Shown: positions 1-64,000 of the stretch, piece after piece
How positions within the stretch are numbered: position 1 is the first letter of the stretch
How the letters are laid out: every line of letters begins with the position of its first letter
Source of the DNA: a bacterium
Lineage (GTDB): Bacteria; Patescibacteriota; Patescibacteriia; UBA1558; S5-K13
Assembly (NCBI GenBank): GCA_029555085.1
Contig: JAKPTO010000026.1
Coordinates: forward strand, 37,217 to 101,216
Direction of reading: 5' to 3'
DNA: 64,000 nucleotides
Position numbers and translations under genes: made by a program
The notes under the pieces: model-generated
Database searches by the model: none
Seen by the model: only the letters and a program-made list of their open reading frames with translations
What the model was told of the DNA's origin: nothing

Positions 1-1983
1 CAAGTCCTGTTTGATCTGTTAATGCCTTCATAATCTCAATGTCAATTTTTTTAAGTTTATCAATTGGCGCGTATGAGAAAAAATCAATTGAACCGATTAT
101 TTTATTTTCAGAATACATTGGAACAGCTATAGCTGATTTAGCATTTAATTCTTTTTGCATTTTATCAGCTTGATCTTTTGTTATTGCTGGTTTAAACACA
201 TCAAATACTGAACTACTTTTTTCTATATTACCAGAAGTCATTGCTTTTATAGCTAAATTATCTTTATTACTAAAGGATACACTATATTCATGGGGTTTTT
301 TTGGTAAAAATCCTACAACTTTTTTTATATCTTCATCAATTGTCATTGCTCCTATATACATAGCTTTTCCATCCTCGTCTATAAAATTAATTACACCAGC
401 CACAAATCCCATTTCTTTTTTTATACTGGTTGCTATAAATGAAGCAACCTCTTGAAAGTCTAAACTTCTTGTAATAACATTGCTAATTTTTTGTAGCGCT
501 GTTAAGTATTTATTTTTAGTTTCTAAATCTATATTTACTTGTCTCAAACTAAGAGTTGCTCGTTCAACTCTTTCTTGTAAATGAAGGTTAAGGTCTTGAA
601 TTTCATTATATAATTTTGCTTTTTCAAGTGCCATAGCAACTTGTGGTGTTAGAACTGATAATAAACCAATATCTTCTTCAGAAAAAGTATCTCCTGATAA
701 TTTCTTATCAATACAAAGCAATGCTGTTATTTGATTTTCAGAAACAATAGGAGCAATTAATCCTATTTTCATCTTATCTAATCTATCTACAATGGATAAT
801 AATCTTTGTTTTTCAAGGTCATTTTTTTGTTCTCTTGCTAATCTATCTAACTCTTCCACAACTATAATTTGTTTTTTTTCTTGTAAATAATTTATTATCT
901 CATCGTTTTTTGTAAAAAATATATCTCCTGATTCAAAACCCTTATACATTCCTGTTACAGTATTTTGATATAAAAAATTGACATCTCTACATTTTATAGA
1001 TTTTTCAAGCTCCTCGGACAAATCAATAAATAATTTTTTAAGTTCAATTTCTTTTGCTATTATAAATCCTAATTTTTTCAAAACATCCTGATAGTCAATT
1101 TTATCCTTAAAAAATATTTTATCAGTGATTCGCGCAAGAAAACGCTTTAATGGGTCGAATCCCAAAACTATAGCAAAAGAAACAAATACTGAAACAAATA
1201 TTTTAGAAAAACCCTCTGCTTCAAAAAATTGACCAGTAATAAATGTTATTGATGTAAAAGCAAAAGTCACGATACCAACAAGAAGAAAATATAGAATGCT
1301 TTTTGAAACAACAACGCGTATGTCCATAAGACGATACCTAGCTATAGCGTAACCAATTCCCAATATATAAAACATTGTACAAAAAGATCCAAAAGGGTAG
1401 ATATTTATTAATTGTGGAAAAAAATTAGTAACTCCGCCACCAAAACTAATTAATGCCGTTACTAAAACATATATTGCTTGTTGTTTTTTTAACCCACTTA
1501 ATTTTTTATAATTCCTTAAAAGGATATATATCGATAAAAAAACTAAAACACTAAAAAATAATGGAAAAATCGGATAAATAATTCCTGGATCTATCCAATG
1601 TCTAAAACCAAATTTGGGAGAAATCCCCAATTTAAATAACTTTGTAAAACTTAACAAAGATAATACGCACCCGAATGATAAAAAAATCCTAAAAACGATT
1701 TTATTAACTCCTTTATAAATATCTAATAAAACCAGCACAAACAAAAAGAAAAAAATCGGTATATATATAGCACTAAAATCTAAAAGATACTGACAAAATA
1801 ATGCAATATTATATTTTTCAAAAAAAACAACACCAAATAAACCAAAAGACCATACCGATGTTGAGAAACTAACACAGGACCAAGACACATTCAAAAGAGA
1901 TCTCTTGTTTTTTGAAATTACAAAAATACCAATAAATAAACCAAGTATAGATGTAATTAAAGACGATAATCCAAAAAATGACA
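1..1983 (-). CDS. Multi-pass membrane protein with cytoplasmic GAF-like sensor repeats (probable sensor kinase/signalling protein), truncated by window start (C-terminus outside window)
   Basis: There is no stop codon in the minus-strand frame from ATG (revcomp at 1981-1983) to position 1. The translation begins MSFFGLSSLITSILGLFIG... with about 7 hydrophobic helices, followed by coiled-coil and GAF-like segments. It is absent from the ORF track because it runs off the window edge. Confidence 0.4.
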
Positions 1984-1988
1984 TATTT

Positions 1989-2645
1989 TTAATTTAATAA
2001 AATTTTATTCAAATTTTTTTGACTAATAATTTTTTCCATATATTTATCTGGATTAACAATGAATGGATTTTCAACAATCGACAACAAATGTAAATCTGAT
2101 AAATGATCGCCATATGCATAGCTCCCACTTAAAGAAAGATTTTTTTCTTTTAAAAATTCAAGTACAGCTTGTTTTTTTTGAACCCCATAAATAACATTTC
2201 CTTCTATTGTTCCAGAATAAAATCCATTATTTTTTTGTAATTTTGTAGCTATGCAAAAATCCATTTCCAAAAAATCTGATATAATTTTAACAAGTGGATA
2301 GATAGATGCTGAAAGTAGAATAGTTATTGCGCCCCTTTCTTTGTGATAATTCAGTATATCAAAAATTTTTTTATAAATTCTTTTCTTAATTTCGGAATTA
2401 AAAAAATCTGTCAATATTTTTTCTAAAGCCACCTCGCTCCAGCCATTAAAAAATTTAAAAACTTTTTCTCTTATTTTTATAACATTTTGCACTAATCCTA
2501 ATTTATAAAAAATAAACCAAATTAATACATAACTATAAAGAAAAAACCCTATTTTCTTGTTTTTAAAAAGGTATTTAATTAAAAATTTTTGAGACTGTCC
2601 CTTTATAACAGTATCATCTAAATCAAAAAACACTACATAGCCCAT
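1989..2645 (-). CDS. HAD-superfamily hydrolase (HAD-IB/phosphoserine-phosphatase-like)
   Basis: N-terminal FFDLDDTVI (DxD nucleophile motif) and C-terminal GDHLSD. Operonic with PlsC and an acyl-CoA ligase. Confidence 0.55.
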   Translation of the reverse strand: MGYVVFFDLDDTVIKGQSQKFLIKYLFKNKKIGFFLYSYVLIWFIFYKLGLVQNVIKIREKVFKFFNGWSEVALEKILTDFFNSEIKKRIYKKIFDILNYHKERGAITILLSASIYPLVKIISDFLEMDFCIATKLQKNNGFYSGTIEGNVIYGVQKKQAVLEFLKEKNLSLSGSYAYGDHLSDLHLLSIVENPFIVNPDKYMEKIISQKNLNKILLN

Positions 2646-2652
2646 AAATTAT

Positions 2653-3237
2653 TTAAATTACTAAATTTAATATTTCACTCCTCAATCTCTCAGTTAAATC
2701 ATTTTCATCTAGATCGTTTAAAACAATTTTTTTTCCTATATTAATATCACATTTCTTTAACTTCGGATATTTATCAAATCTAGACATTATTTCAAACGCC
2801 CCTTTTATACCAACTGGTATTATTGGAACATTTACATTTTTAGCAATTCTAACAGCGCCATTATAAAACTTTCCGAGTTTACCATCACTAGATCTAGTGC
2901 CTTCAGGAAATATTCCAATTGCTCTACCTTGCTTTAAATATTCGATTGCTTTATTAAGTGATTCTGATTTATCCTTTGAATTTCTGTCAACTTTTATCTG
3001 CTTTGTAGATTTAACAAGCCAACTCCACTGCCATTTTTGAAAAAATACCTCCCCTGCTAAAAAATATATTCTTCTTGGGCAAACAGCTATAAGAGTAAGA
3101 AAATCAAAATAGCTTGAATGATTTGCACATATTACAAATGGTCCTTTTTTGGGAATATTTTCAATTCCCTTAACACTTCTTACCCAAACCAACCTAATTA
3201 ATGTTCCAATTGTATATTTTAAAATCCAGTAAATCAT
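2653..3237 (-). CDS. plsC: 1-acyl-sn-glycerol-3-phosphate acyltransferase (PlsC family)
   Basis: HxxxxD acyltransferase motif (CANHSSYFDF) and FPEGTRS motif. Length 194 aa. Confidence 0.7.
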   Translation of the reverse strand: MIYWILKYTIGTLIRLVWVRSVKGIENIPKKGPFVICANHSSYFDFLTLIAVCPRRIYFLAGEVFFQKWQWSWLVKSTKQIKVDRNSKDKSESLNKAIEYLKQGRAIGIFPEGTRSSDGKLGKFYNGAVRIAKNVNVPIIPVGIKGAFEIMSRFDKYPKLKKCDINIGKKIVLNDLDENDLTERLRSEILNLVI

Positions 3238-5064
3238 TTAATTATAAAAACTTCTTATTATTTTATTAAAATGCTCTATTATGGTTTCTCTTTTTATTTT
3301 TAAAGTTGGTGTAAGCTCATCATGTTTTTCATCAAATTGGCGTGACACAAGATAAAAATGAACAATCTGCTCGTACCTAGAAAAACCTTTTAATAAATTA
3401 TTAATCCTATCCCTATAAAAAATTTGTATTTTATCCAAATTTAAATAACTTTTTTCATTATCAACTGCTATATTATTCAAAGAGCAATATTTTTCTATTT
3501 CCTCAAAGTCCGGAACAATTAATGCTATTAGAAATTTTTCATTATTACCGATAACAATGGATTGATTTATATACTTATCATAATTCAACACTAATTCAAT
3601 ATTTCCAGGCACAACATTTTTCCCAGTTGATAAAACTATTACTTCTTTTTTTCTTCCGATTATATTTAAAAACCCATCTTTATCCAAAAATCCCAAATCC
3701 CCAGTATAAAACCATCCGTCAGTATCTATTACTTTTTCAGTTGATTCTTTATCATTATAATATTCCTTCATTACAGAGCTACCGCGAACTAAAATTTCTT
3801 TATCATTGTTTATTTTTACTTCTAAATTTTCCAACACAAATCCAACTGTTCCAAGTTTGTATTCATTCGTTTTATTTACAGAAATAATTGGCGAAGTTTC
3901 TGTGACCCCATATCCTTCTATTATTTTTATACCGACATCTTCAAAAAATCTAGCAATTCTTTTATCCAAACTTGATCCCCCTGATATTGCTAATCTTAAA
4001 TTCCCTCCAAATATATTTCTAATTTTTCTAAAAACAATCTTGTCTAAAATACCACATAAAATTAGTAAAAAAAAATTTATTTTTTTATTGTGTCTTTTAA
4101 GTGAGTTTAATTTGCTTTGATTTTTTATTGCAAAATAAAATAAATTATTTTTAAACTTTGAGTCACTTCTTAAATTATCATGAATTTTATCAAAAATTTT
4201 CTCAAAAATTCTAGGCACAGAAATAATTACCGTTGGCTTAGCTAGTTTTATATCATCAATAAGTGTTTTTGGGCTTCTGCTATAATATATTGAAACACCT
4301 GAAACTAACGGAAGAAATTGTCCCGCTACCCTCTCTAGTACATGTGACAGTGGTAAAAATGAAAAAAATATATCATTACTACATGTAGGCGTGTATTTTA
4401 AAACATTTTCTATATTGCTCAATATATTATAATTAGTAAGTACGGCGCCTTTTGGCATGTCAGTTGTTCCAGATGTGTATATTATTGTTGTAACAAGATT
4501 TTTATCGTTTATTGGTTCTATCTTTTTATTATTTTCAACTTTTAAAATATCATCAAAATATTTAACATTTTCTTTCTCAACTTTGTCAAAGGATATTATT
4601 TGTAAATCATCTATTAAATGCTCATCAATTCCATAAAAAACATTTAATAATTTGTCGTTTGATATAAAAATTATTTTGGGTTTTGTTTGTGAAATAATGT
4701 AGTCAATATATTTAGTTCCATAAGTTGTATGAATTGGAACTAAAATTAATCCCAAATAATTACAAGCTAAGTCAACAGTAGGCCACTCCCATCTGTTTTC
4801 AGAAAAAATTACAACCTTATCTCCTTTTTGTAATTTATTCTCAACGAAATAAGAAACTAATTTTAGAATATTTTCATTTAAACTTTTATAACTAATTTTT
4901 CTATAATTACCATTTTCTATGTATGCTAAAGCAGTATTACTTGGATATGTAATAACATTTTTTTTAAAATTAAGATATATGGTATTTTGATCCATTAATT
5001 TAGGTGATTTATATTTTAATTGTACCATAATTGGCCTAAAATAAAAAGAAAAAAACGAAGTCAA
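3238..5064 (-). CDS. Long-chain fatty acid--CoA ligase (AMP-binding enzyme)
   Basis: AMP-binding signature IYTSGTTDMPKGAVLTN, a GYGVTE motif, and C-terminal K of LKIKRE. Length 608 aa. Confidence 0.75.
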   Translation of the reverse strand: MTSFFSFYFRPIMVQLKYKSPKLMDQNTIYLNFKKNVITYPSNTALAYIENGNYRKISYKSLNENILKLVSYFVENKLQKGDKVVIFSENRWEWPTVDLACNYLGLILVPIHTTYGTKYIDYIISQTKPKIIFISNDKLLNVFYGIDEHLIDDLQIISFDKVEKENVKYFDDILKVENNKKIEPINDKNLVTTIIYTSGTTDMPKGAVLTNYNILSNIENVLKYTPTCSNDIFFSFLPLSHVLERVAGQFLPLVSGVSIYYSRSPKTLIDDIKLAKPTVIISVPRIFEKIFDKIHDNLRSDSKFKNNLFYFAIKNQSKLNSLKRHNKKINFFLLILCGILDKIVFRKIRNIFGGNLRLAISGGSSLDKRIARFFEDVGIKIIEGYGVTETSPIISVNKTNEYKLGTVGFVLENLEVKINNDKEILVRGSSVMKEYYNDKESTEKVIDTDGWFYTGDLGFLDKDGFLNIIGRKKEVIVLSTGKNVVPGNIELVLNYDKYINQSIVIGNNEKFLIALIVPDFEEIEKYCSLNNIAVDNEKSYLNLDKIQIFYRDRINNLLKGFSRYEQIVHFYLVSRQFDEKHDELTPTLKIKRETIIEHFNKIIRSFYN

Positions 5065-5091
5065 AATAATGTCCCATTTTTATAAAAAATA

Positions 5092-5589
5092 TTATTCAAA
5101 CCATTGTATTGTATAGCCATTTGGCGCCTCTTTTGTAAAATCTCTATGAGGACAAACACCAAAACCAGTATTATCAAATTTCCTTTCAAATGAAACAATT
5201 TGAAATATTGCAAAAGATTTTTTACATCCGTATTCTCCTTCTTGGAATTTATGATATCTGTAATGAAAATTTTGATTATTTAAGGGATCCGACACATCGG
5301 ATAAAAAAAATTTCTCAATTAAATTTCTAAATAATGTTTTCCTGGCATCTATTGTTTCATAACTAACATCCCACTCATTTTGTGTTTGATTGTCTGGTAA
5401 CTGATCAAACTCTAACTTATATAATTCAATTGCTGTTCTTATTTGTTGCGCATTCTCCATTCTTATCGTGTCTCTAATTTTTTTTTGTTGACTTTTTGTA
5501 TACAATCCAATAATTATTGTTGAACAAAGAATAATTGAAACTAAAATTAAAATATTTAAAATAGATTTTGTGCCTTTCTCTGTTTCCAT
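5092..5589 (-). CDS. Pilin-like/pseudopilin-like membrane protein
   Basis: N-terminal TM helix followed by RDTIRMENAQQIRTAIELYKLEF, which resembles the conserved post-helix region of type IV pilins. Confidence 0.4.
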   Translation of the reverse strand: METEKGTKSILNILILVSIILCSTIIIGLYTKSQQKKIRDTIRMENAQQIRTAIELYKLEFDQLPDNQTQNEWDVSYETIDARKTLFRNLIEKFFLSDVSDPLNNQNFHYRYHKFQEGEYGCKKSFAIFQIVSFERKFDNTGFGVCPHRDFTKEAPNGYTIQWFE

Positions 5590-5678
5590 TAAATTTCCAA
5601 ATAAATACTTATATATAAATTATATAATTTTTTCAATAAAAAAACCACCCTAAACTAAGTAGAGTGATTTTTATAAAA

Positions 5679-6341
5679 TTATTTTTGTGATTCTTCTTTT
5701 GTTTCCTCTGGTTCTTTGGTTTTTTCAGTTGTCTCTGGTGTTTCTGATTTTTCTTCTTCTACTGTCTCTGCCTTAGCTGGTTTCGCTATTACTATTGGTT
5801 GGTCTCCGTCAGTTAAAATTTCAACTCCGGACGGAACTTCTAAATCTGAAACTAAAATCATATCATTATAATTTTCAAGTTTAGATATATCTACTTCAAT
5901 TGATGAAATAATTTGACTTGCGAGACATTCAATTTCAATACGATCCATTGCTTTCACAAGAATCGCTCCTAGTTCTTTTACGGCTTTTGATTCGCCTGAA
6001 AAATTAATTGGGATTTCAACTGTCAATTTATTTTTTGCATCAAATCTATACAAATCAGCATGAATTATTGATCCAGTGATATGATCTTTGGCTATATCAT
6101 GTATAATTACTGGGATTTTTTTGTCTTCAAATTCTAAATTTAAAACCTGTGACTCACCCGTGGTATTAAAAATTTTCATAAACTCAGAATAAGAAACCTG
6201 CAAATTTAAATTTTCATGCTTTGGACCATAAACAACAACAGGTAAATACCCAGACGCTATGAGATTTTTCGCGCTTAAGCCACCAAAATTTTCTCTTTTT
6301 TGCGCTTTTAAGATTAATTCTGTCATTTTTTTAGCTTTCAA
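5679..6341 (-). CDS. rplY: 50S ribosomal protein L25 / general stress protein Ctc
   Basis: bL25 fold sequence (LKAQKRENFGGLSAKNLIASGYLPVVVYG...) with an acidic C-terminal extension typical of the Ctc form. Confidence 0.75.
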   Translation of the reverse strand: MKAKKMTELILKAQKRENFGGLSAKNLIASGYLPVVVYGPKHENLNLQVSYSEFMKIFNTTGESQVLNLEFEDKKIPVIIHDIAKDHITGSIIHADLYRFDAKNKLTVEIPINFSGESKAVKELGAILVKAMDRIEIECLASQIISSIEVDISKLENYNDMILVSDLEVPSGVEILTDGDQPIVIAKPAKAETVEEEKSETPETTEKTKEPEETKEESQK

Positions 6342-6459
6342 GGTTTCGACTTTCAGCTTTCAATTAGCTAAAAACAAAACTCTAACTTAATTATTATAAT
6401 TATCTCATTATAAAACAAGACAAAATTTATGTCAATAATAAATTGTAAGTTAAAAAATT

Positions 6460-7560
6460 TTACAATACACCTTTTTCTATATTTTTCCTTATAATTCTCA
6501 TTAATTCCAAATAAAATTCTATATTATTTAAAGTTCCAAGTCTCATGGCTAAAGCATCTTCCACTTTAAACAAGTGATGTAAGTAAGATTTAGAATATAA
6601 TTTCAACTCATCAATATTTGAATTTTTATTTATAGCGGATTTATCTTTTTTGAATTCAGCATTTGTTATGTTTATAGTTTTATAAAATTTTCCTCTCAAA
6701 TTCTTATTTGTAAAATAATACAATCTTCCATGACGCGCTTCGCGTGTTGGAATTACACAATCAAACATATCTACTCCATTTTTAACAGCAGTTAAAATAT
6801 TATCAGGATAACCAACTCCCATTAAATATCTAGGACTTTTTTCTGGGAGCTTGTCTTTTAAAAATTTTAAAATTCCATACATTTCTTTATTTGTTTCACC
6901 AACAGCGAGTCCACCTATTGCATATCCATCAAATCCTATTTTCATAAGATCGTCTAAACTTTTTTTTCTTAAATCTTTATTTAGTGCTCCCTGAACAATG
7001 CCAAATAATAAATTTTTATTTTTAGGATCAAACTTTTTCTTGGACTCTTTACACTTTTTAGCCCAAATATTTGTTATATTAAGCGCTTTTTCTGTTGTTT
7101 GATAATCTGATTTTGAATCAATACACACATCTAATACCATTTGAATATCTGAATCCAAAACACTTTGAATTTTCATAACTTTTTCTGGAGTAAATAAATG
7201 ATTTGACCCGTCATAGGTTGATTTAAAATTAACACCTTCATTAGTAATTTTTCTAATTTTAGAAAGTGAAAAAACTTGAAAACCGCCAGAATCAGTAAGT
7301 ATTGGTTTTTTGTAATTTATAAAATTATTTAGAGATCCAAACTTTTTTATAACTTCTAATCCTGGTTTTAAATATAAATGATATGTATTTGCTAAAATTA
7401 TATCTGGATTTAATTTTTCTATGTCAGAAAAACTGAGCGACTTTATAACTCCACGAGTTGCTATTGGCATAAAAAATGGGGTATCTATTCTACCCAATTT
7501 TGTTTTTAAAATTCCAATTCTCGCACTGGATATTTTTGATTTTTTTAGTATTTTAAACAT
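6460..7560 (-). CDS. tgt: Queuine tRNA-ribosyltransferase
   Basis: LTDSGGFQVFSL motif, DTPFFMPIATRG, and C-terminal zinc-site region. Length 366 aa. Confidence 0.85.
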   Translation of the reverse strand: MFKILKKSKISSARIGILKTKLGRIDTPFFMPIATRGVIKSLSFSDIEKLNPDIILANTYHLYLKPGLEVIKKFGSLNNFINYKKPILTDSGGFQVFSLSKIRKITNEGVNFKSTYDGSNHLFTPEKVMKIQSVLDSDIQMVLDVCIDSKSDYQTTEKALNITNIWAKKCKESKKKFDPKNKNLLFGIVQGALNKDLRKKSLDDLMKIGFDGYAIGGLAVGETNKEMYGILKFLKDKLPEKSPRYLMGVGYPDNILTAVKNGVDMFDCVIPTREARHGRLYYFTNKNLRGKFYKTINITNAEFKKDKSAINKNSNIDELKLYSKSYLHHLFKVEDALAMRLGTLNNIEFYLELMRIIRKNIEKGVL

Positions 7561-9555
7561 TTATAAATCAATTACTCTTTCTTTTCCGCTAGCTTTTTTA
7601 TCTCCTACTAATTCTGATGTTAAATAAGGAAAATCTTTACTAATTTTAGCTCCAGAAAATGAATCCATTCCGGAAATATTAGTTTGATTAATTAATGTAA
7701 CTATTTTATCTTTATGATTTTTTTCTGGTGTTAACAATATATTAAATTTCCCTGTATAATCTTTTGACTTTTCTAATGTTTTAATTTGCCAAACAACTTC
7801 TCGTGTTTCAGAATTATAAACCATATTTCCTTTTCCATAAACATTGGCCTCTCCCCAATCGACATTTGGAGGTAAAATTGTTTTCACATAAACATCATTT
7901 AAATCATTAGTTGGGGACTTTATCTGCCAAACAACTTCGTATGTTGTAGTTTCTCCGACAACTGGTGGAAGTGGACCAGAACCAACAGCAAGTCCGTTTT
8001 CATCGTAATATCTAACTTTTGATGACGCTTCTATTGGACTATTTAATTTATTAATTATTGTATTGGATAATACTTCTTTTTCCTCTGAAGATGCATTTTT
8101 ATATTTTAATTTTGCTTCTGATTTAACTAAATAATCTGTACTTCCTATATATTCATCATCAAATTGATGTAATTTAATTGAAATATTTATTTTTCCCTCT
8201 TGATTTTTTGCTAATTTTGCTAAAGATGGTATAGAATTTTTATCCCAAGTTATTGATAAATTATCTTCATTAAAATCTCCATTAAAATTATCTTGTAATG
8301 TTTCTTTGTCTAAATATTTTGAATCCAATTTTAAATTAATTACAATATTAGTTATTGCATCTTCTGAATTATTCTTATAATGTAATTCATATTTTAATTC
8401 ATCTCCCCAGTTCACAACTGCGTCAATTGGATTATTGTTTATGGAAATTTGCAAAGGAACATCAGAAGGAACAGACAATGTATCTTTTGAAACTTTTATA
8501 TATGGAATCCATTCTAAAACTAAATCGTTCTCTAAATTATGCTCAATACTATATAGAGATTTTATTTCAATTATGGCATTAAATGTTGATGTCGTATTAT
8601 TTGCTAAATCTAAAAATCCTGAGACCTTTATTTCACCGGAAGATTTTTTTTGCAAATCTCCCAAATTCCAAGTATTTTCTGATATTTGCTCTAGAGAATC
8701 GGCATTTACTTCGGATACAGAAAAACCACTTGGATATTCAAATCTAATTCTCGCATTTAATAAATTATTATCAGAAATATTTTTATATAAAATCTTATAA
8801 GCAACTCTATTGTTATTTCCAATCTCAGATGGCGAATCAATGCTCAATTCCATTAATGTTTTTTCTATTTTTATTGTGTGACTAACTTTTGTTTCAAAAT
8901 TTGAACTAAAATTTACGGGCTCATAAGCAATCGCGGATTCTATATTAAGCTCATCGTTGGTGTTTCCAATTACCTGAATATCTAAATTAATCTTTCCGTC
9001 TTCACCTGGATCCAAATCTCCTATTTTCCACAAATTAGCTCCTAAATTATCTGGTTCCTTACTTGAAGATACATAATAAACTCCTTCGGGATAATTTATG
9101 CGAAGTTCAACATTTTTCACTTTTACTTGTTCTTTATTTTCATATTTTATTGTGAGTCCAACTTTATGCCCAGAAATTACAGAATCTTCTCCGGAAATTT
9201 CTAACACCACGCCATTTCCACTTAGTGGCTTAAAATTATTAAAAAAATTCCAACCCAAATAACTTACAATAGCAACTGCTAAAAGAATAAAAATAATAAT
9301 CCATAATGATCTCATGCCTTTGTTTTTACCTTTATCAAATGTGGAAATGTTTTTTCTTCTACCCCAAATATTATAAATATCATCAGTGGAACCAACTTTA
9401 TCGTGATTGGGATTTTTTATACCTTTTAATTGCCTTTTAACAGGCATTCTTGGTTCCGCATAACTTTTACGGTTTCTTTTCTCTGAAGAAATTTTTTTTA
9501 TATTTACTCCATCGCCTAAATTTGGTTTTGATTTTGGATTCAATGTTTTTGACAT
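7561..9555 (-). CDS. Large membrane-anchored surface protein (repeat/Ig-like domains), hypothetical
   Basis: Basic N-terminus, then a TM helix (LWIIIFILLAVAIVSYLGW), then about 550 aa of beta-rich repeated modules. Confidence 0.4.
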   Translation of the reverse strand: MSKTLNPKSKPNLGDGVNIKKISSEKRNRKSYAEPRMPVKRQLKGIKNPNHDKVGSTDDIYNIWGRRKNISTFDKGKNKGMRSLWIIIFILLAVAIVSYLGWNFFNNFKPLSGNGVVLEISGEDSVISGHKVGLTIKYENKEQVKVKNVELRINYPEGVYYVSSSKEPDNLGANLWKIGDLDPGEDGKINLDIQVIGNTNDELNIESAIAYEPVNFSSNFETKVSHTIKIEKTLMELSIDSPSEIGNNNRVAYKILYKNISDNNLLNARIRFEYPSGFSVSEVNADSLEQISENTWNLGDLQKKSSGEIKVSGFLDLANNTTSTFNAIIEIKSLYSIEHNLENDLVLEWIPYIKVSKDTLSVPSDVPLQISINNNPIDAVVNWGDELKYELHYKNNSEDAITNIVINLKLDSKYLDKETLQDNFNGDFNEDNLSITWDKNSIPSLAKLAKNQEGKINISIKLHQFDDEYIGSTDYLVKSEAKLKYKNASSEEKEVLSNTIINKLNSPIEASSKVRYYDENGLAVGSGPLPPVVGETTTYEVVWQIKSPTNDLNDVYVKTILPPNVDWGEANVYGKGNMVYNSETREVVWQIKTLEKSKDYTGKFNILLTPEKNHKDKIVTLINQTNISGMDSFSGAKISKDFPYLTSELVGDKKASGKERVIDL

Positions 9556-9558
9556 TTT

Positions 9559-10182
9559 TTAAAAAGAATTTAATTTTTTTTCTAAAACTTTTTCAAAATA
9601 TGTTTTTATATAATTTAAAATTATCAATTTATCATAGTTTAATTTTAACACTAATTGTCTATTTTTTAAATATGTATTTTCAGTAAAAATATCAATAATT
9701 CTCATTTCTTTCTTATTTAAAGAGATTTTGTTTTTTTCATAAAATCCAAATTTCTTCATAATACACAATAAATAACATATTTCTAAATCTGACTCATTGT
9801 ATAAATTAGAATTTACATCTTTTAAAAACTCAACTGTATTTTTGTAAATATATTTTTCCTGCATATTTTCTGGCAAAAAATTAAGTAAAATTTCTGACAT
9901 TTTATTAAAAGACAAAAATGCTCTAAAATTTTTATTTACATCAAAAGAATTTATAACGCTAACCTGCGCTATTTTATTAATTGTCTTTCCTTGTGATAAC
10001 ATAAAAAGACATAAATTACCGGGCATTAAAAATCCAGATAACTTACTTTTTGGAGATGAAACTGATTTTGCAACAGCACTAATAAGTCCATTTTCAAAAG
10101 TAAAAATACGATAAAATTTATCTTCATCTTTAAAATTTTTCGCATACAGGATTATTCCTTGCGTTATATATTCACTATTCAT
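9559..10182 (-). CDS. recO: DNA repair protein RecO-like (short form)
   Basis: N-terminal OB-fold pattern GIILYAKNFKDEDKFYRIFTFENGLISAVAKSVSSPKSKLSGFL resembles the RecO N-terminus. Confidence 0.5.
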   Translation of the reverse strand: MNSEYITQGIILYAKNFKDEDKFYRIFTFENGLISAVAKSVSSPKSKLSGFLMPGNLCLFMLSQGKTINKIAQVSVINSFDVNKNFRAFLSFNKMSEILLNFLPENMQEKYIYKNTVEFLKDVNSNLYNESDLEICYLLCIMKKFGFYEKNKISLNKKEMRIIDIFTENTYLKNRQLVLKLNYDKLIILNYIKTYFEKVLEKKLNSF

Positions 10183-10192
10183 TTAGGCCCTA

Positions 10193-13072
10193 TTATTTTA
10201 AACTTATTTCAACTTCAAATTCATTTACCTTTACTTTTTTTTCAATAATTGGAGTATCAATTGATTCAAAAATAATATCTTTTGCTAAAACATCTTTCTT
10301 TAAAGATTGAATATTTTTCTTTATAGATTGAACAAAATTATTGTTCAATATTTTTAAACTAACTATAGCAGTATCTTTGATTGTCAAATTCGCTTGTTTT
10401 CTCAAGGCATTTATGTTTCTCACTAATTCTCGCAAATCTCCCTCGTTCTTTAATTCTTGTGTAATTTCAGTATTTAAATAAACCTCACCAATAGCTAAAT
10501 TTTTATCAAATTTGACCTCTTTTACATTTACTTCTTCTGATATTATATCTAAATACGCCTCTTGTAGTTCTCCGCCTTCTATATTATAAGAAGCAGAAGA
10601 AAGCACTTGCCTAACTTTTATTTGATTCTGGTCTCTCAAATTATGTAATTTCTCAACTATTTTACGAACCTTTTGCATTTCTGATAAAATTTTTAAATCG
10701 TCCTTGCTAAATTTATGTGTATCTCTCCAATTTAATAAATGCACGGATTCTTGATCTCCATAAACCTCTTTATAAATATGCTCCGCTGTGAAAGGAATAA
10801 ATGGAGAAATTGAAACAGCAAATTCCCTAAGAACAAAATTCAAAATTTTTGGAGCGAACTTGTCTTGGTTTTTAAATCTATCTCTCGATCTTCTTATGTA
10901 CCAAGTTGATAATTCCAAAATAAAATCTGAAATATGATCAATACATTTTTTAATATCATAAACCTCCAAACTTTCTGTAATATTATTTTGCAATTGCTTT
11001 ATTTCTAAAATAATCCATTTATCTAATAAATTGTCGCTTTCAATAAACTCTAAATCTGATTCGCTTTTATACATATTATAAAAAGATAAAATATTTGCTA
11101 ATGTTATAAAATATCTTCCATATATACTAGATAAATCTTTTTCAGAAAAACACAAATCGCCAGATTTTACAGCCTGAGATCCCAACAAATAAAAACGCAA
11201 TACATCAGCAGAATATTTCTGTATTATTTCAGTGGGCTCTGGATAATTTTTTAATCTTTTAGACATTTTCTTCCCGTCTTCTGCCAATACCATCCCATTT
11301 ACAACAACATTTTTAAATGCTGGTTTTTTGAATAATGCTGTCGCAAGCACCATAAGTGTATAAAACCAGCCCCTTGTTTGATCCTGACCCTCAGCTATAA
11401 AATCTGCTGGAAAATTTTTATCAAACCATTCTTTATTCTCAAATGGGTAATGTATTCCAGCGTATGGCATAGATCCGGATTCAAACCAACAATCTAAAAC
11501 ATCTGGGATTCTTTTTATTTTTTTAGAACATTTTTTACAATCAATTTCTATATCATCAATAAAATGCTTATGCAAATCATCTATTTTTTTACCACTTGCT
11601 TGTTCTAATTCCTCTTTTGAACCAAATACTACAATTTCTCCACAATCACATTTCCAAACAGGAATTGGTGCTCCCCAATACCTTTGACGAGATATTGACC
11701 AATCTCTTGCCCCTTCTAACCATTTGCCAAATCTTCCATCTTTAAAAGATTCTGGAATCCAATTTGTTTGTTTATTTGCATGAATTAAGTCTTTTTTAAT
11801 TTTTGTAACTTCGACAAACCATGATTTAGTTGCATAATTTAAAAGTGGACTATCGCATCTCCAACAATGAGGATAACTATGTTCATATTTTTCTTTAGAA
11901 AAAGCCAAATTTTTTGAATCAAGAAATTTTAAAATTTCTACATCCACTTTTTGATGATTGTCTTTTGGTTTTACATATTGACCAGCAAAATCTTTTACAT
12001 CACTTGTAAACTTTCCTTGAGAATCAACATGTTGTATAAATGGAAGTTTCATCTCTTTTCCCAAATTCATATCATCTTCACCATATGCTGGCGCAATATG
12101 AACAATTCCAGTTCCATCTTCAATTGTTACGAAATCCGCATTATAAATTTTATAAATATTTTCTTTATTTTTTAAATTTTTATCCACAAAATAATCAAAT
12201 AATGGTTTGTATGATTTACCAACAAGTTCCGCGCCTTTAAACTCCTTTATAATAGAAGGATTTACAAATTGATCTTTAAATACTTCATATCTGTCTTTTG
12301 CCAAAATATAAACATCATCTCCTGAGCTAATTTTTAAATAATGAATATGTTTCCCAACTGCCAAGGCAACATTACCTGGCAATGTCCATGGAGTTGTTGT
12401 CCACGCCAACACAAAAGTATTTGGCGAATCAACAAGTTCAAACTTAGCAGTTACTGAAATATCTTTTATGTCTTTATATCCCTGAGCTACTTCAAAATTT
12501 GATAATGTGGTTCCACAATGAGGACAAATATGCATGGATTTATAACCCTCATATATAAGTCCCTTTTTCCATAGTTCTTTAAAAACCCACCAAACAGATT
12601 CCATGTAGTTTACATCCATTGTTTTATAATCATCTTGCATATCAACCCACCTACCAATCATTGGAATAAACTTTCTCCACTCCCCAGCGTATTTCATAAC
12701 ACTTTTTCTACAATATTCATTAAAATCATGAACAGAATACTTTTCTTCTATTTCTTTTTTACCATTTAATCCCAATTCTGATTCAACTTCATTTTCAACT
12801 GGAAGTCCGTGACAATCCCAACCCCATTTTCTCCTAACATAATATCCCTGCATTGTTTTAAATCTAGGAATTACATCTTTTATAATAGACGCAACTATAT
12901 GACCATAATGAGGCAACCCATTTGCAAATGGCGGACCATCGTAAAAAGAAAAATCACCTTTTGTAGATTTTTTCAAAGATTTTTCGAAAATTTTATTTTC
13001 TTCCCAAAAATTTAAAATATCACGCTCTTTTTCGTATAAAGTAGATATTTTCTGATTATTATTTTTTTCCAT
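10193..13072 (-). CDS. ileS: Isoleucine--tRNA ligase
   Basis: HIGH motif (PHYGH), KMSKR motif, and TTPWTLP editing-domain signature. Length 959 aa. Confidence 0.9.
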   Translation of the reverse strand: MEKNNNQKISTLYEKERDILNFWEENKIFEKSLKKSTKGDFSFYDGPPFANGLPHYGHIVASIIKDVIPRFKTMQGYYVRRKWGWDCHGLPVENEVESELGLNGKKEIEEKYSVHDFNEYCRKSVMKYAGEWRKFIPMIGRWVDMQDDYKTMDVNYMESVWWVFKELWKKGLIYEGYKSMHICPHCGTTLSNFEVAQGYKDIKDISVTAKFELVDSPNTFVLAWTTTPWTLPGNVALAVGKHIHYLKISSGDDVYILAKDRYEVFKDQFVNPSIIKEFKGAELVGKSYKPLFDYFVDKNLKNKENIYKIYNADFVTIEDGTGIVHIAPAYGEDDMNLGKEMKLPFIQHVDSQGKFTSDVKDFAGQYVKPKDNHQKVDVEILKFLDSKNLAFSKEKYEHSYPHCWRCDSPLLNYATKSWFVEVTKIKKDLIHANKQTNWIPESFKDGRFGKWLEGARDWSISRQRYWGAPIPVWKCDCGEIVVFGSKEELEQASGKKIDDLHKHFIDDIEIDCKKCSKKIKRIPDVLDCWFESGSMPYAGIHYPFENKEWFDKNFPADFIAEGQDQTRGWFYTLMVLATALFKKPAFKNVVVNGMVLAEDGKKMSKRLKNYPEPTEIIQKYSADVLRFYLLGSQAVKSGDLCFSEKDLSSIYGRYFITLANILSFYNMYKSESDLEFIESDNLLDKWIILEIKQLQNNITESLEVYDIKKCIDHISDFILELSTWYIRRSRDRFKNQDKFAPKILNFVLREFAVSISPFIPFTAEHIYKEVYGDQESVHLLNWRDTHKFSKDDLKILSEMQKVRKIVEKLHNLRDQNQIKVRQVLSSASYNIEGGELQEAYLDIISEEVNVKEVKFDKNLAIGEVYLNTEITQELKNEGDLRELVRNINALRKQANLTIKDTAIVSLKILNNNFVQSIKKNIQSLKKDVLAKDIIFESIDTPIIEKKVKVNEFEVEISLK

Positions 13073-13303
13073 ATATTTTTATTCTATTCTAATAAAAAAT
13101 TAAATTTATACTTGTTTAATTTAACAACAAAATCACAATAAATCAAGACTAAAAAAACAACATTTTTATTAACTCCAGCGCTTTATTTTTTTTATTATGA
13201 CGACTTTTTCTGATAACTTTTGACTTATTATTTGTTTCAAAACCAAAACTTGATGATATTATTGTTTTTTTTCTTTTTGATTTCATAATATTTTAATTAA
13301 AAA

Positions 13304-13531
13304 TTATTGTTTATTTTTCAAATATGATTTTATTTCGGCAATTGTAAAACGTTTATTGGTTTGGAGCCGTTCTATTTCTTTTATTGTTTTTAATGCTTTA
13401 CTTTTTTCATATAAACGATACCCGCCTCTTGTAAAAGAATCGGGTTTTAATAAACCCTCCTTGGTATAAAAATGTATTGCCGATGGCAATCTATTTATAT
13501 GAGACGCGAGTTCTCCAATTTTTAGTAACAT
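13304..13531 (-). CDS. MerR-family HTH transcriptional regulator (short)
   Basis: LKIGELASHINRLPSAIHFYTKEGLL matches the MerR N-terminal HTH. Confidence 0.55.
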   Translation of the reverse strand: MLLKIGELASHINRLPSAIHFYTKEGLLKPDSFTRGGYRLYEKSKALKTIKEIERLQTNKRFTIAEIKSYLKNKQ

Positions 13532-13681
13532 TGTTATTTATTATTTTCATTAAGGTAGAATTAATCTTTGCTCTGCTCTACTACAATTATATATTAAAAA
13601 ATTAAAAGTGTAAAGTATGTATTATCACTTTATACTTTATGGTTATAAAAATAAAAAAACTTCTAAATTAAAAGTTAAAAA

Positions 13682-13716
13682 TAAAAAAATCTCCCTATTG
13701 AGCTAGGGAGATTTTG
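13682..13716 (-). terminator. Rho-independent terminator hairpin (atctcccta/tagggagat) flanked by A/T runs
   Basis: 9-bp perfect stem with a 6-nt loop, immediately downstream of the 13728..14207 minus-strand CDS. A T-run follows on the minus strand. Confidence 0.6.
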
Positions 13717-13727
13717 AAAAGCTAGTA

Positions 13728-14207
13728 TTATTTGTTTTGCTCTGCGATATACTGATTAATTGCTGTTACTACTTTTCCGTCTGTCTTTAATTCTTCTATA
13801 AAAATAACATGAGCTTTATTTATAGACATTTCATCTTTTGGTCCATGTAATTCATTTCCTAATTTTACTAAAGATAGTCCTTGTTGTTGCTGTGTTGAAT
13901 CAGCTGGTTGTAATGCTGTTGTTACTTGTAAGTAGTATATATTCCTTAAAGTAACTTCTTCGTTGGTATTTTTTACAACATTGCCAAAGTAAACCTGACC
14001 GTTTGATAAAAATACTGCTTGCCATTTACCATTAGATCCATCTTTATCAATACCTAGAATATTAAATTTTGTAAATCTAGATACTCCATAAAGACATACT
14101 AGTATAACAGCAATAACAATTACTACTGTCATTATCCATCTAAAAATGGATTTCTTTTCTACTGGTTCTGTTACTTTTGTTGTAACATTTTCCGTTTTTT
14201 TGTCCAT
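13728..14207 (-). CDS. Single-pass membrane protein, hypothetical
   Basis: N-terminal TM helix (IMTVVIVIAVILVCLYGV) followed by an extracytoplasmic domain of about 110 aa. Confidence 0.35.
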   Translation of the reverse strand: MDKKTENVTTKVTEPVEKKSIFRWIMTVVIVIAVILVCLYGVSRFTKFNILGIDKDGSNGKWQAVFLSNGQVYFGNVVKNTNEEVTLRNIYYLQVTTALQPADSTQQQQGLSLVKLGNELHGPKDEMSINKAHVIFIEELKTDGKVVTAINQYIAEQNK

Positions 14208-14350
14208 ATTTTTGACCTTTCTTTATGATTATATTTAATTATTTTATAGAGATATTATAACACCTTTAAATAATTTTTTAAAGATGCTTTAACTACTATA
14301 TTTTTGGCTTATTTAAGCCATTTTATATATAAAATAATGTATAAATAAAT

Positions 14351-14773
14351 TTATTTGGTTTTTTCTACATACAAAGGAGCCACTCCTATTATCTTATCTG
14401 TGCTTGGTCTATATAAAATTACTTTCATGGATTTTGTATATATAAGCAAATTATCGCCATTTTCTGCATTCTCAAAAAAAGGATAATCTTTTAATTTTTC
14501 TTCATTTAAAACATTTGCAACCTGAGGAATTTCATCAGATGGCAATTCTATTAATCTTGAAACTCGTTTTATTATTTTTTCTGATCGTCCTCTATCTCCC
14601 ATATTTAGTTTGTAAGAATTTGATTTGATTTTTTTGTAAACAACTACAACGCCAAAACATATTCCAACAATTAAAATAATTATAATTATTATTTTAAATA
14701 ATTTTTTAAAATTAAAACTTTTCTTCTTTTTCTTTGAAAGTATTCTTAGATCTAGAACTCTATTTTTACTCAT
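14351..14773 (-). CDS. Single-pass membrane protein, hypothetical
   Basis: Lys-rich N-terminus, TM helix (IIIIIILIVGICFGVVVVY), then a small extracytoplasmic domain. Confidence 0.35.
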   Translation of the reverse strand: MSKNRVLDLRILSKKKKKSFNFKKLFKIIIIIILIVGICFGVVVVYKKIKSNSYKLNMGDRGRSEKIIKRVSRLIELPSDEIPQVANVLNEEKLKDYPFFENAENGDNLLIYTKSMKVILYRPSTDKIIGVAPLYVEKTK

Positions 14774-14812
14774 GATGTTTATTTTCTAATTGGATTAGAT
14801 GTTTAATATAAT

Positions 14813-17800
14813 TTATTCTTCTATTGTCTCTATTGTGACTTCTGTTTCTGTTATTGTTGTTTCTGTTGTTTCCTCTGCCGAAGTTTCCTGTTCTGTGGTT
14901 GTATCTGTTTGAGTTGTGTCTATTGAGGTTTCCGTGGTTTGATTACCTGATGAGATATCATCCTCTATTGTAGTTTCTGTTGTGTCTTCTATTGGAGTTT
15001 CTTGTTCTGTGGTTGTTTCTGTTTGAGTTGTGTCTATTGAGGTTTCTGTGGTTTGATTACCTGATGAGATATTGTCCTCTGTTGTTGTTTCTGTTGTGTC
15101 TTCTATTGGAGTTTCTTCTATTAAACCCTGCTCTGTTGAAGATGAAATCAATTCTGATGTTCCATCGCTACTAAATATCATTCCCTTGTATGCTCCGAAT
15201 GAATGCCAGTCAAATATCACATCAGTTTCTTGAGTATTTTCTATCTTTATCACAAAACCATTCTTTGTAACTTCGTCTATATAATAACCGCCATTGATTA
15301 ATGCGCGTGGAGAAATCGTTATAACTGGATCATTTCTATATTCATGCTCAAACATGACTGCTGTACTTGTTGCGCCTGTTAAAATCTTTGCTTGACCAAC
15401 CGTATCACGACCTAAATCAACTAATCCCTCAACTTGCAATGCGCCAGACAATACCAAATCTTCTAATGCGTCAAGCGACATTCCAAATTGCGCTCTAATT
15501 TCATTAATTTGTTGCTGTTGTTCTTGTATTGCTGAAACCATTACTGGCGTAAATGATTCATAGTCAATTGATTTGTTTCCACTTTCATCAATATTTAAAA
15601 GTTCTGGCGCAATTTCTTCTACTTGAGTTGTTATAAATCCTAATTTATTAATTTGTGTTTCATTTTCTATCCATACGAAATTTACTGCTTCAATGTCTGT
15701 TAATTTATTAAGCGAAATTATTCCATCTAATTGATCTATTGTTGCATTTTCTACAATTTGTTCTGAAGATGGGACAGAATTATTTAATTGATTTCTTAAA
15801 TTAGTAATTTCATTATTCAATGAATCAAATCTTTGTTCTATGTTATATGAATCTATAATGCTTTGTATTTCTGAAATATTTTCATCTTTTGCTTCTAAGA
15901 CCTTAGTTGTCACCTCTTTTTCAATTTCATTCACTGTTACACTCTTATTGTTTCTTGAAATTAATACATTTATAGTTCCAAAATCTCCACTAAATGATTC
16001 AAGCGCAACTCCGACTGTTGAGTCGCCCTGATTTGCTTTCATTAAATATCCTTGTCTTGATGCACTTGTCAAAGAATCACCCGGATTAATATCTCCATTT
16101 TCATTTGAGACAAATGCTGGAATCTGACCTAAAAGCGCTACTAATTTATAATTTGGATTATTTTTGTATTCTTCTTTTGAATTTCCTATAAATCCAGGCT
16201 TGGTTGAAATAATTCCAATAATATTTGAATCACTTGATGTGGCGCACCTTGATATAGCATTGTTATTTGCAAAGTCAATACATACAACCTCTCCTGATGA
16301 AATATTTGTATTATTAGTATAAAAATATTCTGCATAGTCAGCTGCTGGTGTGTCATAACCAGTATCAGCTAAAACTAAGCCATCGGAGCTAACCGTAAAG
16401 ACATTATCCCCTTCCGAATTCTGCAAAACAAATCCCAATACTTTTTCCTTTCCAAGATTTTTTATCGTGGTTCGACCAATATAATCTACTGAAAAAAGAG
16501 TTTCTTCGTATTCCACCCTACTTTGTATCTCAAATAAATTAGCGGAAGGGTGAGCTGATGTATTTACTACTTTTAACACCGGAACATGCCCCAAGTCACT
16601 AACTATTGTAGCTGATTTAATTAATTCTATAGGTACATCCGCGATTATTTTAGATTGCGATAGTGTTAAAGGGGAAACATTATTGGTTTCATCTCTAAAT
16701 TCTAATGTCCCATATGCATATGAAGAAGAATGTGGTCTTATTGCCCAAGTAGATGTTCCTACGTGAATTTCTTCTGCCCAAAGATCAGTCCATCTATAAT
16801 CTGATGAACCAAGAGTATAGGTTAAATTTGACTCAGGAACAATATCTCGCATAGTTGATGTTCCTGTTACATTGAGTGTTCCAGCACCTGTATTTATTAC
16901 TAAATCTGTTCCGTTCCATAAAATATTTGCATCTTGATCTTCTCCGAGATAGAGAGCAGCATTATCTTCGTCTATATAAACATTACCTGTAGCAAAAGCT
17001 CGAAAATTAGCAAGATCTGCACGTGAATGACCTAACCATATCTTAGACGACGGTTGAGTGGCAAAAAAACTAGAGAGAGTATATATAAGACCATTAACTC
17101 TAAGAGCGCTACCAAAATATGAATGACCTTTTACATCTAAAGTTCCTTCTACATATAAATCATTATCATCAAGTTCAAGGGTACTAACTCCGCTATTTGA
17201 TATTGCATTATATGGTAACGCGCTTACTCCACCTATATTAAATACATTATTATTAGCAAATACTATATGACCACCTGTAGTATTTATTGTTAAATCTCCT
17301 GAAGAATCAGTTCCAAATGTTGTTGAAGTTGCAGAATTGTATCCTAGTGTCAATTGTGGTGAAGTTGAGTTTACTACATGAAGCGCGGATGACGGCGCTG
17401 TAATACCGATACCGACATTACCACCATTAAAATATGATGCACCCCTAGAATGCAGTAAAATAGTCGAGTCATTAGATGAATTTCTCATGGTAAGGGATGT
17501 ATTAGATCCGCTACGCAACAAAACTCCTCCTGAACTAGGCACAATATTTAACTGGCCAGACGCTCTAATTTCCTGATTTCCAGATGATGGGAAAAATGAT
17601 ATAGATCTAGTTTTAGTAGAATCATAAAAATAAACATCTCCAGTAACATCTAGAGTTGCTTGCGGATCATTTGTCCCAATTCCGACCCTTCCTGAATTAT
17701 AATAAATACCATTACCATATGCGTTTGGGGTCCACCGGGATGACACAATTGGCGATCCGTTTATAGAAAATCCGGCTGCATCTACTATTCCAGTTGAAGC

Positions 17801-20356
17801 AGTGATAGTTGCACGACCGCCGACTGATAAGTTATTCGTTAGTGTAGTGGCACCGTTTAAAGTTATAGTATCGTCACTATTTGCATATAAAATTCTTCCC
17901 CAATCACCATCACTGGCTCCATATTTTACAAACGCAGTTCCTCCACCCACGCCATAAGAACCCATTGGTGCGGTATAACCAGCAGCAAGATGTTCATCTG
18001 ATATAACAATATTCATTTCTCCTCCATAACCATCTACAACAAAACTTGCTATTGTATTAACATTACTATCAACTACTGTTAGCGCATACTGTGGTGTTGT
18101 GGTACCGATTCCGACGTTGCCTGATCCGACATTAACTGCTATGTTATTATAATGCATTATATCGTTGTAACCGCTAATATCTACAGCCTCATAAACTACC
18201 ATTGGTGCATCTCCCGCTAAATCATATATACCAAACTCATCGTTGCTAAACATTCCACCATTACCAATATAAAAACCTCCTTTGCTATAATCGCCACTTT
18301 CAAAACTAGCAATCATATCTGTACTTGAAACATGTAAACCGCTCAGAGGATCTGTCGTCCCTATCCCAACATTTCCTGAGTTATAGTAAATATCAGATCC
18401 ATTTGTAATCCACTGAGATGATACAATTGGCGAGCCATTTATAGAAAATCCGGCTGCATCTACTATTCCGGTTGAAGCGGTGATAGTTGCGCGACCGCCG
18501 ACTGATAGATCGCCTATAAACGAAGAAGCGCCTGATTGTAATATTTTTAATACTGTACCACCATAATAATAAGCATTCTCACTAGTATCATACACGGCTA
18601 TATAAGTATCATCACCCTTATTAATTAAACCTATTTCATCAGTTATGGCGCCAGAAACCAATGCTACTGGACCATATAAACCATTAGCAATTATCTCTGA
18701 TCCAAAATCAGCAATTCCCGTTAAAGCAGTAATAGTTACCTTGCCTCCTATTGATATATCTCCGGTAAAATTAGCTCCTGATAAAAGTGCATAAGAAGTT
18801 GAAGCAGCAGTCCACACAGGATCTAATTCTGTAATTAAACTTCCAAGTGGTGAACCATTCCAATAAAGATCTCCACCTAGATTATATAATGTATCTACTG
18901 TTACAGCTGGAGTTGAAGATGCGATATTCAAACCATTATTTGTTACTACTAATCCCATTGCGGTTGTTGTTGCAAACGAAGAACTTCCAGTTACTATTAA
19001 ACTAGCAGATGAATATAAATCTGATGATAAATTTACAGGACCGTCAAAAGTATTTATTCCCGTCCATGTATTATTATCAGATAAAGACACCCCTCCCCCA
19101 TTTTGAACTATCGTAGTTCCACCACCAATAAAATTATATACGCCCCCAGTAAAAGACCCGTCCTCCCCTTTATCTCCTTTGTCTCCTTTTTCGCCAGTAT
19201 CTCCTTTTGGTCCAGCATCTCCCTTGTCTCCTTTTTCACCTTTTACCAAAATTGTTTTTTGGATAACCTGCGTATCACCATTTGCTGTATGATAATTTTG
19301 AATTATTTGGGGTTGAACTTTGTCGGTAGCCCCGAGATAAATATTTTTTATCTCCTGCGTTTCAGCTGCATCTCTTATAAATCGAACAACGCTATCCCTA
19401 AGAACTAAATTTATTGATAAAACTTTATTCGCAAATTTTTTTGATATATTCTCAGAATAATCTCTATATTTATTTAAAGAAACAAGAGAATTAATTATTT
19501 TCTGTAAAAATGTTAGCTTAGATGAAATATTGACAGACACCTCGCTTGCGCCAAGTACTCTATGAGATGGGTTATTTTCTGTATAATAATTATCTTTTTT
19601 ATTTAAAAACGCTCTTGGGTTAAAATATGAAATCCTATCAACAACAGAATGAGCTAATTCTTTATAATTATTTTTATAGCGTTTTAATAAATTAAAATTA
19701 TTAAGTTGTGAATTTCTTAAAAATTTACCAAAATTTGTTAATTTATTTTTTATGTTTGAAAATTGATATTTGTAAGCATTGGAAAATTTCTCAGAAGAAA
19801 GTGATAAAATTCTTTCTACTTTATTTTGATTTTCTCCATAAGTACCGAGAGCAGAAGGAATAAAAAATCTCATTGTCAAAATTAATAAAAAACTTATAGC
19901 TAAAAAATTTGCCAATCCAATTAATTGATTCGGAGAATGTGGTTTTGGGGATCTAAACTTTGAAGATTTTAAATTAGAATATTTTTTAGACTTATCAAAT
20001 TTAAAAAATGTAAAAACTGACAATAAAAAATTTCTAAAAATGTTTACTATATGATAAAAAGTTTTTTTAAATTTTTCTTTATTAAAAAAATGAATTTCTG
20101 CTAAAAGTATGTCTGGTAAATTTGGTTTTCTATTAAGTGAAACATCTTCATACTGAATTTGAAAATTCATCTCACTATTCTTCTCTTCATACTCTTTCAA
20201 GTAGCTTTTTTTCGTAAACCATATTCCATCAATTTTCTCTGCTTTTAATTTTCCCTGCCTCGCGCGAAGAGATAAATATTCTTGTGAATATGAACAATAC
20301 TTTGTCGCCTGTGACAAAGTAATGTATGGTTCTATTTGTTGATTTTGTTCGTCCAT
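14813..20356 (-). CDS. Giant membrane-tethered fibre protein: N-terminal HTH-like domain, TM helix, collagen-like GXY repeats, beta-helix repeat region, C-terminal tail-fibre intramolecular chaperone (peptidase S74) domain, Thr/Glu-rich tandem repeats
   Basis: HTH_17/excisionase-like N-terminus (YITLSQATKYCSYSQEYLSLRARQGKL...IDGIWF). TM helix LIGLANFLAISFLLILTMRFFIP. Collagen-like GEKGDKGDAGPKGDTGEKGDKGDKGEDG. Repeated LSVGGRATITASTGIVDAAGFSINGSPIVSS. S74-like GFITTQVEEIAPELL...IDYESFTPVMVSAIQEQQQQINEIRAQ. Confidence 0.6.
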   Translation of the reverse strand: MDEQNQQIEPYITLSQATKYCSYSQEYLSLRARQGKLKAEKIDGIWFTKKSYLKEYEEKNSEMNFQIQYEDVSLNRKPNLPDILLAEIHFFNKEKFKKTFYHIVNIFRNFLLSVFTFFKFDKSKKYSNLKSSKFRSPKPHSPNQLIGLANFLAISFLLILTMRFFIPSALGTYGENQNKVERILSLSSEKFSNAYKYQFSNIKNKLTNFGKFLRNSQLNNFNLLKRYKNNYKELAHSVVDRISYFNPRAFLNKKDNYYTENNPSHRVLGASEVSVNISSKLTFLQKIINSLVSLNKYRDYSENISKKFANKVLSINLVLRDSVVRFIRDAAETQEIKNIYLGATDKVQPQIIQNYHTANGDTQVIQKTILVKGEKGDKGDAGPKGDTGEKGDKGDKGEDGSFTGGVYNFIGGGTTIVQNGGGVSLSDNNTWTGINTFDGPVNLSSDLYSSASLIVTGSSSFATTTAMGLVVTNNGLNIASSTPAVTVDTLYNLGGDLYWNGSPLGSLITELDPVWTAASTSYALLSGANFTGDISIGGKVTITALTGIADFGSEIIANGLYGPVALVSGAITDEIGLINKGDDTYIAVYDTSENAYYYGGTVLKILQSGASSFIGDLSVGGRATITASTGIVDAAGFSINGSPIVSSQWITNGSDIYYNSGNVGIGTTDPLSGLHVSSTDMIASFESGDYSKGGFYIGNGGMFSNDEFGIYDLAGDAPMVVYEAVDISGYNDIMHYNNIAVNVGSGNVGIGTTTPQYALTVVDSNVNTIASFVVDGYGGEMNIVISDEHLAAGYTAPMGSYGVGGGTAFVKYGASDGDWGRILYANSDDTITLNGATTLTNNLSVGGRATITASTGIVDAAGFSINGSPIVSSRWTPNAYGNGIYYNSGRVGIGTNDPQATLDVTGDVYFYDSTKTRSISFFPSSGNQEIRASGQLNIVPSSGGVLLRSGSNTSLTMRNSSNDSTILLHSRGASYFNGGNVGIGITAPSSALHVVNSTSPQLTLGYNSATSTTFGTDSSGDLTINTTGGHIVFANNNVFNIGGVSALPYNAISNSGVSTLELDDNDLYVEGTLDVKGHSYFGSALRVNGLIYTLSSFFATQPSSKIWLGHSRADLANFRAFATGNVYIDEDNAALYLGEDQDANILWNGTDLVINTGAGTLNVTGTSTMRDIVPESNLTYTLGSSDYRWTDLWAEEIHVGTSTWAIRPHSSSYAYGTLEFRDETNNVSPLTLSQSKIIADVPIELIKSATIVSDLGHVPVLKVVNTSAHPSANLFEIQSRVEYEETLFSVDYIGRTTIKNLGKEKVLGFVLQNSEGDNVFTVSSDGLVLADTGYDTPAADYAEYFYTNNTNISSGEVVCIDFANNNAISRCATSSDSNIIGIISTKPGFIGNSKEEYKNNPNYKLVALLGQIPAFVSNENGDINPGDSLTSASRQGYLMKANQGDSTVGVALESFSGDFGTINVLISRNNKSVTVNEIEKEVTTKVLEAKDENISEIQSIIDSYNIEQRFDSLNNEITNLRNQLNNSVPSSEQIVENATIDQLDGIISLNKLTDIEAVNFVWIENETQINKLGFITTQVEEIAPELLNIDESGNKSIDYESFTPVMVSAIQEQQQQINEIRAQFGMSLDALEDLVLSGALQVEGLVDLGRDTVGQAKILTGATSTAVMFEHEYRNDPVITISPRALINGGYYIDEVTKNGFVIKIENTQETDVIFDWHSFGAYKGMIFSSDGTSELISSSTEQGLIEETPIEDTTETTTEDNISSGNQTTETSIDTTQTETTTEQETPIEDTTETTIEDDISSGNQTTETSIDTTQTDTTTEQETSAEETTETTITETEVTIETIEE
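14880..15125. repeat. Intragenic tandem repeat, about 117 bp x 2, encoding a Thr/Glu-rich C-terminal repeat
   Basis: Near-identical DNA unit (ttctgtggttgt.tctgtttgagttgtgtctattgaggttt...) appears twice. It corresponds to the protein repeat ETPIEDTTETT.EDNISSGNQTTETSIDTTQT.TTTEQ. Confidence 0.7.
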
Positions 20357-20759
20357 ATTGACAAGCTTGTATGAAATTTTATTTTTGTTTTAGATTTCAT
20401 ATCTTCTATTATTATATATAATTATATATAATTTACCCGATATATTCAATACTTTTTATCCGATATATTATTTTTTATACCCGATACGGTTTTTATCCCT
20501 TTATTTAAAGGACAAAAATCATATGGGATAAATTTTTATAAAATAAGACAAAGCATATAAATTTGACAAATTTTCAATAAAAAAATAATATTTTTCAAAA
20601 CCCAAATAAATTACCTATACAAATATTTATAGAAGTGGAAAACTATATAACCAATTTAGTTTAAAAATTAAATAAAATTACCTGAAAGTTAGAGTGCTTA
20701 CTTTATTATTTTTAACAAAGGCGCTATACTAAAATTATAAATATATCAAAAAATAATAT

Positions 20760-21218
20760 ATGGAAAAATTAATAATTTTGAATAAAAAAATTGACTACGA
20801 ATATGAAATCAAAGAAAAATTTGTAGCTGGATTAGTTTTGTTTGGCGATGAAGTTAAGTCAATAAAAAATTCTTCATTTGACATGAAAGATTCGTATATA
20901 AAAATTTCATCTGAGTCCGAAGTTCTTCTTCTCAATTTTAAAATTTCTCCATACAAAAAATCAAATTTAAACTTATTGAAACACAAACCCAATAGATCCA
21001 TAAAATTACTACTCAAAAAATCTGAAATTAAAAAATTAAATTCTCTTTTAAAAGAAAAATCCTACACTGCCATTCCTAAAAAAATTTTTGTAAAAAACAA
21101 TTTTATAAAAGTTGAAATTGCTGTTGTAAGGGGAAAGAAAAAATATGAAAAAAGAGAATTTATAAAAAATAAAGAAATTAAAAAAGATCTACAAAAAAAT
21201 TATAAACTTCATAGTTAA
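20760..21218 (+). CDS. smpB: SsrA-binding protein SmpB
   Basis: FVAGLVLFGDEVKSIKN, ISPYKK and C-terminal basic tail match the SmpB family. It lies adjacent to the tmRNA. Confidence 0.8.
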   Translation: MEKLIILNKKIDYEYEIKEKFVAGLVLFGDEVKSIKNSSFDMKDSYIKISSESEVLLLNFKISPYKKSNLNLLKHKPNRSIKLLLKKSEIKKLNSLLKEKSYTAIPKKIFVKNNFIKVEIAVVRGKKKYEKREFIKNKEIKKDLQKNYKLHS

Positions 21219-21521
21219 ATTTTTTAATAAAAAATTTTTAAAAACCATCTTGTACAAATTTTGTGTTCAATTTAAAATGTCTAAAATTATCAAAATTACA
21301 CCCTTAAAATTATCAAATTTCACATAAACAATCTTCTTTAAAATTTCTAAAATACTAAAAAATTATATAAATTAAAAATAAAATTTTTTATATTTTTATA
21401 AAAAATATCCACTCCTAAATAGTACATATAAAATTTATTACATTTGGCGATTGACAGATGATAAAAATTGCTGTATACTAATCCTATAAATTATACGCAT
21501 AAAATTGTATAATTTTTTTAT

Positions 21522-21912
21522 GGGGATGTATCAATTTGATGCATAAAAAATTTGTTCTTTGGCAAGTCAAGTTTTGCGAAACTTGTAAAAAACGCTAAAT
21601 CATAAATGTCAAATCATTTATAGAAAAAGTTAAAGTTGCATTTAGTAATCCAGCTTTCAACTTTTCAATTGCTTAATCTTTTTTAAAAATTAAGCCATCC
21701 TCTATCTTCATACTCGATGGGGATTTACGAGGGTGTTATATTTTCGAGTTATACTATGGTAATTTCCATGTGCCATAGTGAAAACTTATGGAATATATAA
21801 ATAATATTTTTCTTATTTATAGTTATTTATAGAATTTTAAAAATAAGATAAACTTGTAGATAAAGAATGAATTGTTAGGCAGACAGGGGTTCAAATCCCC
21901 TCATCTCCACCA
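21522..21912 (+). ncRNA. ssrA: tmRNA (ssrA)
   Basis: 5' GGGGATG pairs with 3' CATCTCC-A-CCA to form a tRNA-like acceptor stem. The 3' T-arm GGGGTTCAAATCCCC is canonical. Length about 391 nt, immediately downstream of smpB. Confidence 0.8.
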
Positions 21913-22053
21913 TAATTTATTATTACCCAAATCTTTGATATAATAAATATGGTTTAATAATTAACCAAAAAACATATAAACAAATTTTTAAACAATAGAA
22001 ATACTAATAATTCTAAAAAATATAGAATTAATAACCAAATAAGTATAGACAAG

Positions 22054-22509
22054 GTGTTTGTGATAGGTTCTAATGGTGAAAAATTGGGAATCATGGACAC
22101 GCATTCCGCTATTACAAAAGCAAAAGAATCAGGACTTGATCTAGTTGAAGTTTCTCCAAATGCTAATCCTCCGGTATGTAAAATAGTTGATTTCGGACAA
22201 TTTCAATACAGTAGATCAAAAAAACAAAAAACCAACAAGCCAAAAAAGGTTGAAATAAAAGGAATAAGATTGTCTCTAACCATAGGAAAACATGATTTAG
22301 AGGTAAAAAGAAATCAGGCAAAAAAATTTCTATCACAAAAAGATAAGGTTCGTATAGAATTAATGTTAAGAGGTAGAGAAAGGCAGCATGTAAATAAAGC
22401 AAAAGATGTAGTAAATGAATTTTTATCGGAAATAATAGATGATATATCCATAGAACAAGATATGCGCTATATGTCTGGAAAACTATCAATGATTATAAAA
22501 TCTAAATAA
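22054..22509 (+). CDS. infC: Translation initiation factor IF-3 (likely starts upstream at a non-AUG codon, e.g. ATT 22027)
   Basis: GEKLGIMDTHSAITKAKESGLDLVEVSPNANPPVCKIVDFGQFQY matches IF3. The frame is open upstream to a stop at 22015-22017 and contains an ATT at 22027. Confidence 0.85.
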   Translation: MFVIGSNGEKLGIMDTHSAITKAKESGLDLVEVSPNANPPVCKIVDFGQFQYSRSKKQKTNKPKKVEIKGIRLSLTIGKHDLEVKRNQAKKFLSQKDKVRIELMLRGRERQHVNKAKDVVNEFLSEIIDDISIEQDMRYMSGKLSMIIKSK

Positions 22510-22595
22510 GTAAATTGAAAAAATATAAAGTTAAATACCTACAATAGAACAGGAAAATTATAAATATTGACATAAGCATTTTAAAACTAAAATAT

Positions 22596-22781
22596 ATGCC
22601 AAAATTAAAGACATACAAAACATTATCAAAACGAATAAGAATTACAAAAAACGGTAAAGTCATAAGAAGGAGTAAATCACAGGATCATTTTAATACTAGA
22701 GAAACTGGAAAGACAAAAAGAAATAAAAGGAAAGATGTAAAAGTCTCGGATGTTTATTCAAAAAACATAAGTAAATTATAA
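22596..22781 (+). CDS. rpmI: 50S ribosomal protein L35
   Basis: MPKLKT..., 61 aa, basic. Sits in the infC-rpmI-rplT operon order. Confidence 0.8.
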   Translation: MPKLKTYKTLSKRIRITKNGKVIRRSKSQDHFNTRETGKTKRNKRKDVKVSDVYSKNISKL

Positions 22782-22823
22782 TACTTAAGCATTGTTTTAG
22801 TGCTTAATTAGGAAATAAATTAT

Positions 22824-23171
22824 ATGCCAAGAGTAAAAAGAGGTGTTACACATCTTAAAAAAAGAAAAAAAATATTGAAAAAAGCTAAGGGTTATAAATG
22901 GGGAAGAAAATCCACAATAAGAGCAGCAAAAACAGCTGTTAAAAAGGCCGGGCAACATGCGCTTCATGATAGAAGAAAGAAAAAGGGCGTTATGAGATCC
23001 TTGTGGACAACAAAACTCAACGCAGCGCTTAGAAAATATGAAATATCATATAGCAAATTTATAGACATGCTAAAAAAGCAGAACATAGAATTAGATAGAA
23101 AAATACTTGCTGAAATAGCAGAAAAAAATCCAGAAATATTTGAAAAAATAGTAAAATCTATTCAGAAATAA
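22824..23171 (+). CDS. rplT: 50S ribosomal protein L20
   Basis: MPRVKRGVTHLKKRKKILKKAKGY...SYSKFI...LDRKILAEIA matches bL20. Confidence 0.85.
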   Translation: MPRVKRGVTHLKKRKKILKKAKGYKWGRKSTIRAAKTAVKKAGQHALHDRRKKKGVMRSLWTTKLNAALRKYEISYSKFIDMLKKQNIELDRKILAEIAEKNPEIFEKIVKSIQK

Positions 23172-23195
23172 GAAAAACCTTTGGGTTTTTCTGTT

Positions 23196-23272
23196 GGAGC
23201 GGTAGTTCAGTTGGTTAGAACGCCTGCCTGTCACGCAGGAGGTCGAGGGTTCGAGTCCCTTCCGTTCCGCCA
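23196..23272 (+). tRNA. tRNA-Asp (anticodon GTC), CCA encoded
   Basis: Manual fold: acceptor GGAGCGG/CCGTTCC with one G-U pair, D-arm TAGTTCAGTTGGTTAGAAC, anticodon loop cTGTCAc, T-arm GAGGGTTCGAGTCCCTT, discriminator G, then CCA. Confidence 0.8.
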
Positions 23273-23443
23273 GAAAAATCTAAATATATAAAATAAATAC
23301 TCTATCAAATGTAGGGTTTTTATTTTTTACAAAAAGGGACGAGAAGTTTATCCCGCCGTATGGCGGGAAGTCCCTTCCGTTCCGCCAGAAGAATCTAAAT
23401 ATATAAAATAAATACTCTATCAAATGTAGGGTTTTTATTTTTA
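23255..23443 (+). repeat. Direct repeat, 74 bp x 2 (period 115 bp). It comprises the last 18 nt of tRNA-Asp plus 56 bp downstream, with a GC-rich hairpin between the copies.
   Basis: Copy 1 at 23255-23328 and copy 2 at 23370-23443 are identical except for one a/g difference. The spacer carries the hairpin gggac...cccgccgtatggcggg...gtccc. Confidence 0.7.
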
Positions 23444-23649
23444 TACAGATATTGCAAAACACATACCTTTATTTGACTCAAAGCGTTAATATGTTAAAAT
23501 AAACAATTAAATATTAAATGTTATATTATTTATTGTGAGAATAAACCAATAACAAATACAAATATCTTTAAAATAAAAAAACCTGTTAAAAAAGCAATAG
23601 AATTGATATAATTTATAAATAAAATAATAAAATACTAAATAAAAACTAT

Positions 23650-25335
23650 ATGACAAAAAAGAAGAAAACAATATTTATAATATTCTCTATTATTATACTT
23701 ATAATAGTATCTAGTTTTATTTTTAAAAAACCAAACACGACTTATACTACTGAAAAAGTACAAAGAAAAGACCTAAAACAAACTGTTAGTGAAACTGGGA
23801 CTATTAAATCCTCTGACGAAATAGAACTAAATTTTCAAAATACTGGAAAAATAACAAAAATCCTTGTAAATGTTAATGATAAAGTAAAAGAAAATCAAAT
23901 CTTAGCAGAATTAGATCATAGAAGCTTAGATATATCTGCAAAAAATGCAATCGCAAGCTTAGATATAGCAAAAGCTAATTTAAATAAACTAGTATCTGGC
24001 GCAACCCAACATGAAATAAATACACAACAAATTGCTGTTAATAAAGCTGAAACAGAATACAAATCTGCTTTAAATGAATTAGAAGAAGCCAAGGCAAGTA
24101 TAATAAAAACCTCTAAACAAGCAGAAACAGATGCTCTAATTTCAATTGATACAAATATTTCAAAAGCGCAAATAGCTGTCGATAATATCAACACAATTTT
24201 AAATGATAATGATGCTCAATATCTCTTGGGTGTTAAAAATTCATCAATACTTTATCAGACAAAAAATTCCTACAATGATGCAAAACTACTAATTTCAAAT
24301 GCTAAATCCTCTATCAATACAGCAAAAAATACTAAAACTAGAAATGATATAAAGCTAGCCATAAATAAAACAATCGAAGCTTTGGATTCAACATTTAGCG
24401 CATTAACAAATTCTTATCAAATGCTTGAAGATTCAATTATTTCCTATCAATTCACACAAGCAAAGTTGGATTCCTATAAATCTATAATTAGCACTCAACA
24501 AATAACCATATCCAATGCTCTATCCTCTGTTAAAAATTCGTTAAATATATTAAACAACACAGAACTAAGTAGCGACGGACTAACTATTTCAGGAAGTCAA
24601 ACAATTGCAACAGCTCAATCGAGAGTTGATTCTTCTTACCAAGCTTTTCAATTAATAAAAGCTCAACTTGATGAATTAAAAGCTCCTGCAAGAAGTCAAG
24701 ATGTTATTTTATATCAAGCACAGGTAAGGCAAGCTGAGGCCAATCTAGAATCCATACAAAATCAAATTGAATACAATATAATAAGAGCGCCAATTAATGG
24801 AACAATAACTCAAATTGAATATAAAAAAGGAGAACAATTTTTAGCTACAAAACCAGCAATAAAAATGCTATCTGAAAATAAATTAGAAATAGAAGTCGAT
24901 ATTTCAGAGTCAGATATTACAAAAATAAAAATTAATGATCCAACTGAAATAACCCTAGACGCTCTAACATCTGAAGAAAAACTATACGGAAAAGTTTATA
25001 ATATAGACCCAGCTGAAACAACAATTCAAGATGTAATTTACTATAAAACCAAAATCAGCTTTGATATTCCAGAAGAATTAGTGGAGAATATAAAACCTGG
25101 AATGACAGCAAATGTAATAATTACAACAAAAAATAAAGCAAATGTGCTAGTTATTCCATCTCGCGCTGTTATAGAGAAAAATGGGGATGGAAAATTTGTA
25201 AAAATATTAGAAAATAAAAAAGAAAAGGAAGTATCTGTAAAAACAGGAATATATGGCGATGATGGAATGGTAGAAATTTTATCAGGACTAAAAGAAGGAC
25301 AAGGAATAATAACTTCAACAAACACAAAAAAATAA
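23650..25335 (+). CDS. Efflux transporter periplasmic adaptor subunit (HlyD/MacA/YknX family)
   Basis: N-terminal TM helix, long coiled-coil region, and C-terminal beta-barrel (VLVIPSRAVIEKNGDGKFVKIL...VKTGIYGDDGMVEI). Confidence 0.65.
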   Translation: MTKKKKTIFIIFSIIILIIVSSFIFKKPNTTYTTEKVQRKDLKQTVSETGTIKSSDEIELNFQNTGKITKILVNVNDKVKENQILAELDHRSLDISAKNAIASLDIAKANLNKLVSGATQHEINTQQIAVNKAETEYKSALNELEEAKASIIKTSKQAETDALISIDTNISKAQIAVDNINTILNDNDAQYLLGVKNSSILYQTKNSYNDAKLLISNAKSSINTAKNTKTRNDIKLAINKTIEALDSTFSALTNSYQMLEDSIISYQFTQAKLDSYKSIISTQQITISNALSSVKNSLNILNNTELSSDGLTISGSQTIATAQSRVDSSYQAFQLIKAQLDELKAPARSQDVILYQAQVRQAEANLESIQNQIEYNIIRAPINGTITQIEYKKGEQFLATKPAIKMLSENKLEIEVDISESDITKIKINDPTEITLDALTSEEKLYGKVYNIDPAETTIQDVIYYKTKISFDIPEELVENIKPGMTANVIITTKNKANVLVIPSRAVIEKNGDGKFVKILENKKEKEVSVKTGIYGDDGMVEILSGLKEGQGIITSTNTKK

Positions 25336-26048
25336 TGCTTATACAAATCAAAGATATAAAAAAAGAATATTCTAATGATGAAGTAGTAACTGAGATACTT
25401 CACGGATTATCTTTTGAAATTAAAAAAGGTGAATTTGTTTCCATTATGGGTCCATCTGGATCTGGTAAATCAACACTCATGCATATTTTAGGACTTCTGG
25501 ATAGACCTACAACTGGAACATATTTTTTTGAAAATCAAGATGTTTTAAAATTAACTGATGATGAATTGGCAAATTTGAGAAACAAAAAAATAGGATTTGT
25601 TTTTCAAGCTTTTCATTTACTACCAAAAACACAAGTAATAGATAATGTGATGCTTCCACTCATATACTCTGAAGAAAAAACAAATCACAATGAAAAAGCA
25701 AAACAAGTACTAGAAAGTGTTGGACTATCACACAGAATGTATCACTACACGAATCAAATTTCTGGTGGAGAAAAGCAAAGAGTCGCTATCGCAAGAGCTC
25801 TTGTAAACAATCCCGATGTTATTTTTGCTGATGAACCAACTGGAAACTTGGACTCAAAATCAGGAAAGCAAATTATGGAAATTCTACAAGATTTAAATGA
25901 CAAGGGCCATACCATTATTCTCGTAACTCATGAAACATACACCGCGGAACACGCTCATAGAATTATAAAAATTGTAGATGGACTCATAACTGAAGATTAT
26001 AAAGTTTCCAATAGGCGCTTAGCAAAAAACGAAAACGGCATAAAATAA
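25335..26048 (+). CDS. ABC transporter ATP-binding protein (MacB/LolD-type)
   Basis: Walker A GPSGSGKST, signature LSGGEKQRVAIARAL, Walker B VIFADEPTGNLD, and an H-loop. Confidence 0.85.
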   Translation: MLIQIKDIKKEYSNDEVVTEILHGLSFEIKKGEFVSIMGPSGSGKSTLMHILGLLDRPTTGTYFFENQDVLKLTDDELANLRNKKIGFVFQAFHLLPKTQVIDNVMLPLIYSEEKTNHNEKAKQVLESVGLSHRMYHYTNQISGGEKQRVAIARALVNNPDVIFADEPTGNLDSKSGKQIMEILQDLNDKGHTIILVTHETYTAEHAHRIIKIVDGLITEDYKVSNRRLAKNENGIK

Positions 26049-26049
26049 T

Positions 26050-27303
26050 ATGTTTAATTTTCTAAAACAATGCGCCAAACTAGCTATTAATTCACTTCTA
26101 GCTAATAAGACAAGAAGTTTTTTGACTATGCTTGGAATTATAATTGGGGTGTCTGCCGTTATAATTATTACTTCAATTGGAAGCGGTGCTCAAGATTTAA
26201 TTCTCTCTGAAATTAAAATACTTGGAACTGATACTATAAGCATTATGCCTGGCAAAGCAGAAGAAAATGGACCACCAGCTTCTGTCATGGGGATAATAAT
26301 TACAACCCTAACATACGAAGATGCAAAGGCGCTTCTCGAGAAAAAAAATTCTCAGCACATTATTAATGTTGCTGCTTACTCAAACACAAATGCGAATGTT
26401 TCCTGGGGTTCCCAGAGTTCAAACTTTGATATAATAGGAACAAATGTAGGTCACTTAACAATGAATAATTTTAATGTCGAAAGTGGGAGATTTTTTACAA
26501 TCGACGAGGAGAGTAATTTGGCAAAAATAGCAGTTTTGGGTAGTCAAGCGAAAGAAGATTTATTTGGGGATTCTGATGCTATAGGAGAAAAAATAAAAAT
26601 TAAAAAACAGGTCTTTGAGGTAATAGGGATACTAGAAGAAAAAGGAACAGTTGCTTTTCAAAATTATGATGACAAAATTTTTATTCCTATAAAAACAATG
26701 CAAAAATTAATTGTTTCCTCAGATGCTGTTGGGATTATAAGAGCAAAAGTAGACAACGAGAAAAATCTTCCTCTTGCTATAAAAGATGCTGAAACTACAC
26801 TTCGCGAAAGACATGATATAAGAGATAATTCTGGAGAGGATGATGATTTTACTGTTAGTAGTCCCGCAGAAGCACTTGAGGCGATTGAAACTGTTACGGG
26901 TGCTTTAAAATTTTTCTTAGCTGCGATGGGGGCAATTTCACTTATTGTGGGTGGAATTGGAATTATGAATATAATGCTTGTAAATGTCAGCGAACGCACA
27001 AATGAAATAGGTCTTAGAAAAGCAATCGGAGCAAAAAATAACAATATCTTAGTTCAATTTTTAATAGAATCAACAATAATAACACTTTCTGGTGGAATTA
27101 TAGGAATAATATTTGGGATACTTGTTTCTCTGCTTGTTAGTGTTATTGCTCAAGCACTAGATTATAATTGGGGATTCCATGTTTCAATGCTCTCAATAAT
27201 TATGGGAATTATTGTTTCAAGCTCTATAGGAATAATTTTTGGACTATACCCAGCGAAAAAAGCTAGTAAACTTGATCCAATAGAAGCATTAAGATATGAA
27301 TAA
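26050..27303 (+). CDS. ABC transporter permease, FtsX/MacB-type
   Basis: N-terminal TM helix, periplasmic domain of about 220 aa, C-terminal FtsX 3-TM bundle (NIMLVNVSERTNEIGLRKAIGA). Confidence 0.75.
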   Translation: MFNFLKQCAKLAINSLLANKTRSFLTMLGIIIGVSAVIIITSIGSGAQDLILSEIKILGTDTISIMPGKAEENGPPASVMGIIITTLTYEDAKALLEKKNSQHIINVAAYSNTNANVSWGSQSSNFDIIGTNVGHLTMNNFNVESGRFFTIDEESNLAKIAVLGSQAKEDLFGDSDAIGEKIKIKKQVFEVIGILEEKGTVAFQNYDDKIFIPIKTMQKLIVSSDAVGIIRAKVDNEKNLPLAIKDAETTLRERHDIRDNSGEDDDFTVSSPAEALEAIETVTGALKFFLAAMGAISLIVGGIGIMNIMLVNVSERTNEIGLRKAIGAKNNNILVQFLIESTIITLSGGIIGIIFGILVSLLVSVIAQALDYNWGFHVSMLSIIMGIIVSSSIGIIFGLYPAKKASKLDPIEALRYE

Positions 27304-28582
27304 TATGATAAGAATAAAAAATTCAATAAAACTCGCTATTAATTCAATGAAAACAAATAAGGGAAGAACTCTTCTTACTATTTTAGGTATGGTAATTGGT
27401 GTAATGAGTATTGTTGTGGTTTTTTCAGCTGGAGAGGGATTAAAGAAATTAATCATAAAACAAATTGAATCCTTCGGTACTGATATTATTGAAATTGAAA
27501 CAAGAATCCCTGTGGGGAAAAATAAAATGGGCAATGAATCACATGAATCAGCCATGAGTATGGCTCAAGGAGTTCGAATAACAACACTAACATTAAAAGA
27601 TGTAGAAGATATAAAAAAAATACCAAATATAGATGGCGGTTATGGTGCGTTAATGGGGCAAGAACTCGCAACCTATGGTAGTAAAAGAAAAAAAGCGTCT
27701 CTTTTTGGAGTTAGTGCTGATTTTATAAACATTGATAAAAGTGAAATAAATAAAGGTAGATTTTTTACCAATGCAGAAGATGAGTCGCTCACAAAGGTTG
27801 TAGTACTAGGCGCTGGAATAAAAGAAGATTTGTTTGGTGACTCAGATGCAATAGGAAATTATATAAATTTAGGAAAATCAAAATACAGAGTAATTGGAAT
27901 AATGAAAGAAAAAGGAGCTGCCATGGGAATGGACTTTAACAGATATATATATCTTCCCGTGCAAACTCTTCAAAAAAAAATCATGGGGATAGATTATTTA
28001 ATGTATACTATATATAAATTAAAAAACTCTGAAATCACAGATGAAACAGTAAAAGAAGTAAAAATTATCTTAAGAGAAAATCATGATATAAATAATCCCG
28101 ACGATATAGTGGGTGTAGATGATTTTACTGTTGTAACAATGGAAGAAATGATGAAAACCGTCAATAGTATTACAAAATATGTAACCGGCTTACTTCTTGC
28201 AATAGTAATAGTTTCTCTTGTGGTTGGTGGTGTGGGGATTATGAATATAATGTATGTAATAATAAGCGAAAGGACATTTGAAATTGGCCTTAGAAAAGCA
28301 CTAGGAGCAAAAAATAAAGATATTATGTGGCAATTTCTCATGGAAGCAATAATAATATCAATTCTAGGGGCAATTTTAGGTATTATTCTAGGTATTCTAC
28401 TATCACTACTTATAACTTTTGCTGCAAATGCTTATGGTCTTTCCTCGAGTTTTAAAATACCCATTTACGCTCTTTTCATATCTCTAATATTTGCGGTTTC
28501 CACTGGTCTTTTATTTGGTGTTTTTCCTGCAAAAAAAGCTGCGGAACTTAATCCAATAACAGCTCTTAGAAATAAAAATTAA
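27296..28582 (+). CDS. ABC transporter permease, FtsX/MacB-type (second paralog)
   Basis: Same architecture as the previous gene (NIMYVIISERTFEIGLRKALGA). The start overlaps the upstream gene. Confidence 0.75.
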   Translation: MNNMIRIKNSIKLAINSMKTNKGRTLLTILGMVIGVMSIVVVFSAGEGLKKLIIKQIESFGTDIIEIETRIPVGKNKMGNESHESAMSMAQGVRITTLTLKDVEDIKKIPNIDGGYGALMGQELATYGSKRKKASLFGVSADFINIDKSEINKGRFFTNAEDESLTKVVVLGAGIKEDLFGDSDAIGNYINLGKSKYRVIGIMKEKGAAMGMDFNRYIYLPVQTLQKKIMGIDYLMYTIYKLKNSEITDETVKEVKIILRENHDINNPDDIVGVDDFTVVTMEEMMKTVNSITKYVTGLLLAIVIVSLVVGGVGIMNIMYVIISERTFEIGLRKALGAKNKDIMWQFLMEAIIISILGAILGIILGILLSLLITFAANAYGLSSSFKIPIYALFISLIFAVSTGLLFGVFPAKKAAELNPITALRNKN

Positions 28583-28611
28583 CCTATGGGCAAGCTCGAA
28601 GGTTGAAAAAA

Positions 28612-29508
28612 TTATTTATACATTTCATCAACCCATTCACCAATTTTTACAACTGCATCTTCACTGTCACTTCTTTTATAAACCGACAAAACCGCAACAC
28701 AAATTTTCTTTTTCATGGGAGTTATATAACCAGCTGTAACATGAAATCTTGTTTCATTCAAAAAACCAGTTTTAGCTCCAAAATAATTCTGGGGATTATT
28801 TCTTAAATCATATACAGTGTGTTTTAAATTTATTTGTCTCCCCTCTCTTGTTGTGAAAGTATATTGTGGCTTGGAAGAATACTCGCTTATGTTTTCATTT
28901 GAAAATGCATGACATGTTACTATTGCCATGTCGCGAGCACTTGTTAAATTTTTCATTGACAATCCCGATGGATCGTCAATTAATGTTTTTGTAAGTCCCC
29001 ACTCGCTTGCAATTTTTCCCATATTTTCTAAAAATTGAGTTTTTGAAATTTCTGTAATTTTTGATAATTTATTTGCAGAATTATTTGCTGAAGCAATTAA
29101 AGTCGAAGCAAAAATATCTTTTATTTTTATTCTTTCTGTTGATTTTAATTTCAGAGTTACAAAAGAATCCCTTGGTCCAACATATTGCCTAAGATCTCCT
29201 TCGCTGTCTTGCCATGTTAAATTATAAGTTTTATTCCATAATGGAAAATGTTTTACAAACTCACTTGCGGTTATTAATTTCATCAAACTTGCGCTTGGCA
29301 TCTGACGCTCTTCTTGATGAAAATATAGCGGTTTCAAAGTTTCATATTCTATAACAGCTGCAGAAATATATGGAACATCTTTTCCGGTTTTCTCTTTATA
29401 CCAATTTGTAAAATCAACATAATTATCTTTTTTCTCTAAAGCAAAACAATTTGCAGGAATTGCAACTATTAAAATAAATAAAAAAATGATTAAAAATTTA
29501 TTTCGCAT
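28612..29508 (-). CDS. D-alanyl-D-alanine carboxypeptidase (serine peptidase S11, PBP5-like)
   Basis: Signal peptide, SxxK motif (PSASLMK), and beta-lactamase/transpeptidase-like fold pattern. Confidence 0.55.
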   Translation of the reverse strand: MRNKFLIIFLFILIVAIPANCFALEKKDNYVDFTNWYKEKTGKDVPYISAAVIEYETLKPLYFHQEERQMPSASLMKLITASEFVKHFPLWNKTYNLTWQDSEGDLRQYVGPRDSFVTLKLKSTERIKIKDIFASTLIASANNSANKLSKITEISKTQFLENMGKIASEWGLTKTLIDDPSGLSMKNLTSARDMAIVTCHAFSNENISEYSSKPQYTFTTREGRQINLKHTVYDLRNNPQNYFGAKTGFLNETRFHVTAGYITPMKKKICVAVLSVYKRSDSEDAVVKIGEWVDEMYK

Positions 29509-29719
29509 AAAACAATTATATCACAAAAATATTCTTTAGAAAATTATTATAAATCTTCACATCCTGAACCATTCCAAAATATCCACTGTATTTAAATTAT
29601 CCTCTCTTACAACTCACCCATTCAAAACAAAAATTAATCCTAAAAATAAAATTAATTTTTTCATATTATTTATTTTATTTACTTTTTATTATTATTTTTA
29701 ATATATTCCTCCAATACTT

Positions 29720-30016
29720 TTATATGCTCCCCCCTATCGCATAAACGAACATTTCACTTTGCTTCTTAACAACATATCGCATAAGCACAAATCCAAATCC
29801 ACTAGTAATGGTAATGGTCATATTAAGAAATTTCTTATTGTCAAAAATAAGAAAAGAAAATATTCCCCAAAATATTCCTAATTTAAAAATAAAAGAGAGG
29901 AAACGCGGAAACATTTTCATGAAAAATTGATAAATATTTAGAACAATCAATACTGGTTTTTCTATGGGCAGATATTTAAATATCTCTAAAAAATTATCTT
30001 TTTCAACTTGATTCAT
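29720..30016 (-). CDS. Small membrane protein, hypothetical
   Basis: 98 aa with two or three hydrophobic helices. Confidence 0.3.
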   Translation of the reverse strand: MNQVEKDNFLEIFKYLPIEKPVLIVLNIYQFFMKMFPRFLSFIFKLGIFWGIFSFLIFDNKKFLNMTITITSGFGFVLMRYVVKKQSEMFVYAIGGSI

Positions 30017-30107
30017 TTAAATTAGCTATATTATTTATTTGAATTATCTTGATTTAATTATATCAATAATTTTAAGAAAATACATTATCCTCTTGTCATG
30101 TTTCATA

Positions 30108-30148
30108 GTGGGGAAAATAAAAGCTCTCTGAAAATTTTTCAGAGAGCT
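30108..30148 (-). terminator. Rho-independent terminator (13-bp stem agctctctgaaaa/ttttcagagagct)
   Basis: Perfect palindrome immediately downstream of the M23-peptidase gene stop, followed on the minus strand by a T-rich tract. Confidence 0.6.
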
Positions 30149-30154
30149 CATGAA

Positions 30155-32746
30155 TTATTTACTAAAAACCAGTTTCTTGTCAAAAGAAAATCCGTTTACA
30201 TTTACCCGACAAATATAAACACCGCTTGAGCAAATTTTTCCTGAATCATCTTTTGAATCCCAGTTAATAGTTGCTGATTTGGATTTTGTGGGGACAAACT
30301 TTTTTACAAGTTGTCCTTTGATGTTATAAATCGAAATTTGAACTTCAGATGGTTCTTTTGTGTCTTCTATATCAAACATTAAGCTTACTGTGGAGTTAAA
30401 TGGATTTGGAAATATTTCAAATTTCTTTTTTAATAAATTCACTGTTTGACTTGGTGCGAGTATAAGTGACACATCATCAATCCAAACAGGAACATCTTGT
30501 TCTCCCAAATTCCATGAAATGCGTGCAATTCCAGAACTTGTGGCAGTAAAGCTCATTGTATAATTTTGCCAATCAGTTCCAGTGCTCACAACTTGCCATA
30601 GGCCAAAATTATTCCAGGGAGAATTTTCATTATATAACTCTACCTGGATTTGTCTTTGTGAGGTAGATTTCGCCCAGAAAGACAAAGTATAATTTTGACC
30701 CGATACAATGTTTAAATTCTGGTACAATTGAACCTCGAAGTGCAAACCATTTTGATTGGGATCAATAAATATTGAGTTATTCCCTGAATGGTAAATAGAA
30801 TTATCAATATAATAACTCGCTGTGGAATTGAGATCGCCAACCTCAAATGGTGCAAAATTTCCTGTTTCAAAACCAGGATTTATTATTAAATTATCTCCTT
30901 CTGTTTCCATATCAGATATTTTTTCAAAAACAACATTATCAAAATATTTACAACCAGCTGACTCGCCAATCATAAAATTCAAACGCGCTAATTGATCAGT
31001 TGTATTTGCTATAAAAATATACTGATATTTTTTCCAAGTTGAAGTGAGATTAATCTCTTTCCATAGACCATAATTATTCCATGGATCATTGTTGTTTTGT
31101 ATGCAAAATTTAATTCCCGATGCAGGATTGGATTTTGCCCAAAAAGAAACATTATATGACTCGCCTGATTCAATTTCAACAAGTTGCATAAGTTCTTCTT
31201 CGTAAAATAATCCGGAATCACCAATATTGATTTCTGCTTTAAAGTTTCCATCAACGCAATCACCGGATGTTATATCGAAACTTGCGCTATTTCTACTGTC
31301 ATTTAAAATCCAATAATTACAAATTCCAGAATCAAATCCACCGTCTTCGAAGTCACCACCCTGATAATCAACCATTCCACCACCAGCAAAATATTGAATA
31401 TTTTCTCCGGATTGAAATGAATTAACATCGCTATCGGAAACTTCTAAAACATTAGCAAAATTAAACCCATAGGTATTGAAGGTTGATTCGTCTATAATGA
31501 GACGACGCAATCCATTTTCTATATAATAACAAGCTGGACCTGGACCAGAAATTAATTTTCCATCCATGATTTTTTCATAGCTTACAAATGGCGCAATCTG
31601 ATAATAATTTAAAACATTTTGAGTAACTACTATATTAAAATTTGAATGATAATAGTTAATCATATAAACATTGTCAGAAAGCAATCTCAGAAGAATCTTT
31701 TGTCCAGTGTATGAAGAAGAAACTTCAATCCCTCGTTTAATAACATATCGTTCGTTCATGTTATTTACATTTTGCAATACTGTTCCGTATGGATAATCGC
31801 TTGAAGATGTAAGTTCAGATCCTTCCGCAAATTGAGATAAATATGAACTTGTTGTTGGAATCCAAACATCCGCAGAGTATCCTAATTGTTGCCAATTATT
31901 TACCCTTCGCTTCACAATTGTCGTAGAATTGTTTGACTGATAATCAAATACCCATCTCTGAGAATTCTCATCATAAACACAAGTTCCAACTTTTGGACTA
32001 ATATCAGGACCAATTGAAAATGAATTGAATTCTTCTTGACTAATTTCAACTGCATCAGACCAGTCAAATCCCCAAGTATAAAAAGGTGTCTCACTAGTAA
32101 ATCGTTGCATTTGCCTGTCACGAATCCAATAATAATTTGGAGTATTAGTTACATGAACCAATAAATCATCTGGTAGAATTCTTGGTTGTGAAACAACAAT
32201 GCCTGGGAGTGATGGCGGGTTTGATACGAAATAATGTTTATCTGGATTACAACCATTATTATATTGTTGTGTGTTGTTACTATACCAACCATAGGGATCA
32301 ATTGGTTCATTATTATAGTAAACACCAAAGTGAAGGTGAGGGTTGGTTGAATAACCAGTGTCACCCACCTTTCCTATAAATTGTCCTTGGTAAACAAATT
32401 CTCCGACAGAAACAGTTGCAGTATGGTAAAGCATGTGCGCGTATATTGTTTTGTAACCATTTCCATGGTCTATTTTCACATAATTACCATAATCCGTTCC
32501 TGTTCCATCTGGAATATCTCTTTGCACCGCAATAACCTGTCCACCATAAGCAGAAAGAATTCTTGTTCCCTCTACTGCGGAATAATCAATTCCGTAATTA
32601 TAGTTATAACTATAACTAGGTGGATATTGCCAACCAGATGAAATTATAAAATTTCCTTCAATGGGGAGTGTGAATATATGATCCACACCGAACAAATAAC
32701 CACAACACATTGTGATTATTACTAGAATTGTCATGAGAGTTTTCAT
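30155..32746 (-). CDS. Secreted peptidase M23 (LytM-type) with carbohydrate-binding-module-like domains and a T9SS-type C-terminal sorting domain
   Basis: Signal peptide. M23 motifs: HxxxD region and HLHFGVYY (HxH). CBM4/9-like segments. C-terminal roughly 85 aa IFPNPFNSTVSLMF...ISIYNIKGQLV...INWDSKDDSGKICSSGVYICRV...KKLVFSK matches the Por_Secre_tail pattern. Confidence 0.65.
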   Translation of the reverse strand: MKTLMTILVIITMCCGYLFGVDHIFTLPIEGNFIISSGWQYPPSYSYNYNYGIDYSAVEGTRILSAYGGQVIAVQRDIPDGTGTDYGNYVKIDHGNGYKTIYAHMLYHTATVSVGEFVYQGQFIGKVGDTGYSTNPHLHFGVYYNNEPIDPYGWYSNNTQQYNNGCNPDKHYFVSNPPSLPGIVVSQPRILPDDLLVHVTNTPNYYWIRDRQMQRFTSETPFYTWGFDWSDAVEISQEEFNSFSIGPDISPKVGTCVYDENSQRWVFDYQSNNSTTIVKRRVNNWQQLGYSADVWIPTTSSYLSQFAEGSELTSSSDYPYGTVLQNVNNMNERYVIKRGIEVSSSYTGQKILLRLLSDNVYMINYYHSNFNIVVTQNVLNYYQIAPFVSYEKIMDGKLISGPGPACYYIENGLRRLIIDESTFNTYGFNFANVLEVSDSDVNSFQSGENIQYFAGGGMVDYQGGDFEDGGFDSGICNYWILNDSRNSASFDITSGDCVDGNFKAEINIGDSGLFYEEELMQLVEIESGESYNVSFWAKSNPASGIKFCIQNNNDPWNNYGLWKEINLTSTWKKYQYIFIANTTDQLARLNFMIGESAGCKYFDNVVFEKISDMETEGDNLIINPGFETGNFAPFEVGDLNSTASYYIDNSIYHSGNNSIFIDPNQNGLHFEVQLYQNLNIVSGQNYTLSFWAKSTSQRQIQVELYNENSPWNNFGLWQVVSTGTDWQNYTMSFTATSSGIARISWNLGEQDVPVWIDDVSLILAPSQTVNLLKKKFEIFPNPFNSTVSLMFDIEDTKEPSEVQISIYNIKGQLVKKFVPTKSKSATINWDSKDDSGKICSSGVYICRVNVNGFSFDKKLVFSK

Positions 32747-32934
32747 TTTTACCTCCTATGAAAATTTCTCAATTTCTTTAAAAATGTTTCGAGAATAAAA
32801 AATCGCCAAAAAAATCTGATAAATCAAATTAAGTTTGGCGACCCTGATTTTGAAATTATAAAAACCCAAGTCTCTTGTTAAAATTTAACAAGAATTAATA
32901 AATCGCTTTTCCTCGCTTTTATTTAATTGTTAAT

Positions 32935-33480
32935 CTACTTATTTATTAAAAAATCTTTAAATATACCCAAACTACCCACTCTAAATAAACCTATATTTTC
33001 TACTGTTTCGCAACCAACCATCACTGGGGCATATTCGTCTCTACATGTGCTAGCTCTACAATTATCACCTGCATATTTATACTCTACAAACATATTTTGC
33101 TTTATTAGTTGCTCTGTTAATGCAAACGGGAAAACACTACTAACAGAATAAATACCTCTTGGAACCTCTAATCTGTAACCTTTTTTATTTCTATATTTAG
33201 AATTAATTACTTGATTAGGTGTGCAATAATAATTATTTGTTTCTATATTTTTCGCGCAAACCAAAGATCCATCTGGAACAATTTCTGATGGATAGCTTAA
33301 TTCTCCCTCAATTGCCCCCATACAATTTTCTGATTGTATTTTTGTTGCTTCTCTTTCATCTGAAATACTCTGTGTATTGTTTATAATATTTTCTTGATTT
33401 TTACTATCATAAATTACAATATATATAACAAGTGATATAAATAGTATTATTGAAATAATTATTAATATTTTTTTCCACAT
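32935..33480 (-). CDS. Secreted cysteine-rich small protein, hypothetical
   Basis: Signal/anchor helix, then 8 Cys residues in about 130 aa. Confidence 0.35.
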   Translation of the reverse strand: MWKKILIIISIILFISLVIYIVIYDSKNQENIINNTQSISDEREATKIQSENCMGAIEGELSYPSEIVPDGSLVCAKNIETNNYYCTPNQVINSKYRNKKGYRLEVPRGIYSVSSVFPFALTEQLIKQNMFVEYKYAGDNCRASTCRDEYAPVMVGCETVENIGLFRVGSLGIFKDFLINK

Positions 33481-33575
33481 AAATTTATTTAATTTTATTA
33501 ATTATAAATTAAAAATACTTTTATAAATTAAAGATACTTCGATTTTTAAAAAATGTAAATACCAATTATTAACAT

Positions 33576-33608
33576 AAAAAAAGGCGTCGTATTACTACGA
33601 CGCCTTTT
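33576..33608 (-). terminator. Rho-independent terminator (stem ggcgtcgta/tacgacgcc), bidirectional
   Basis: GC-rich 9-bp stem flanked by an A7 run and a T4 run, 27 bp downstream of the 1707-aa gene stop. Confidence 0.65.
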
Positions 33609-33634
33609 AGATTTTAATAAAAATAACCAAATTT

Positions 33635-36600
33635 TTATTTTTTATATAAAGTGGAAACAAATCTTTGCATTCTGTCATTCAATACATCTAAAGCAATTCT
33701 TGTACTTTCTGGTGCGTTTTTTGGTATGCTCTTTAATGTGAGTTCCCAAAATTTTATCTCAAAATTATTTAACTTACTACTACCTGTTCTTTCCAGCTTT
33801 ATATCGCTTAATAATTTAAATGCTTTATCGTGTACAATGTCTTTATTAGCACTCTCCGTAATTATTCTATATAATTCAGTACCTCGTTCTCGGCTATAAA
33901 AAAATGTTCCAACTGAACTAACATCTGATGTCTGTTTAATAATGGAACCATTTTCATCAAATACTTGTTTAAGTGTTCCGCTTCTTCCCGCCTCCTTAAA
34001 AGTAACGAGCTTTGTATAATCATCGAGCCATTTCTCTGTTATTGTTCCTGTATTTGTTTTTATAATTTCTATATTTGGCTCGGAAATCAATTCTTGAAAA
34101 TTATTCTCTGTAATTTGCTCTAAGCCGGGACTTTGTGGATCAAGATCTGCATAATATTCCCCATGGTCTTTTTGAATTTCCAACACCCGATTATTACCAA
34201 CATTCGTTTCAAATTTAACTGGAATATTGTCTTCAACATCTTTCAATGCCTCTTCCAACTCAGAAAATGTATTAACTCTTTTAACTCCTAGTATCTCTGT
34301 TTGATTTTGAGCTATAGGCACACGATCTAATATATCTTCGACAGGTGTCCGTCCTGATATACCTTTGGTAGGCACATGATCTGGCTCAATAGTCAAATTT
34401 TGAACTGAGGATACTTGGTCTGATATATCTTCTATATTTGACTCAGAAATCAATTCTTGAAAATTATTCTCTGTAATTTGCTCTAAACCAGGGAGATTAG
34501 GATTAAAGTCTGTGTAATATTCTCCATTGTCCTCTATAATCCGTACAACATTACCACCAATTTCTACATCAGCCGAAGCACCTGCCTCTTTAAACTGAAA
34601 TACTTCTTTCAAATCAGAAAAATCCCTAACCACTGGAACCTCTGATGTTTCTATAGGTACATTAGTCAATGTATCTGGGGTGACTTCTATACTTTCTGTA
34701 GGTACATGATCTAACATATCTTCAGTGGGTACATGATCTGGTTTAATAACTGGGATTTCTGTATTACCATTATTAAACTCATCTTGCAACCTCGCTATTT
34801 GAAAATTTAACTCCTCTCCAGTATTTTGCTGTTGTGAAAGTAATTCTCGAGTTGCATTTAGTTCCTCAGATATCTTCGCTTGTATATTGGATGGAATATT
34901 TGGATCATCTAGCATTTCTTCTAATCTGGTAATTGATAATTTTGACTTTATTATATCATCATTTAACTCAAAATATTTACTTTGTAGCTCTTCTATTTGC
35001 TCAGGATAATTTGACTTAACTATATCTTCTACGGGTAGCACTTCTCTTACATTTGTTGGTCTGACAATTTCTGAAACATTAGGACCATGTTTGGGCTTAA
35101 TGACGCCCATTACATTATCTACATAATGTTTGTAAAAACTTTCATAAGACTTGGGTTTGACAAAGGCAAAAACCTCGTTAGTTTCTGGATCAACGACAAC
35201 TCTTGCTCCCGGCGCAACAACATTTGCATCAAAATTTTTAAGAATCAATGGTTCGCCATTAGGTCCAGAAGTAACAAGTGTCATTTTTGAACCACGAGGC
35301 ATGCTTATACCCAAAGTTTCAGAAACACTAGAGCCCTTAGCTACTGGAACGCCTTGATCTGCCAACTCTTGAATACGTTGAGGGTTCAAACCCTTAATAT
35401 CTTGAAAATTAGATACATCTGATTTTTTTGGAGAAAAACTTTGTGATGCCTCATTTATATCATCCGCTCGACTTGTTGAGATAACCTGATCTTTTTTACC
35501 AAAAACAGAGTTCTTCAAATTCTCAAAAGACTTTCCTAATCTCTCCATTCTTGAAACTATATCAGCATAACTTACAAAATTATCTTTCATGTTTTCCAAT
35601 ACATTACCCTGAGTAAATGTTTTGGTAAAACATTGTACCATGTTATCCACACTTGCACCAGATGTTTGTATTCCTGATAAAGCTTGCGTTCCCATACCAA
35701 GAGCCATTAATAATTCCCCCCAAGCTCTCATCATGGTAGTTTTTTTATCAAAACCTTTTAATTTTCTAACATCACTATGTTTTTTTAATTTATCATTTTC
35801 TACATAAAAACTTGATTCATATCGTTTTCCAGATAATCCATAATATGTTTCTAAAAACATTGTTTTAAATGCATCTCCAAGATATTGATGTGCTTTCATT
35901 TTTTCGCCAACCTTATTCCAGGAATATTCCTTTTGATATTTCAATGCTGATTTATCTAATTTTCCACCAAATGCAAATATTCCATACATAGCACCTCGAA
36001 GTCCAGCCGCACCTATCCCGCCACCAAAAACCATAGCCGTATTAAGTGCATCTTTTACAAGTATACTTCCATTTACTGTTCCTTGTATATAATCTTGCAA
36101 AATATAATCTATTTTTTTTGACCTTTGTTTTCTTAAATCATTTTTTGATTCCAAATTCGTAAGTAGAACTTTGTTTAATCTATTTCTCATTGTCATCTGA
36201 TCATGATCAGAAATAATATACAATAACTTTTCTTTATCTGTTAATGAACCTTCGTTAAACTTTTTTTCTATTTCTTGTCTTTTTTCTTTTGGTAAATCAT
36301 AATAATTCTGAGATCTGGCATTCTTTATCATTTCATTATATTGCATTGCTTTTTCTTTTACATCATCTACAGAAATTTTTTCATTTTTTATAAAATTTTC
36401 TCTAATTTTATTATTCTCCATTGAAAGAGTTTTTATTTTACGCTCTAATTCTTCTCTTTCTGTTTCATCTTTTGTGTTTTTATATATCTCTACATATCTA
36501 GATATTGCAGCAACTCTTCTTTTGTAATTATCATCTTGGTAAAGCTTCTGAAATTTTTCCTTATTAGAAGAAATCAACTCTGCTAAATCGCTTGTTTTCT

Positions 36601-38758
36601 TTTCTGCCTCAACCCTATCTTTCTTTGTTTCACTTTTTTGATCAAAATATTTATACACATCTGTTCTCTTGCCAAGAGCAAAATTAATTTTTCCTCCACT
36701 TATTTTATCAAGTCCATGCGCAAGTCCAGCGCCAATCCAATCACCAATGGCTTTAACACCAAACATTGAACCGATAATATTATATATTCCCTTACCTGTT
36801 GCTGCGCATAAGGCCCTCTTTTCTTCTTTTTCTTCTGGTGTTTTTGGTTTCTTAAAAATCAAATCAAAAGTTTTCTTAACCCTATCCTTAAATTTAACTT
36901 TTATCTGTTCTTCTTTTAACTCTTCATTGATAATATGTTCTTCCGGCGTATTAGATTGAATTTCTTTTTCTGATTCAAAATTATTGTAAGTAGATGTCCA
37001 TTTTATTTCTTGTCCCCATTCTGGACTGGTATGGGTAGATGTCCATTTTGCTTCCTGTCTCTCTCCTTGACTCGTATTAGTTTCCCATTGTTGTTCTTGA
37101 TTAGTATTAGATATTGTCTCTGGTTTTATTTCTTTTATTCCAAGTACATTGCTTATATATGTATTTGTATTTTCAAGAAGACTTGGTGCTATTTTTGTCA
37201 CAAAATTTACAATAAAAGACTCATTACCCTCCCTACCCTCATCTTCTACTCTATCCTTAGCTTCTAAAAATTTTCTTACCTCAATAATCTGATTATCGCT
37301 TAGTCTACTCAACTTGTACTTTAAAATATCAACTCCGGTATTTTCTAATTCTAAATGTTTATTAAAAAATTTTTCCTCTGTTTTCGGCAAATCGTCTTCA
37401 AAGACTTGTTTTTCTTTAATAACCTCCTCTTCTGATTTTTCAAAATTCTCTGATTTTGAAGTCTCTTCTTTTTCTGATTTAATCTTTTCTTCTGAATTTC
37501 CTAACAACTCTTTAACTTTATCTCTTAAACCGTATGCTCTAGTAACGAAATTAATATGATAGCTTTCGTGTCTCACTTGATCAATTATCTGCTTCAATTC
37601 CTCTGGACTATATTTTTCTTTGGTACCATCTATTGTCCCAATTTCTTCTATGGCAGAAAATAATTCCTCAAAATTTTTAGCATTGCTAATTTTTGCTTTT
37701 TGATTTTCTAGTAACTCTACAACCTTATCTCTTAAACCGTATGTTCTAGTAACATAAGTATTGCGAAGATCTCCATTCCTTACTTGGTTAATGATCTGCT
37801 TCAATTCCTCTGGACTATATTTTTCTTTGGTACCATCTATTGTCCCAATTTCTTCTATGGCAGAAAATAATTCCTCAAAATTTTTAGCATTGCTAATTTT
37901 TGCTTTCCTATCTTCTTCTGTTTCTATTGTATTTTTTTTATTTTTCCCCTCAATTTCTTTTTTAGATTCACTTTCTCTCATCATTTCAATGAGTTTTTTT
38001 GCATGCATTTTAGCCCATTGAATTTGTCCTTCATTATTTTCATAATCTAAACCTGCTTCTGGGTTAGGATGATTATCTTTTTCCCTATTTTCTATATCAT
38101 GTTGTTTCCAACTCATAAGAATTTTATACGCAATAGCTGTTTCTAAATCATTTGTAGTATCTCTATACATGTCATAATGTTTGTAATAATCATTAAAAAT
38201 GCCTTTATAATCTATACCCGTTTCCATATCTGGATTTTCAAAAAAATTCTTATACACTTTTTCAACTTCAGATTCCATATATTTATAATCTTCTGGATTG
38301 TCTGGTAATTCTGTTTTTATAACTCTCTCTGGAACCTGATCTAAAACATTGAGATCTTTTTCTGATTCAAATTTTTCATCTATTTTTTCTTGTCCATCTT
38401 CGGGGATTTCTTTCGCATACTCGTCTGATGCTGATATAATTTCTTTTGCCCTTTTTATTCTCTTATTAATCTCAGGGACTAATTTTCTTAAATCTTCTAA
38501 ATAATTAAAAAAAAGAGAACGATCTTCATCAAATGTTTCTTGGTCACTCGATATAAGTATATATTGATCTGCACTAAATGATATATCCGACCTAATTTCT
38601 TCGAGTAATTCTTCACCCCTATTTAATATTTTCTCTAAAGCTTGTTTCTTAAATCTTATGAATCCATCTGGGTTATTATTATCTATAAATTCTCTGTATT
38701 GCTCATTCTTATCAACTAAATTTTTTAAATTCTCTGTAGGTTGTTTTATTTTATCCAT
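33635..38758 (-). CDS. Giant repeat-containing protein (1707 aa): coiled-coil N-terminal region, Gly-rich amphipathic/hydrophobic central segments, repeat-rich C-terminus. Function unknown.
   Basis: No signal peptide. A roughly 70-aa module (KAKISNAKNFEELFSAIEEIGTIDGTKEKYSPEELKQII.QVR) is duplicated. Gly-zipper-like segments GIGAAGLRGAMYGIFAFGG. C-terminal repeats PGLEQITENNFQELISE.NIE appear twice. Confidence 0.5.
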   Translation of the reverse strand: MDKIKQPTENLKNLVDKNEQYREFIDNNNPDGFIRFKKQALEKILNRGEELLEEIRSDISFSADQYILISSDQETFDEDRSLFFNYLEDLRKLVPEINKRIKRAKEIISASDEYAKEIPEDGQEKIDEKFESEKDLNVLDQVPERVIKTELPDNPEDYKYMESEVEKVYKNFFENPDMETGIDYKGIFNDYYKHYDMYRDTTNDLETAIAYKILMSWKQHDIENREKDNHPNPEAGLDYENNEGQIQWAKMHAKKLIEMMRESESKKEIEGKNKKNTIETEEDRKAKISNAKNFEELFSAIEEIGTIDGTKEKYSPEELKQIINQVRNGDLRNTYVTRTYGLRDKVVELLENQKAKISNAKNFEELFSAIEEIGTIDGTKEKYSPEELKQIIDQVRHESYHINFVTRAYGLRDKVKELLGNSEEKIKSEKEETSKSENFEKSEEEVIKEKQVFEDDLPKTEEKFFNKHLELENTGVDILKYKLSRLSDNQIIEVRKFLEAKDRVEDEGREGNESFIVNFVTKIAPSLLENTNTYISNVLGIKEIKPETISNTNQEQQWETNTSQGERQEAKWTSTHTSPEWGQEIKWTSTYNNFESEKEIQSNTPEEHIINEELKEEQIKVKFKDRVKKTFDLIFKKPKTPEEKEEKRALCAATGKGIYNIIGSMFGVKAIGDWIGAGLAHGLDKISGGKINFALGKRTDVYKYFDQKSETKKDRVEAEKKTSDLAELISSNKEKFQKLYQDDNYKRRVAAISRYVEIYKNTKDETEREELERKIKTLSMENNKIRENFIKNEKISVDDVKEKAMQYNEMIKNARSQNYYDLPKEKRQEIEKKFNEGSLTDKEKLLYIISDHDQMTMRNRLNKVLLTNLESKNDLRKQRSKKIDYILQDYIQGTVNGSILVKDALNTAMVFGGGIGAAGLRGAMYGIFAFGGKLDKSALKYQKEYSWNKVGEKMKAHQYLGDAFKTMFLETYYGLSGKRYESSFYVENDKLKKHSDVRKLKGFDKKTTMMRAWGELLMALGMGTQALSGIQTSGASVDNMVQCFTKTFTQGNVLENMKDNFVSYADIVSRMERLGKSFENLKNSVFGKKDQVISTSRADDINEASQSFSPKKSDVSNFQDIKGLNPQRIQELADQGVPVAKGSSVSETLGISMPRGSKMTLVTSGPNGEPLILKNFDANVVAPGARVVVDPETNEVFAFVKPKSYESFYKHYVDNVMGVIKPKHGPNVSEIVRPTNVREVLPVEDIVKSNYPEQIEELQSKYFELNDDIIKSKLSITRLEEMLDDPNIPSNIQAKISEELNATRELLSQQQNTGEELNFQIARLQDEFNNGNTEIPVIKPDHVPTEDMLDHVPTESIEVTPDTLTNVPIETSEVPVVRDFSDLKEVFQFKEAGASADVEIGGNVVRIIEDNGEYYTDFNPNLPGLEQITENNFQELISESNIEDISDQVSSVQNLTIEPDHVPTKGISGRTPVEDILDRVPIAQNQTEILGVKRVNTFSELEEALKDVEDNIPVKFETNVGNNRVLEIQKDHGEYYADLDPQSPGLEQITENNFQELISEPNIEIIKTNTGTITEKWLDDYTKLVTFKEAGRSGTLKQVFDENGSIIKQTSDVSSVGTFFYSRERGTELYRIITESANKDIVHDKAFKLLSDIKLERTGSSKLNNFEIKFWELTLKSIPKNAPESTRIALDVLNDRMQRFVSTLYKK
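37520..37950. repeat. Intragenic tandem duplication, unit about 213 bp x 2, with a stretch of about 130 bp that is 100% identical
   Basis: The sequence ttatctgcttcaattcctctggactatatttttctttggtaccatctattgtcccaatttcttctatggcagaaaataattcctcaaaatttttagcattgctaatttttgcttt occurs at about 37578 and again at about 37790. Confidence 0.75.
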
Positions 38759-38775
38759 ATTTTTGTAATTAAATT

Positions 38776-38964
38776 TTATTTATTTAAAAATTTCTTTCTA
38801 ATATTTTCTAATTTTTTCTGAGTCATCAATGTTTCTATTTTTTTTACAATATCGTTTCTTTTTTTTGAAATAATAGATAATTCCGCCATTATAATATTTA
38901 ATTCTTTATCAACTTCCTCTATAAGATCCTTATAATTCTTTATTTTTGTTTTTATTTCTTCCAT
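38776..38964 (-). CDS. Small coiled-coil protein, hypothetical
   Basis: 62 aa, charged and helical. Directly upstream of the giant gene on the same strand. Confidence 0.25.
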   Translation of the reverse strand: MEEIKTKIKNYKDLIEEVDKELNIIMAELSIISKKRNDIVKKIETLMTQKKLENIRKKFLNK

Positions 38965-38974
38965 GTATTTATAT

Positions 38975-39292
38975 TTATTTTTTACTCCTTTTAAAAATAG
39001 AATCTAGTTCTGTTATTGTTTTTTCATCAATTTTTTTCTCTTTCTCGGCATATTCAATTGCCAATTGTTCTAATTTATTTTCCAATTCAATATTTAATAA
39101 GTCTAATTGCTCAGATGCAAATTTATTCTCAAGCGTCATTGCTACTTCTGCTACCTTTTCCGGAGGGAGATTATTTAATATCTCTATAAATAATTCCTTT
39201 GCATCATCGGATATATTCATAGAAGCTAACAAAAAACCCAGCTTTTTACCAAAACCGCCTATCAATTCTTGGTCATTTATTTTTTTGCTCAT
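38975..39292 (-). CDS. Small acidic protein, hypothetical
   Basis: 105 aa ORF, co-directional with the giant gene. Confidence 0.3.
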   Translation of the reverse strand: MSKKINDQELIGGFGKKLGFLLASMNISDDAKELFIEILNNLPPEKVAEVAMTLENKFASEQLDLLNIELENKLEQLAIEYAEKEKKIDEKTITELDSIFKRSKK

Positions 39293-39296
39293 ATTG

Positions 39297-40073
39297 TTAT
39301 TTTAATAATAAATTATACAATTTTTTATATTTTTTGTCAATAAATAAAAAATAACTCGCAAATAATATAAAAATTAAAGCCATTATTTGCGGAAATCTAA
39401 TTCCGAAAATATGAAGTGTTGTATCAATTCTTAAAAATTCCATAAAAAACCTAATAATTCCATAACCAAAAACATACAACAAAAATATTCTTCCTTCTTT
39501 GTAATGTCTCTTAAATACTCTCATTAGTATAAAAAATAAAATTAAATTTAAAATAAATTCATATGCAAATATGGGATGATGATGAAACCCTGTTTTTTGT
39601 ATATATATTGCCCATGGCACATTTGAAACTTTTCCATACAATTCTGAGTTAAAAAAATTACCCCATCTCCCAATTGCTTGCCCAAGTGGAACAACAAGAG
39701 CAAAAATATCTAAATATTTTAGCGAATTCAATTTATGCTTTTTACAATAAAAATAAACAGTTAATATTCCAGCTATTATTGCTCCTTGAATTGCTATACC
39801 GCCACGCCAAATTCTAAAAATCTCCCAAAAATTATACTTATAATATTTAAAATCGAAAAACAATACTGAGTAAATTCTAGCCCCAATTATTCCAAAAATT
39901 ATAATATAAAAATATAAATTTTCTAAATGATTTTTATCAATTTCACTGCCCCTGGATAATCTTTCTATTAAATACATACACAATAAAATACCAAAAACTA
40001 CTATAATTCCGTAAAAATATACATTGATTAACCCAAGGCGCAGTAATATTGGATGTGGATTTGCATTTATCAT
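39297..40073 (-). CDS. lgt: Prolipoprotein diacylglyceryl transferase
   Basis: Multi-TM protein with the Lgt signature GIIGARIY...GNFFNSELYG and overall Lgt topology. Length 258 aa. Confidence 0.7.
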   Translation of the reverse strand: MINANPHPILLRLGLINVYFYGIIVVFGILLCMYLIERLSRGSEIDKNHLENLYFYIIIFGIIGARIYSVLFFDFKYYKYNFWEIFRIWRGGIAIQGAIIAGILTVYFYCKKHKLNSLKYLDIFALVVPLGQAIGRWGNFFNSELYGKVSNVPWAIYIQKTGFHHHPIFAYEFILNLILFFILMRVFKRHYKEGRIFLLYVFGYGIIRFFMEFLRIDTTLHIFGIRFPQIMALIFILFASYFLFIDKKYKKLYNLLLK

Positions 40074-40783
40074 TGATTTGTTGTATTTTTAATTGCTTCT
40101 AAAATTTGTTCCCAAATTTGTTTATTTATAACACCCTGAAATAACTCCCCGTTTACAAAAAATGTTGGCGCTCCATTTACACCCGCTTTCAAGCCCAATT
40201 GAACATCAGAATAAATAAGGGATTCATATTTTTTCGAAAGATAACAGTCTTTAAATTTATTAACATCAAGATGAATATCCTTTGCAAACTGCATAAATGC
40301 AGATTCTCCTAAAATTCTCTGATTTTCAAATAATTTATCGTGCATTTCCCAAAACTTTCCTTGTTCATTTGCACAGCTTGATGCTAATGCGGGAGTTATA
40401 TCATCCGATATTGGAAAATATCTGTATATTAATTTTACACTATCTTTATTATCATTGACAAAATTTTTTAAATCTACATATGCAGACAAGCAGTATGGAC
40501 AATTAAAATCTGAAAACTCAACTATCGTCATGATTGGAGATGAGGCCCCTCTCTGAGGAGAAGTTTTAGATTCCAACTCTTCTCTTTTAACTTTTTCTTT
40601 TGGGGTATTTGATGTGTTGCTATATGCAGAATAAAGAGTTAAGTCACTATTATGCATAATAATTGAACCGTCTTCTATTGCTTTTTTATAATCAAATACT
40701 TTTTTGACAAATAAAATAGCTACTGTCAAAAAAAAGATTAAAAAAACCCCTAAGAATATATGCCATTTTTTAATTTTAATCAT
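40070..40783 (-). CDS. DsbA-like thiol:disulfide oxidoreductase (membrane-anchored thioredoxin fold)
   Basis: N-terminal TM helix, CxxC active site (FNCPYC), and a DsbA-like C-terminal helical insertion. Confidence 0.7.
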   Translation of the reverse strand: MIKIKKWHIFLGVFLIFFLTVAILFVKKVFDYKKAIEDGSIIMHNSDLTLYSAYSNTSNTPKEKVKREELESKTSPQRGASSPIMTIVEFSDFNCPYCLSAYVDLKNFVNDNKDSVKLIYRYFPISDDITPALASSCANEQGKFWEMHDKLFENQRILGESAFMQFAKDIHLDVNKFKDCYLSKKYESLIYSDVQLGLKAGVNGAPTFFVNGELFQGVINKQIWEQILEAIKNTTNQ

Positions 40784-40789
40784 ATGATT

Positions 40790-42214
40790 TTATTTATTTA
40801 TAAAATTTTTTTCTAAATTCCATGCTAATTTCAAAACATTTTCCTCGTCCATATATTTTCCCATAATTTGTAATCCTATTGGCAAGTCATTTGATTTTAG
40901 AGGTATTGAAATTGCTGGAATATCCGCGATACTTGCTGAAACTGTAAATATATCAGAAAAATACATTTTTAGTGGATCTTTTAATTTTTCTCCGATTTTA
41001 AAAGCTTTCGTTGGTGTGGTTGGAGTAATAATAAAATCTACATTTTTAAAAATTTCGTTCAATTTATTTTTTATATCGCCTTGAACTAACATTGCTCTAT
41101 TATAATAAGCTTCTTTATATCCACTTGATAAAACATAATTTCCTATTAAAATTCTTCTTTTAACTTCATCTCCCATACCCATTGTTCTATTTTTTTTGTA
41201 TGCATCGTCTAAAGAATCATACACCTTGGAATCAAAACCATATCTAAACCCATCATATTTCGCTAGATTTGAGGAACTTTCCGCTGGCTGAATTATACAG
41301 TAGGCAGCAAGAGCTTCATCAATAAAAGACATGTTTATTTCTTTTATTTTTATTTTTGCTCCCCTTAAATCTTTAATTAATTTGTCAAAAGACTCTAATA
41401 TGTTTTTATCTGTTACAAAATTATCAAAATTTTTTGGTATTCCTATTGTTATATTTTTTATTTTTGATTTTATATTACGAATATTAACTTTTTTAGTATT
41501 TAAATTTGTTGCATCATCGTCGTCTTTACCAACAATTACATTAAATAAGATTGCACAATCAAGAGAAGAATTAGCAATTGGTCCTATTTGATCAAATGAG
41601 GAGGCAAGTGAAATAAGTCCATTTCTTGAAATTCTTCCATAGCTTGGTTTTAATCCACAAACTCCGCAAAAACTAGCCGGCTGTCTTATGGAACCGCTAG
41701 TATCACTTCCTAAAGCAACAGCACAATGACCAGAGGCAACTGAAACAGCGCTACCACCAGACGAACCACCAGAAACTCTTTTTCTATCATGAGGATTTAA
41801 TACAGGACCAAAAAATGATGTCTCATTCGATGATCCCATTGCAAACTCATCCATATTTGTTTTACCAAGAATAATAACACCACTTTGTTTTAATTTTTTA
41901 ATAACATATGCATCGTACGAAGCCACATAATTAGACAACATTTTTGAACCAGCAGTTGTCTTGTGATCCTTAACTAAAATATTATCTTTTATGGCTATCG
42001 GAACTCCTTCTAATAATTCTAGTTTTTTACCGCTTTTAATTTTTTCATCAATTTTTTGTGCTTGTTCTATTGAATCATTCTCAAAAATAGTAATAAAATC
42101 ATTCAAATTATCTGACTTAATTTTTTTTATACAATCTTTTATCAAATCAACACAAGAGATTATTTTATTGTTTAACTCTCTATTAATTTTCTCTATTGTA
42201 AAATTATTATTCAT
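40790..42214 (-). CDS. gatA: Glutamyl-tRNA(Gln)/Aspartyl-tRNA(Asn) amidotransferase subunit A
   Basis: Amidase signature GGSSGGSAVSVASG and Ser-cisSer-Lys triad context. Length 474 aa. Adjacent to gatC. Confidence 0.85.
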   Translation of the reverse strand: MNNNFTIEKINRELNNKIISCVDLIKDCIKKIKSDNLNDFITIFENDSIEQAQKIDEKIKSGKKLELLEGVPIAIKDNILVKDHKTTAGSKMLSNYVASYDAYVIKKLKQSGVIILGKTNMDEFAMGSSNETSFFGPVLNPHDRKRVSGGSSGGSAVSVASGHCAVALGSDTSGSIRQPASFCGVCGLKPSYGRISRNGLISLASSFDQIGPIANSSLDCAILFNVIVGKDDDDATNLNTKKVNIRNIKSKIKNITIGIPKNFDNFVTDKNILESFDKLIKDLRGAKIKIKEINMSFIDEALAAYCIIQPAESSSNLAKYDGFRYGFDSKVYDSLDDAYKKNRTMGMGDEVKRRILIGNYVLSSGYKEAYYNRAMLVQGDIKNKLNEIFKNVDFIITPTTPTKAFKIGEKLKDPLKMYFSDIFTVSASIADIPAISIPLKSNDLPIGLQIMGKYMDEENVLKLAWNLEKNFINK

Positions 42215-42218
42215 AGAT

Positions 42219-42491
42219 TTACAAAACCTTCTTTACTCTTAGTAAATTATCCTTTTTGTCAGCAAATTGTGATATAAGTAAATCGCTTTGGGATGTTTTA
42301 ATTTTATCTTTTCTTAAATTTGTATATTTACTATTATTGGATTTTATTTTTTCTGAGATTGGATACTGCTGAACTTTTTTTACATAATTTAAAATATTGT
42401 TAATATCTTTCAATAAAGTACTTTCCTCTTTTTTAGAAAGTTGTATTTTTGAAAACTCAGCAAGTTTTAAAATTTCTTTTTTCGTTAACAT
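42219..42491 (-). CDS. gatC: Glu/Asp-tRNA amidotransferase subunit C
   Basis: 90 aa. MLTKKEILKLAEFSKIQLSKKE pattern and position immediately upstream of gatA. Confidence 0.7.
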   Translation of the reverse strand: MLTKKEILKLAEFSKIQLSKKEESTLLKDINNILNYVKKVQQYPISEKIKSNNSKYTNLRKDKIKTSQSDLLISQFADKKDNLLRVKKVL

Positions 42492-42495
42492 GTTT

Positions 42496-44511
<2,016 letters not shown>

Positions 44512-45348
44512 CTAATTAAAATCTTTTAACAAAGATTCTTCAGAAAATATAACATAATCAAATAACCCAGATAAAGGATCTTCTCTTCTTAAACTAACAG
44601 ACAATGCTTGTCTATTAGCATTTTCTATATCTCCTCCGGGATATTGACCAATTGTTTTTATTACATATATATTTTTAAACTTCAGAGAATTATTATCTCC
44701 ATCAAATGCTTGAATTTTTAAATCATGAATATCACAAAATAAAGCTTTGACTCTAAATTGATAAATCTTATTTGGATCTAAACTAGAACCGCCAATTTCA
44801 GTTATTGAATCACTTGACTCGTTTAGTAAAGATTTATAAACATGTTGCGATTCGCCCCCCGCGCTCCAAACAATACTTCCTCCGGACTTCCATTCATTTA
44901 CTGTAAGTTCTATCCAAGAACTATTTGGCGACTCTTCGGTGGAACAATTATCCTCCCAAGAAATTGAAAGATAAGATAGATTACTCGCCTCCCCTAAATC
45001 CTCTAAATTGTAAAGGTCGAATTGAAAAAATTGATTTTTTTTGAGACCTATATTTATACTTTGAATATCGTCATCTACTGTTCTAATTATGGAACTATCA
45101 AAGCCATTAAAAAAATAACTGTCGGTATTTAATTTTTCTGGAATTATGTTTTTTTGCCTTAAATAGTATATTGCTTGTTCATTGCCTGATTCTGCAGCAT
45201 AAAAAGCAATATTTGCATTATCAACGCTTTTAGATTGCTTAATTTGCCTTAAAGAGAATCTTGATACATAAAGAACACTTACCAAAATAGAAGTCATAAT
45301 TAAAAACGCTAATAAAAGAGCTGATCCATTTTTAACTTTAATTGTCAT
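44512..45348 (-). CDS. Minor pilin / PilX-like pseudopilin, hypothetical
   Basis: N-terminal hydrophobic segment GSALLLAFLIMTSILVSVLYV. Position at the end of the pilin gene cluster. Confidence 0.4.
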   Translation of the reverse strand: MTIKVKNGSALLLAFLIMTSILVSVLYVSRFSLRQIKQSKSVDNANIAFYAAESGNEQAIYYLRQKNIIPEKLNTDSYFFNGFDSSIIRTVDDDIQSINIGLKKNQFFQFDLYNLEDLGEASNLSYLSISWEDNCSTEESPNSSWIELTVNEWKSGGSIVWSAGGESQHVYKSLLNESSDSITEIGGSSLDPNKIYQFRVKALFCDIHDLKIQAFDGDNNSLKFKNIYVIKTIGQYPGGDIENANRQALSVSLRREDPLSGLFDYVIFSEESLLKDFN

Positions 45349-45350
45349 AA

Positions 45351-45911
45351 TTATTTTATATAATTTCTTGCACTTACTGTTGTTTGTAATAAAATTTCTG
45401 CACCATCTCTATTATCAACAAATGTCATAACAATTGTTACAAGTGTTTGCTTGTTTAAATCCCCAGCAAGCTTTTCTGTTGATATAGTTGGGCTAATATA
45501 AAAATACATATCTTTCACGCTAACACTATTTCCAGTTACATCACTCCAACCAGAATCATTATATTTAACTTGCAGAAAAGTATTGTTTTTTCCTCCAACT
45601 AATTTTACTTGTTTTCGAAAAAAAATCTTATTACCGGAATTATCTTCTAGAGCCAACTCTGTTATTGGGTTTTTTACTGTAAAATCTGGATAATAAGAAT
45701 AATCAACATTACCCAATCTTACTTCTCTAGATATATAATCCATTGCGAACCTCATCTCATTTTGTACCCTTTGCATTGCTATAATCTTTGTATTTGCCTT
45801 CATTGTTAATATGTACACACCAATACAAATCGTTGAAACAATACTAAAAATAGCAGTCGCGACAATCATTTCAAGTAATGTAAATCCTGGTTTTTTATAT
45901 ATTTTTTCCAT
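45351..45911 (-). CDS. Type IV pilin-like protein (prepilin N-terminal methylation motif)
   Basis: KPGFTLLEMIVATAIFSIV is the class III signal peptide G|FTLxE. Confidence 0.7.
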   Translation of the reverse strand: MEKIYKKPGFTLLEMIVATAIFSIVSTICIGVYILTMKANTKIIAMQRVQNEMRFAMDYISREVRLGNVDYSYYPDFTVKNPITELALEDNSGNKIFFRKQVKLVGGKNNTFLQVKYNDSGWSDVTGNSVSVKDMYFYISPTISTEKLAGDLNKQTLVTIVMTFVDNRDGAEILLQTTVSARNYIK

Positions 45912-45922
45912 AAATTAAAATA

Positions 45923-46582
45923 CTATTTCCAATTATATATCCTTTCTTGTATCTGGGTTGTTTTGATCGAACCTCCATCGTTCCAACCAACTAAAGAAGT
46001 TACCTGTAGGCCTATAAAATTTGTAGGATCTTCGCATTCTGATTCTGGTGATGTATTAATTATTTCATCTTCCCATTCATCATTATAACAAATCGCATCT
46101 ATATATATTATTCTATAAAAATTAGCATCCGACAATTGATAAGAATCTAATCCCTCCATAGAATCTTTATGAACATATATTTTTTGATTTGGCGATTCTT
46201 CTGGCCAAGCTAAGAACAATTTACATTGTCCAGTCTCAAGACATTTATCCCAAGGTATGCTAATGTATTCTAAAATATATCCATCTTGATCTTCCCTGGG
46301 ATACTTATTATCTAATATAAATGTTCTTGAATCTCCATCAATTGCTAAATCCGGTAATAATCCACTGCTCCACGCTAATCCATCAATCCAATTTGAATCT
46401 CTTATATTTCTAACAACTTCCACTCCTTCTCTGGCTAAGTTCGTGGCTTTAAGCATATTATGATTGAAACGCTCAACCCTAAGATTCGCCACAACTAAAT
46501 TCATAATAGATAAAATACCTACCACTGCTATATAAATAGCTATTACTACCTCCAATATTCCCTGTGCTTTACTTTTTTTCAT
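45923..46582 (-). CDS. Type IV pilin-like / pseudopilin
   Basis: N-terminal AQGILEVVIAIYIAVVGILS hydrophobic helix with a conserved Glu. Confidence 0.5.
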   Translation of the reverse strand: MKKSKAQGILEVVIAIYIAVVGILSIMNLVVANLRVERFNHNMLKATNLAREGVEVVRNIRDSNWIDGLAWSSGLLPDLAIDGDSRTFILDNKYPREDQDGYILEYISIPWDKCLETGQCKLFLAWPEESPNQKIYVHKDSMEGLDSYQLSDANFYRIIYIDAICYNDEWEDEIINTSPESECEDPTNFIGLQVTSLVGWNDGGSIKTTQIQERIYNWK

Positions 46583-46584
46583 AT

Positions 46585-47166
46585 TTAATTATTTAAAAAT
46601 TCAGACCATGTTTTACCAGAACCTGGAGTAATGTTTATTACCCATTTCCCCGGTGCCTTAGTACTGCCTAAAAATATCTGACAAGACAAAACATTTTCAT
46701 CTTTATTTTCATCTATAATAATAGACATTAAACCTTTTGGCATTGAAAAATTAATATCTAATGATTCTAATTCTTTTTCTTCGTATCCAAGTTCTGATTC
46801 ATCTTTAATTTTACACCGTAACTGATCAAAATAAAACTGACTTTCTAAAATATTTTCTGAATAAATTAAATTTTCATTATAAAAACCATAAACACCAATA
46901 TCTGCGTAAATATTATATGAATATGAACCATTTACATCCTTTAAAAAAATTATTCCATAACCATTAATAGGTACTGTATTTTGAATTTTTTGACCTGTTA
47001 GTGAAAGATTTTTTGTAAATCCTATTGAATCTTCTATGTCATAAGCTGTTAAACGAAATTCATTTATTCTTCTTGTATATCCATAATCAAGAATAACAAC
47101 ACTTAAGAGAATTACAAATATACCAATCGCAACTACAACCTCTATTATTGTAAAAGCTTTTTTCAT
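46585..47166 (-). CDS. Type IV pilin-like / pseudopilin
   Basis: MKKAFTIIEVVVAIGIFVILLSV is the prepilin motif. Confidence 0.65.
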   Translation of the reverse strand: MKKAFTIIEVVVAIGIFVILLSVVILDYGYTRRINEFRLTAYDIEDSIGFTKNLSLTGQKIQNTVPINGYGIIFLKDVNGSYSYNIYADIGVYGFYNENLIYSENILESQFYFDQLRCKIKDESELGYEEKELESLDINFSMPKGLMSIIIDENKDENVLSCQIFLGSTKAPGKWVINITPGSGKTWSEFLNN

Positions 47167-47960
47167 ATAATTAATAAATTAATATACCAATTCAATAATT
47201 GCTCTCCGAAAAGAAAAGAAATAAACATTGCAAAAGAAATAAATGGTCCAAGAGGAATTTTTAATTTAGTTTTTTCTTTTTTAGATTTAGATAATAAAAG
47301 AAAAATACCAATTATTGCTCCGGAAAAGTAAGTAATCAATAACGCCACAATTGTAATTTTAAATCCCAAAAGCGCACCCATAAAAACCCCGAGCAATATG
47401 TCTCCACTACCAAGCCATTTTCCTTTTGAAATAACATATTGTATACCAAAAAAAATTACTCCGAGAACAATCCCATAAAAAATATTTAAAATATTATTTT
47501 TCATTATTAAATTAAAAATAATAGATAAAACTATCCCCAAATAAACTATAAAATCCACTATTAAATAGTATTTCAAATCATAAATAAATATAAAAGACAA
47601 AATAAATACAAGTATTAAATAAAATATAAAGCTAATAATTAATTGACCATGAAGCCAAAGTCCAGAAACAAAGAAAAACCAATATCCGAATGAAAATAAA
47701 ATTCCTAGAATTACCTCAACAAAAAAATTCTCAAATTGAATCTTTGATTTACAATATCTACATTTCCCAAGTAAAACAATGTAAGAAAAAACTGGAATTA
47801 AATCTAAAATCCCCAATGTTTTTTTACAATTAAGACAATACGATCTATTAAGTATTGATTTTTCTTCATTTATTCGATAAATCAAGCAATCTAAAAAACT
47901 ACCAAAAACAGCCCCTAAAATAAAAAATAGTATATAGAACATACCATTATTATAGCACAA
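47163..47960 (-). CDS. pilD: Prepilin peptidase (A24 family, PilD-like)
   Basis: N-terminal Cys-tetrad Zn-binding region (CLNCKK...CRYCKSKI), multiple TM helices, and a catalytic Asp context. Confidence 0.75.
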   Translation of the reverse strand: MCYNNGMFYILFFILGAVFGSFLDCLIYRINEEKSILNRSYCLNCKKTLGILDLIPVFSYIVLLGKCRYCKSKIQFENFFVEVILGILFSFGYWFFFVSGLWLHGQLIISFIFYLILVFILSFIFIYDLKYYLIVDFIVYLGIVLSIIFNLIMKNNILNIFYGIVLGVIFFGIQYVISKGKWLGSGDILLGVFMGALLGFKITIVALLITYFSGAIIGIFLLLSKSKKEKTKLKIPLGPFISFAMFISFLFGEQLLNWYINLLII

Positions 47961-47996
47961 AATCTCGGATTATAATATTTATATTTTCATCCAAAA

Positions 47997-48614
47997 TTAC
48001 TTCAAAATTGTACCTGTTTTTATATACCAGATATAAATATCTAACTCTCCCTGACTCATATCCAATTTTTTGCATATTTTATGCATTTTTTTCTCTATTT
48101 CAATATATCTCTTTGGTGTTAATGTTTTATATTCAGCTATTATTCCGTTATCAATCAAACTACTAATAATATGCCTATCTAAAATAGCATAATCAAAAAA
48201 ACCAACATTTCTTAAAAAATGCGACGATTCCTTCATCCCAAGACCTTTTATATTTTTCAAAAGCCACATTCTTTTATCATTTTCTTCTAATAAAATATCT
48301 TTGATGTTTTTATACTTTCTTGCCAAAACAATACGATTCGCGCGTTGAGGCCAAAATCTATGACCTGATTTTTTCAAAAATCTTGCTAATTTTTCTTCAT
48401 TCCAATTTAAAAAACCATTCGGAGTTAATTTTTTTTGAATTTCAATTGACTCTTTTGCTTTCCAATTTGAAGTTAATAAACAATAACAAAGTTCAAAAAA
48501 CCATTCATTGTTTGATTTTTTGTTTAAAATTAAAAAATCTTTTAATCTTCTATCAATTTTATTTTTGATTTTTGATTTTCTTATTTCTTGAATTTTGTTT
48601 ATTAATTTTTTCAT
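47997..48614 (-). CDS. ogg: N-glycosylase/DNA lyase, archaeal-type 8-oxoguanine glycosylase (Ogg2 family, HhH-GPD)
   Basis: The stretch KSNNEWFFELCYCLLTSNW...GHRFWPQRANRIVLARKYKNIKDIL...NIKGLGMKESSHFLRNVGFFDYAILDRHI...YIWYIKTGTILK gives a near-collinear match to the MJ0724-type Ogg. The probable start is the internal Met (MKKLINKIQEI); the ORF-track start at 48686 would overlap nth by 128 bp. Confidence 0.65.
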   Translation of the reverse strand: MKKLINKIQEIRKSKIKNKIDRRLKDFLILNKKSNNEWFFELCYCLLTSNWKAKESIEIQKKLTPNGFLNWNEEKLARFLKKSGHRFWPQRANRIVLARKYKNIKDILLEENDKRMWLLKNIKGLGMKESSHFLRNVGFFDYAILDRHIISSLIDNGIIAEYKTLTPKRYIEIEKKMHKICKKLDMSQGELDIYIWYIKTGTILK

Positions 48615-49269
48615 AATGTAAACAATAATTTTTAATTTTACAAATATTACATTTTGGACCAATTGGCCTACAAATATTTTGACCAAACAATACTAATACA
48701 AAATTTATTTTTTTCCAGTACAACTTATCTAAATTTTTTCTTAAAAACATTTCGGTTTCATACGGAGTCCTTGTGTTTAAATATCCAATTCTATTTAATA
48801 TTCTATGAACATGCGTATCCACACAAATTGCTGGTTTTTTTAAAACTGTAGAAATATATAAATTTGCTGTTTTTCTCCCAATTCCTGGAAGTTTTATAAG
48901 TTCATCGATAGTTTCCGGAATTTTAGAATTGAAATCCTTATTTAAAACAAAACATAATTTTTTTAAATTTTTTGCTTTTGTTTTATAAAAACCAACTGGA
49001 TAAATCAATTTTTGTATTTGTAGATTTGTTAATTTTTGCAAATCTTTACAGTTGCTTACTTTTTCAAATAATCTTAATGATGACTCAAGAGTTGTTTTGT
49101 CTTTTGTTCGTGACGATAAAATTATTGAAATTAAAATCTGAAAATTGTTAAATTTTTTAGAATACAAAAAATCAACAGCAGGAAGTTCAAATTCACTAAC
49201 CTGCTGTGACAATAAATCAAGTATTTTTTCTATTTTTACTTTGATTTCCATAATCCATGAAGATTGCAA
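48559..49269 (-). CDS. nth: Endonuclease III
   Basis: HhH-GPD region (LPGIGRKTANLY...VDTHVHRI) and C-terminal 4Fe-4S cluster C-x6-C-x2-C-x5-C (CRPIGPKCNICKIKNYC). Confidence 0.8.
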   Translation of the reverse strand: MQSSWIMEIKVKIEKILDLLSQQVSEFELPAVDFLYSKKFNNFQILISIILSSRTKDKTTLESSLRLFEKVSNCKDLQKLTNLQIQKLIYPVGFYKTKAKNLKKLCFVLNKDFNSKIPETIDELIKLPGIGRKTANLYISTVLKKPAICVDTHVHRILNRIGYLNTRTPYETEMFLRKNLDKLYWKKINFVLVLFGQNICRPIGPKCNICKIKNYCLHYEKINKQNSRNKKIKNQK

Positions 49270-49637
49270 TATGCTCTAACCGTAACAATATTTGCTTTAG
49301 CGTAGAAGTCTGCTTCTGGTTTATCTCCTGGATTTAAAAATTTCTTCCCAGACTTTCCATCATCAGTATTAATTTCAATCCACTCTATAAAATGAGATTC
49401 TTCCATTGGATGTTCAGTTGATCCAACCTTAACTTTGTAACCAAATTCTGTTTTTTCTATAATTGGAACATGTTTTTCATTACCCTGATCTTGTGATTTT
49501 TCTCCTTCTAATCTCATAGCCGTCCCACAACAAACAAGTGATTCTGCTCCAATGTTTAAAACCTCAATAACATTGCCACAAATATCACATTTATAAATCT
49601 GTTTTTTCTTTGTCATAATATTTAAATTAATAATCAA
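49236..49637 (-). CDS. dfx: Desulfoferrodoxin / superoxide reductase (2Fe-SOR)
   Basis: N-terminal desulforedoxin motif CDICGN...CCG and C-terminal neelaredoxin-like EKHVP...HPMEESHFIEWIE. The probable true start is the internal MTKKKQ (49616). Confidence 0.8.
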   Translation of the reverse strand: MIINLNIMTKKKQIYKCDICGNVIEVLNIGAESLVCCGTAMRLEGEKSQDQGNEKHVPIIEKTEFGYKVKVGSTEHPMEESHFIEWIEINTDDGKSGKKFLNPGDKPEADFYAKANIVTVRAYCNLHGLWKSK

Positions 49638-49692
49638 TTATAAAATTTTAAATACTAAGTAACCAAAATGGAAATTTGATTATTAGTTGTTG

Positions 49693-50262
49693 TTACTTGG
49701 ACATTGTTTCAAAATATGCTTTTGGGTGTTTACATGCTGGACATTCTTCTGGGGCATTTTCTGATTCATGAACATAACCACAATTTCTACAAACCCAATA
49801 AACTTTTTCTGATCTTACAAAAGTAGTATTGTTTTCTAAATGTTCTAAAAATTTCTTATACTTTTCTTCATGATGTCGTTCTGCCTCGGCAATACTCCTA
49901 AGTCTAATTGCAATATCTTTTAAACCCTCGCGTTCTGCTATATCAGCAAATTCTGGATACATTGATGTATGTTCATAATTTTCTCCAGCAATTGCTGCTT
50001 TTAAATTCGCAATTGTATCACCTAAAACAGTAGGACATTCTGAATCAACTTTTATAGCTTCTCCACTATTTTGAGTTAATTCGTTTATAAGTTTCATTAG
50101 AACTTTTGCATGTTCTTTTTCTTGATCTGCTGTTAGTGTAAAGTTAGCTGAAATCTCTTCAAATCCCTCTTTTTTAGCAACAGAAGCATAATAAGTATAT
50201 CTATTTCTAGCTTGTGATTCACCTATAAAAGCTTTTGCTAAATTTTTAATTGTTTCTTGCAT
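49693..50262 (-). CDS. rbr: Rubrerythrin
   Basis: Diiron four-helix region (ExxH motifs: EKEHAKV, ERHHEEKY) and C-terminal rubredoxin-like CxxC...CxxC (CRNCGY...CPACKHP). Confidence 0.8.
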   Translation of the reverse strand: MQETIKNLAKAFIGESQARNRYTYYASVAKKEGFEEISANFTLTADQEKEHAKVLMKLINELTQNSGEAIKVDSECPTVLGDTIANLKAAIAGENYEHTSMYPEFADIAEREGLKDIAIRLRSIAEAERHHEEKYKKFLEHLENNTTFVRSEKVYWVCRNCGYVHESENAPEECPACKHPKAYFETMSK

Positions 50263-50339
50263 AATTTTTTAATTAATTATTAATATTTTAAGTATATCAA
50301 ATTCAAACAGCATTATAAAGCGTTGTTAATAGCGTATAA

Positions 50340-51554
50340 TTATTGATAATATTTATTTCTATTATAGTTAAATTCAAAAGATTTATTAAAATCAGATACT
50401 AATGATGGAATATTTGAAACCATAATTGACTCATCGTTTCTAAAAAATCCCCCAGAACTCCAATTATTTGTTCCAAAAAGAGCTATTTTATCATCAAAAA
50501 TCATTAGATGATGGTGTAAAAAAGAATTTAAATTTTGTTCATTAAATATTTGTTTTAATTCTTTATTTCTATTTTCATCAGTCAAAATTTCTAAATTATC
50601 TAAATGATTTTGCTTTTTCTTTTTTATCATAAAATTAAATACGGAACCATCTACTGAAAAATTATAATCATCTGTTAAAATTTTTACACTAATCTTTTTT
50701 GATGCTAATAATAAATCTTCTGCAATATCTCTATCTGTCATAAGCCAAATCATGGATTTTATGTTGTCCTTTGAATTCTCAATCAGATTCAACATTCTAT
50801 CCTTGATACCAGTATTTATTCTTTGTGGAGTAAACCAAATTTCTAAAAATCCTTCTGGATATTTTATAAGAGCAGCGAATGGATTATATTCTTTTGATAA
50901 TTTATCTCTTCCGCGTAAACCAGAAAATATTCTATCAAATTCCTCTCCATATATTTCAATAATTTCTGGCCTGTCAGTTTCTAAAATAAAACTCGGATCA
51001 TATTTATCTTGAATATAAGTAAAATTATAAGAACTAAAGAGTAATTTCTGGGTCTCCTCGCCTCTATCAATTATTATAAATTTATGATGCATGTATTCTG
51101 ATTTTTGAGTATTAATGTTCCTAGACAAAATATCTTTTCTTGTAATATTATCTCGCTTTTCTGAAAACAATCTATTATTTATATCTCTATGCACATCACT
51201 AAAAACTAATTTTATATTCACTCCTCTGTCTGATGCTTTATAAATTGCATCTCTTATCCTTTCGTCGTTCATAGAATAAATAGCCACTTCAATGGTTTTT
51301 TGTGCAGAATTTATAGAATCAATAACAATTTTTGACAAAATGTTTTGTCCAAATTCATCATTAAAATGTAAACTCCCTGAAAATGGTTCTGTGATTTCTA
51401 TGATTTTCGCAGGCCTAAATTCTACTATTCTTCTCTTCGAAAAAGATGTAAAAAATAAGTATATAAAAATTCCCATTGTAATTAATAAAAGAATTGGAAT
51501 TGCCCAAAAAATAAATGTCTTATGTGATTTTTCTAATTTCATCACCCAGCTCAT
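50340..51554 (-). CDS. Membrane-anchored phospholipase D superfamily protein (cardiolipin-synthase-like), two HKD-type motifs
   Basis: N-terminal TM helix. Motif 1 is HHKFIIIDRGEE...SSYN (HxKxxxxD...GSxN-like). Motif 2 is HHHLMIFDDKIALFGTNN, which is Cls-like but has His where the Lys is expected. Confidence 0.6.
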   Translation of the reverse strand: MSWVMKLEKSHKTFIFWAIPILLLITMGIFIYLFFTSFSKRRIVEFRPAKIIEITEPFSGSLHFNDEFGQNILSKIVIDSINSAQKTIEVAIYSMNDERIRDAIYKASDRGVNIKLVFSDVHRDINNRLFSEKRDNITRKDILSRNINTQKSEYMHHKFIIIDRGEETQKLLFSSYNFTYIQDKYDPSFILETDRPEIIEIYGEEFDRIFSGLRGRDKLSKEYNPFAALIKYPEGFLEIWFTPQRINTGIKDRMLNLIENSKDNIKSMIWLMTDRDIAEDLLLASKKISVKILTDDYNFSVDGSVFNFMIKKKKQNHLDNLEILTDENRNKELKQIFNEQNLNSFLHHHLMIFDDKIALFGTNNWSSGGFFRNDESIMVSNIPSLVSDFNKSFEFNYNRNKYYQ

Positions 51555-53235
51555 ATTTTTGCTGATAAGTTAAATAATTATTATTTTCTTTTGAAAATAC
51601 TATAATAATAGAATCTTCAAGTTTTTCACTTAATATTTCTATTATTTTTATAATATCATTATAATTCAAATCAATCCAAATATTGTCAATAATAATAAGT
51701 TGTTTTTTATTAACTATGCAATGGAGCGCTTGAAGAGCAAAGCATGAAACATTATTATTAAAAGCCAACACACAAGAAGAATTAACATTATTTATAGAAG
51801 ATATTTTTGATGCAATAAATTGATTTTCAGATATTACCTTGATCACATTTTCAATTTCAGAAGAATTAATTTGTTCTTTATCTTTCCCTAAAATAAACTC
51901 CATCAAACTTTTTTCTGAAAATATTTTAGGATCGAAAAAATATGCGCCACAGAATAATTTTTGCCATATTGGATAATCATATCTTTTATTGTCTATTTTC
52001 ACCTTCATTGCCTTGGGATTATAAATACGCATTCCTGCAAAAATTTTAGCCAAACTTGTTTTTCCTGAAAAATTCTCTCCAAAAAATAAAATTCTTTCTG
52101 ATTTTTTAAAATGAAAATCTAGATTTCTGAAATATTTACCATCTTTAAATAATTTTGTTTTTTTTGCGTGAAACAATATTTCATTATGAATTTTTAAAGT
52201 ATTTTTTCTACGCAAAACTGCTCCTTTTTGCAATACTGTTAAAAACAAACCCAATCTTGCTGGAAAAAAATATAAACCAACTCTTAGCGCTTGATTAAGT
52301 GTTCTTGGAAAATAGAACATTAAAAATAAAAATAAAAATCTATTATCTCTACCAAGTAAATTTATAAAAGAAAAAAACTCATTTGTAAAAAAATTGCTTA
52401 AAATTACAATTATCAAAACTATCACAAATACAATTTTTGCGCTTATTCCAATCCAAAGATTTCTTCTAATGCGAAAAAAAGAATCTATATTAACAAGACG
52501 ATCAAACTTTTGTAGCACACTATCTTCATTATTAAAATTTTTATTAAAATATTTTTCTGATAAGCTAATATCGATATGTTTTATTATTTGTGAATAAAAA
52601 GTGACTTCTTGCGAAATATATTTTTTTGCAACATAATAAGCTATTATTCCTATAAGAATAGAAAGTGCCACGAAAAAAACGAAAACAATAAATAAATTTA
52701 ATCCTATTAAATATGCAATGAGCATTGCCACAGAAAAATATATGAACCATCTAATTATTCCAAAAAAAACAATTGATACACCCATTGAAACAAGCGATAA
52801 TTGATAAGAAATTTTTGCTATTAACCTACCCTGCCTTTCGTTGTTCATTGTTTCAACGGGTCTATCAATAAATGATTTAAATATTCTGCGCCTAATATCA
52901 TTTGCAAATAATACCACAATAGTTTTTTCTTGTTTTATAGAAAAAAATGAACTTATGATAAACAACAATATAAAAATAGCAAAAAATTGCCAAAAAAATG
53001 GGTCTAAAATACTATTTAGCTGAGATAATTTATTTCTACTAAATACAATAAGAAACGCTTCTATTACACAGGAAACAAAAATTAAAAGAACAAGACGCAA
53101 AATATAAAATTTATATTTTTTAAAAAAATCTCGTAAATACCCGTAATGTAAAAACGATAATTTTATATCTTTGTATTTATTCCTTGTTTTTCTAATTTCT
53201 TTTATTAATCTAATTTGTTCTTTTATTTCTTTCAT
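51520..53235 (-). CDS. ABC-exporter-like protein (6-TM domain plus degenerate nucleotide-binding domain)
   Basis: TMD followed by Walker A GENFSGKTS. No recognisable LSGGQ signature. Walker B is LIIIDN (Asp-Asn, not Asp-Glu). The H-loop His is not evident. Overlaps the RT gene by 26 nt and the PLD-like gene by 35 nt. Confidence 0.55.
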   Translation of the reverse strand: MKEIKEQIRLIKEIRKTRNKYKDIKLSFLHYGYLRDFFKKYKFYILRLVLLIFVSCVIEAFLIVFSRNKLSQLNSILDPFFWQFFAIFILLFIISSFFSIKQEKTIVVLFANDIRRRIFKSFIDRPVETMNNERQGRLIAKISYQLSLVSMGVSIVFFGIIRWFIYFSVAMLIAYLIGLNLFIVFVFFVALSILIGIIAYYVAKKYISQEVTFYSQIIKHIDISLSEKYFNKNFNNEDSVLQKFDRLVNIDSFFRIRRNLWIGISAKIVFVIVLIIVILSNFFTNEFFSFINLLGRDNRFLFLFLMFYFPRTLNQALRVGLYFFPARLGLFLTVLQKGAVLRRKNTLKIHNEILFHAKKTKLFKDGKYFRNLDFHFKKSERILFFGENFSGKTSLAKIFAGMRIYNPKAMKVKIDNKRYDYPIWQKLFCGAYFFDPKIFSEKSLMEFILGKDKEQINSSEIENVIKVISENQFIASKISSINNVNSSCVLAFNNNVSCFALQALHCIVNKKQLIIIDNIWIDLNYNDIIKIIEILSEKLEDSIIIVFSKENNNYLTYQQKYELGDEIRKIT

Positions 53236-54427
53236 AATGAAAGTCTAAATAAAAATTATATAATGATTTTATTTTTAAATATTCTATCTCTTTTCTTAAC
53301 AACCTTCTGTTGCGTGGTGAATATTTACCAAATATAAAATCTGTTAAAATACGGAAAAAATCTTCTGATAATTTTTTTATTTGTTCTGAGTTATTGATTT
53401 GTGGTTTATCTTTTATAATTTTTTGAAATTGGTAGTTAAAATTTTTTTCTGGATGTCCCATAATCCTTCTCAGTAAATACTTTTTTTTACTTAAATTATA
53501 ATTTTTATATTTTAAAATACTTTTCCAACCAGCAATAATACGCTTAATATATGATTTTTCTAAACTAATAATTCCTGAATTAAAGCAGTAGCCTAAAAAA
53601 GAAAAATTTTCTTTTGCATCACCAATAAATAATTTGCTATTATTTATTGTTAAATTTCTAATATTCAAATCTTTGATAATTTCTAATTTTAATTTATTTA
53701 GCTTGTCTATGTTATTATCAAAAATACCTATATCATCTCCTATTCTTATATAAAATGAACATTGTTTTTGATATTTATGATCAAGGTCTGTTAAATATAA
53801 ATTATTAAAAAGTGCTATTAGTGGAACACCCTGGACAAGACCTATATCAGGTGCTTCTATCTTACCATTTTTATATATTTTATTAAAAATAAATAATTTT
53901 AATAAATCTAATATTTTTCTATCTTCAAAAATGTTTTCCAGTTGTGAGTATAAAACATTCTTATCAATCAAGTCAGAATAGTTTTCCAAATCTAACACTA
54001 ATGCTTTGTCTGTAGAAAAATTTTTCCTATATCTATGGCAAAAATTTTTTGCTGCAAAATATGGTGGCTTGCCCGGCCTATATGAAAACAATCTTTTTGA
54101 AAAAACTTTTTCAAATTCTGGTAATAAAACTCTATAAATTGCCTGTGCTTTTATACGATCTTTTATATTATAAATAAAAATATCCCTGAATTTCTCGGGA
54201 TTATTTTTTTTAGGAATTGAAACAATAAGTGCTGGCTCAATTTCCCTATTTTCAACTAATTCTTTTTGACAAATATCTATAAGCTCCTTTGAATTTAAAT
54301 CTCTGTCTTGTATTGAAATATTATCCAAACCGTGATATCTAAAACTTTTACTATCTATAGAAAATTTTTCCACTATATCTAAATAAGCAGATCGAATATT
54401 ATCATAAGATACAATTTTATTAAACAT
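53210..54427 (-). CDS. Free-standing reverse transcriptase (group-II-intron-like / unclassified bacterial RT) with atypical 'IGDD' catalytic motif
   Basis: Motif 1 SIPKKNNPEKFRDIF. Motif 2 RIKAQAIYRVLLPEF. Motif A LVLDLENYSDLID. Motif B GLVQGVPLIALFNNLYLTDLD. Motif C FYIRIGDDIGIF. Motif 7 FSFLGYCF. Thumb/X-like IIAGWKSILKYKNY. Confidence 0.7.
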   Translation of the reverse strand: MFNKIVSYDNIRSAYLDIVEKFSIDSKSFRYHGLDNISIQDRDLNSKELIDICQKELVENREIEPALIVSIPKKNNPEKFRDIFIYNIKDRIKAQAIYRVLLPEFEKVFSKRLFSYRPGKPPYFAAKNFCHRYRKNFSTDKALVLDLENYSDLIDKNVLYSQLENIFEDRKILDLLKLFIFNKIYKNGKIEAPDIGLVQGVPLIALFNNLYLTDLDHKYQKQCSFYIRIGDDIGIFDNNIDKLNKLKLEIIKDLNIRNLTINNSKLFIGDAKENFSFLGYCFNSGIISLEKSYIKRIIAGWKSILKYKNYNLSKKKYLLRRIMGHPEKNFNYQFQKIIKDKPQINNSEQIKKLSEDFFRILTDFIFGKYSPRNRRLLRKEIEYLKIKSLYNFYLDFHYERNKRTN

Positions 54428-54694
54428 ATTTTTAAAAATCGTCCTCAGGATATATAATAAAAATACTATATATTAATAAATCTAATGAAGACCCCCGTCC
54501 ACAAACTGGTTACAACCGTTTCCATTTTAATTAATTCGATATTAACGAATATAAAAAATTAAAACTAAAACGATTATTAATATCTCCTAAAATAGGAGTT
54601 TTGAGGATGATTTTTAAAAGTACATAATATATTATAGCATGTCAATAAAGCGTATGTAAAGAATAAATATATAATTTTGTGATATAATTAATCT

Positions 54695-56758
54695 ATGAAT
54701 CTAGATACAACACTTGATAAAATCTACGGAATAGGTCCAACAATCTATAAAAAATTACAAAAAATCGGATTAAATACAATATCTGATGCTATTTTTTATT
54801 ATCCATTTAGATATGAAGATTTTTCCCATTTAAAACAAATAAATGAGCTTGTAAATGAAGAATCTGCCACTATAAAAGGAAAAATCATACTTTTAAACAA
54901 TAAGAGATCTCCTAGAAAAAAAATGAATATCACTGAAATGCTTTTAGGAGATGATTCCGGACAAATTCAGATAATTTGGTTTAATCAACCATATATTAAA
55001 AATATATTACAAATTGGAGATGAGATATTTGTTTCAGGTGTTGTAAAAAAATCACTTTTGGGATTATCACTTATAAATCCAAATTATGAAAAAACTAATA
55101 GAGACACATCACACACTGCAAGAATTATTCCTATATATCCATCAACAGAGCATTTATCACAGAAACAACTTAGATACATAATAAAACAATCCTTGTCTTG
55201 TATAAATGAATTACATGAAAGGTTACCAAGTCAAATTATTAAAAAAGAAAATTTAATAGAAATAAAAGAGGCAATAAAACAAATTCACTTTCCAGATAAT
55301 TATAAAAAATTAGATCTTGCAAAAAAAAGATTATCATTTGATGAAATATTTTTATTATCATGTTTATCAAAATTTATTAAAAAACAAAATATTGAATTAA
55401 GCGCTCCTCAAATTAATTTCAAGGAAAAACAGATAAAAGATTTAGTAAAAAAAATTCCATTTAAATTAACAGAAGATCAAAGAAAGGCAACCTGGCAAAT
55501 TCTAAAAGATATTAGCCACAAAATTCCAATGAATAGACTTCTTGAAGGCGATGTAGGAAGTGGAAAGACAATTGTTTCTTTTATCTGCGCTTACAATGTA
55601 ATCTTGAACAAATATCAAGCAATTTTAATGTCTCCTACTCAGATTTTAACAAAACAACACTTTGAAAATGCTGTAAAATTTTTCAAGGACTATGATATTA
55701 ATATTTTACTTTTTACAAACTCTGACAGATTATTATTTAATGGAAAAAAACAATTAGCACAAAAATTAACAAAAAAAGAAATTAATAAGTTTGTCAAAAA
55801 ATCTGATTTTATAATAGGAACTCATTCTTTAATTCAGCAAAATGTAGAATTCAAAAATATTGGGCTCATAATAATTGACGAGCAACACAGATTCGGAGTT
55901 AAGCAGCGTCAAGAATTAACAAAAAAATCAGATATTAGTCCACACTTTTTATCAATGACTGCAACTCCAATTCCAAGATCTCTAGCGCTTACAATTTATG
56001 GAGATTTAGATATTTCAAAAATTTTACAAAAACCAGCAAACAGAAAAAAAATTATTACAAAATTTGTATATTCTCGCAACAGAACAAAAGCTTATGAATT
56101 TATTTATAACCAGATCCAAAACGGCAGACAAGTTTTTGTTGTGTGTCCACTTATAAATGAATCGGATAAATTAGGAGTAAAATCCGTAATGAGTGAATAT
56201 GAAAAATTAAGCAACGACATTTTTCCAAATTTAAAAATAGAATATTTACATGGAAAAATGAAAGAAACAGAAAAGCAAAAAATTCTAAAAAGTTTTTCTG
56301 ACAATGAAACAAAAATTTTAGTATCAACTTCTGTTATTGAGGTTGGAATTGATTTTCCAAATGTAACAATAATGATAATTGAAGGTGCTGATAGATTTGG
56401 ATTGGCATCACTCCATCAATTTCGAGGTCGTGTTGGTCGCGGAGAACATCAATCATTTTGCTTTTTATTTTCTGAATCAAACTCAGAAAAATCCCGTAAA
56501 CGTTTAGAAATATTAACAAAAACAGATAATGGATTTGAACTCGCAGAATATGATTTAAAATTTCGTGGAAGTGGAGATTTGTATGGAATAAAACAATCAG
56601 GATTTATGAATGGAGTGAAAATTGCAGATTTATCAGATTTAGAATTAATCAAAAAATGCAATATTTGGGCTCAATATATTTTTGAAAAAGGTCTTGAAAA
56701 ATTCCCTCAAATAAAAAAAGAGATAGAATTACTATCTTCTGATATTCACTTGGAATAA
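54695..56758 (+). CDS. recG: ATP-dependent DNA helicase RecG
   Basis: N-terminal wedge/OB domain. Helicase motif I GDVGSGKT, motif II IIDEQHRFG, motif VI QFRGRVGRG, and a TRG region. Length 687 aa. Confidence 0.85.
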   Translation: MNLDTTLDKIYGIGPTIYKKLQKIGLNTISDAIFYYPFRYEDFSHLKQINELVNEESATIKGKIILLNNKRSPRKKMNITEMLLGDDSGQIQIIWFNQPYIKNILQIGDEIFVSGVVKKSLLGLSLINPNYEKTNRDTSHTARIIPIYPSTEHLSQKQLRYIIKQSLSCINELHERLPSQIIKKENLIEIKEAIKQIHFPDNYKKLDLAKKRLSFDEIFLLSCLSKFIKKQNIELSAPQINFKEKQIKDLVKKIPFKLTEDQRKATWQILKDISHKIPMNRLLEGDVGSGKTIVSFICAYNVILNKYQAILMSPTQILTKQHFENAVKFFKDYDINILLFTNSDRLLFNGKKQLAQKLTKKEINKFVKKSDFIIGTHSLIQQNVEFKNIGLIIIDEQHRFGVKQRQELTKKSDISPHFLSMTATPIPRSLALTIYGDLDISKILQKPANRKKIITKFVYSRNRTKAYEFIYNQIQNGRQVFVVCPLINESDKLGVKSVMSEYEKLSNDIFPNLKIEYLHGKMKETEKQKILKSFSDNETKILVSTSVIEVGIDFPNVTIMIIEGADRFGLASLHQFRGRVGRGEHQSFCFLFSESNSEKSRKRLEILTKTDNGFELAEYDLKFRGSGDLYGIKQSGFMNGVKIADLSDLELIKKCNIWAQYIFEKGLEKFPQIKKEIELLSSDIHLE

Positions 56759-56793
56759 ATTAAGAATATAAAATAAGCTAAACAATTCAAAAC

Positions 56794-58131
56794 TTAAATT
56801 AAAAACTTTTTAAGTTCTTTTATATTTTTGATACAATTCAAATTAATTCCTTTTACATCAACTGCTTTTTCAAAACTTGGAATAATTATATTTTTAAATC
56901 CTAAATTCACTGCTTCTTTTATTCTCTCTTTTGTTTTTGGTATTTGTCTAATTTCTCCATTGAGTCCTACTTCACCAAAAAATACTGAATTTTCCATAAT
57001 TTTTTTATTTTCATATGATGAATAAATTGCCACCGCAACCGCTAAATCAAGCGCGCGGTCCGAAACTTTGAAGCCACCAGTTAAATTAATATAAACATCA
57101 TATAAATTTAATTTTAAATCTAATTTTGATTGAAGTACTGCTATAAGTAATTCTAATCTTTTCTGATCATAACCAGATACGGTTCTTTTTGGATAACCAA
57201 AATTTGTTTTTGATACAAGTGCTTGAAGTTCTAACATTAAAACCTGATTTCCTTCTATAATAGAAGTAATTGCCGTGCCTGAACTTTCTGGATTAATTGA
57301 TGACAAATAAATTTTTGATGGATTTATCACTTCTTTAAATCCTGATTTTGTCATCTCTAAAATTACCGACTCATCAGTTGCTCCAAATCTATTTTTAACA
57401 GATTTCAAAATTCTAAATCTATGCAATCTATCACCTTCAAGACTCAGTACGCAATCAACTAAATGTTCCATTGTTTTAGGTCCCGCTAAATCACCTGATT
57501 TATTTACATGACTTATGATGAGAGTTGCAATATTAAATTTTCTTGCAATTTCCATAATTTTTACAGTACAAGCCCTTACTTGCGCGACTCCACCTGGATC
57601 GCTTTCAATCTCACTCGTGTAAAGTGTTTGAATTGAATCTATAATTAAAAAATCTGGTTTGATTTTTAATATTCCAGCTAGAATTATTTCTATATTATTT
57701 TCTGCCAAAAACTTTACTACTTTACTATCAACTTCCAATCTATCAAAACGAGATTTTACTGAACTTGCACTCTCTTCTCCTGAAACATATAAAGTATTTA
57801 AACTCTTGTTTATAATTTGAGAAATAATTGTAGATTTTCCAATCCCCGGCTCACCACCAAGTAAAACCAAAGAAGAAGGAACTAATCCTCCTCCGACTAC
57901 TTTATCAAAATAAGTTAATCCTGTTTTTATTTTTTTAACTTGTTCATTTTTTATTTTTGACAAATCTATGAAATCAACTTTTAAATCTTTTAAATTTTCT
58001 GTTTTGTCTTTTCTTTCGTCTTCGATAAATGTTTCTTTTTCTAATGTTCCCCAAGCACCACACTCAATACACTTTCCAGCCCATTTCGGAAATTGTGCTC
58101 CACATTTTGAACATGAATATATTGTTTTCAT
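56794..58131 (-). CDS. radA: DNA repair protein RadA/Sms
   Basis: N-terminal C4 zinc finger (CSKCGAQFPKWAGKCIECGAWGT), Walker A GGEPGIGKST, KNRFG motif, and a Lon-like C-terminal domain. Confidence 0.9.
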   Translation of the reverse strand: MKTIYSCSKCGAQFPKWAGKCIECGAWGTLEKETFIEDERKDKTENLKDLKVDFIDLSKIKNEQVKKIKTGLTYFDKVVGGGLVPSSLVLLGGEPGIGKSTIISQIINKSLNTLYVSGEESASSVKSRFDRLEVDSKVVKFLAENNIEIILAGILKIKPDFLIIDSIQTLYTSEIESDPGGVAQVRACTVKIMEIARKFNIATLIISHVNKSGDLAGPKTMEHLVDCVLSLEGDRLHRFRILKSVKNRFGATDESVILEMTKSGFKEVINPSKIYLSSINPESSGTAITSIIEGNQVLMLELQALVSKTNFGYPKRTVSGYDQKRLELLIAVLQSKLDLKLNLYDVYINLTGGFKVSDRALDLAVAVAIYSSYENKKIMENSVFFGEVGLNGEIRQIPKTKERIKEAVNLGFKNIIIPSFEKAVDVKGINLNCIKNIKELKKFLI

Positions 58132-58157
58132 TTAATTATATTAGTTTTATATTTATA

Positions 58158-59570
58158 TTATCTACCGATTCCCTTTCTTGCTATATTCTCAAATCCTAAT
58201 TCTTTGCATTTATTATAACGAGCTAATTTTAAATTACCAGTAGAAATAGCCCACTGACTCGTTGTGCCTCCAGCATATCTTCTAAAACAAAGTTCCAAGT
58301 TACCATCTTTACAATACTGATGTTTCCATCCTAAAACAAAAGCTTCTAAATTAGAATCAATAGTTAATAATGAATCAAAACTAAAACACTTATTTTGATA
58401 TATAAAACCATTATTATTATTACATAAAATATCTTGTTTAGAATGGTAAGTAATTTGACCCAAACCCAATCCAAATGTATAACCTTTTTTATTTATATAG
58501 TTTTTCCAATTAGAAATAGAGACCCCTGGAATATTTTTATCATAAACATACTTAGAGCAATTAGGATTATTACACAACTCTCTTTTATTGCTATTAATTT
58601 TTCCTGCCAACCAATCCTTGCAACAAGAAGGATAAAGATTACATATATGTGCCCTGCGAGCAATAATATCACAAGCCGTGTCTCTAGTAACAGCCGAGTC
58701 ATTGCCAAATGCTCTTGGGTCTCCTCCTGATTCTTGATGAATTACAGCATAATAAATACACTCATCTATATTGTTCCACTTAGCAGACTTTTGAATACCA
58801 ACAATTACTTCCTCAGAAAAAATATGACTATCACCAACAGATTTTATATTAGACCCAGATCCAATATAAGAACCACTACTAGCTAATTCATATCTATCAA
58901 CTTCAATAGGTATAATCTTCTCCACCTTTATTGGTACTATATTCAACAAGGCTGGATTTATTGTTTGGAGTATCAAAACAGAAGAAACGCATAAAACAAA
59001 CCCTATTAAAGCATTTTGTAGTCTTGATTTAGCTTCCCCTATTTTACTCTGATTTCCTCCTGCTAATACCCACTGAAAACCAGCCAATATTATTGCTAAA
59101 ACAGCCACGATTCCTGATAAATATATTAAATATCTAAAAAGTACTACTAAAAAATCTCCAATCAAAGCACCGCTTACCTCTACTTCACTTCTAAAACCTG
59201 GTATTCCGACTTCTGGAGTAAATGATATAGATTTTGGTTCCCCAGGAGTTTCATCTACGCCTTCATTTGAATTATTTTGACAATCAGAAGCCCATTGTTT
59301 AATAGCCTCCTGTTTATAGTGATTACGAAATTCAATATCATGCACAACTTCAGCTGGAAATCCAGCTGCCGTATTCTGCAACTCCCTATCCATCCAAGTC
59401 GTATACAAACCCTGATAATCAACGCTAGATTTATTTAAATCAGTGGCCGGACAATAACTCGGCCTTAAGTATTTTAAATTGGGATCATCCGGTAACTGTG
59501 CCTCTACGCCTCTAAAAAAAAACAGAAACGCTACACTAAAAATAAATAAATATCTCCTTATCTTATTCAT
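58158..59570 (-). CDS. Secreted/membrane protein: TrbC/VirB2-like pilin-type hydrophobic hairpin fused to a lytic transglycosylase (SLT/VirB1-like) domain
   Basis: Signal peptide. Two long hydrophobic helices (ALIGDFLVVLFRYLIYLSGIVAVLAIILAGFQWVLAGG and ALIGFVLCVSSVLILQTINP). SLT motifs VIHQESGGDPRAFG (catalytic Glu-Ser) and GLGLGQIT. Cys-rich. Confidence 0.5.
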   Translation of the reverse strand: MNKIRRYLFIFSVAFLFFFRGVEAQLPDDPNLKYLRPSYCPATDLNKSSVDYQGLYTTWMDRELQNTAAGFPAEVVHDIEFRNHYKQEAIKQWASDCQNNSNEGVDETPGEPKSISFTPEVGIPGFRSEVEVSGALIGDFLVVLFRYLIYLSGIVAVLAIILAGFQWVLAGGNQSKIGEAKSRLQNALIGFVLCVSSVLILQTINPALLNIVPIKVEKIIPIEVDRYELASSGSYIGSGSNIKSVGDSHIFSEEVIVGIQKSAKWNNIDECIYYAVIHQESGGDPRAFGNDSAVTRDTACDIIARRAHICNLYPSCCKDWLAGKINSNKRELCNNPNCSKYVYDKNIPGVSISNWKNYINKKGYTFGLGLGQITYHSKQDILCNNNNGFIYQNKCFSFDSLLTIDSNLEAFVLGWKHQYCKDGNLELCFRRYAGGTTSQWAISTGNLKLARYNKCKELGFENIARKGIGR

Positions 59571-59574
59571 ATTT

Positions 59575-60237
59575 TCATTTGATAATTGATTTTATAATAT
59601 TTTCCAAATTTTCTTGAGTTATCTCACCTTCAAATTTTTGTTGATTTATAAAAATTGTTGGAATTTGCTCTACTTTAAGCACATATGCCTCCACTATATT
59701 ATTATCTATATCTTCCAAGTACTTCTGCGAAGAATAACATGATACAAATTTATTTGTATCCATTTTTAATTTTTCTGAAATTCTTTTATATAAATCTAAA
59801 GAAAATTTTTCATCGGTATTTAGTAACTCATTATTATATTCCCAATATTTATCCTGCTCAAGAGAACAACGAGCCGCTAGAGCTGAACCCTTTGAAAAAA
59901 TATTTGTAGAAAGTGGCAAATCTTTCCAAACCAAATTAACATCTTTTGGATATTTTTTTATTATTTCATCTATAATATTCAAAATATTTTTTGTTTCACT
60001 TGTTTCATAATCAGTAAATAAATAAATACTAACCTGTGTATTCCTCTCTCCTTTAATTGGATCATTTATAAATGATGATAATAAATATTTTTCTTGGGTC
60101 GTGGTTTCCACAATTTGCTTTTCATTTTTAATTTTTATAATCTTATAAAAATTAAACAAATTATAAAATAAAAAACTAAGACCTATTAGAATAAAAATCA
60201 TTACAATAATTGAAATTATTTTGTCTTGCTTGTTCAT
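59575..60237 (-). CDS. DsbA-like thioredoxin-fold membrane protein lacking the CxxC active site
   Basis: N-terminal TM helix and DsbA-like layout, but the expected CxxC position reads FTDYETSE (no Cys). Confidence 0.4.
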   Translation of the reverse strand: MNKQDKIISIIVMIFILIGLSFLFYNLFNFYKIIKIKNEKQIVETTTQEKYLLSSFINDPIKGERNTQVSIYLFTDYETSETKNILNIIDEIIKKYPKDVNLVWKDLPLSTNIFSKGSALAARCSLEQDKYWEYNNELLNTDEKFSLDLYKRISEKLKMDTNKFVSCYSSQKYLEDIDNNIVEAYVLKVEQIPTIFINQQKFEGEITQENLENIIKSIIK

Positions 60238-60265
60238 TTTTTTATCAAATATTGAATATTAAATT

Positions 60266-61501
60266 TTATTTCAAATCAATACTATATAGATACCCAGTAG
60301 ATGAATCTATATAATACATCTGTGAATCATTCTGATTCGTATATATCTTATCTATTGAAATTCTATTATTATTTACCATTGGCTGGGCAATTATTTGCTG
60401 ATTTCCTGTTGATATATTTATTTTATAAATAGAATAAGGAATTCCACTTGCTAAACCCGGATTAAGCCCAGCTCCTCTTGGCATAGAATCTGGCACAGCA
60501 CAATAAACAACATCATTATTTGATTGACTAAAAGAACATTTATTTATCCAGGTATTTATTCCCATAGATACCTTCCCATAACCCAAATCGTCTCCCTGAC
60601 CATTTGCAAACCACAAAGTTGGCTTAAAATCGCTTCTCTGTGATGTAACATTATATAGAAGTTTATCGCCTTGCGTATTCCACATACCATCAAAATTAAA
60701 ACCATCAACAACCAATGATCTTAAATTTTTATCATCTTCATTGATAAAATATATTTCCTGTCTTTCTAAATCATATTGTTTTCTAAAGGTTGCCATCACC
60801 TCGCCATTTGGGCTCCAAATATTTTTTATATTCCTTGCCTGATCAGCTATCGGCCTTATAAATTTGAAATTACTCGCGTCTGAATTAGAAGTGACTAAAT
60901 AATTCTGATCTTCATAATCACCCATCCATTTATAAGACAATTTATCACCTGTTTCAGAAAAAGCAAAGTCTTGAGTTTCTTGTGGAAATCTTGCTATAAA
61001 TTCTTCTCTTTCAAAATCATACAATACTTTTGTATTATCTGGATATTCTAAAATTGCTTGATTTTTTGTGGGTGAAAAAGTTGCATTAGTTACAGAATAA
61101 AATTTCCTATCAGATAATTTAGAAATAGTACCATCCCCTGAAACCTTGAAAAAACTCTGATTCAAATTATCATAATACACAACTCCATTATTTACTGCGC
61201 TATAAGTGTTTATGCTTGCTATATTTTTACCAACAACTTCTTGAGAATTTGTTACTAGCTCTTCATCTGTTCCCATAATTTCTGGTTTAGTTGTGATAAT
61301 TGTCTCGCCTCCAGTATCTATTATCTGCGGACCACCAATACCAACATCTGGAAACCCTACATCACTAGGCGTGGTATCAATTGGTGAAGAAATTGGTTCT
61401 TGCTTTCTTGCAAAAAATGTAAAATAAATAAGAAAAGCCATTCCGATACTAACCGCTAAAAAAAGTAATATTAAAATTATTTTTTTTGTATTTTCAGGCA
61501 T
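60266..61501 (-). CDS. Membrane-anchored extracytoplasmic beta-rich protein (possibly beta-propeller), hypothetical
   Basis: N-terminal TM helix, then about 370 aa rich in Gly/Asn/Tyr/Asp repeats (TolB-like flavour). Confidence 0.3.
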   Translation of the reverse strand: MPENTKKIILILLFLAVSIGMAFLIYFTFFARKQEPISSPIDTTPSDVGFPDVGIGGPQIIDTGGETIITTKPEIMGTDEELVTNSQEVVGKNIASINTYSAVNNGVVYYDNLNQSFFKVSGDGTISKLSDRKFYSVTNATFSPTKNQAILEYPDNTKVLYDFEREEFIARFPQETQDFAFSETGDKLSYKWMGDYEDQNYLVTSNSDASNFKFIRPIADQARNIKNIWSPNGEVMATFRKQYDLERQEIYFINEDDKNLRSLVVDGFNFDGMWNTQGDKLLYNVTSQRSDFKPTLWFANGQGDDLGYGKVSMGINTWINKCSFSQSNNDVVYCAVPDSMPRGAGLNPGLASGIPYSIYKINISTGNQQIIAQPMVNNNRISIDKIYTNQNDSQMYYIDSSTGYLYSIDLK

Positions 61502-61619
61502 TGTAATTTTATTATTTTATAAAATATTTAAATTAATTTTTTATAATTTATCATCAATCGCCACCAAATATTGATAAAAAATACTATCCATTCTTTCACA
61601 GTTAAACTTTTCAACGTTT

Positions 61620-62513
61620 CTAAGTAACCCCTAGTAAATCCCCTATTGCAGACTTTAGTAAGTCTAATAAATCTTTTATAGCATCGATAGGATCTGTTAA
61701 AATATACCCTATTAAAAATAATAGTAAAAATATAATTGTCAAAAGTGCTATAATTATAGCTCCTATAAGAACAAAAGCTATCATTGCTCCATGGTTCATT
61801 TTATCCTTACCTTCTAATATTTCTTTTGTCGCTAGGGCTGGATTTGTTATAGAAACAAAATGACAAAATAACTGACTACCCATTATATATTTACCTATAA
61901 AATGAAATGCCAAATAAAACCATGTTAAACCATAACTATCGATTAAATGTTCATAAGAAAACTTATAGGCGGCAAAAGATGCTAACTTTAATTTGTTTTT
62001 AGCTTTTGTTTTAGCATCAGCTGCCTTTTTCTTAATATTAGCAATTCCCTGTCCTAATTTACTATTTCTTAATTTCTCTTTTTGTCTTTCTAAAAATCTT
62101 GCCTTTTGTTTTGCCTGTTCAAGAGCTGCTTTTGGATTTTCATCTGGATCAATGGTTTGAGAAATTTCTGAATTATCATTCTGAGCATTGACATTATCTG
62201 AATTATCTTGATTTGTATCTGATTGCCTGTAGTCTGGTTGTTGATTTATTGCACCAATGGTACTTAAAGGTAAATCGCTATTGCTTGGCCTAACTAATCC
62301 ACTCTCACCCTCTCTTTTCGCAGTCTCCCTACCCTGTCTTAACTGTGAAATAGGCCCCCTTAAATCTTCTGGGGTCGACGCCTCTTCCAAAAATTCTGTT
62401 CCATATTTTATAGAGGATTTAACTCCCCCAGTAATACCACCAACTTCATTTCTAACTGCACCAGCAACAGTTTTAAAGCGTCTCCCAATAGTTGATGATG
62501 CTTTACTTGGCAT
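61620..62513 (-). CDS. Hypothetical protein with charged N-terminal region and C-terminal TM helices
   Basis: ORF of 297 aa with a C-terminal hydrophobic hairpin (MIAFVLIGAIIIALLTIIFLLLFLIGYIL). Confidence 0.3.
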   Translation of the reverse strand: MPSKASSTIGRRFKTVAGAVRNEVGGITGGVKSSIKYGTEFLEEASTPEDLRGPISQLRQGRETAKREGESGLVRPSNSDLPLSTIGAINQQPDYRQSDTNQDNSDNVNAQNDNSEISQTIDPDENPKAALEQAKQKARFLERQKEKLRNSKLGQGIANIKKKAADAKTKAKNKLKLASFAAYKFSYEHLIDSYGLTWFYLAFHFIGKYIMGSQLFCHFVSITNPALATKEILEGKDKMNHGAMIAFVLIGAIIIALLTIIFLLLFLIGYILTDPIDAIKDLLDLLKSAIGDLLGVT

Positions 62514-62517
62514 AATA

Positions 62518-63081
62518 TTATTTCCATGAAACAGAATCTACTAACCATTTATCATTTACAAAAACTAATGACAAATCTGCTTTTTTATAAAAAGTTGCTT
62601 CTTCTCCGTTTTTCGATTCTATTTGCTGTAATTGAAGAGAAACAAGCGCCGAATTATTATCTAACTCTAAAATCGTTGCATTTATAAGTTTAGTAGTTAT
62701 TCCATAATAATTTTTATTATCTGAAAAATTAGCATTACTTGATATATAATTTTTTGCCTGACTATACATATGATCAGTTATCATTGGAGAAATAAGTTCA
62801 TAAAAATCTTCTGTTTGATTTGACCACGATCCATAGCGTTCTATAAAATTTCTCGCAGTTTCGATTACTAATGAATTTTCATCAATTTTTGCATTAGATT
62901 CAAATTCTAATGAGTTAAATTCTTCTTTTTTAGGTTCTTCCATAACCTGCTGTGGCGGAATCTGATCCTCTGGTTTTATAATTTCCTGTTTTGGTTTTTT
63001 AAAAAATATAATTAAAAAAGTCAGCAATATAATTATTATTAAAATAACCAAGATAATTATTTGTTTTTTATTTATTTGCAT
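62518..63081 (-). CDS. Single-pass membrane protein, hypothetical (T4SS-module neighbour)
   Basis: N-terminal TM helix (IIILVILIIIILLTFLIIFF) and a periplasmic domain of about 140 aa. Confidence 0.3.
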   Translation of the reverse strand: MQINKKQIIILVILIIIILLTFLIIFFKKPKQEIIKPEDQIPPQQVMEEPKKEEFNSLEFESNAKIDENSLVIETARNFIERYGSWSNQTEDFYELISPMITDHMYSQAKNYISSNANFSDNKNYYGITTKLINATILELDNNSALVSLQLQQIESKNGEEATFYKKADLSLVFVNDKWLVDSVSWK

Positions 63082-63113
63082 ACAATTTTATTTCAATTAA
63101 TTATTATATTAAA

Positions 63114-64000
63114 TTAATTTTGAATCCTATTTAATTGTTCAAATTCTTTTTTTGCGGCTTCTATTTCAAGTAATTGTCTTGGATCTGATGTGATTAGTTG
63201 ATCCTCTGTGTACGATGCTTCAATTTGAATAGCAACATGTTTATTTCCAGCAAAAAATATTCCCTGACCAACTTTTCCTTGTAATAATAAATATTTTTCT
63301 TCCTGGGTTAATAAAAATGTTTTTTGTATTAACTCAATAGCCGCTGGAGATTGTTTTAATAATAATTGCAAAGCCGAATTTGTAACTATTGCTTGTCCAT
63401 ACGGAGAAATCAAGAAATCATTCACATCCTGAGTTATAGTTGTCACTCCTAAATAATATTTTCTACATCTTTTGACAAGTGAAAAAATAAACTTAGCGCT
63501 ATCTTCGTGTTGCATTAACCACCAAGCCTCATCAATAATTAATATTCTTTTTTTCATACTTGACCGAACTATATTCCATATATAATTTATTATTGTATAA
63601 ATTGCTATAGGACGAAGTTCATCTTCTAAATCTCTAACACTGAAAACCACTAACTGATTTGATATATTAACATTGGTTGGGCTATTAAATAATCCGGAAA
63701 ATGTTCCTTCTGTATATTTTTTAATTCTCTGAGCTAAATTTTCTCCCCCCTGAATTCCTTCTAAAACTTCCTCAAAATCTTTCATAAGTGGAGATTCTAT
63801 ATTGTCTATATCACTGTCTTCAGTTATATCTTTTTTTGCGTATGTTTCTACTAATGCTCTATCAACAATTGAATCTTCCAGATGCGTCAAATCTCCAACC
63901 ATTAATCTAGTCAATCCCTTTAGAGTTATAACTGCGCTTCTTATTATATCACCAATTCTCATTTCCTTTGTAAGTCCACGCGGTAAATCAAATGGATTTA
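63114..64000 (-). CDS. VirB4/TrbE-family type IV secretion ATPase, C-terminal portion (N-terminus beyond window end)
   Basis: ILIIDEAWWLM (Walker B-like DEAW), RKYYLGVTTITQDVNDFL and IVTNSALQLLLKQSPAAIELI match the VirB4 C-terminal ATPase region. The frame stays open to position 64000. Confidence 0.5.
   Translation of the reverse strand, partial: NPFDLPRGLTKEMRIGDIIRSAVITLKGLTRLMVGDLTHLEDSIVDRALVETYAKKDITEDSDIDNIESPLMKDFEEVLEGIQGGENLAQRIKKYTEGTFSGLFNSPTNVNISNQLVVFSVRDLEDELRPIAIYTIINYIWNIVRSSMKKRILIIDEAWWLMQHEDSAKFIFSLVKRCRKYYLGVTTITQDVNDFLISPYGQAIVTNSALQLLLKQSPAAIELIQKTFLLTQEEKYLLLQGKVGQGIFFAGNKHVAIQIEASYTEDQLITSDPRQLLEIEAAKKEFEQLNRIQN

Follow-up and report, generated by a model that had tools for sequence, protein, structure and literature searches.

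Bacteria of the CPR/Patescibacteria are ultra-small episymbionts with few classical regulators, and to our knowledge the mechanisms of their host recognition, host attachment and gene regulation are largely unknown. Cytoplasmic DNA-binding-type domains joined to a single transmembrane (TM) helix are found in ToxR, CadC and TcpP, and RodZ, the partner of MreB and of the RodA elongasome, shares the helix-turn-helix (HTH)-TM architecture. Intramolecular chaperones occur in phage proteins such as phi29 gp12 (Peptidase_G2 type) and the endosialidases, T5 pb1 and S16 gp37 (S74 type). The MYRF/MrfA membrane-tethered transcription factors combine a DNA-binding domain (DBD), an S74/ICA module and a TM helix (PMC8326128). 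The S74 catalytic dyad consists of a Ser and a Lys five residues further on, S911 and K916 in endoNF (PMC8326128). Here we analysed a gene for an 1847-aa protein within a window of 64,000 nucleotides (the whole stretch of DNA under study) and compared it with these systems. We read its product, with a probability of roughly 0.55, as a membrane-anchored cellular surface fibre made of phage tail-fibre modules, whose N-terminal HTH plausibly binds CCGATA boxes. The positions of the features are given in Table 1.

Table 1. Features of the fibre gene and its promoter, with positions in the window
Feature	Residues	Position	Strand	Basis
Three direct TATCGGRTA boxes (reverse complement TAYCCGATA), candidate operator		20434..20486	minus	motif scan
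Promoter-like TTGAAT-17-TATAAT, overlapping the boxes		20421..20449	minus	consensus match only
Complete ORF, 1847 aa + stop	1-1847	14813..20356	minus	uninterrupted reading frame
Excisionase/MerR-type winged HTH, predicted cytoplasmic	11-60	20177..20326	minus	profiles, AF2, Foldseek
T7 homopolymer	codons 90-92	20084..20090	minus	T6 in sister contigs
Single TM helix	about 146-170	19847..19921	minus	Lys/Arg-rich segment ahead
Collagen-like run, nine GXY triplets	373-400	19157..19240	minus	triplets and profile matches
Gly/Ser/Thr-rich repetitive shaft	403-1285	16502..19150	minus	internal repeats
Peptidase_G2-type (phi29 gp12 pre-neck appendage) intramolecular chaperone	about 1296-1500	15857..16471	minus	profile and fold
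DYAEYF motif	D1340...E1343	16322..16339	minus	alignment to phi29 gp12 fragment
S74 dyad region	S1530 and V1535	15752-15775	minus	alignment
S74/ICA-type chaperone core	1540-1624	15485..15739	minus	family profile
H-type-lectin-like beta-sandwich	about 1640-1722	15191..15439	minus	Pfam, Foldseek, BLAST
Acidic Thr/Glu-rich tail	1723-1847	14816..15190	minus	composition and repeats

The single ORF proposed in a preliminary description of this DNA was confirmed; it lies on the minus strand, which that description had left unnamed. Its product is identical with NCBI HNZ86114.1/HOG37947.1, which is annotated 'hypothetical protein [bacterium]'. Whole-protein searches of Pfam, NCBIfam and PDB sequences gave sub-threshold or collagen matches only, and the domain calls were obtained from family profiles after these searches had given little. 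With the query alone, no Pfam model reached its gathering score (GA): HTH_17 scored 15.2 bits against 27 (E=0.026, with all 51 profile positions covered), S74 scored 19.2 against 22 (profile positions 15-56 only), Collagen scored 18.4 against 27.2, H_lectin (PF09458) stayed sub-threshold with E=0.056, and Peptidase_G2 gave no match.

The fibre gene is chromosomal and belongs to a low-GC, uncultured bacterium of the Patescibacteria/CPR type. It is flanked by genes for SmpB, IF3, L35, L20, IleRS and LigA, a MerR protein gene and ABC/HlyD genes. No phage genes were found within the 64-kb window, as the preliminary description had noted for the flanks. A phage or prophage tail-fibre gene encoding a virion structural protein would account for the phage-type modules (collagen-like run, G2 and S74), for the match of PHROGs tail-fibre families to the collagen-like run (E=1.5e-6) and for the strongest structural matches, which are phage proteins; against it stand 64 kb without phage genes, a cytoplasmic N-terminal domain and TM anchor in place of a virion-attachment domain, and homologues that lie in conserved chromosomal synteny from FtsW to rpoB. 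We consider a virion protein very improbable, and with housekeeping genes on its flanks we rejected a prophage origin for the gene. The earlier view of a cellular, membrane-anchored fibre that uses phage tail-fibre modules is supported.

In sister contigs the T7 run is a T6 run, and the gene is divided into a 102-aa ORF (HTH only) and a 1736-aa ORF. This allele is what one would point to if the HTH-fibre fusion were a frameshift or assembly artefact and the true genes were separate. However, JGI, ENA and NCBI assemblies contain the uninterrupted 1847-aa form in 10 sequence variants, carried by no fewer than 22 independent contigs, and the HTH and the TM helix share a single ORF in about 17 distant giant homologues and in thousands of family members. 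We give the artefact next to no credence and rejected an assembly error because intact, full-length copies exist in many assemblies. This comparative check shows that the HTH-TM-fibre fusion described earlier is genuine and conserved. A second frameshift allele, with GG shortened to G at about codon 506, lies outside any homopolymer. We considered programmed phase variation through the T7 run, but this second, non-homopolymer allele suggests that occasional pseudogenisation is at least as likely. Polymorphisms between strains concentrate in the repetitive shaft.

For the N-terminus, proposed earlier to be HTH_17/excisionase-like, an AF2 model and Foldseek give a winged-HTH fold, and profile matches across the family point to HTH_17. 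Of 25 family members, 15 matched HTH_17 at E<0.01, and the strongest of these matches reached 8.9e-6. The AF2 model (75 aa) has pLDDT >90 across residues 11-60, and its elements (E12-13, H14-17, H25-34, E39-42, E45-48 and H50-68) give the HTH fold of strand, helix, turn, helix, beta-hairpin wing and helix. The best Foldseek matches were the RdfS excisionase, RacA, Pukovnik Xis and BldC, with probabilities of 0.96-0.99 and E values of only 0.04-0.5 (top entries 8dgl, 5i44, 4j2n and 6ama). A search of PDB sequences with the family HTH profile gave nothing relevant, only ankyrin noise. The recognition helix is nearly invariant across the family, and so are the basic residues R31, R33, K36 and K41 of helix 2 and the wing. 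Hydropathy found one strong hydrophobic helix, at aa 148-166, which agrees with the TM helix of the preliminary description, and the 28 residues before it hold 8 K/R versus 1 D/E. Because this K/R-rich stretch precedes the helix, an N-in/C-out, single-pass topology is predicted from hydropathy and charge distribution.

The preliminary description judged that a regulator of this build would be unprecedented, and against the databases this did not hold. A profile of the HTH-TM module matched 5085 protein clusters (50% identity) at E<=1e-3 and 2150 clusters at E<=1e-10, so that the cassette heads thousands of CPR proteins. The usual layout is one to three HTH domains, a TM helix and a variable ectodomain, with lengths up to 6890 aa. 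Of 133 new representatives, 100 have a TM helix after the HTH module, as do nearly all of the local matches. The module is 50-70% identical across otherwise unrelated proteins, and the giant fibres of the family include many with bona fide S74 or G2 domains. We found no description of the HTH-TM-fibre architecture in the literature on CPR. Judged from its profile matches, the N-terminal anchor defines a large undescribed CPR protein family.

The promoter of the gene led to a second feature common to the family. Its three boxes are spaced by 23 and 21 nt and lie 78-130 nt upstream of the ATG; they are the only matches to TATCGGRTA in the 64-kb window, where 0.63 would be expected, and TRF reported a period of 21 with 2.4 copies at this site. 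Excisionase/MerR-like small DNA binders typically bind tandem direct repeats, and the three boxes are arranged in this way. CCGATA/TATCGG boxes were also found at the promoters of HTH-TM family genes from divergent CPR lineages, often in the form CCGATAGTTATCCACAG placed just ahead of the -35. The exact 17-mer CCGATAGTTATCCACAG stands upstream of the genes of homologues at loci L006 and L007. When 185,579 species genomes were scanned for this 17-mer, 9 of the 12 CPR matches lay directly upstream of an HTH-module ORF; the other 84 of the 96 matches, mostly in Actinomycetota and Proteobacteria, are uninformative background, and only the CPR subset was taken as meaningful. Four further loci were chosen by protein, and all four carried boxes. 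The pooled loci contain 17 boxes in 2.4 kb versus 1.06 expected, and the hexamer CCGATA/TATCGG is enriched upstream of 8 of 8 family genes. The composite element stands at a fixed distance, 6-9 nt, from a TTGACA -35. Part of it is TTATCCACA, which is also the canonical DnaA-box consensus, and the promoter of the window gene is without this part.

This conserved CCGATA-box promoter motif of the HTH-TM family genes is newly observed here. The boxes at the family promoters, three of them at this gene, give indirect support to the earlier idea of a regulator. Because family promoters carry the boxes and the recognition helix is nearly invariant, the membrane-tethered HTH most likely binds the CCGATA boxes, and it could thereby exert feedback on the expression of its own gene and of its paralogues.

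The same fibre could also carry the HTH as a cytoplasmic docking or positioning module that links the anchor with a conserved cytoplasmic partner or with the machinery of cell-wall synthesis, while the boxes are read by a small MerR/HTH_17 protein or, at TTATCCACA, by DnaA. We hold this to be possible rather than probable. Precedents exist in the HTH of RodZ, which binds MreB, and in MerR-like CbpM, a J-domain binder whose structure (3ucs) is also among the structural neighbours of our HTH. In 5 of 8 loci (L006, L008, L106, L107 and L108) the gene directly upstream of the HTH-TM gene is FtsW/RodA (SEDS), and L106, L108 and the window, 3 of the 8, have small free MerR/HTH_17 genes close by whose products could bind the boxes; the HTH module alone, however, is present at every box-bearing locus, which it is by construction. 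Identity of 50-70% in the module is as compatible with a conserved protein partner as with DNA, but the best structural neighbours are DNA-binding excisionase/MerR domains and the four basic residues are nearly invariant. The wing of the query reads KIDGIW, off the family consensus KIGRNW, and this together with the missing TTATCCACA part counts against our preferred reading. Against docking counts the presence of the same HTH module in soluble Fic proteins, which carry it C-terminally, a usual place for an HTH domain in them.

On the far side of the membrane, the predicted fibre includes the collagen repeats, which were claimed earlier and are present as nine uninterrupted GXY triplets (aa 373-399), a short run. 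The shaft that follows shows repeat units of about 228 aa; GNVGIGTxxP motifs occur in it four times, and a segment of 33 aa recurs 226 aa apart. These internal repeats were taken from a DNA-level comparison; BLAST of the protein against itself returned nothing off the diagonal. The shaft, a putative beta-helix in the preliminary description, matched nothing among Pfam models and PDB sequences, and its documented structure consists of these repeats.

The shaft is followed by a Peptidase_G2 module, which, like the lectin-like domain, the preliminary description had missed. Family profile A1 matched 8h2i (E=1.3e-8) and 3gqh (E=0.0034) in the PDB, and Foldseek matched the region to 3suc (E=3e-6) and 3gqh (E=3e-5). 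Phage proteins of BFVD matched it with E values down to 6e-14, AF2 gave pLDDT >95 over the module, and homologues with 33-57% identity exceed the GA of Pfam PF11962. Its DYAEYF motif is the predicted autocleavage site, since it lines up with DFAEYF, residues 1-6 of the released C-terminal fragment of phi29 gp12 (3gqh); an alignment of 17 sequences shows no variation at the D, A and E of DxAE. Of 71 sampled G2 domains, 18 lack D[YFIV]AE, so cleavage would not be universal. The domains that follow G2 vary among homologues, being either lectin-like or large, Cys-rich and ending in GFRCAK.

The S74 auto-chaperone of the preliminary description stood in part. A profile made from four bona fide S74 domains of homologous CPR fibres scored 53 bits on aa 1540-1624, and a joint S74 profile matched 6f45 (E=2.5e-14), MYRF 7dc3 (2e-4) and T5 pb1 8hqz (1.6e-3), as well as 8jov, in the PDB. 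The dyad is another matter: S1530 is kept, but the catalytic Lys that all four bona fide homologues possess has given way to Val at V1535, and self-cleavage therefore cannot be assumed. The top 50 Foldseek matches for this region included no S74 structure, and its AF2 pLDDT was 30-80; the AF2 models describe single chains of what is probably a trimer. G2 is much better supported than S74. On sequence grounds G2, more than S74, is likely to be the cleaving module.

Beyond S74 lies a domain resembling the H-type lectin fold, the beta-sandwich of Helix pomatia agglutinin. Homologue P0086 matched Pfam H_lectin with E=2.8e-4 (21.4 bits, below the GA of 24), and BLAST linked the lectin-like region of the query to P0086 at 1e-10. 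Foldseek matched the region to 4q56, 2ccv and 3wmp (probability 1.0, E 4-7e-3, TM(target) about 0.5), and AF2 gave the domain a pLDDT of about 90. The last segment is 32% Thr and 20% Glu and contains 2.3 copies of a 114-nt (38-aa) Thr/Glu-rich unit, in agreement with the tandem repeats reported earlier for the sequence beyond S74.

From the cytoplasm outward, the order would be a winged HTH, a basic linker, the TM helix, a juxtamembrane region of about 200 aa, the collagen-like run, a shaft of about 900 aa, G2 with an intact Asp/Glu motif, a coiled coil, the S74 core, the lectin-like domain and the acidic tail. We propose that the protein assembles outside the cell, like phage fibres, into a homotrimer whose formation starts at the C-terminal chaperone modules and the collagen run. 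G2 may cleave each chain ahead of D1340, and the S74 remnant would serve as a trimerisation element only. The distal lectin-like domain may bind carbohydrate on a host or partner cell, and the protein is therefore proposed to act as an adhesin. Cleavage and release by G2 as in phi29 would shed the lectin-like domain, which is awkward for an adhesin tip.

Such a release would make sense if the C-terminal 508 residues were cargo. Autoproteolysis by G2 before D1340 would then free a soluble trimer of G2, coiled coil, S74 core, lectin-like domain and acidic tail, and the gene would deliver a secreted lectin or effector with the shaft only as scaffold. The intact D1340/E1343 motif, which aligns with the first residue of the fragment that phi29 gp12 releases, fits this explanation, and the varied domains after G2 in homologues suggest a functional rather than a disposable C-terminal part. 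Cleavage here is, however, a prediction from the motif, which 18 of the 71 sampled G2 domains lack. Fragment release in phi29 reportedly needs ATP, which is absent outside the cell. We regard cargo delivery as unlikely.

With the membrane-anchored fibre as the preferred reading, the long surface fibres of CPR would consist of folding modules known from phage tail fibres (chaperones of the G2 and S74 types, a collagen run and a lectin-like tip), and a cassette that places a DNA-binding-type domain on the cytoplasmic side would fix them to the cell. Because the family genes share a conserved promoter motif, the fibres might link surface contact to gene control. Tentatively, one may go further and propose a large undescribed CPR class of membrane-tethered excisionase-type HTH regulators with ectodomains from small to multi-thousand-residue phage-like fibres, which bind CCGATA boxes (often paired with the DnaA-box-like TTATCCACA) at their own promoters and physically couple surface or host contact to transcription in organisms where conventional signalling systems are very few; in the present gene, slippage between T7 and T6 could keep the HTH tethered or set it free. 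Binding of the boxes by the HTH would make the family a widespread contact-to-transcription device. Without such binding, the cassette would still be a lineage-wide unrecognised anchoring module and a useful marker for CPR adhesins.

Compared with phi29 gp12 (3suc, 3gqh), the fibre has the same G2 fold and DxAEYF start motif, and in both the chaperone is C-terminal to a long trimeric-fibre-like shaft. Here, however, G2 is internal, with about 350 more residues and further domains after it, the anchor is in the cell membrane instead of the virion, and cleavage is predicted. The S74 core is homologous to that of the endosialidase, T5 pb1 and S16 gp37 type, and related CPR fibres carry a complete S74, but the dyad of this fibre is broken and the domain follows G2 and is not terminal. 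RdfS, Pukovnik Xis, BldC and the RacA N-domain, which match the N-terminal module best in structure, are soluble, whereas here the module continues into a TM helix and a giant ectodomain. RodZ has the same HTH-TM architecture, and family genes often adjoin FtsW/RodA; the HTH of RodZ is of XRE type, however, and the window gene does not adjoin FtsW/RodA.

Like MYRF/MrfA, this protein combines a DNA-binding-type domain, a membrane anchor and an S74-type trimerisation module in one polypeptide. The order differs: it is HTH, TM, shaft, G2 and S74, and the ICA does not stand between the DBD and the TM helix. The chaperone would therefore lie beyond the membrane, and its cleavage could not free the DBD. 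In addition, the HTH is of excisionase type and not of the Ndt80 type of MYRF/MrfA, and the dyad is inactive. The comparison with ToxR in the preliminary description is right in topology, as predicted, and not in the kind of DNA-binding domain. As in ToxR, CadC and TcpP, an N-terminal cytoplasmic DNA-binding-type domain is joined through a single TM helix to a C-terminal part outside the cytoplasm, and repeated operator-like boxes overlap the gene's own promoter. The HTH is nevertheless of the HTH_17/MerR type instead of the OmpR/PhoB winged helix, for which Trans_reg_C gave no Pfam match in the query, and the ectodomain is a 1680-aa fibre in place of a small sensor.

The fibre gene of the window (G+C about 28%) is a single open reading frame of 1847 codons, as the preliminary description had stated; the coordinates of this and other features are collected in the table. 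Its protein is identical in sequence to NCBI entries HNZ86114.1/HOG37947.1, annotated as 'hypothetical protein [bacterium]', and homologues are found in Parcubacteria, Nealsonbacteria and other Patescibacteria. The gene is flanked on one side by SmpB, IF3 and L20 and on the other by two small membrane proteins, a 75-aa MerR protein and IleRS; LigA, GatA, RecG and ABC transporters are encoded farther away. No phage genes were seen among these neighbours in the window, which are housekeeping genes, in line with the earlier remark that phage structural genes do not flank the fibre gene. The 140- and 159-aa proteins encoded directly downstream each combine one TM helix with a basic N-terminus and a short ectodomain; neither belongs to an assigned family, and both are kept in sister contigs. 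The gene of the former begins 39 nt past the fibre-gene stop. The window also encodes a second giant protein (1707 aa) with no Pfam match and no HTH module, and an 863-aa protein with Peptidase_M23, CBM_4_9 and Por_Secre_tail, a T9SS-type sorting domain that is unexpected in a CPR-like genome.

Features of the window and of the compared loci (positions within each sequence)
Feature	Position	Strand	Remark
Fibre gene, 1847 aa	14813-20356	minus	
140-aa membrane protein	14351-14773	minus	directly downstream of fibre gene
159-aa membrane protein	13728-14207	minus	directly downstream of fibre gene
Second giant ORF, 1707 aa	33635-38758	minus	
863-aa protein	30155-32746	minus	
T7/T6 length polymorphism	20084-20090, codons 90-92	minus	comparison with sister contigs L001-L004
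GG-to-G deletion	about 18838-18845, codon about 506		one sister-strain contig
Three direct TATCGGRTA boxes	20434-20486, spacing 23 and 21 nt		upstream of fibre-gene ATG; motif scan
Exact 17-mer CCGATAGTTATCCACAG	L006 5689-5705; L007 5940-5956		common to both loci
CCGATAG-N12-TTATCCACA	L008 5892-5918		upstream of family gene
Small free MerR/HTH_17 proteins, 64-75 aa	window 13304-13531; L106 836-1030; L108 1045-1254	minus (window)	near HTH-TM gene

The intact 1847-aa form was found as ten slightly differing sequence variants on at least 22 contigs of JGI, ENA and NCBI assemblies. The T6 sister contigs (JGI 3300036967 and 3300036965; Logan SRR11812287 and SRR11811202) are 99.85% identical to the window gene, with 8 mismatches and one 1-nt gap in 5844 aligned nt. 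The T6 allele gives a 102-aa free HTH-only ORF and a 1736-aa TM-fibre ORF, which begins at a TTG 24 nt later; this difference could represent phase variation, pseudogenisation or sequencing error. The GG-to-G deletion is a second, independent frameshift allele and yields ORFs of 506 and 1323 aa (P0279 and P0277). Because the T6 and GG-to-G contigs were recovered beside the ten intact variants, frameshifted alleles of the fibre gene occur in nature, with the single ORF as the usual form. The N-terminal module and TM helix also share one ORF in about 17 distant giant homologues (1040-2823 aa). Together with the recurrence of the intact ORF, they speak against the possibility, raised at the outset, that the N-terminal region is separate through a frameshift or assembly error.

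On the query alone, Pfam HTH_17 stayed under its cut-off of 27, with 15.2 bits (E=0.026) in an alignment spanning the entire profile. The HTH segment is the most conserved part of the protein, with 50-65% identity to otherwise unrelated giants and the family consensus YISLxEAxKxCSYSQEYLSLRARQGKLKAxKIGRNWxTTKEWLxEY, and HTH_17 matched 15 of 25 family members at E<0.01. In an AlphaFold model with the family alignment as input, residues 11-60 (pLDDT >90) are arranged as strand-helix-helix-beta-hairpin-helix. The closest solved structures were RdfS excisionase, the RacA DNA-binding domain, Pukovnik Xis and BldC (probability 0.96-0.99, with E values of only 0.04-0.5 for this very small domain). We accept residues 11-60 as a modelled excisionase/MerR-type HTH fold, a predicted DNA-binding-type domain, which agrees with the first reading of the N-terminus. 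The wing of the query reads KIDGIW versus KIGRNW in the family, and soluble Fic proteins from this search have KIDGIW as well, in their C-terminal HTH. Residues 148-166 are the sole strongly hydrophobic stretch (mean Kyte-Doolittle 2.09), matching the TM helix first placed at about 145-167; a weaker stretch (1.28) lies at 100-118. Because this strong helix is preceded by 28 residues with 8 Lys/Arg and 1 Asp/Glu, the protein fits a predicted signal anchor with N-in, C-out topology.

Collagen repeats, also recognized earlier, are present as nine GXY triplets at 373-399. Residues 403-1285, a putative beta-helix in the preliminary description, are Gly-, Ser- and Thr-rich; GNVGIGTxxP occurs four times in them, and a 33-aa stretch recurs at a distance of 226 aa. 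Where the ten natural variants differ in amino acid, the positions lie almost all in this shaft (aa 529-1254: 529, 907, 942, 1015, 1094, 1105 and others), and the G2 and lectin-like domains are invariant.

Peptidase_G2 is the autoproteolytic chaperone domain of the phi29 pre-neck appendage. When residues 1291-1731 were used as query, many Patescibacteria proteins, several with Pfam Peptidase_G2, matched residues 1307-1493 at 33-57% identity. A 17-sequence G2 profile matched a 1343-aa chain of PDB 8h2i (E=1.3e-8) and the C-terminal fragment that is released from phi29 gp12 (3gqh, E=0.0034); the chaperone domain of the Dpo31 tailspike was matched as well. DYAEYF at 1340-1345 aligned with DFAEYF at the start of the gp12 fragment, and its D, A and E are invariant across the 17 sequences. 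In an AlphaFold model of 1285-1730, the G2 domain had pLDDT >95; the nearest solved structures were immature gp12 (3suc, E=3e-6) and 3gqh (E=3e-5), and predicted phage proteins matched with E down to 6e-14. By sequence, modelled fold and motif the query does qualify for the G2 chaperone family, with cleavage as a prediction only. G2 is the best supported module of the fibre protein and was overlooked in the preliminary description, which had proposed an S74 chaperone.

Pfam S74 scored 19.2 bits on the query (cut-off 22), over profile positions 15-56 only. A profile of four Pfam-passing S74 domains from homologous fibres gave 53 bits on 1540-1624, in an alignment that likewise begins past the catalytic motif. 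Among solved S74/ICA domains, the joint profile matched 6f45 (long tail fibre distal subunit, E=2.5e-14), 8jov, MYRF 7dc3 (E=2e-4) and 8hqz of the T5 L-shaped fibre (E=1.6e-3). The S74 dyad consists of Ser and a Lys five residues later (S911/K916 in endoNF, S587/K592 in MyRF; PMC8326128). S1530 aligns with the dyad Ser, and the Lys of all four homologues corresponds to V1535 in the query. The proposed S74 chaperone thus held for the core and failed for the dyad. Because V1535 replaces the catalytic Lys, the S74-homologous module should not cleave via the Ser-Lys mechanism, and a complete S74 peptidase was rejected. Of the 279 proteins collected, the query is alone in having both a G2 domain and an S74 core.

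In the AlphaFold model, residues about 1640-1722 are confidently folded (pLDDT about 90) as a beta-sandwich, which resembles Helix agglutinins, other H-type lectins and the R2 pyocin fibre tip (probability 1.0, E 4-7e-3); Pfam H_lectin was sub-threshold here. In the relatives P0094, P0102 and P0119, what follows G2 and a coiled coil is, instead of the lectin-like domain, a large C-terminal domain that is rich in Cys and ends in GFRCAK. Because the C-terminal domain after G2 differs in this way, the part beyond G2 looks like an exchangeable functional head. The last 125 residues (32% Thr, 20% Glu) contain a 38-aa repeat in 2.3 copies, the tandem repeats noted earlier past S74.

A profile of the HTH module was searched against 1.84 billion representative proteins and matched 5085 clusters at E<=0.001, of which 2150 reach E<=1e-10. 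The module is N-terminal, frequently in two or three tandem copies (two in 97 and three in 5 of the 133 best-scoring members, P0133-P0265), in proteins of 83 to 6890 aa. Of 133 newly retrieved representatives, 100 have a TM helix no more than 200 residues after the module. The HTH module is also C-terminal in soluble Fic-domain proteins (P0061, P0068, P0083-85). Bona fide S74 domains terminate the giants P0004, P0008, P0016 and P0019 (E 1e-11 to 1e-22), and other giants end in G2 domains. Because the module heads thousands of clusters including such giants, the HTH-TM-fibre fusion is not, as first supposed, unprecedented at database level. Our literature search found no paper describing the HTH-TM family, and the fibre protein is apparently a member of a large, so far undescribed CPR family.

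The TATCGGRTA boxes of the fibre-gene promoter have no further copy in the 64-kb window (three present, 0.63 expected) and overlap a promoter-like TTGAAT-17-TATAAT. The other-strand form of the hexamer, CCGATA, occurs upstream of family genes in the loci fetched via homologous proteins; besides the element in the table, L008 has TATCGGATA 15 nt ahead of the ATG. When one genome per species (185,579 species) was scanned for the 17-mer, there were 96 matches, mostly scattered across unrelated phyla as by chance. In CPR genomes, 9 of 12 matches lie upstream of, and in the same orientation as, an ORF starting with the HTH module (E 1e-28 to 1e-34), with 36-151 nt between the edge of the element and the point where the stop-to-stop reading frame begins. 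These nine loci come from Saccharibacteria, Torokbacteria, Minisyncoccales, Nealsonbacteria and Parcubacteria; of the other three matches, one lies inside a gene and two precede other proteins that have a TM helix at the N-terminus. The element lies 6-9 nt upstream of a TTGAC(A) -35, and the rest of the spacer is unconserved. Boxes were present within 300 nt upstream in all four further loci picked by protein homology alone. The eight pooled loci contain 17 boxes in 2.4 kb, where 1.06 would be expected (Poisson P about 3e-15). The hypothesis arose from the first four; the last four alone have 10 boxes in 1.2 kb. TTATCCACA is the canonical DnaA box. This perfect consensus stands beside CCGATAG in L006, L007, L008, L105, L107 and the nine genome loci, and the window gene promoter is without it.

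These data establish which domains the fibre protein contains, its family, the promoter element and the cellular setting of its gene, and a mode of action may be proposed. The C-terminal chaperone modules would fold a trimeric surface fibre, as in phage fibres; G2 may cut ahead of D1340; and the lectin-like domain might bind sugar on a partner cell. The cytoplasmic HTH could bind the CCGATA boxes and feed back on transcription, which is the most interesting yet least secure step. An alternative with some support is a docking role for the HTH on a protein, as in RodZ or CbpM, with a different factor recognizing the boxes. In 5 of 8 loci (L006, L008, L106, L107, L108), the gene immediately upstream of the family member is FtsW/RodA, and small free MerR/HTH_17 genes, candidate box binders, are present in 3 of 8. 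Gene order around family members is conserved in these five loci and in part in L007: the upstream neighbour is FtsW/RodA/SpoVE, preceded by LigA in L006 and L107. A 700-820-aa TPR protein and then rpoB follow downstream in L006 and L008; L007 has the TPR protein, and rpoB is absent from its fetched range. The window gene lies outside this FtsW/RodA-TPR-rpoB context. With box binding by the HTH as the proposed step, the HTH-TM family brings a testable regulatory hypothesis.

By analogy, the fibre protein would work like a phage tail fibre that has become an adhesin anchored to the cell. Its layout is common to membrane-integrated one-component regulators. The preliminary description had called it ToxR-like, but its HTH is of a different class and ToxR-family membership was rejected on this ground. 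A MYRF-like factor was likewise rejected; unlike MYRF, the fibre protein has its chaperone beyond the membrane and an inactive dyad.

Follow-up and report, generated by a model that had tools for sequence, protein, structure and literature searches.

The C-terminal tail of an 863-residue secreted M23 peptidase, encoded in a 64-kb stretch of Patescibacterial (CPR) DNA (hereafter, the window), is genuinely homologous to the type A sorting domains of type IX secretion system (T9SS) cargo, as judged by HMM matches, fold, sequence motifs, and terminal position. We consider, with moderate confidence, that this C-terminal domain (CTD) is an old, laterally acquired module that is kept by selection on a Sec-exported CPR M23 hydrolase and would serve T9SS-independent binding or retention at a surface. 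A literature search on T9SS in Patescibacteria, on Por_Secre_tail or type IX secretion in CPR, and on the families PF18962 and TIGR04183 found no paper on CTDs in CPR.

The earlier note had placed a T9SS type A CTD at positions 30155–30420. On the minus strand, this region comprises the stop codon and the last ~87 codons of the open reading frame (ORF) 30155..32746, the in-frame reference for the tail being window:30158-30418:-, and the peptide quoted there, IFPNPFNSTVSLMFDI...ISIYNIKGQLVKKF...INWDSKDDSGKICSSGVYICRVNVNGFSFDKKLVFSK, is found in the translation of this ORF. An identical protein has been deposited publicly (P0001, 'MAG TPA: carbohydrate binding domain-containing protein [bacterium]'), as have 21 full-length orthologues. 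All counts of invariant residues given for this protein refer to an alignment of 22 orthologues, which are ~45% identical to one another overall. From the N to the C terminus, the protein consists of a signal peptide, an M23 domain, four wall-binding-type repeats, two CBM4/9 modules, and the CTD (Table 1).

Table 1. Features of the CTD-bearing gene and its flanks (positions in the window)
Feature	Position	Strand	Basis
Whole gene, 863 aa: secreted M23 peptidase / wall-binding repeats / 2x CBM4_9 / type A CTD	30155..32746	-	ORF and domain searches
Putative Sec-type signal peptide, aa 1-21, MKTLMTILVIITMCCGYLFGV, without lipobox	32684..32746	-	inspection of sequence
M23 (LytM-type) metallopeptidase domain, aa 25-156	32279..32674	-	PF01551, 93 bits, aa 49-151
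Middle domain, aa 190-445, ~four beta-beta-beta-alpha repeats, presumed cell-wall-binding type	31412..32179	-	AF2
CBM4/9-type carbohydrate-binding module 1, aa 478-612	30911..31315	-	PF02018; Foldseek
CBM4/9-type carbohydrate-binding module 2, aa 631-765	30452..30856	-	PF02018, best stretch 619-738; Foldseek
Type A T9SS-like C-terminal domain, aa 777-863	30158..30418	-	PF18962, TIGR04183, AF2, Foldseek, motifs
Terminator-like hairpin, 13-bp stem and T-rich tail, starts 6 bases past stop codon	30121..30149	-	
Membrane-anchored Cys-rich ORF, 181 aa, upstream of gene	32935..33480	-	no Pfam match

The N-terminal Sec signal peptide expected of a functional T9SS cargo appears, on inspection, to be present: Lys2 is followed by a hydrophobic stretch of ~17 residues and then by a cleavage region of small residues, and residues 2–20 form a helix of low pLDDT in the AF2 model. 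The signal peptide is variable among the orthologues (30% identity), and the residues right after it, Asp22 and His23, are invariant, so that the mature N terminus is conserved. Anchoring as a lipoprotein was rejected, since the Cys residues of the signal region have no lipobox before them and are missing in most orthologues. In the M23 domain, residues Asp54, His104, His137, and His139 are invariant, and Pfam membership, the HxH motif, and the catalytic His of the family are all present. The first zinc-ligand His of the HxxxD motif is replaced by Asn in the window copy (N50-Y-G-I-D54), as is seen in alignments to Csd3 (4rny), TagE (5j1l), and 3slu. This Asn is common to the window copy, P0002, and P0003, the other 19 orthologues having kept the His, and it renders the M23 activity of the window copy uncertain.

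The middle domain, with AF2 pLDDT of 80–90, has a recurring pattern of secondary structure, and its repeat is also found in arrays joined to Amidase_2 or M23 domains of other proteins. Whole-protein scores of the repeat against PF05108 (EccB) range from 18.6 to 39.3 bits (cut-off 27), with no single stretch passing alone. Both carbohydrate-binding modules belong to CBM_4_9 (PF02018, 87 bits, two stretches) and have the jelly-roll fold, with Foldseek matches to structures of CBM22, CBM4, and CBM16. The description of the cargo as a secreted M23/CBM protein is thus borne out by the signal peptide, judged by inspection, together with the M23 and CBM_4_9 matches. As pTM of the full-length AF2 model is low (0.39), the relative arrangement of the domains was left uninterpreted.

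A second terminator-like hairpin is located upstream, at 33579-33608, and the two hairpins bracket a two-gene unit that consists of the 181-aa ORF and the CTD gene. Lying between the upstream hairpin and the CTD gene, the 181-aa ORF is probably co-transcribed with the latter; its homologue is found directly upstream of the orthologue in the related loci L001–L004, L008, and L009, and not in L005 or L007. On the other side, between the CTD gene and that of an S11 carboxypeptidase, a 98-aa ORF (29720-30016) has no homologue in related loci and is probably not a gene.

The suggestion that the last ~85 residues fit the Por_Secre_tail/T9SS type A pattern is upheld by profiles, fold, and motifs alike. 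In the HMM check that the earlier note had proposed, both cut-offs are exceeded: the whole protein scores 34.7 bits with PF18962 (Por_Secre_tail; cut-off 27; residues 778–860, profile positions 1–74 of 75) and 37.4 bits with TIGR04183 (cut-off 23), the values for the tail alone being 41.8 bits (E 1.4e-10) and 44.7 bits (E 1e-11), respectively. The AF2 model of the tail (pLDDT 87.8) is an Ig-like sandwich of seven β-strands, which finds its best Foldseek match in the PDB in the CTD of PorU (6za2, TMq 0.76); further matches include FlgD (3osv), the mirolase CTD (8qb1), PorZ (5m11), and the CTDs of F. johnsoniae substrates (8gl8, 8glk, and 8gl6). Twelve residues of the tail, namely Pro780, Asn781, Pro782, Phe783, Ile806, Asn808, Gly811, Trp829, Gly842, Tyr844, Lys858, and Lys863, are invariant in the 22 orthologues; motifs B, D (GxY, Gly842 and Tyr844), and E (lysines 858 and 863) are all preserved. 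Each of these proteins finishes with K-x-x-x-x-K, placing the domain at the extreme C terminus. Such agreement is far beyond chance.

The Ig-like domain of FlgD (PF13860) also passes its cut-off, if barely (27.8 vs. 27 bits). Identity as FlgD, the hook cap, was rejected, since the match is confined to the Ig-like part, an N-terminal FlgD domain is missing, and the 64-kb window contains no flagellar genes; NCBIfam models of FlgD score 12.7–19.3 bits on the whole protein and 13.3–24.7 bits on the tail alone, compared to cut-offs of 230–383.

Mean pairwise identity among the orthologues amounts to 44% in the CTD, compared to 16% in the adjoining linker and 30% in the signal peptide, which attests to purifying selection on the tail. 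Since the linker that precedes the CTD is hypervariable, no cleavage motif can be argued for its removal. An inert relic, which had arrived with a laterally acquired CBM–CBM–CTD cassette and persists with no function of its own, would agree with the CTD being the least conserved of the folded domains (44% vs. 52–61%) and with the Patescibacterial M23–CBM relative P0376, which manages without a tail. We find this doubtful, as the tail is intact in all 22 orthologues with its 12 invariant columns, is far more conserved than the linkers, and has not been seen in truncated or frameshifted copies, contig-end fragments aside.

The gene is found in the genomic context of Patescibacteria, in a clade related to Komeilibacteria, as the earlier note had surmised in calling the context CPR-like. 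All relatives of the LigA encoded nearby that bear names belong to the Patescibacteria group, Komeilibacteria, Buchananbacteria, or Parcubacteria, and the loci of the orthologues include those of a 'Patescibacteria group bacterium' and of 'Candidatus Komeilibacteria bacterium S5_K13'. The gene order LigA-GatA-DsbA-Lgt-...-gene-S11-MacB-MacB-ABC-HlyD-L20-IF3-SmpB is kept in nine related genomes (L001–L009), and LigA and the CTD protein are found together on contigs of 953, 496, and 306 kb. On account of this synteny, the CTD gene is inherited vertically within the clade, being neither a contaminant nor a recent transfer. A contaminating or chimeric contig, in which a gene from the FCB group was mis-assembled or mis-binned into a CPR bin, had been raised previously. 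Several orthologue-bearing MAGs are indeed labelled 'uncultured Gammaproteobacteria', but these share the CPR synteny; the flanking housekeeping genes are the same and in the same order in nine independent assemblies from different projects, the identical protein occurs on 21 contigs, the longest being 192 kb, and GC content is even across the region. Contamination is, therefore, hardly credible and is refuted by these data.

Whether the producing cell could have a T9SS or an outer membrane is a separate matter. A Pfam search of the 46 ORFs of at least 120 aa in the 64-kb window found none of SprA, PorV, PorU, GldK-N, PorP, BamA, LptD, TolC, or LPS genes. T9SS genes have been reported only from the FCB phyla and as absent elsewhere (PMC11285876), and Patescibacteria have been proposed to have no outer membrane (PMC12102498). 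The window does carry genes of the T4SS type (T4SS_pilin and the TraG P-loop), a kind tied to monoderm systems (PMC12102498). No second CTD protein is present in the window or in the nine orthologous loci (~245 kb, searched in six frames with the family HMM and with a broader HMM of FCB and CPR CTDs), leaving one CTD-bearing ORF in ~245 kb of DNA of this clade; with further loci included, the CTD search covered ~362 kb, and it speaks for the loci searched rather than for whole genomes. It is very improbable that the organism has a real T9SS and an outer membrane, the protein being an ordinary T9SS cargo. Although the full set of sequence features that mark a competent type A signal is present in the tail, such an organism would be at odds with the gene search in the window, with the reported distribution of T9SS genes, with the solitary CTD, and with the orthologue-bearing contigs of 953 and 496 kb, which fit small CPR genomes. 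The diderm host lineage proposed in the earlier note hence finds no support.

The origin of the tail is best seen from its relatives. In a search with the CTD profile, the best named matches were from Cloacimonadota, Ignavibacteriaceae, Calditrichaeota, and the FCB group, at ~100–108 bits, although the shared low-GC amino-acid composition could have inflated the similarity to Cloacimonadota. The CPR tails are 41% identical to those of FCB and 44% identical to each other. Cassettes of the X–CBM–CBM–CTD type are present in KSB1 and Ignavibacteriaceae. Among secreted modular hydrolases of CPR, P0376 (MFA5075888.1, Patescibacteria group), P0502 (MAG11490.1, Parcubacteria group), and the Kuenenbacteria protein P0037 (M23–fn3–CBM96–CTD) all resemble the window protein in that their N-terminal M23 domain precedes wall-binding repeats, CBMs, or both. 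They differ from it at the C terminus: P0376 stops right after the second CBM, no CTD was detected in P0502, and the tail of P0037 is nearer to FCB tails (43% identity) than to the window-protein family (32%). The tail thus behaves as an optional, exchangeable module. Terminal CTDs are found on M23 proteins of the window clade and of Kuenenbacteria, and also at a third locus with CPR-like context (P0378, L015); the genomic contexts of P0381, P0402, P0443, and P0461, which are likewise among the closest CBM–CBM–CTD and M23–CTD relatives, are unassigned and not obviously CPR-like.

Lateral acquisition, another proposal of the earlier note, is retained in modified form. With tail-less M23–CBM relatives at hand and 41% identity of the CTD to its FCB counterparts, what was acquired would be a C-terminal module and not a whole cargo gene, and the acquisition is old, having taken place before the clade diverged. 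How many transfers there were, and in which direction, is judged from the similarity of an 85-residue domain and from sparse source names rather than from a phylogeny. The statement that CTDs are diagnostic of diderm FCB-type lineages proved too strong in view of the CTDs on CPR M23 proteins and of homologous FlgD-Ig-like arrays in cultured Firmicutes.

Taken together, the protein would be a Sec-exported modular peptidoglycan endopeptidase, built of the M23 domain, four wall-binding-type repeats, and two CBM4/9 modules. Its tail, possibly with the CBM pair, may have been taken laterally from an FCB-type T9SS cargo gene and grafted onto a CPR-type M23 hydrolase before the clade diversified, and a similar graft probably took place independently in Kuenenbacteria. 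As both an outer membrane and T9SS genes are presumed to be missing from Patescibacteria, the tail cannot be a signal for outer-membrane translocation here; after Sec export, it would most likely act as a T9SS-independent β-sandwich. Its probable role would be binding or retention of the hydrolase at a cell surface, be it the envelope of the organism itself or that of the host on which it lives, and the tail may also stabilize the adjoining CBM.

The preserved, surface-exposed lysines of motif E are not obviously needed for a purely structural role and could point to a specific partner. In Bacteroidota, the motif E lysines make contact with PorV and secretion depends on them, and the CTD motif residues are exposed on the surface and mediate contacts with PorV and PorM (PMC10202324). 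We can speculate that the window organism is an epibiont of a T9SS-bearing FCB host, with the tail having kept its PorV/T9SS-binding surface and docking the hydrolase on PorV, the attachment complex, or the surface of that host, by which the M23 and CBM domains would be delivered to the host envelope. Such mimicry, while unlikely, would be in keeping with the invariance of motifs B, D, and E and of both terminal lysines in proteins with only ~45% overall identity, and with tails that are as near to FCB tails as to each other. In the cases examined, according to work cited in PMC12102498, Patescibacteria live as obligate epibionts, one of which requires peptidase and lysozyme genes to grow in this way. 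Against it, the topology is awkward, since PorV normally takes CTDs that leave the translocon and the host peptidoglycan lies beneath the outer membrane, and the window copy has Asn in place of the first zinc-ligand His. That the tail is no leftover and serves a monoderm epibiont without a T9SS as a functioning means of recognition, either by docking to PorV or the T9SS attachment complex of an FCB host or through a Patescibacterial pathway of surface attachment, is likewise an unlikely and tentative proposal; either form would explain why the PorV- and PorM-contacting motifs and the terminal lysines are invariant in a lineage devoid of T9SS.

Type A CTDs have been treated as markers of T9SS cargo, whereas here a canonical CTD is inherited vertically, and under selection, in Patescibacteria. 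A CTD match alone is, therefore, no sufficient ground for assigning a T9SS or a diderm envelope to a metagenome bin, and the question is raised of which component would recognize a T9SS signal where the system itself is lacking. Were a host surface truly involved, the tail would offer a way into the little-known recognition of hosts by CPR epibionts, as well as a hint that this clade lives on hosts of the FCB group. If nothing specific reads it, the tail would document how domains that serve as secretion signals are put to new use, following lateral transfer, as ordinary Ig-like modules.

Comparison with the type A CTDs (PF18962/TIGR04183) of FCB T9SS cargo, with known structures for PorU, PorZ, and RgpB from P. 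gingivalis, mirolase from T. forsythia, and substrates from F. johnsoniae, reveals a common seven-strand Ig-like sandwich in addition to the HMM membership. In sequence, the tail comes nearest to the 'FlgD-like' CTDs from Cloacimonadota, Ignavibacteria, Calditrichota, and KSB1. The motifs YPNPF, IYN-x-x-G, W-x-G-x-D, SGxY, and K-x-x-x-x-K-COOH are shared as well, as is the location at the extreme C terminus of a multidomain hydrolase with CBMs and a signal peptide. In contrast to FCB cargo, the genome is Patescibacterial, and the N-terminal half of the protein (M23 and wall-binding repeats) is of a type found in Patescibacteria/Parcubacteria relatives and not in the FCB matches. T9SS and outer-membrane genes were not seen among the window ORFs of at least 120 aa and are not expected from the literature, which would make cleavage by PorU, attachment to A-LPS, and shuttling by PorV impossible in the producing cell.

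Another group of relatives consists of tandem arrays of FlgD Ig-like domains (PF13860) in surface proteins of Firmicutes, from Acetivibrio cellulolyticus (WP_010245240.1), Tumebacillus (WP_201631541.1 and WP_323372919.1), and an S8 peptidase from a Clostridia MAG (MCX8128805.1). They belong to the same superfamily and are detected by the CTD HMM of the window family, and their presence in monoderm, T9SS-free bacteria shows that the fold works without a T9SS. It might then be supposed that the tail is only a generic FlgD-type Ig-like domain of monoderm surface proteins with nothing specific to T9SS, as the passing FlgD_ig score, the detection of these tandem arrays, and the best PDB sequence match of the CTD profile, FlgD (3osv, E 1.5e-4), would suggest. 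This is quite unlikely, since both Por_Secre_tail and TIGR04183 outscore FlgD_ig, and the Firmicute arrays are internal, comprise 8–14 repeats, carry PDPF in place of YPNPF, and do not have the terminal strand with the lysine motif; their repeats are 27% identical to the CPR tails, compared to 41% for the terminal CTDs of FCB. The tail, in turn, is a single domain that ends at the last residue of the protein.

The overall plan of the protein, in which non-catalytic targeting modules accompany a catalytic M23 domain, resembles that of LytM/lysostaphin-type M23 endopeptidases whose wall-targeting domain is separate, such as lysostaphin with its SH3b domain, and the HxH motif is retained along with the catalytic His and the Asp ligand. 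The targeting modules are different, being EccB-like repeats, CBM4/9 modules, and the CTD, and the His of the HxxxD motif is substituted by Asn in the window copy and its two closest relatives.

Positions 30155–30420 of the minus strand span the final ~87 codons, plus the stop codon, of the 863-aa open reading frame (ORF) of the hydrolase (30155–32746), and in-frame translation (window 30158–30418, minus strand) recovers the terminal peptide quoted in the earlier note. In the whole hydrolase, Por_Secre_tail (Pfam, PF18962) matches residues 778–860 over profile positions 1–74 of 75 with 34.7 bits (cut-off 27), and TIGR04183 (NCBIfam) scores 37.4 bits (cut-off 23). Both lie above their cut-offs, and the T9SS assignment proposed in that note therefore survives the HMM search suggested for it. 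FlgD_ig (Pfam) is barely above threshold (27.8 vs 27), so that the T9SS models outscore the generic FlgD immunoglobulin (Ig) model; the tail alone scores 41.8 bits with PF18962 (E = 1.4e-10) and 44.7 bits with TIGR04183 (E = 1e-11). An AlphaFold2 model of the tail, with 17 orthologous tails as input, has seven strands and a pLDDT of 87.8. Compared with the PDB by Foldseek, it matches best the C-terminal domain (CTD) of PorU (6za2, TMq 0.76), followed by FlgD, the CTD of mirolase (8qb1), and PorZ (5m11); substrate CTDs in F. johnsoniae translocon complexes (8gl8, 8glk, 8gl6) are matched as well. When the sequence profile of the tail is compared with PDB chains, FlgD (3osv) comes first (E = 1.5e-4) and is followed by T9SS CTDs (8glj_D, PorZ, PorU).

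Residues Pro780-Asn-Pro-Phe783, Ile806, Asn808, Gly811, Trp829, Gly842, Tyr844, Lys858, and Lys863, invariant in 22/22 orthologues, represent the type A CTD motifs B, D, and E. The lysines in motif E are necessary for secretion and have been implicated in contact with PorV (PMC10202324). Mean pairwise identity is 44% in the CTD, 52–61% in the other folded domains of the hydrolase, 16% in the linker adjoining the CTD, and 30% in the signal peptide; judged against the last two values, the tail is under purifying selection. Such conservation makes it unlikely that the tail is an inert relic. Host-directed mimicry, in which the tail would dock to PorV or to the attachment complex of a host, agrees with the invariance of the PorV-contacting motifs, but its topology is awkward and we regard it as improbable. 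That the tail is simply a generic FlgD-type Ig domain is rather improbable in view of its motif E, its place at the C terminus, and the pattern of similarity.

The exact hydrolase sequence is already present in public databases, as are 21 full-length orthologues (identity 45–80%), some on contigs of 953, 496, and 306 kb; the PF18962 tail is found in 21/21 of them. A scan of GTDB species genomes yielded nine orthologous loci, with informative titles among them reading 'Patescibacteria group bacterium' and 'Candidatus Komeilibacteria bacterium S5_K13'. Named relatives of the LigA of the window belong only to the Patescibacteria group, Komeilibacteria (58%), Buchananbacteria, and Parcubacteria, and the same long contigs carry both LigA orthologues and CTD-protein orthologues. 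The order LigA-GatA-DsbA-Lgt-(giant ORF)-(181 aa)-hydrolase gene-(S11 DD-carboxypeptidase)-MacB-MacB-ABC-HlyD-L20-IF3-SmpB recurs in 9/9 loci. The CPR gene context, suspected before any search, is thus borne out by the LigA relatives and by synteny. The contig, previously considered a potential contaminant, is not one, since its gene order is common to all nine loci, and the explanation in which the hydrolase gene is foreign to the Patescibacterial bin is refuted and next to impossible. Read from the same shared order, the inheritance of the hydrolase gene is vertical and predates the diversification of the clade, across which, for scale, identity is 67–82% for LigA and 45–74% for the hydrolase. 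Six of the records with this gene order and a hydrolase orthologue (CAYLQO01, CAZWKI01, CAZXCJ01, CAYRHT01, CAZXFD01, CAZAOE01) are MAGs titled 'uncultured Gammaproteobacteria bacterium' (binchicken/SRP co-assemblies), a label that, given the synteny, appears to be wrong.

The domain layout of the hydrolase, taken from a full-length model and HMMs, is listed in the table together with other features of the window. In Pfam, Peptidase_M23 covers residues 49–151 (93 bits) and CBM_4_9 scores 87 bits in two stretches. The middle repeat occurs elsewhere in long arrays, including proteins with Amidase_2 or M23 catalytic domains, and its whole-protein scores with PF05108 (EccB) are 18.6–39.3 bits (cut-off 27), no individual matched stretch reaching that value; these two observations suggest a cell-wall-binding repeat. 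The first Zn-ligand histidine of the M23 HxxxD motif is replaced by asparagine (N-Y-G-I-D, codon 50, window 32597–32599, minus strand) in the hydrolase and in its two nearest orthologues and is kept in the other 19; the substitution may weaken or alter catalysis. All 22 sequences keep Asp22-His23, which directly follow the site where the signal peptide is predicted to be cleaved. Two terminator-like hairpins flank a two-gene unit consisting of the 181-aa ORF and the hydrolase gene. The 181-aa product, with an N-terminal membrane anchor, a Cys-rich ectodomain, and no Pfam family found in a search, is conserved upstream of the hydrolase gene in 6/9 related loci and may be its partner, inhibitor, or immunity protein. 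The 98-aa hydrophobic ORF between the hydrolase and the S11 DD-carboxypeptidase is probably not a real gene, as 0/9 related loci contain homologues.

Domains of the hydrolase (aa) and other features of the window (nt)
Feature	Position	Strand	Remarks
Signal-peptide helix	aa 2–20		full-length model
M23 domain	about aa 25–156		model and HMM
Middle domain	aa 190–445		about four β-β-β-α repeats, well modelled
CBM4/9 jelly-roll 1	aa 478–612		model and HMM
CBM4/9 jelly-roll 2	aa 631–765		model and HMM
Hypervariable linker	between jelly-roll 2 and CTD		
CTD	aa 777–863		model and HMM
Giant ORF	14813–20356	-	1847 aa
98-aa ORF	29720–30016	-	
Terminator-like hairpin	30121–30149		13-bp stem
181-aa ORF	32935–33480	-	directly upstream of hydrolase
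Terminator-like hairpin	33579–33608		13-bp stem
Giant ORF	33635–38758	-	1707 aa
Ogg-HhH DNA glycosylase	47997–48686	-	
HhH-GPD DNA glycosylase	48559–49269	-	
PLD/DrmC-like nuclease	50340–51554	-	after ABC-like ATPase
ABC-like ATPase	51520–53235	-	after reverse transcriptase
Reverse transcriptase	53210–54427	-	PADLOC RT, closest to UG26/UG17 DRT types
RadA	within 56794–63962	-	first of cluster
T4SS_pilin-domain protein	58158–59570	-	after RadA
DsbA-like protein	within 56794–63962	-	then several ORFs without family
TraG/VirB4-type P-loop protein	63114–63962	-	runs towards window end

Both giant ORFs lack any Pfam family; the 1707-aa one contains a near-identical internal duplication ('KISNAKNFEELFSAIEEIGTIDGTKEKYSPEELKQII...') and is syntenic in position in related genomes, with an identity of only 29–45% over partial alignments. 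The two DNA-glycosylase ORFs overlap by 128 nt when read from their first TTG starts, and their true starts are probably further downstream. The region 50340–54427 is a putative anti-phage defence island, here carried by a CPR genome. The cluster at 56794–63962 resembles the T4SS cluster of monoderm type that has been described in Patescibacteria (PMC12102498).

A Pfam scan of all 46 window ORFs of at least 120 aa detected none of the T9SS genes SprA, PorV, PorU, GldK-N, and PorP, and no BamA, LptD, TolC, or LPS genes of an outer membrane. What it did identify were housekeeping genes, type IV pilus pseudopilins together with a prepilin peptidase, genes of T4SS type (T4SS_pilin, TraG P-loop), an exporter of MacAB type, Lgt, and DsbA-like proteins. 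The window and the nine orthologous loci, which together amount to about 245 kb, contain no second CTD-bearing ORF. T9SS genes are reported to be absent outside the FCB phyla (PMC11285876), and Patescibacteria have been proposed to lack an outer membrane, their T4SS being of monoderm type (PMC12102498). The genome-wide absence of a T9SS is taken from this literature, our analysis covering window ORFs of at least 120 aa, and a real T9SS in this organism is very unlikely.

A Patescibacterial chromosome encodes, within a single protein, a Sec-type N terminus, a peptidoglycan-endopeptidase domain, modules of wall-binding and glycan-binding type, and, at the end, a conserved CTD. Once exported by Sec across a single membrane, the hydrolase would meet no outer membrane, and the tail would find no PorV, PorU, or SprA by which it could be read. 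We infer, with moderate confidence, that the most likely role of the tail is that of a T9SS-independent β-sandwich binding or retaining the hydrolase on a surface, either of the producer envelope or of the host; it might also stabilise the neighbouring CBM.

A search with the tail profile retrieved more than 7,600 proteins; among those with names, the highest scores, about 100–108 bits, belong to Cloacimonadota, Ignavibacteriaceae, Calditrichaeota, and 'FCB group'. For comparison, hydrolase family members score 95–120 bits against the closely related HMM of 22 tails. On HMM match columns, CTD identities are 44% (CPR–CPR), 41% (CPR–FCB), and 48% (FCB–FCB). With a whole-family profile searched against 1.84 billion cluster representatives, CBM-CBM-CTD was found to end many proteins with unrelated N termini, the named ones being from KSB1 and Ignavibacteriaceae. 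The same profile detected no tail in two Patescibacteria/Parcubacteria M23 relatives, P0376 (M23-CBM-CBM, stopping directly past the second CBM) and P0502 (M23 and middle repeats). Additional M23...CTD proteins exist, among them P0378, in a CPR-like genomic context, and P0037 of Kuenenbacteria (M23-fn3-CBM96-CTD, ending in KKMTLIK), whose tail shares 43% identity with FCB tails and only 32% with those of the hydrolase family. Taken together, these cassettes, relatives, and identities favour a modular, lateral origin, in which tails of FCB-type cargo would have been joined more than once to CPR-type wall hydrolases, a view based on similarity and sparse names rather than phylogeny. Of the lateral acquisition proposed in the earlier note, the transfer itself is favoured by similarity and modular relatives, but it would concern a C-terminal tail module and not a whole cargo gene. 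Another M23...CTD protein, P0381 (JGI 3300045950, contig Ga0484001_0010426, 5012–8422), with an M23 domain very near that of the hydrolase family (136 bits), adjoins an integrase, an ankyrin-repeat protein, and a phage tail 'Collar' protein; these neighbours suggest that M23-CTD hydrolases are also carried by mobile or phage-like elements.

The domain call itself is routine. Automated pipelines already label such proteins: NCBI titles one of them (P0121) 'T9SS type A sorting domain-containing protein [Patescibacteria group bacterium]', and JGI names the domains of another (P0017). No paper noting or explaining CTDs in CPR was found in the literature. What is new is that a canonical T9SS signal domain is maintained in a lineage unable, by current knowledge, to use one as such, which poses a sharp, testable question and calls for caution in annotation.

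The domain is not diagnostic of diderm FCB lineages, as had been assumed, since the CTD HMM of the family also detects it in monoderm surface proteins. Several of these, from Acetivibrio cellulolyticus, Tumebacillus species, and one Clostridia MAG, contain internal tandem arrays of 8–14 copies and are named 'FlgD immunoglobulin-like domain containing protein' in databases. The monoderm copies are internal, whereas the CPR tail is terminal; they carry PDPF in place of YPNPF, and they lack the K-x-x-x-x-K end of the CPR tail because they stop short of the last strand. With only 27% identity between the two as well, the CPR tail, by its sequence, belongs to the terminal, signal-type class and not to the generic repeat class.

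Follow-up and report, generated by a model that had tools for sequence, protein, structure and literature searches.

A giant protein with a conserved basic core and exchangeable acidic arms, encoded in a vertically inherited operon of probable CPR bacteria

Introduction

A large part of bacterial diversity belongs to the CPR, whose members depend on host cells, and to our knowledge how they attach to and exploit these hosts is largely unknown. The 64-kb stretch of DNA analysed here (the window) comes from an organism of anaerobic digesters, which judged by shared synteny with titled relatives is most likely a Patescibacteria (CPR) bacterium akin to Parcubacteria/Falkowbacteria, and encodes a hypothetical protein of 1707 aa. 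What is a protein of this size for? An initial annotation made from the letters alone proposed that the giant gene and two small upstream ORFs could form a secreted effector or toxin locus, possibly encoding a T4SS substrate. Here we examine whether the gene is real, what it is transcribed with, which parts of its product are conserved, and which functions the evidence favors. The window contains a second giant ORF (1847 aa), which is unrelated to the 1707-aa protein.

Results

The giant ORF is intact and constant among assemblies

The predicted protein has a mass of 196 kDa, a pI of 5.1 and 2 Cys (Table 1). Its N-terminus is hydrophilic and lacks any hydrophobic stretch, and its N-terminal half is charged, in agreement with the initial annotation, which had described a protein with no signal peptide and a highly charged N-terminal half. 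The identical 1707-aa product was found on 18 contigs and in 3 NCBI MAGs, a JGI contig differed by 1 nt within the giant gene, and an independent indel-prone assembly was collinear through both copies of the internal 69-aa repeat with 0 mismatches. Since the protein is identical on 18 contigs, it is not an assembly artefact and its repeat number is constant. Variation in repeat count, which the initial annotation had suggested looking for, was absent among the available assemblies, and the collapsed or expanded repeat it had feared was not borne out, as the repeat was not collapsed in either the short-read or the indel-prone assemblies. The indel-prone assembly, an ENA contig with frameshifted fragments, was rejected as a long-read check because it is a low-coverage (1.8x) SPAdes-style node, though it is collinear with two copies. 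We therefore give hardly any credence to the view that the giant gene is an assembly artefact or a decaying pseudogene: nothing beyond the exact internal repeat speaks for it, the exact run of that repeat (113 nt) is shorter than a typical read pair span, and the frame is intact with conserved promoter, terminator and partner genes.

Table 1 Features of the giant gene and its operon (positions in the window)
Feature	Position	Strand	Remark
Giant ORF, 1707 aa, ATG start	33635..38758	-	Same protein on 18 contigs
N-terminal domain, aa 1-284, acidic	37907..38758	-	Shared only with syntenic orthologues P0002 and P0003, 41-44% identity (alignment A2)
69-aa module copy 1, aa 285-353	37700..37906	-	Tandem repeat
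69-aa module copy 2, aa 354-422	37493..37699	-	First 113 nt same as copy 1
Acidic linker, aa 423-604, Trp-containing short repeats	36947..37492	-	Same position as the HopA1 domain in orthologue P0002
Family-defining basic core, aa 605-1230, pI 9.3	35069..36946	-	19 representatives, 30-48% identical
Gly-rich segment 1, aa 649-690	36689..36814	-	Followed by conserved G[KQ]RTDVYKY
Gly-rich segment 2, aa 897-935 (KDALNTA..GG..AG..RG..YG)	35954..36070	-	Core
Gly-rich segment 3, aa 1008-1032 (GEL...G.G.QA)	35663..35737	-	Core
Small alpha/beta domain, aa ~1120-1215 (KGSSVSETLG ... APGARV)	35114..35401	-	Most widely shared family element
Acidic C-terminal arm, aa 1231-1570: helical stretch, DHVPT repeats, two ~63-aa modules	34049..35068	-	Repeats
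C-terminal domain, aa 1571-1707, basic	33638..34048	-	No relatives detected
o105, 105 aa, acidic (pI 4.9), helical, without signal peptide	38975..39292	-	Conserved partner of the core protein
o62, 62 aa, basic (pI 9.6), probably helical/coiled-coil	38776..38964	-	Conserved in the close clade only
Sigma-70-type promoter TTGACA-17-TATAAT (12/12)	39312..39340	-	Inside the lgt 3' end, 20 nt 5' of o105
Intrinsic terminator, 13-bp G+C-rich hairpin and T run	33579..33608	-	27 nt past the giant-gene stop codon

The giant gene is the last cistron of a vertically inherited operon

The genes o105, o62 and the giant gene form one three-gene operon with the giant gene as its last cistron. The intergenic gaps at the operon are 4, 10 and 17 nt, of which 10 nt separate o105 from o62 and 17 nt separate o62 from the giant gene. 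The TTGACA..TATAAT context is retained 5' of the operon in the related loci L002 and L004, and L008 has the variant TTGACC; the terminator hairpin is also kept in L002 and L007. The two tiny co-directional ORFs of the initial annotation both lie upstream of the giant gene on the same strand and are kept in other genomes. Its grouping of the three ORFs into one locus likewise stood, given the common promoter and terminator and an o105-like ORF directly upstream of the core gene, on the same strand, in 20/20 loci (all those that include upstream sequence).

The homologues of o105 are 104-117 aa long (alignment A4). At the position of o62, ORFs with 37-50% identity are present in L002, L004, L007 and L008; the distant clade is without o62, and o105 abuts the core gene there. 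Neither small protein could be assigned to a known family (o105: no match in Pfam, NCBIfam, PHROGs or PDB; o62: none in Pfam, NCBIfam, PHROGs, PADLOC or PDB). Two proposed kinships were rejected: o105 has no detectable relation to the DUF5663-type small ORFs beside other CPR giant proteins, and there was only a hint (E 0.035) that o62 is a split-off tail of the longer o105 homologues.

The gene order PilD, pseudopilins, LigA, GatC, GatA, DsbA, Lgt, o105, o62, giant gene, o181, M23 is retained in L002, L004, L007 and L008. In distant CPR MAGs the order LigA, GatA, DsbA, o105, core is retained, followed by DnaG and RpoD. Identity to the distant clade is ~33-35% for the core and ~40% for o105, as against 43% for LigA and 41% for GatA. 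Thus the operon has been passed on vertically, in an unchanging place on the chromosome between housekeeping genes, and this setting, together with a divergence of the core and o105 about equal to that of LigA and GatA, makes the locus unlike a mobile toxin island. Of the downstream neighbors, o181 is an exported protein with 6 Cys and the M23 peptidase gene lies two genes 3' of the giant gene, with the terminator between the giant gene and both of them.

A basic core defines an undescribed family

Word-indexed homologue searches returned just 5, 5 and 1 matches, and a first scan of GTDB genomes with the single giant protein found nothing. The word-indexed search was nearly blind for a protein of such low complexity, and it was an exhaustive HMMER search over 1.84 billion proteins that exposed the family, with 19 representatives. 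The core is 30-48% identical to P0046, P0047 and P0049-P0055, and its motifs G[KQ]RTDVYKY, YYDLPKxKR, KDALNTA..GG..AG..RG..YG, KEYSWN, ETYYGLSGK and GEL...G.G.QA are invariant or near-invariant (alignment A3). Ordinary family members are 1019-1275 aa long, and the genome records of the syntenic relatives are assigned to Ca. Falkowbacteria, Ca. Parcubacteria and Patescibacteria group. The core family, seen only in some ultra-small CPR bacteria, is undescribed (literature searches found no description of it), and the window protein is an enlarged member. What defines the family is the basic center of ~620 aa, in which three conserved, moderately hydrophobic Gly-rich helices lie within long helices and the small alpha/beta domain comes after them.

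No Pfam domain was found in the core of any family member, and Pfam, NCBIfam, PHROGs and PADLOC scans that covered 14 members together with the giant protein, o105, o62 and o181 gave nothing meaningful. More broadly, neither the core, o105, o62 nor the modules had an explanatory match in Pfam, NCBIfam, PHROGs, PADLOC, PDB or fold searches. When the whole protein and alignments A1-A5 were compared with the PDB by sequence and by profile, only chance coiled-coil or low-complexity matches came back, including 3due (E 0.005). AF2 gave a poor model of the core (mean pLDDT 53.7), with aa 605-1100 modelled as long helices, and a Foldseek search of this model against the PDB was uninformative (best E 0.69). 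The best-defined element is the small alpha/beta domain, which is represented by 12 sequences (alignment A5), was modelled with AF2 pLDDT values of 77-90, and had no match in the fold search. This domain is common to both core types (hhalign probability 99.8%); outside it, nothing detectable makes the P0002-type center a homologue of the A3-type core.

The acidic arms turn over by duplication, conversion and module swapping

The basic core (pI 9.3) is set between arms of pI 4.1-4.7. Both arms are additions of this lineage: the N-terminal one consists of the 284-aa domain, the two 69-aa modules and the linker, and the C-terminal one is made up of repeats. Among close relatives the neighboring genes are 50-86% identical, and the arms are unalignable or replaced. 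Compared with the proteins of L002/L004, the N-terminal 350 aa of the giant protein are 44% identical and the C-terminal arm 27%, and the center is unalignable. The N-terminal domain itself was without a match in PDB and Pfam searches.

The initial annotation had reported a duplicated 70-aa module with ~130 bp of complete identity. The duplication was confirmed as a tandem one with a period of 207 nt (69 aa), 1.9 copies and 85% identity overall; the exact run is shorter than reported, spanning 113 nt (37587-37699 and 37794-37906). The rest of the repeat (~107 nt) is just ~71% identical, so that the repeat is a mosaic, and given this divergence 113 successive matching bases cannot be due to chance. 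Such a mosaic suggests either gene conversion or a partial duplication of recent date, in line with the earlier suggestion of a very recent duplication or ongoing recombination. The 69-aa module occurs elsewhere in the family, once each in P0002 and P0005 and four times in P0004. Designed beta-trefoils in the PDB were rejected as its relatives, since the match spans 17 aa and reflects chance or low complexity.

At the other end of the protein, the ~63-aa module is present at aa 1374-1436 and aa 1492-1557, and further copies were found in P0002 (x2), P0003 (x2), P0057 and P0046. The C-terminal repeats described by the initial annotation were all found, PGLEQITENNFQELISE.NIE at aa 1423 and 1544 and DHVPT[EK] at aa 1341, 1350 and 1460, and the region also contains a DNA repeat of 117 nt with 80% identity at a 363-nt spacing.

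The clearest replacement is seen in the syntenic orthologue P0002, which has a HopA1 domain (aa 510-623, 44.7 bits against a cut-off of 22.7) and is named after it at NCBI. HopA1 (PF17914) had no match in the window protein at E<=1. Members of the HopA1/LanY family include the T3SS effector HopA1 of Pseudomonas syringae and CaoY, a demonstrated pSer/pThr lyase that acts in class V lanthipeptide synthesis (PMC9486802). The likeness of our locus to this family is thus that the domain sits in an orthologue at the same locus, and the difference is that the window protein has an unrelated acidic linker instead. Because the linker occupies the HopA1 position in a protein without HopA1, the domain is a swappable passenger of the arm and not of the core. 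Taken together, the acidic arms are lineage-specific, and their evolution proceeds through tandem duplication, gene conversion and the swapping of modules.

The Gly-rich segments are too polar for ordinary transmembrane helices

The initial annotation had likened the GxxxG ladders of the center to membrane-insertion segments of pore formers. The Gly-rich segments were indeed found, and the likeness was not supported: on the Hessa scale the best Gly-segment window scored +6.0 kcal/mol, so that every window is at +6 kcal/mol or more, versus -6.2 to +2.6 for the membrane helices of Lgt, DsbA and o181, which the same genome encodes, and no toxin or translocator family was matched. The segments have an Eisenberg mean hydrophobicity H of 0.5-0.57 with a low hydrophobic moment, and the Gly-zipper families of Pfam had no match in the giant protein. 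They are therefore too polar for ordinary transmembrane helices and need not touch a membrane. In a sister subfamily, segment 1 nears transmembrane hydrophobicity (+1.4 to +2.9 kcal/mol).

Discussion

What the giant protein does has to be read from its build and its setting, and several functions compete. In one of them the protein would be secreted, as an effector or a translocator that forms pores; o105 and o62 would be its export chaperones, and its Gly-zipper helices would insert in the host membrane while the arms are delivered or displayed. This reading would suit a giant protein without a signal peptide that follows two small helical ORFs in its operon, the conservation of the GxxxG ladders and the near-transmembrane segment 1 of the sister subfamily, and fast-evolving arms; moreover, as the syntenic orthologue bears a domain of the HopA1 effector family, an effector flavor is not absurd. 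The resemblance to pore-forming toxins and T3SS translocators (IpaB/SipB, ClyA, colicin pore domains) extends to long helices, Gly-rich moderately hydrophobic helices, the missing signal peptide and the small upstream helical ORFs. However, Foldseek matches of the low-confidence model to IpaB, ClyA and LegC3 were insignificant (E 0.7-5, TM 0.04-0.11), and the protein differs from known pore formers in having no sequence match to them, no nearby secretion apparatus and a hydrophobicity too low for insertion. Neither the giant protein nor o105 or o62 matched a translocator, toxin, LXG/WXG, RTX or T3SS/T4SS/T7SS family in Pfam, NCBIfam, PADLOC or PDB, no gene of an immunity-like kind is present, the operon is passed on vertically with its core and o105 diverging at about the housekeeping level, and the window protein itself has polar Gly segments and no HopA1. 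Among the annotated ORFs scanned, which cover the window except for a few at its 3' end, no T3SS or T4SS genes were found, only genes for type IV pilins and PilD and a MacAB-like ABC system. We consider this reading unlikely; no test in our analysis supports a toxin function, and the toxin or T4SS-substrate idea is unsupported.

Somewhat less doubtful, although we would not bet on it, is a cytoplasmic structural or cytoskeletal scaffold, serving in cell division, chromosome handling or the organisation of the pilus base, with o105 and o62 as its subunits and the Gly helices used for packing. Neither a signal peptide nor a classical transmembrane helix is present, the partners also are without signal peptides, the 2 Cys compare with 6 in the neighboring exported o181, the central region was modelled as a confident helical bundle within a core model of poor overall quality, and both synteny (ligA-gatCA upstream, dnaG-rpoD downstream) and divergence are of the housekeeping type. 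Indeed, 2 Cys in 1707 aa, signal-peptide-free partners and housekeeping neighbors fit a cytoplasmic protein equally well. On the other hand, no SMC, ATPase, tubulin, actin or intermediate-filament signature was found in Pfam, NCBIfam or PDB; an SMC-like or cytoskeletal identity, which the initial annotation had named as one outcome that would overturn its proposal, gained nothing from Pfam or NCBIfam, and the PDB profile matches were chance coiled-coil ones (E at least 0.09). The replacement of arms and even of the center between close relatives is unusual for a core cytoplasmic machine, and the family is confined to a narrow clade (19 representatives in 1.84 billion proteins). The remaining candidate, a remnant of a phage tail module, takes its appeal from a superficial likeness to the gene order and composition of tape-measure loci: a long protein, helical and with hydrophobic Gly-rich stretches, follows two small ORFs in the place of chaperone genes, and an M23 peptidase takes the place of the peptidoglycan hydrolase two genes downstream. 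But PHROGs had no match for the giant protein, o105 or o62, 2.9 million viral contigs held no relatives, no other phage genes lie in the neighborhood, the position among chromosomal housekeeping genes is kept across deep lineages, and the terminator divides the giant gene from the downstream genes. The phage-tail reading is very improbable and effectively refuted, and the locus is neither phage-borne nor a known defence system.

The explanation that we favor, tentatively and as a plausible rather than a probable one, is that the operon family, inherited vertically, encodes an envelope scaffold that associates with the membrane and has swappable arms, probably for host contact. The basic Gly-rich center would tether the protein to, or embed it in, the cytoplasmic membrane and envelope, and o105, joined by o62 in the close clade, would serve as a cytoplasmic assembly or chaperone partner. 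The variable acidic arms would bear interaction modules specific to each lineage, or catalytic modules such as the HopA1 domain of the sister lineage, and the most plausible use of these modules would be contact with the host cell that such bacteria rely on.

A precedent for giant proteins in this role comes from the CPR bacterium Vampirococcus, in which giant membrane proteins were proposed as host-attachment factors, ten of them (1392-4163 aa) being encoded by Vampirococcus lugosii (PMC8080830). The likeness drawn here is one of features: a very large, repeat-bearing and modular build, a likely owner that is ultra-small and host-dependent, and a proposed role in host recognition or attachment. 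The Vampirococcus proteins differ in bearing WD40, TPR, PKD and saposin domains and a predicted membrane location, whereas no domain is recognisable in the window protein, nor does it have a signal peptide or a classical transmembrane helix, and the pairing of o105 with a core gene is not described for them.

A bolder version, which we regard as quite improbable, makes the o105 and core pair a CPR-specific delivery device that is independent of secretion systems, its basic Gly-zipper center inserting into the host membrane at the contact of episymbiont and host and carrying or presenting interchangeable arm modules to the host, for example the HopA1-type pSer/pThr lyase of the sister lineage. 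If true, this would be a novel type of effector translocator, one that depends on contact, in bacteria without classical systems.

What had been a hypothetical giant ORF is now a defined unit, a three-gene operon whose product combines a conserved core of ~620 aa with arms that exchange modules among close lineages, an enzyme-type effector domain being one of these modules, and is accompanied by a constant partner gene. The core family, the small alpha/beta domain, the 69-aa module and the o105 family are all unannotated and are candidates for domain databases. If the core is cytoplasmic, the family would represent a clade-specific structural machine; if it anchors or inserts in the membrane, the family would give access to the interface between Parcubacteria-type organisms and their hosts.

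Operon structure and genomic neighbourhood

The giant gene, which encodes a 1707-aa protein (196 kDa, pI 5.1 and 2 Cys), is a real, stably inherited and operon-encoded member of an undescribed family. The two small co-directional ORFs upstream of it, o105 and o62, belong with it, as the initial annotation had proposed: they share a promoter, a hairpin terminator and short intergenic gaps (4, 10 and 17 nt at the locus), and the promoter context and the hairpin were found again in orthologous loci. The transcription unit therefore comprises o105, o62 and the giant gene. It is set among housekeeping genes, with PilD and four pseudopilins, LigA, GatC, GatA, DsbA and Lgt upstream, and a Cys-rich membrane-anchored 181-aa protein (o181), an M23 peptidase, an S11 peptidase and a MacAB-like ABC system downstream. 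The o181 gene is kept 3' of the giant gene in the related loci L002, L004, L007 and L008, with the terminator standing between the two; o181 had no family match, and its JGI name, ABC permease subunit, looks spurious. The M23 peptidase with its Por_Secre_tail domain is kept two genes 3' of the giant gene in the close clade (the window, L002/L003, L004, L007 and L008), and a T9SS sorting domain was unexpected in a CPR-like genome.

Features of the giant-gene locus and of the remaining window
Feature	Position	Strand	Description
Promoter	39340-39312	-	perfect TTGACA-17-TATAAT, within the end of lgt, shortly 5' of o105
o105	38975-39292	-	105 aa
o62	38776-38964	-	62 aa
Giant gene	33635-38758	-	intact ORF, ATG start, 1707 aa
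Terminator-type hairpin	33608-33579	-	13-bp G+C-rich stem then T run, 27 nt past the giant gene's stop codon
o181	32935-33480	-	181 aa, N-terminal membrane anchor, 6 Cys
M23 peptidase	30155-32746	-	two CBM_4_9 domains and a Por_Secre_tail (T9SS C-terminal sorting) domain
tRNA-Asp	23196-23272		
tmRNA gene	21522-21912	+	Rfam, 91 bits; adjoins smpB
smpB	20760-21218	+	beside the tmRNA gene
Second giant ORF	14813-20356	-	1847 aa
Reverse transcriptase (RVT_1)	53210-54427	-	405 aa

The second giant ORF is unrelated to the 1707-aa protein. It had no match in Pfam or PADLOC, and a brief collagen-like, Gly-rich run (aa 372-400) is its sole feature. With 15 sequence variants in its 90% cluster, it is far more variable across the population than the gene for the 1707-aa protein. 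The reverse transcriptase, which overlaps the end of an ABC-transporter ORF (51520-53235), resembles group II intron RT/maturases at 124.9 bits, well under the NCBIfam cut-off of 300, and also matches generic PADLOC RT and DRT models.

Assembly and internal repeats

Eighteen contigs and three NCBI MAGs carry the identical 1707-aa protein. Within the giant gene, a single base separates the window from a near-identical JGI contig (L001), giving L331I, and an independent indel-prone assembly is collinear across both repeat copies with 0 mismatches. Since the copy number is the same in all assemblies compared, a collapsed or expanded repeat arising as an assembly artefact is effectively excluded. 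Elsewhere, the register between the window (~26303-27300) and L001 (21456-22630) is lost from ~26915, within a MacB/FtsX permease gene. The window has this gene whole (417 aa) and the JGI contig has it in pieces of 125 and 263 aa, a difference due either to an indel between strains or to a misassembly.

Tandem Repeats Finder detected a 207-nt period with 1.9 copies in the giant gene, the copies (aa 285-353 and 354-422) being 85% identical. The perfectly identical duplication described initially does contain an exact stretch (37587-37699 = 37794-37906), but its length is 113 nt rather than about 130 nt. The rest of the unit (~107 nt) is merely ~71% identical, with the amino acid altered in 13 of 31 codons, and the repeat is therefore a mosaic: the duplication is old, and its first 113 nt were homogenised recently, via gene conversion or a recent partial re-duplication. 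The C-terminal repeats were located as expected, with PGLEQITENNFQELISE.NIE at aa 1423 and 1544 and DHVPT[EK] elements at aa 1341, 1350 and 1460; the DNA repeat beneath these features spans 117 nt at 80% identity and 363-nt spacing.

A conserved core with an adjacent partner gene

A word-indexed homologue search gave next to no matches for the giant protein. Exhaustive HMMER with aa 508-1707 as the query recovered 19 representatives among 1.84 billion proteins, 30-48% identical across aa ~605-1230 (the core); none of the representatives scanned carries a Pfam domain. The family is confined to a clade of CPR-like bacteria. The gene occupies the same chromosomal position in five lineages, with lengths of 1707 aa (window), 2142 aa (L002/L003), 1479 + 180 aa (L004), 1535 aa (L007) and 1806 aa (L008). 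In L004 (10001-15092) it lies in two ORFs, compared with the single 2142-aa orthologue P0002 of L002, whose C-terminus the 180-aa ORF matches. More distant members (1019-1275 aa) come from MAGs titled Candidatus Falkowbacteria UBA1359, Candidatus Parcubacteria and Patescibacteria group, and 12 more from metagenome contigs, mostly of anaerobic digesters.

The core has an always-adjacent partner gene: an o105 homologue (104-117 aa) stands immediately 5' of the core gene in all 20 loci with upstream sequence included, at a gap of 4-11 nt in the distant clade and with o62 intervening in the close clade. Identity to the distant-clade counterparts is ~40% for o105 and ~33-35% for the core, near the values for LigA (43%) and GatA (41%); the pair therefore diverges about like housekeeping genes. 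In the distant clade, dnaG and rpoD follow the pair. Like the Falkowbacteria and Patescibacteria MAGs, three MAGs titled 'uncultured Gammaproteobacteria bacterium' (L009, L010 and L013) carry the pair, which LigA-GatA-DsbA precedes in L009 and L013; the organism names of these three are probably wrong. A conserved promoter-like CTTGTAA-N17-TAATCT/TAAGCT lies ~50 nt 5' of the o105 homologues in L010, L012, L013 and L014, in place of the TTGACA/TATAAT promoter of the window's clade.

The long o105 homologues (L009-L015) end in ..KELSDLRQTIK, similar to the o62 C-terminus ..KKLENIRKKFLNK, and o105 lacks this tail in the clade possessing o62. The same register was chosen by hhalign at a non-significant score (E 0.035). 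Judging from these sequences, o62 may derive from an o105 tail that was split off or duplicated.

Exchangeable arms

Neighbouring genes are 50-86% identical among close relatives. The giant protein is alignable with that of L002 only in the N-terminal 350 aa (44%) and the C-terminal arm (27%), and with that of L007 only in the core. The L002/L004 lineage has lost o105 and exchanged its centre for another type, whose sole detectable homology to the window's core is the small alpha/beta domain at the end of the core (hhalign probability 99.8%). Its N-terminal arm bears a HopA1 domain (PF17914), which the Pfam scan did not find in the window's giant protein. The 69-aa module recurs in otherwise unrelated giant proteins, P0004 (four copies) and P0005 (one copy), on contigs that look CPR-like, and a ~63-aa C-terminal module recurs in P0002, P0003, P0046 and P0057. 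The arms evolve through duplication, gene conversion and module exchange.

Possible functions

The giant protein, o105 and o62 had no meaningful match in Pfam, NCBIfam, PHROGs or PADLOC, or in the PDB by sequence or profiles, and no relatives on the viral contigs searched. A phage tail remnant, with neither PHROGs matches nor viral-contig relatives, is effectively excluded. A basic core (pI 9.3) is flanked by acidic arms (pI 4.1-4.7), and the small proteins o105 and o62 are acidic and basic, respectively. Gly-rich GxxxG segments are present at aa 649-690, 897-935 and 1008-1032; their likeness to pore-forming ladders holds for the Gly-zipper-like pattern, but they are not ordinary membrane-spanning helices: their apparent insertion energy is +6 kcal/mol or more, against -6.2 to +2.6 kcal/mol for real membrane helices of the same genome (Lgt, DsbA and o181), and they fall under the transmembrane range by Eisenberg analysis. 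The first segment of the sister subfamily has a higher hydrophobicity (+1.4 to +2.9 kcal/mol).

We tentatively favour a reading in which the basic Gly-rich core would associate with the membrane or envelope and be aided in its assembly by o105 and o62, and the variable arms would bear modules specific to each lineage, for interaction or catalysis, that serve at the host interface. The giant membrane proteins of Vampirococcus, proposed as host-attachment factors (PMC8080830), would be an analogue. A cytoplasmic scaffold is a rather unlikely alternative, to which the housekeeping context, the few Cys and the lack of export signals point; the N-terminus is indeed hydrophilic, and the absence of a signal peptide noted initially was confirmed. 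The initial annotation suggested a secreted effector or translocator, perhaps a T4SS substrate, which we consider improbable: the small ORFs are chaperone-like, and the HopA1 passenger domain of the L002/L004 lineage belongs to a family including CaoY, a demonstrated pSer/pThr lyase (PMC9486802), but no homology backs the proposal, the annotated ORFs of the 64-kb window include no secretion system, and the locus bears no sign of mobility. A contact-dependent translocator working independently of a secretion system is quite improbable.

None of the libraries searched contains the family, its partner o105, the small alpha/beta domain or the 69-aa module, and no account of them turned up in literature searches. 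As a general kind, modular proteins that are giant and evolve fast are already known from host-dependent ultra-small bacteria. The gene pair and the swappable arms offer a concrete handle for experiments on the proposed mechanism.
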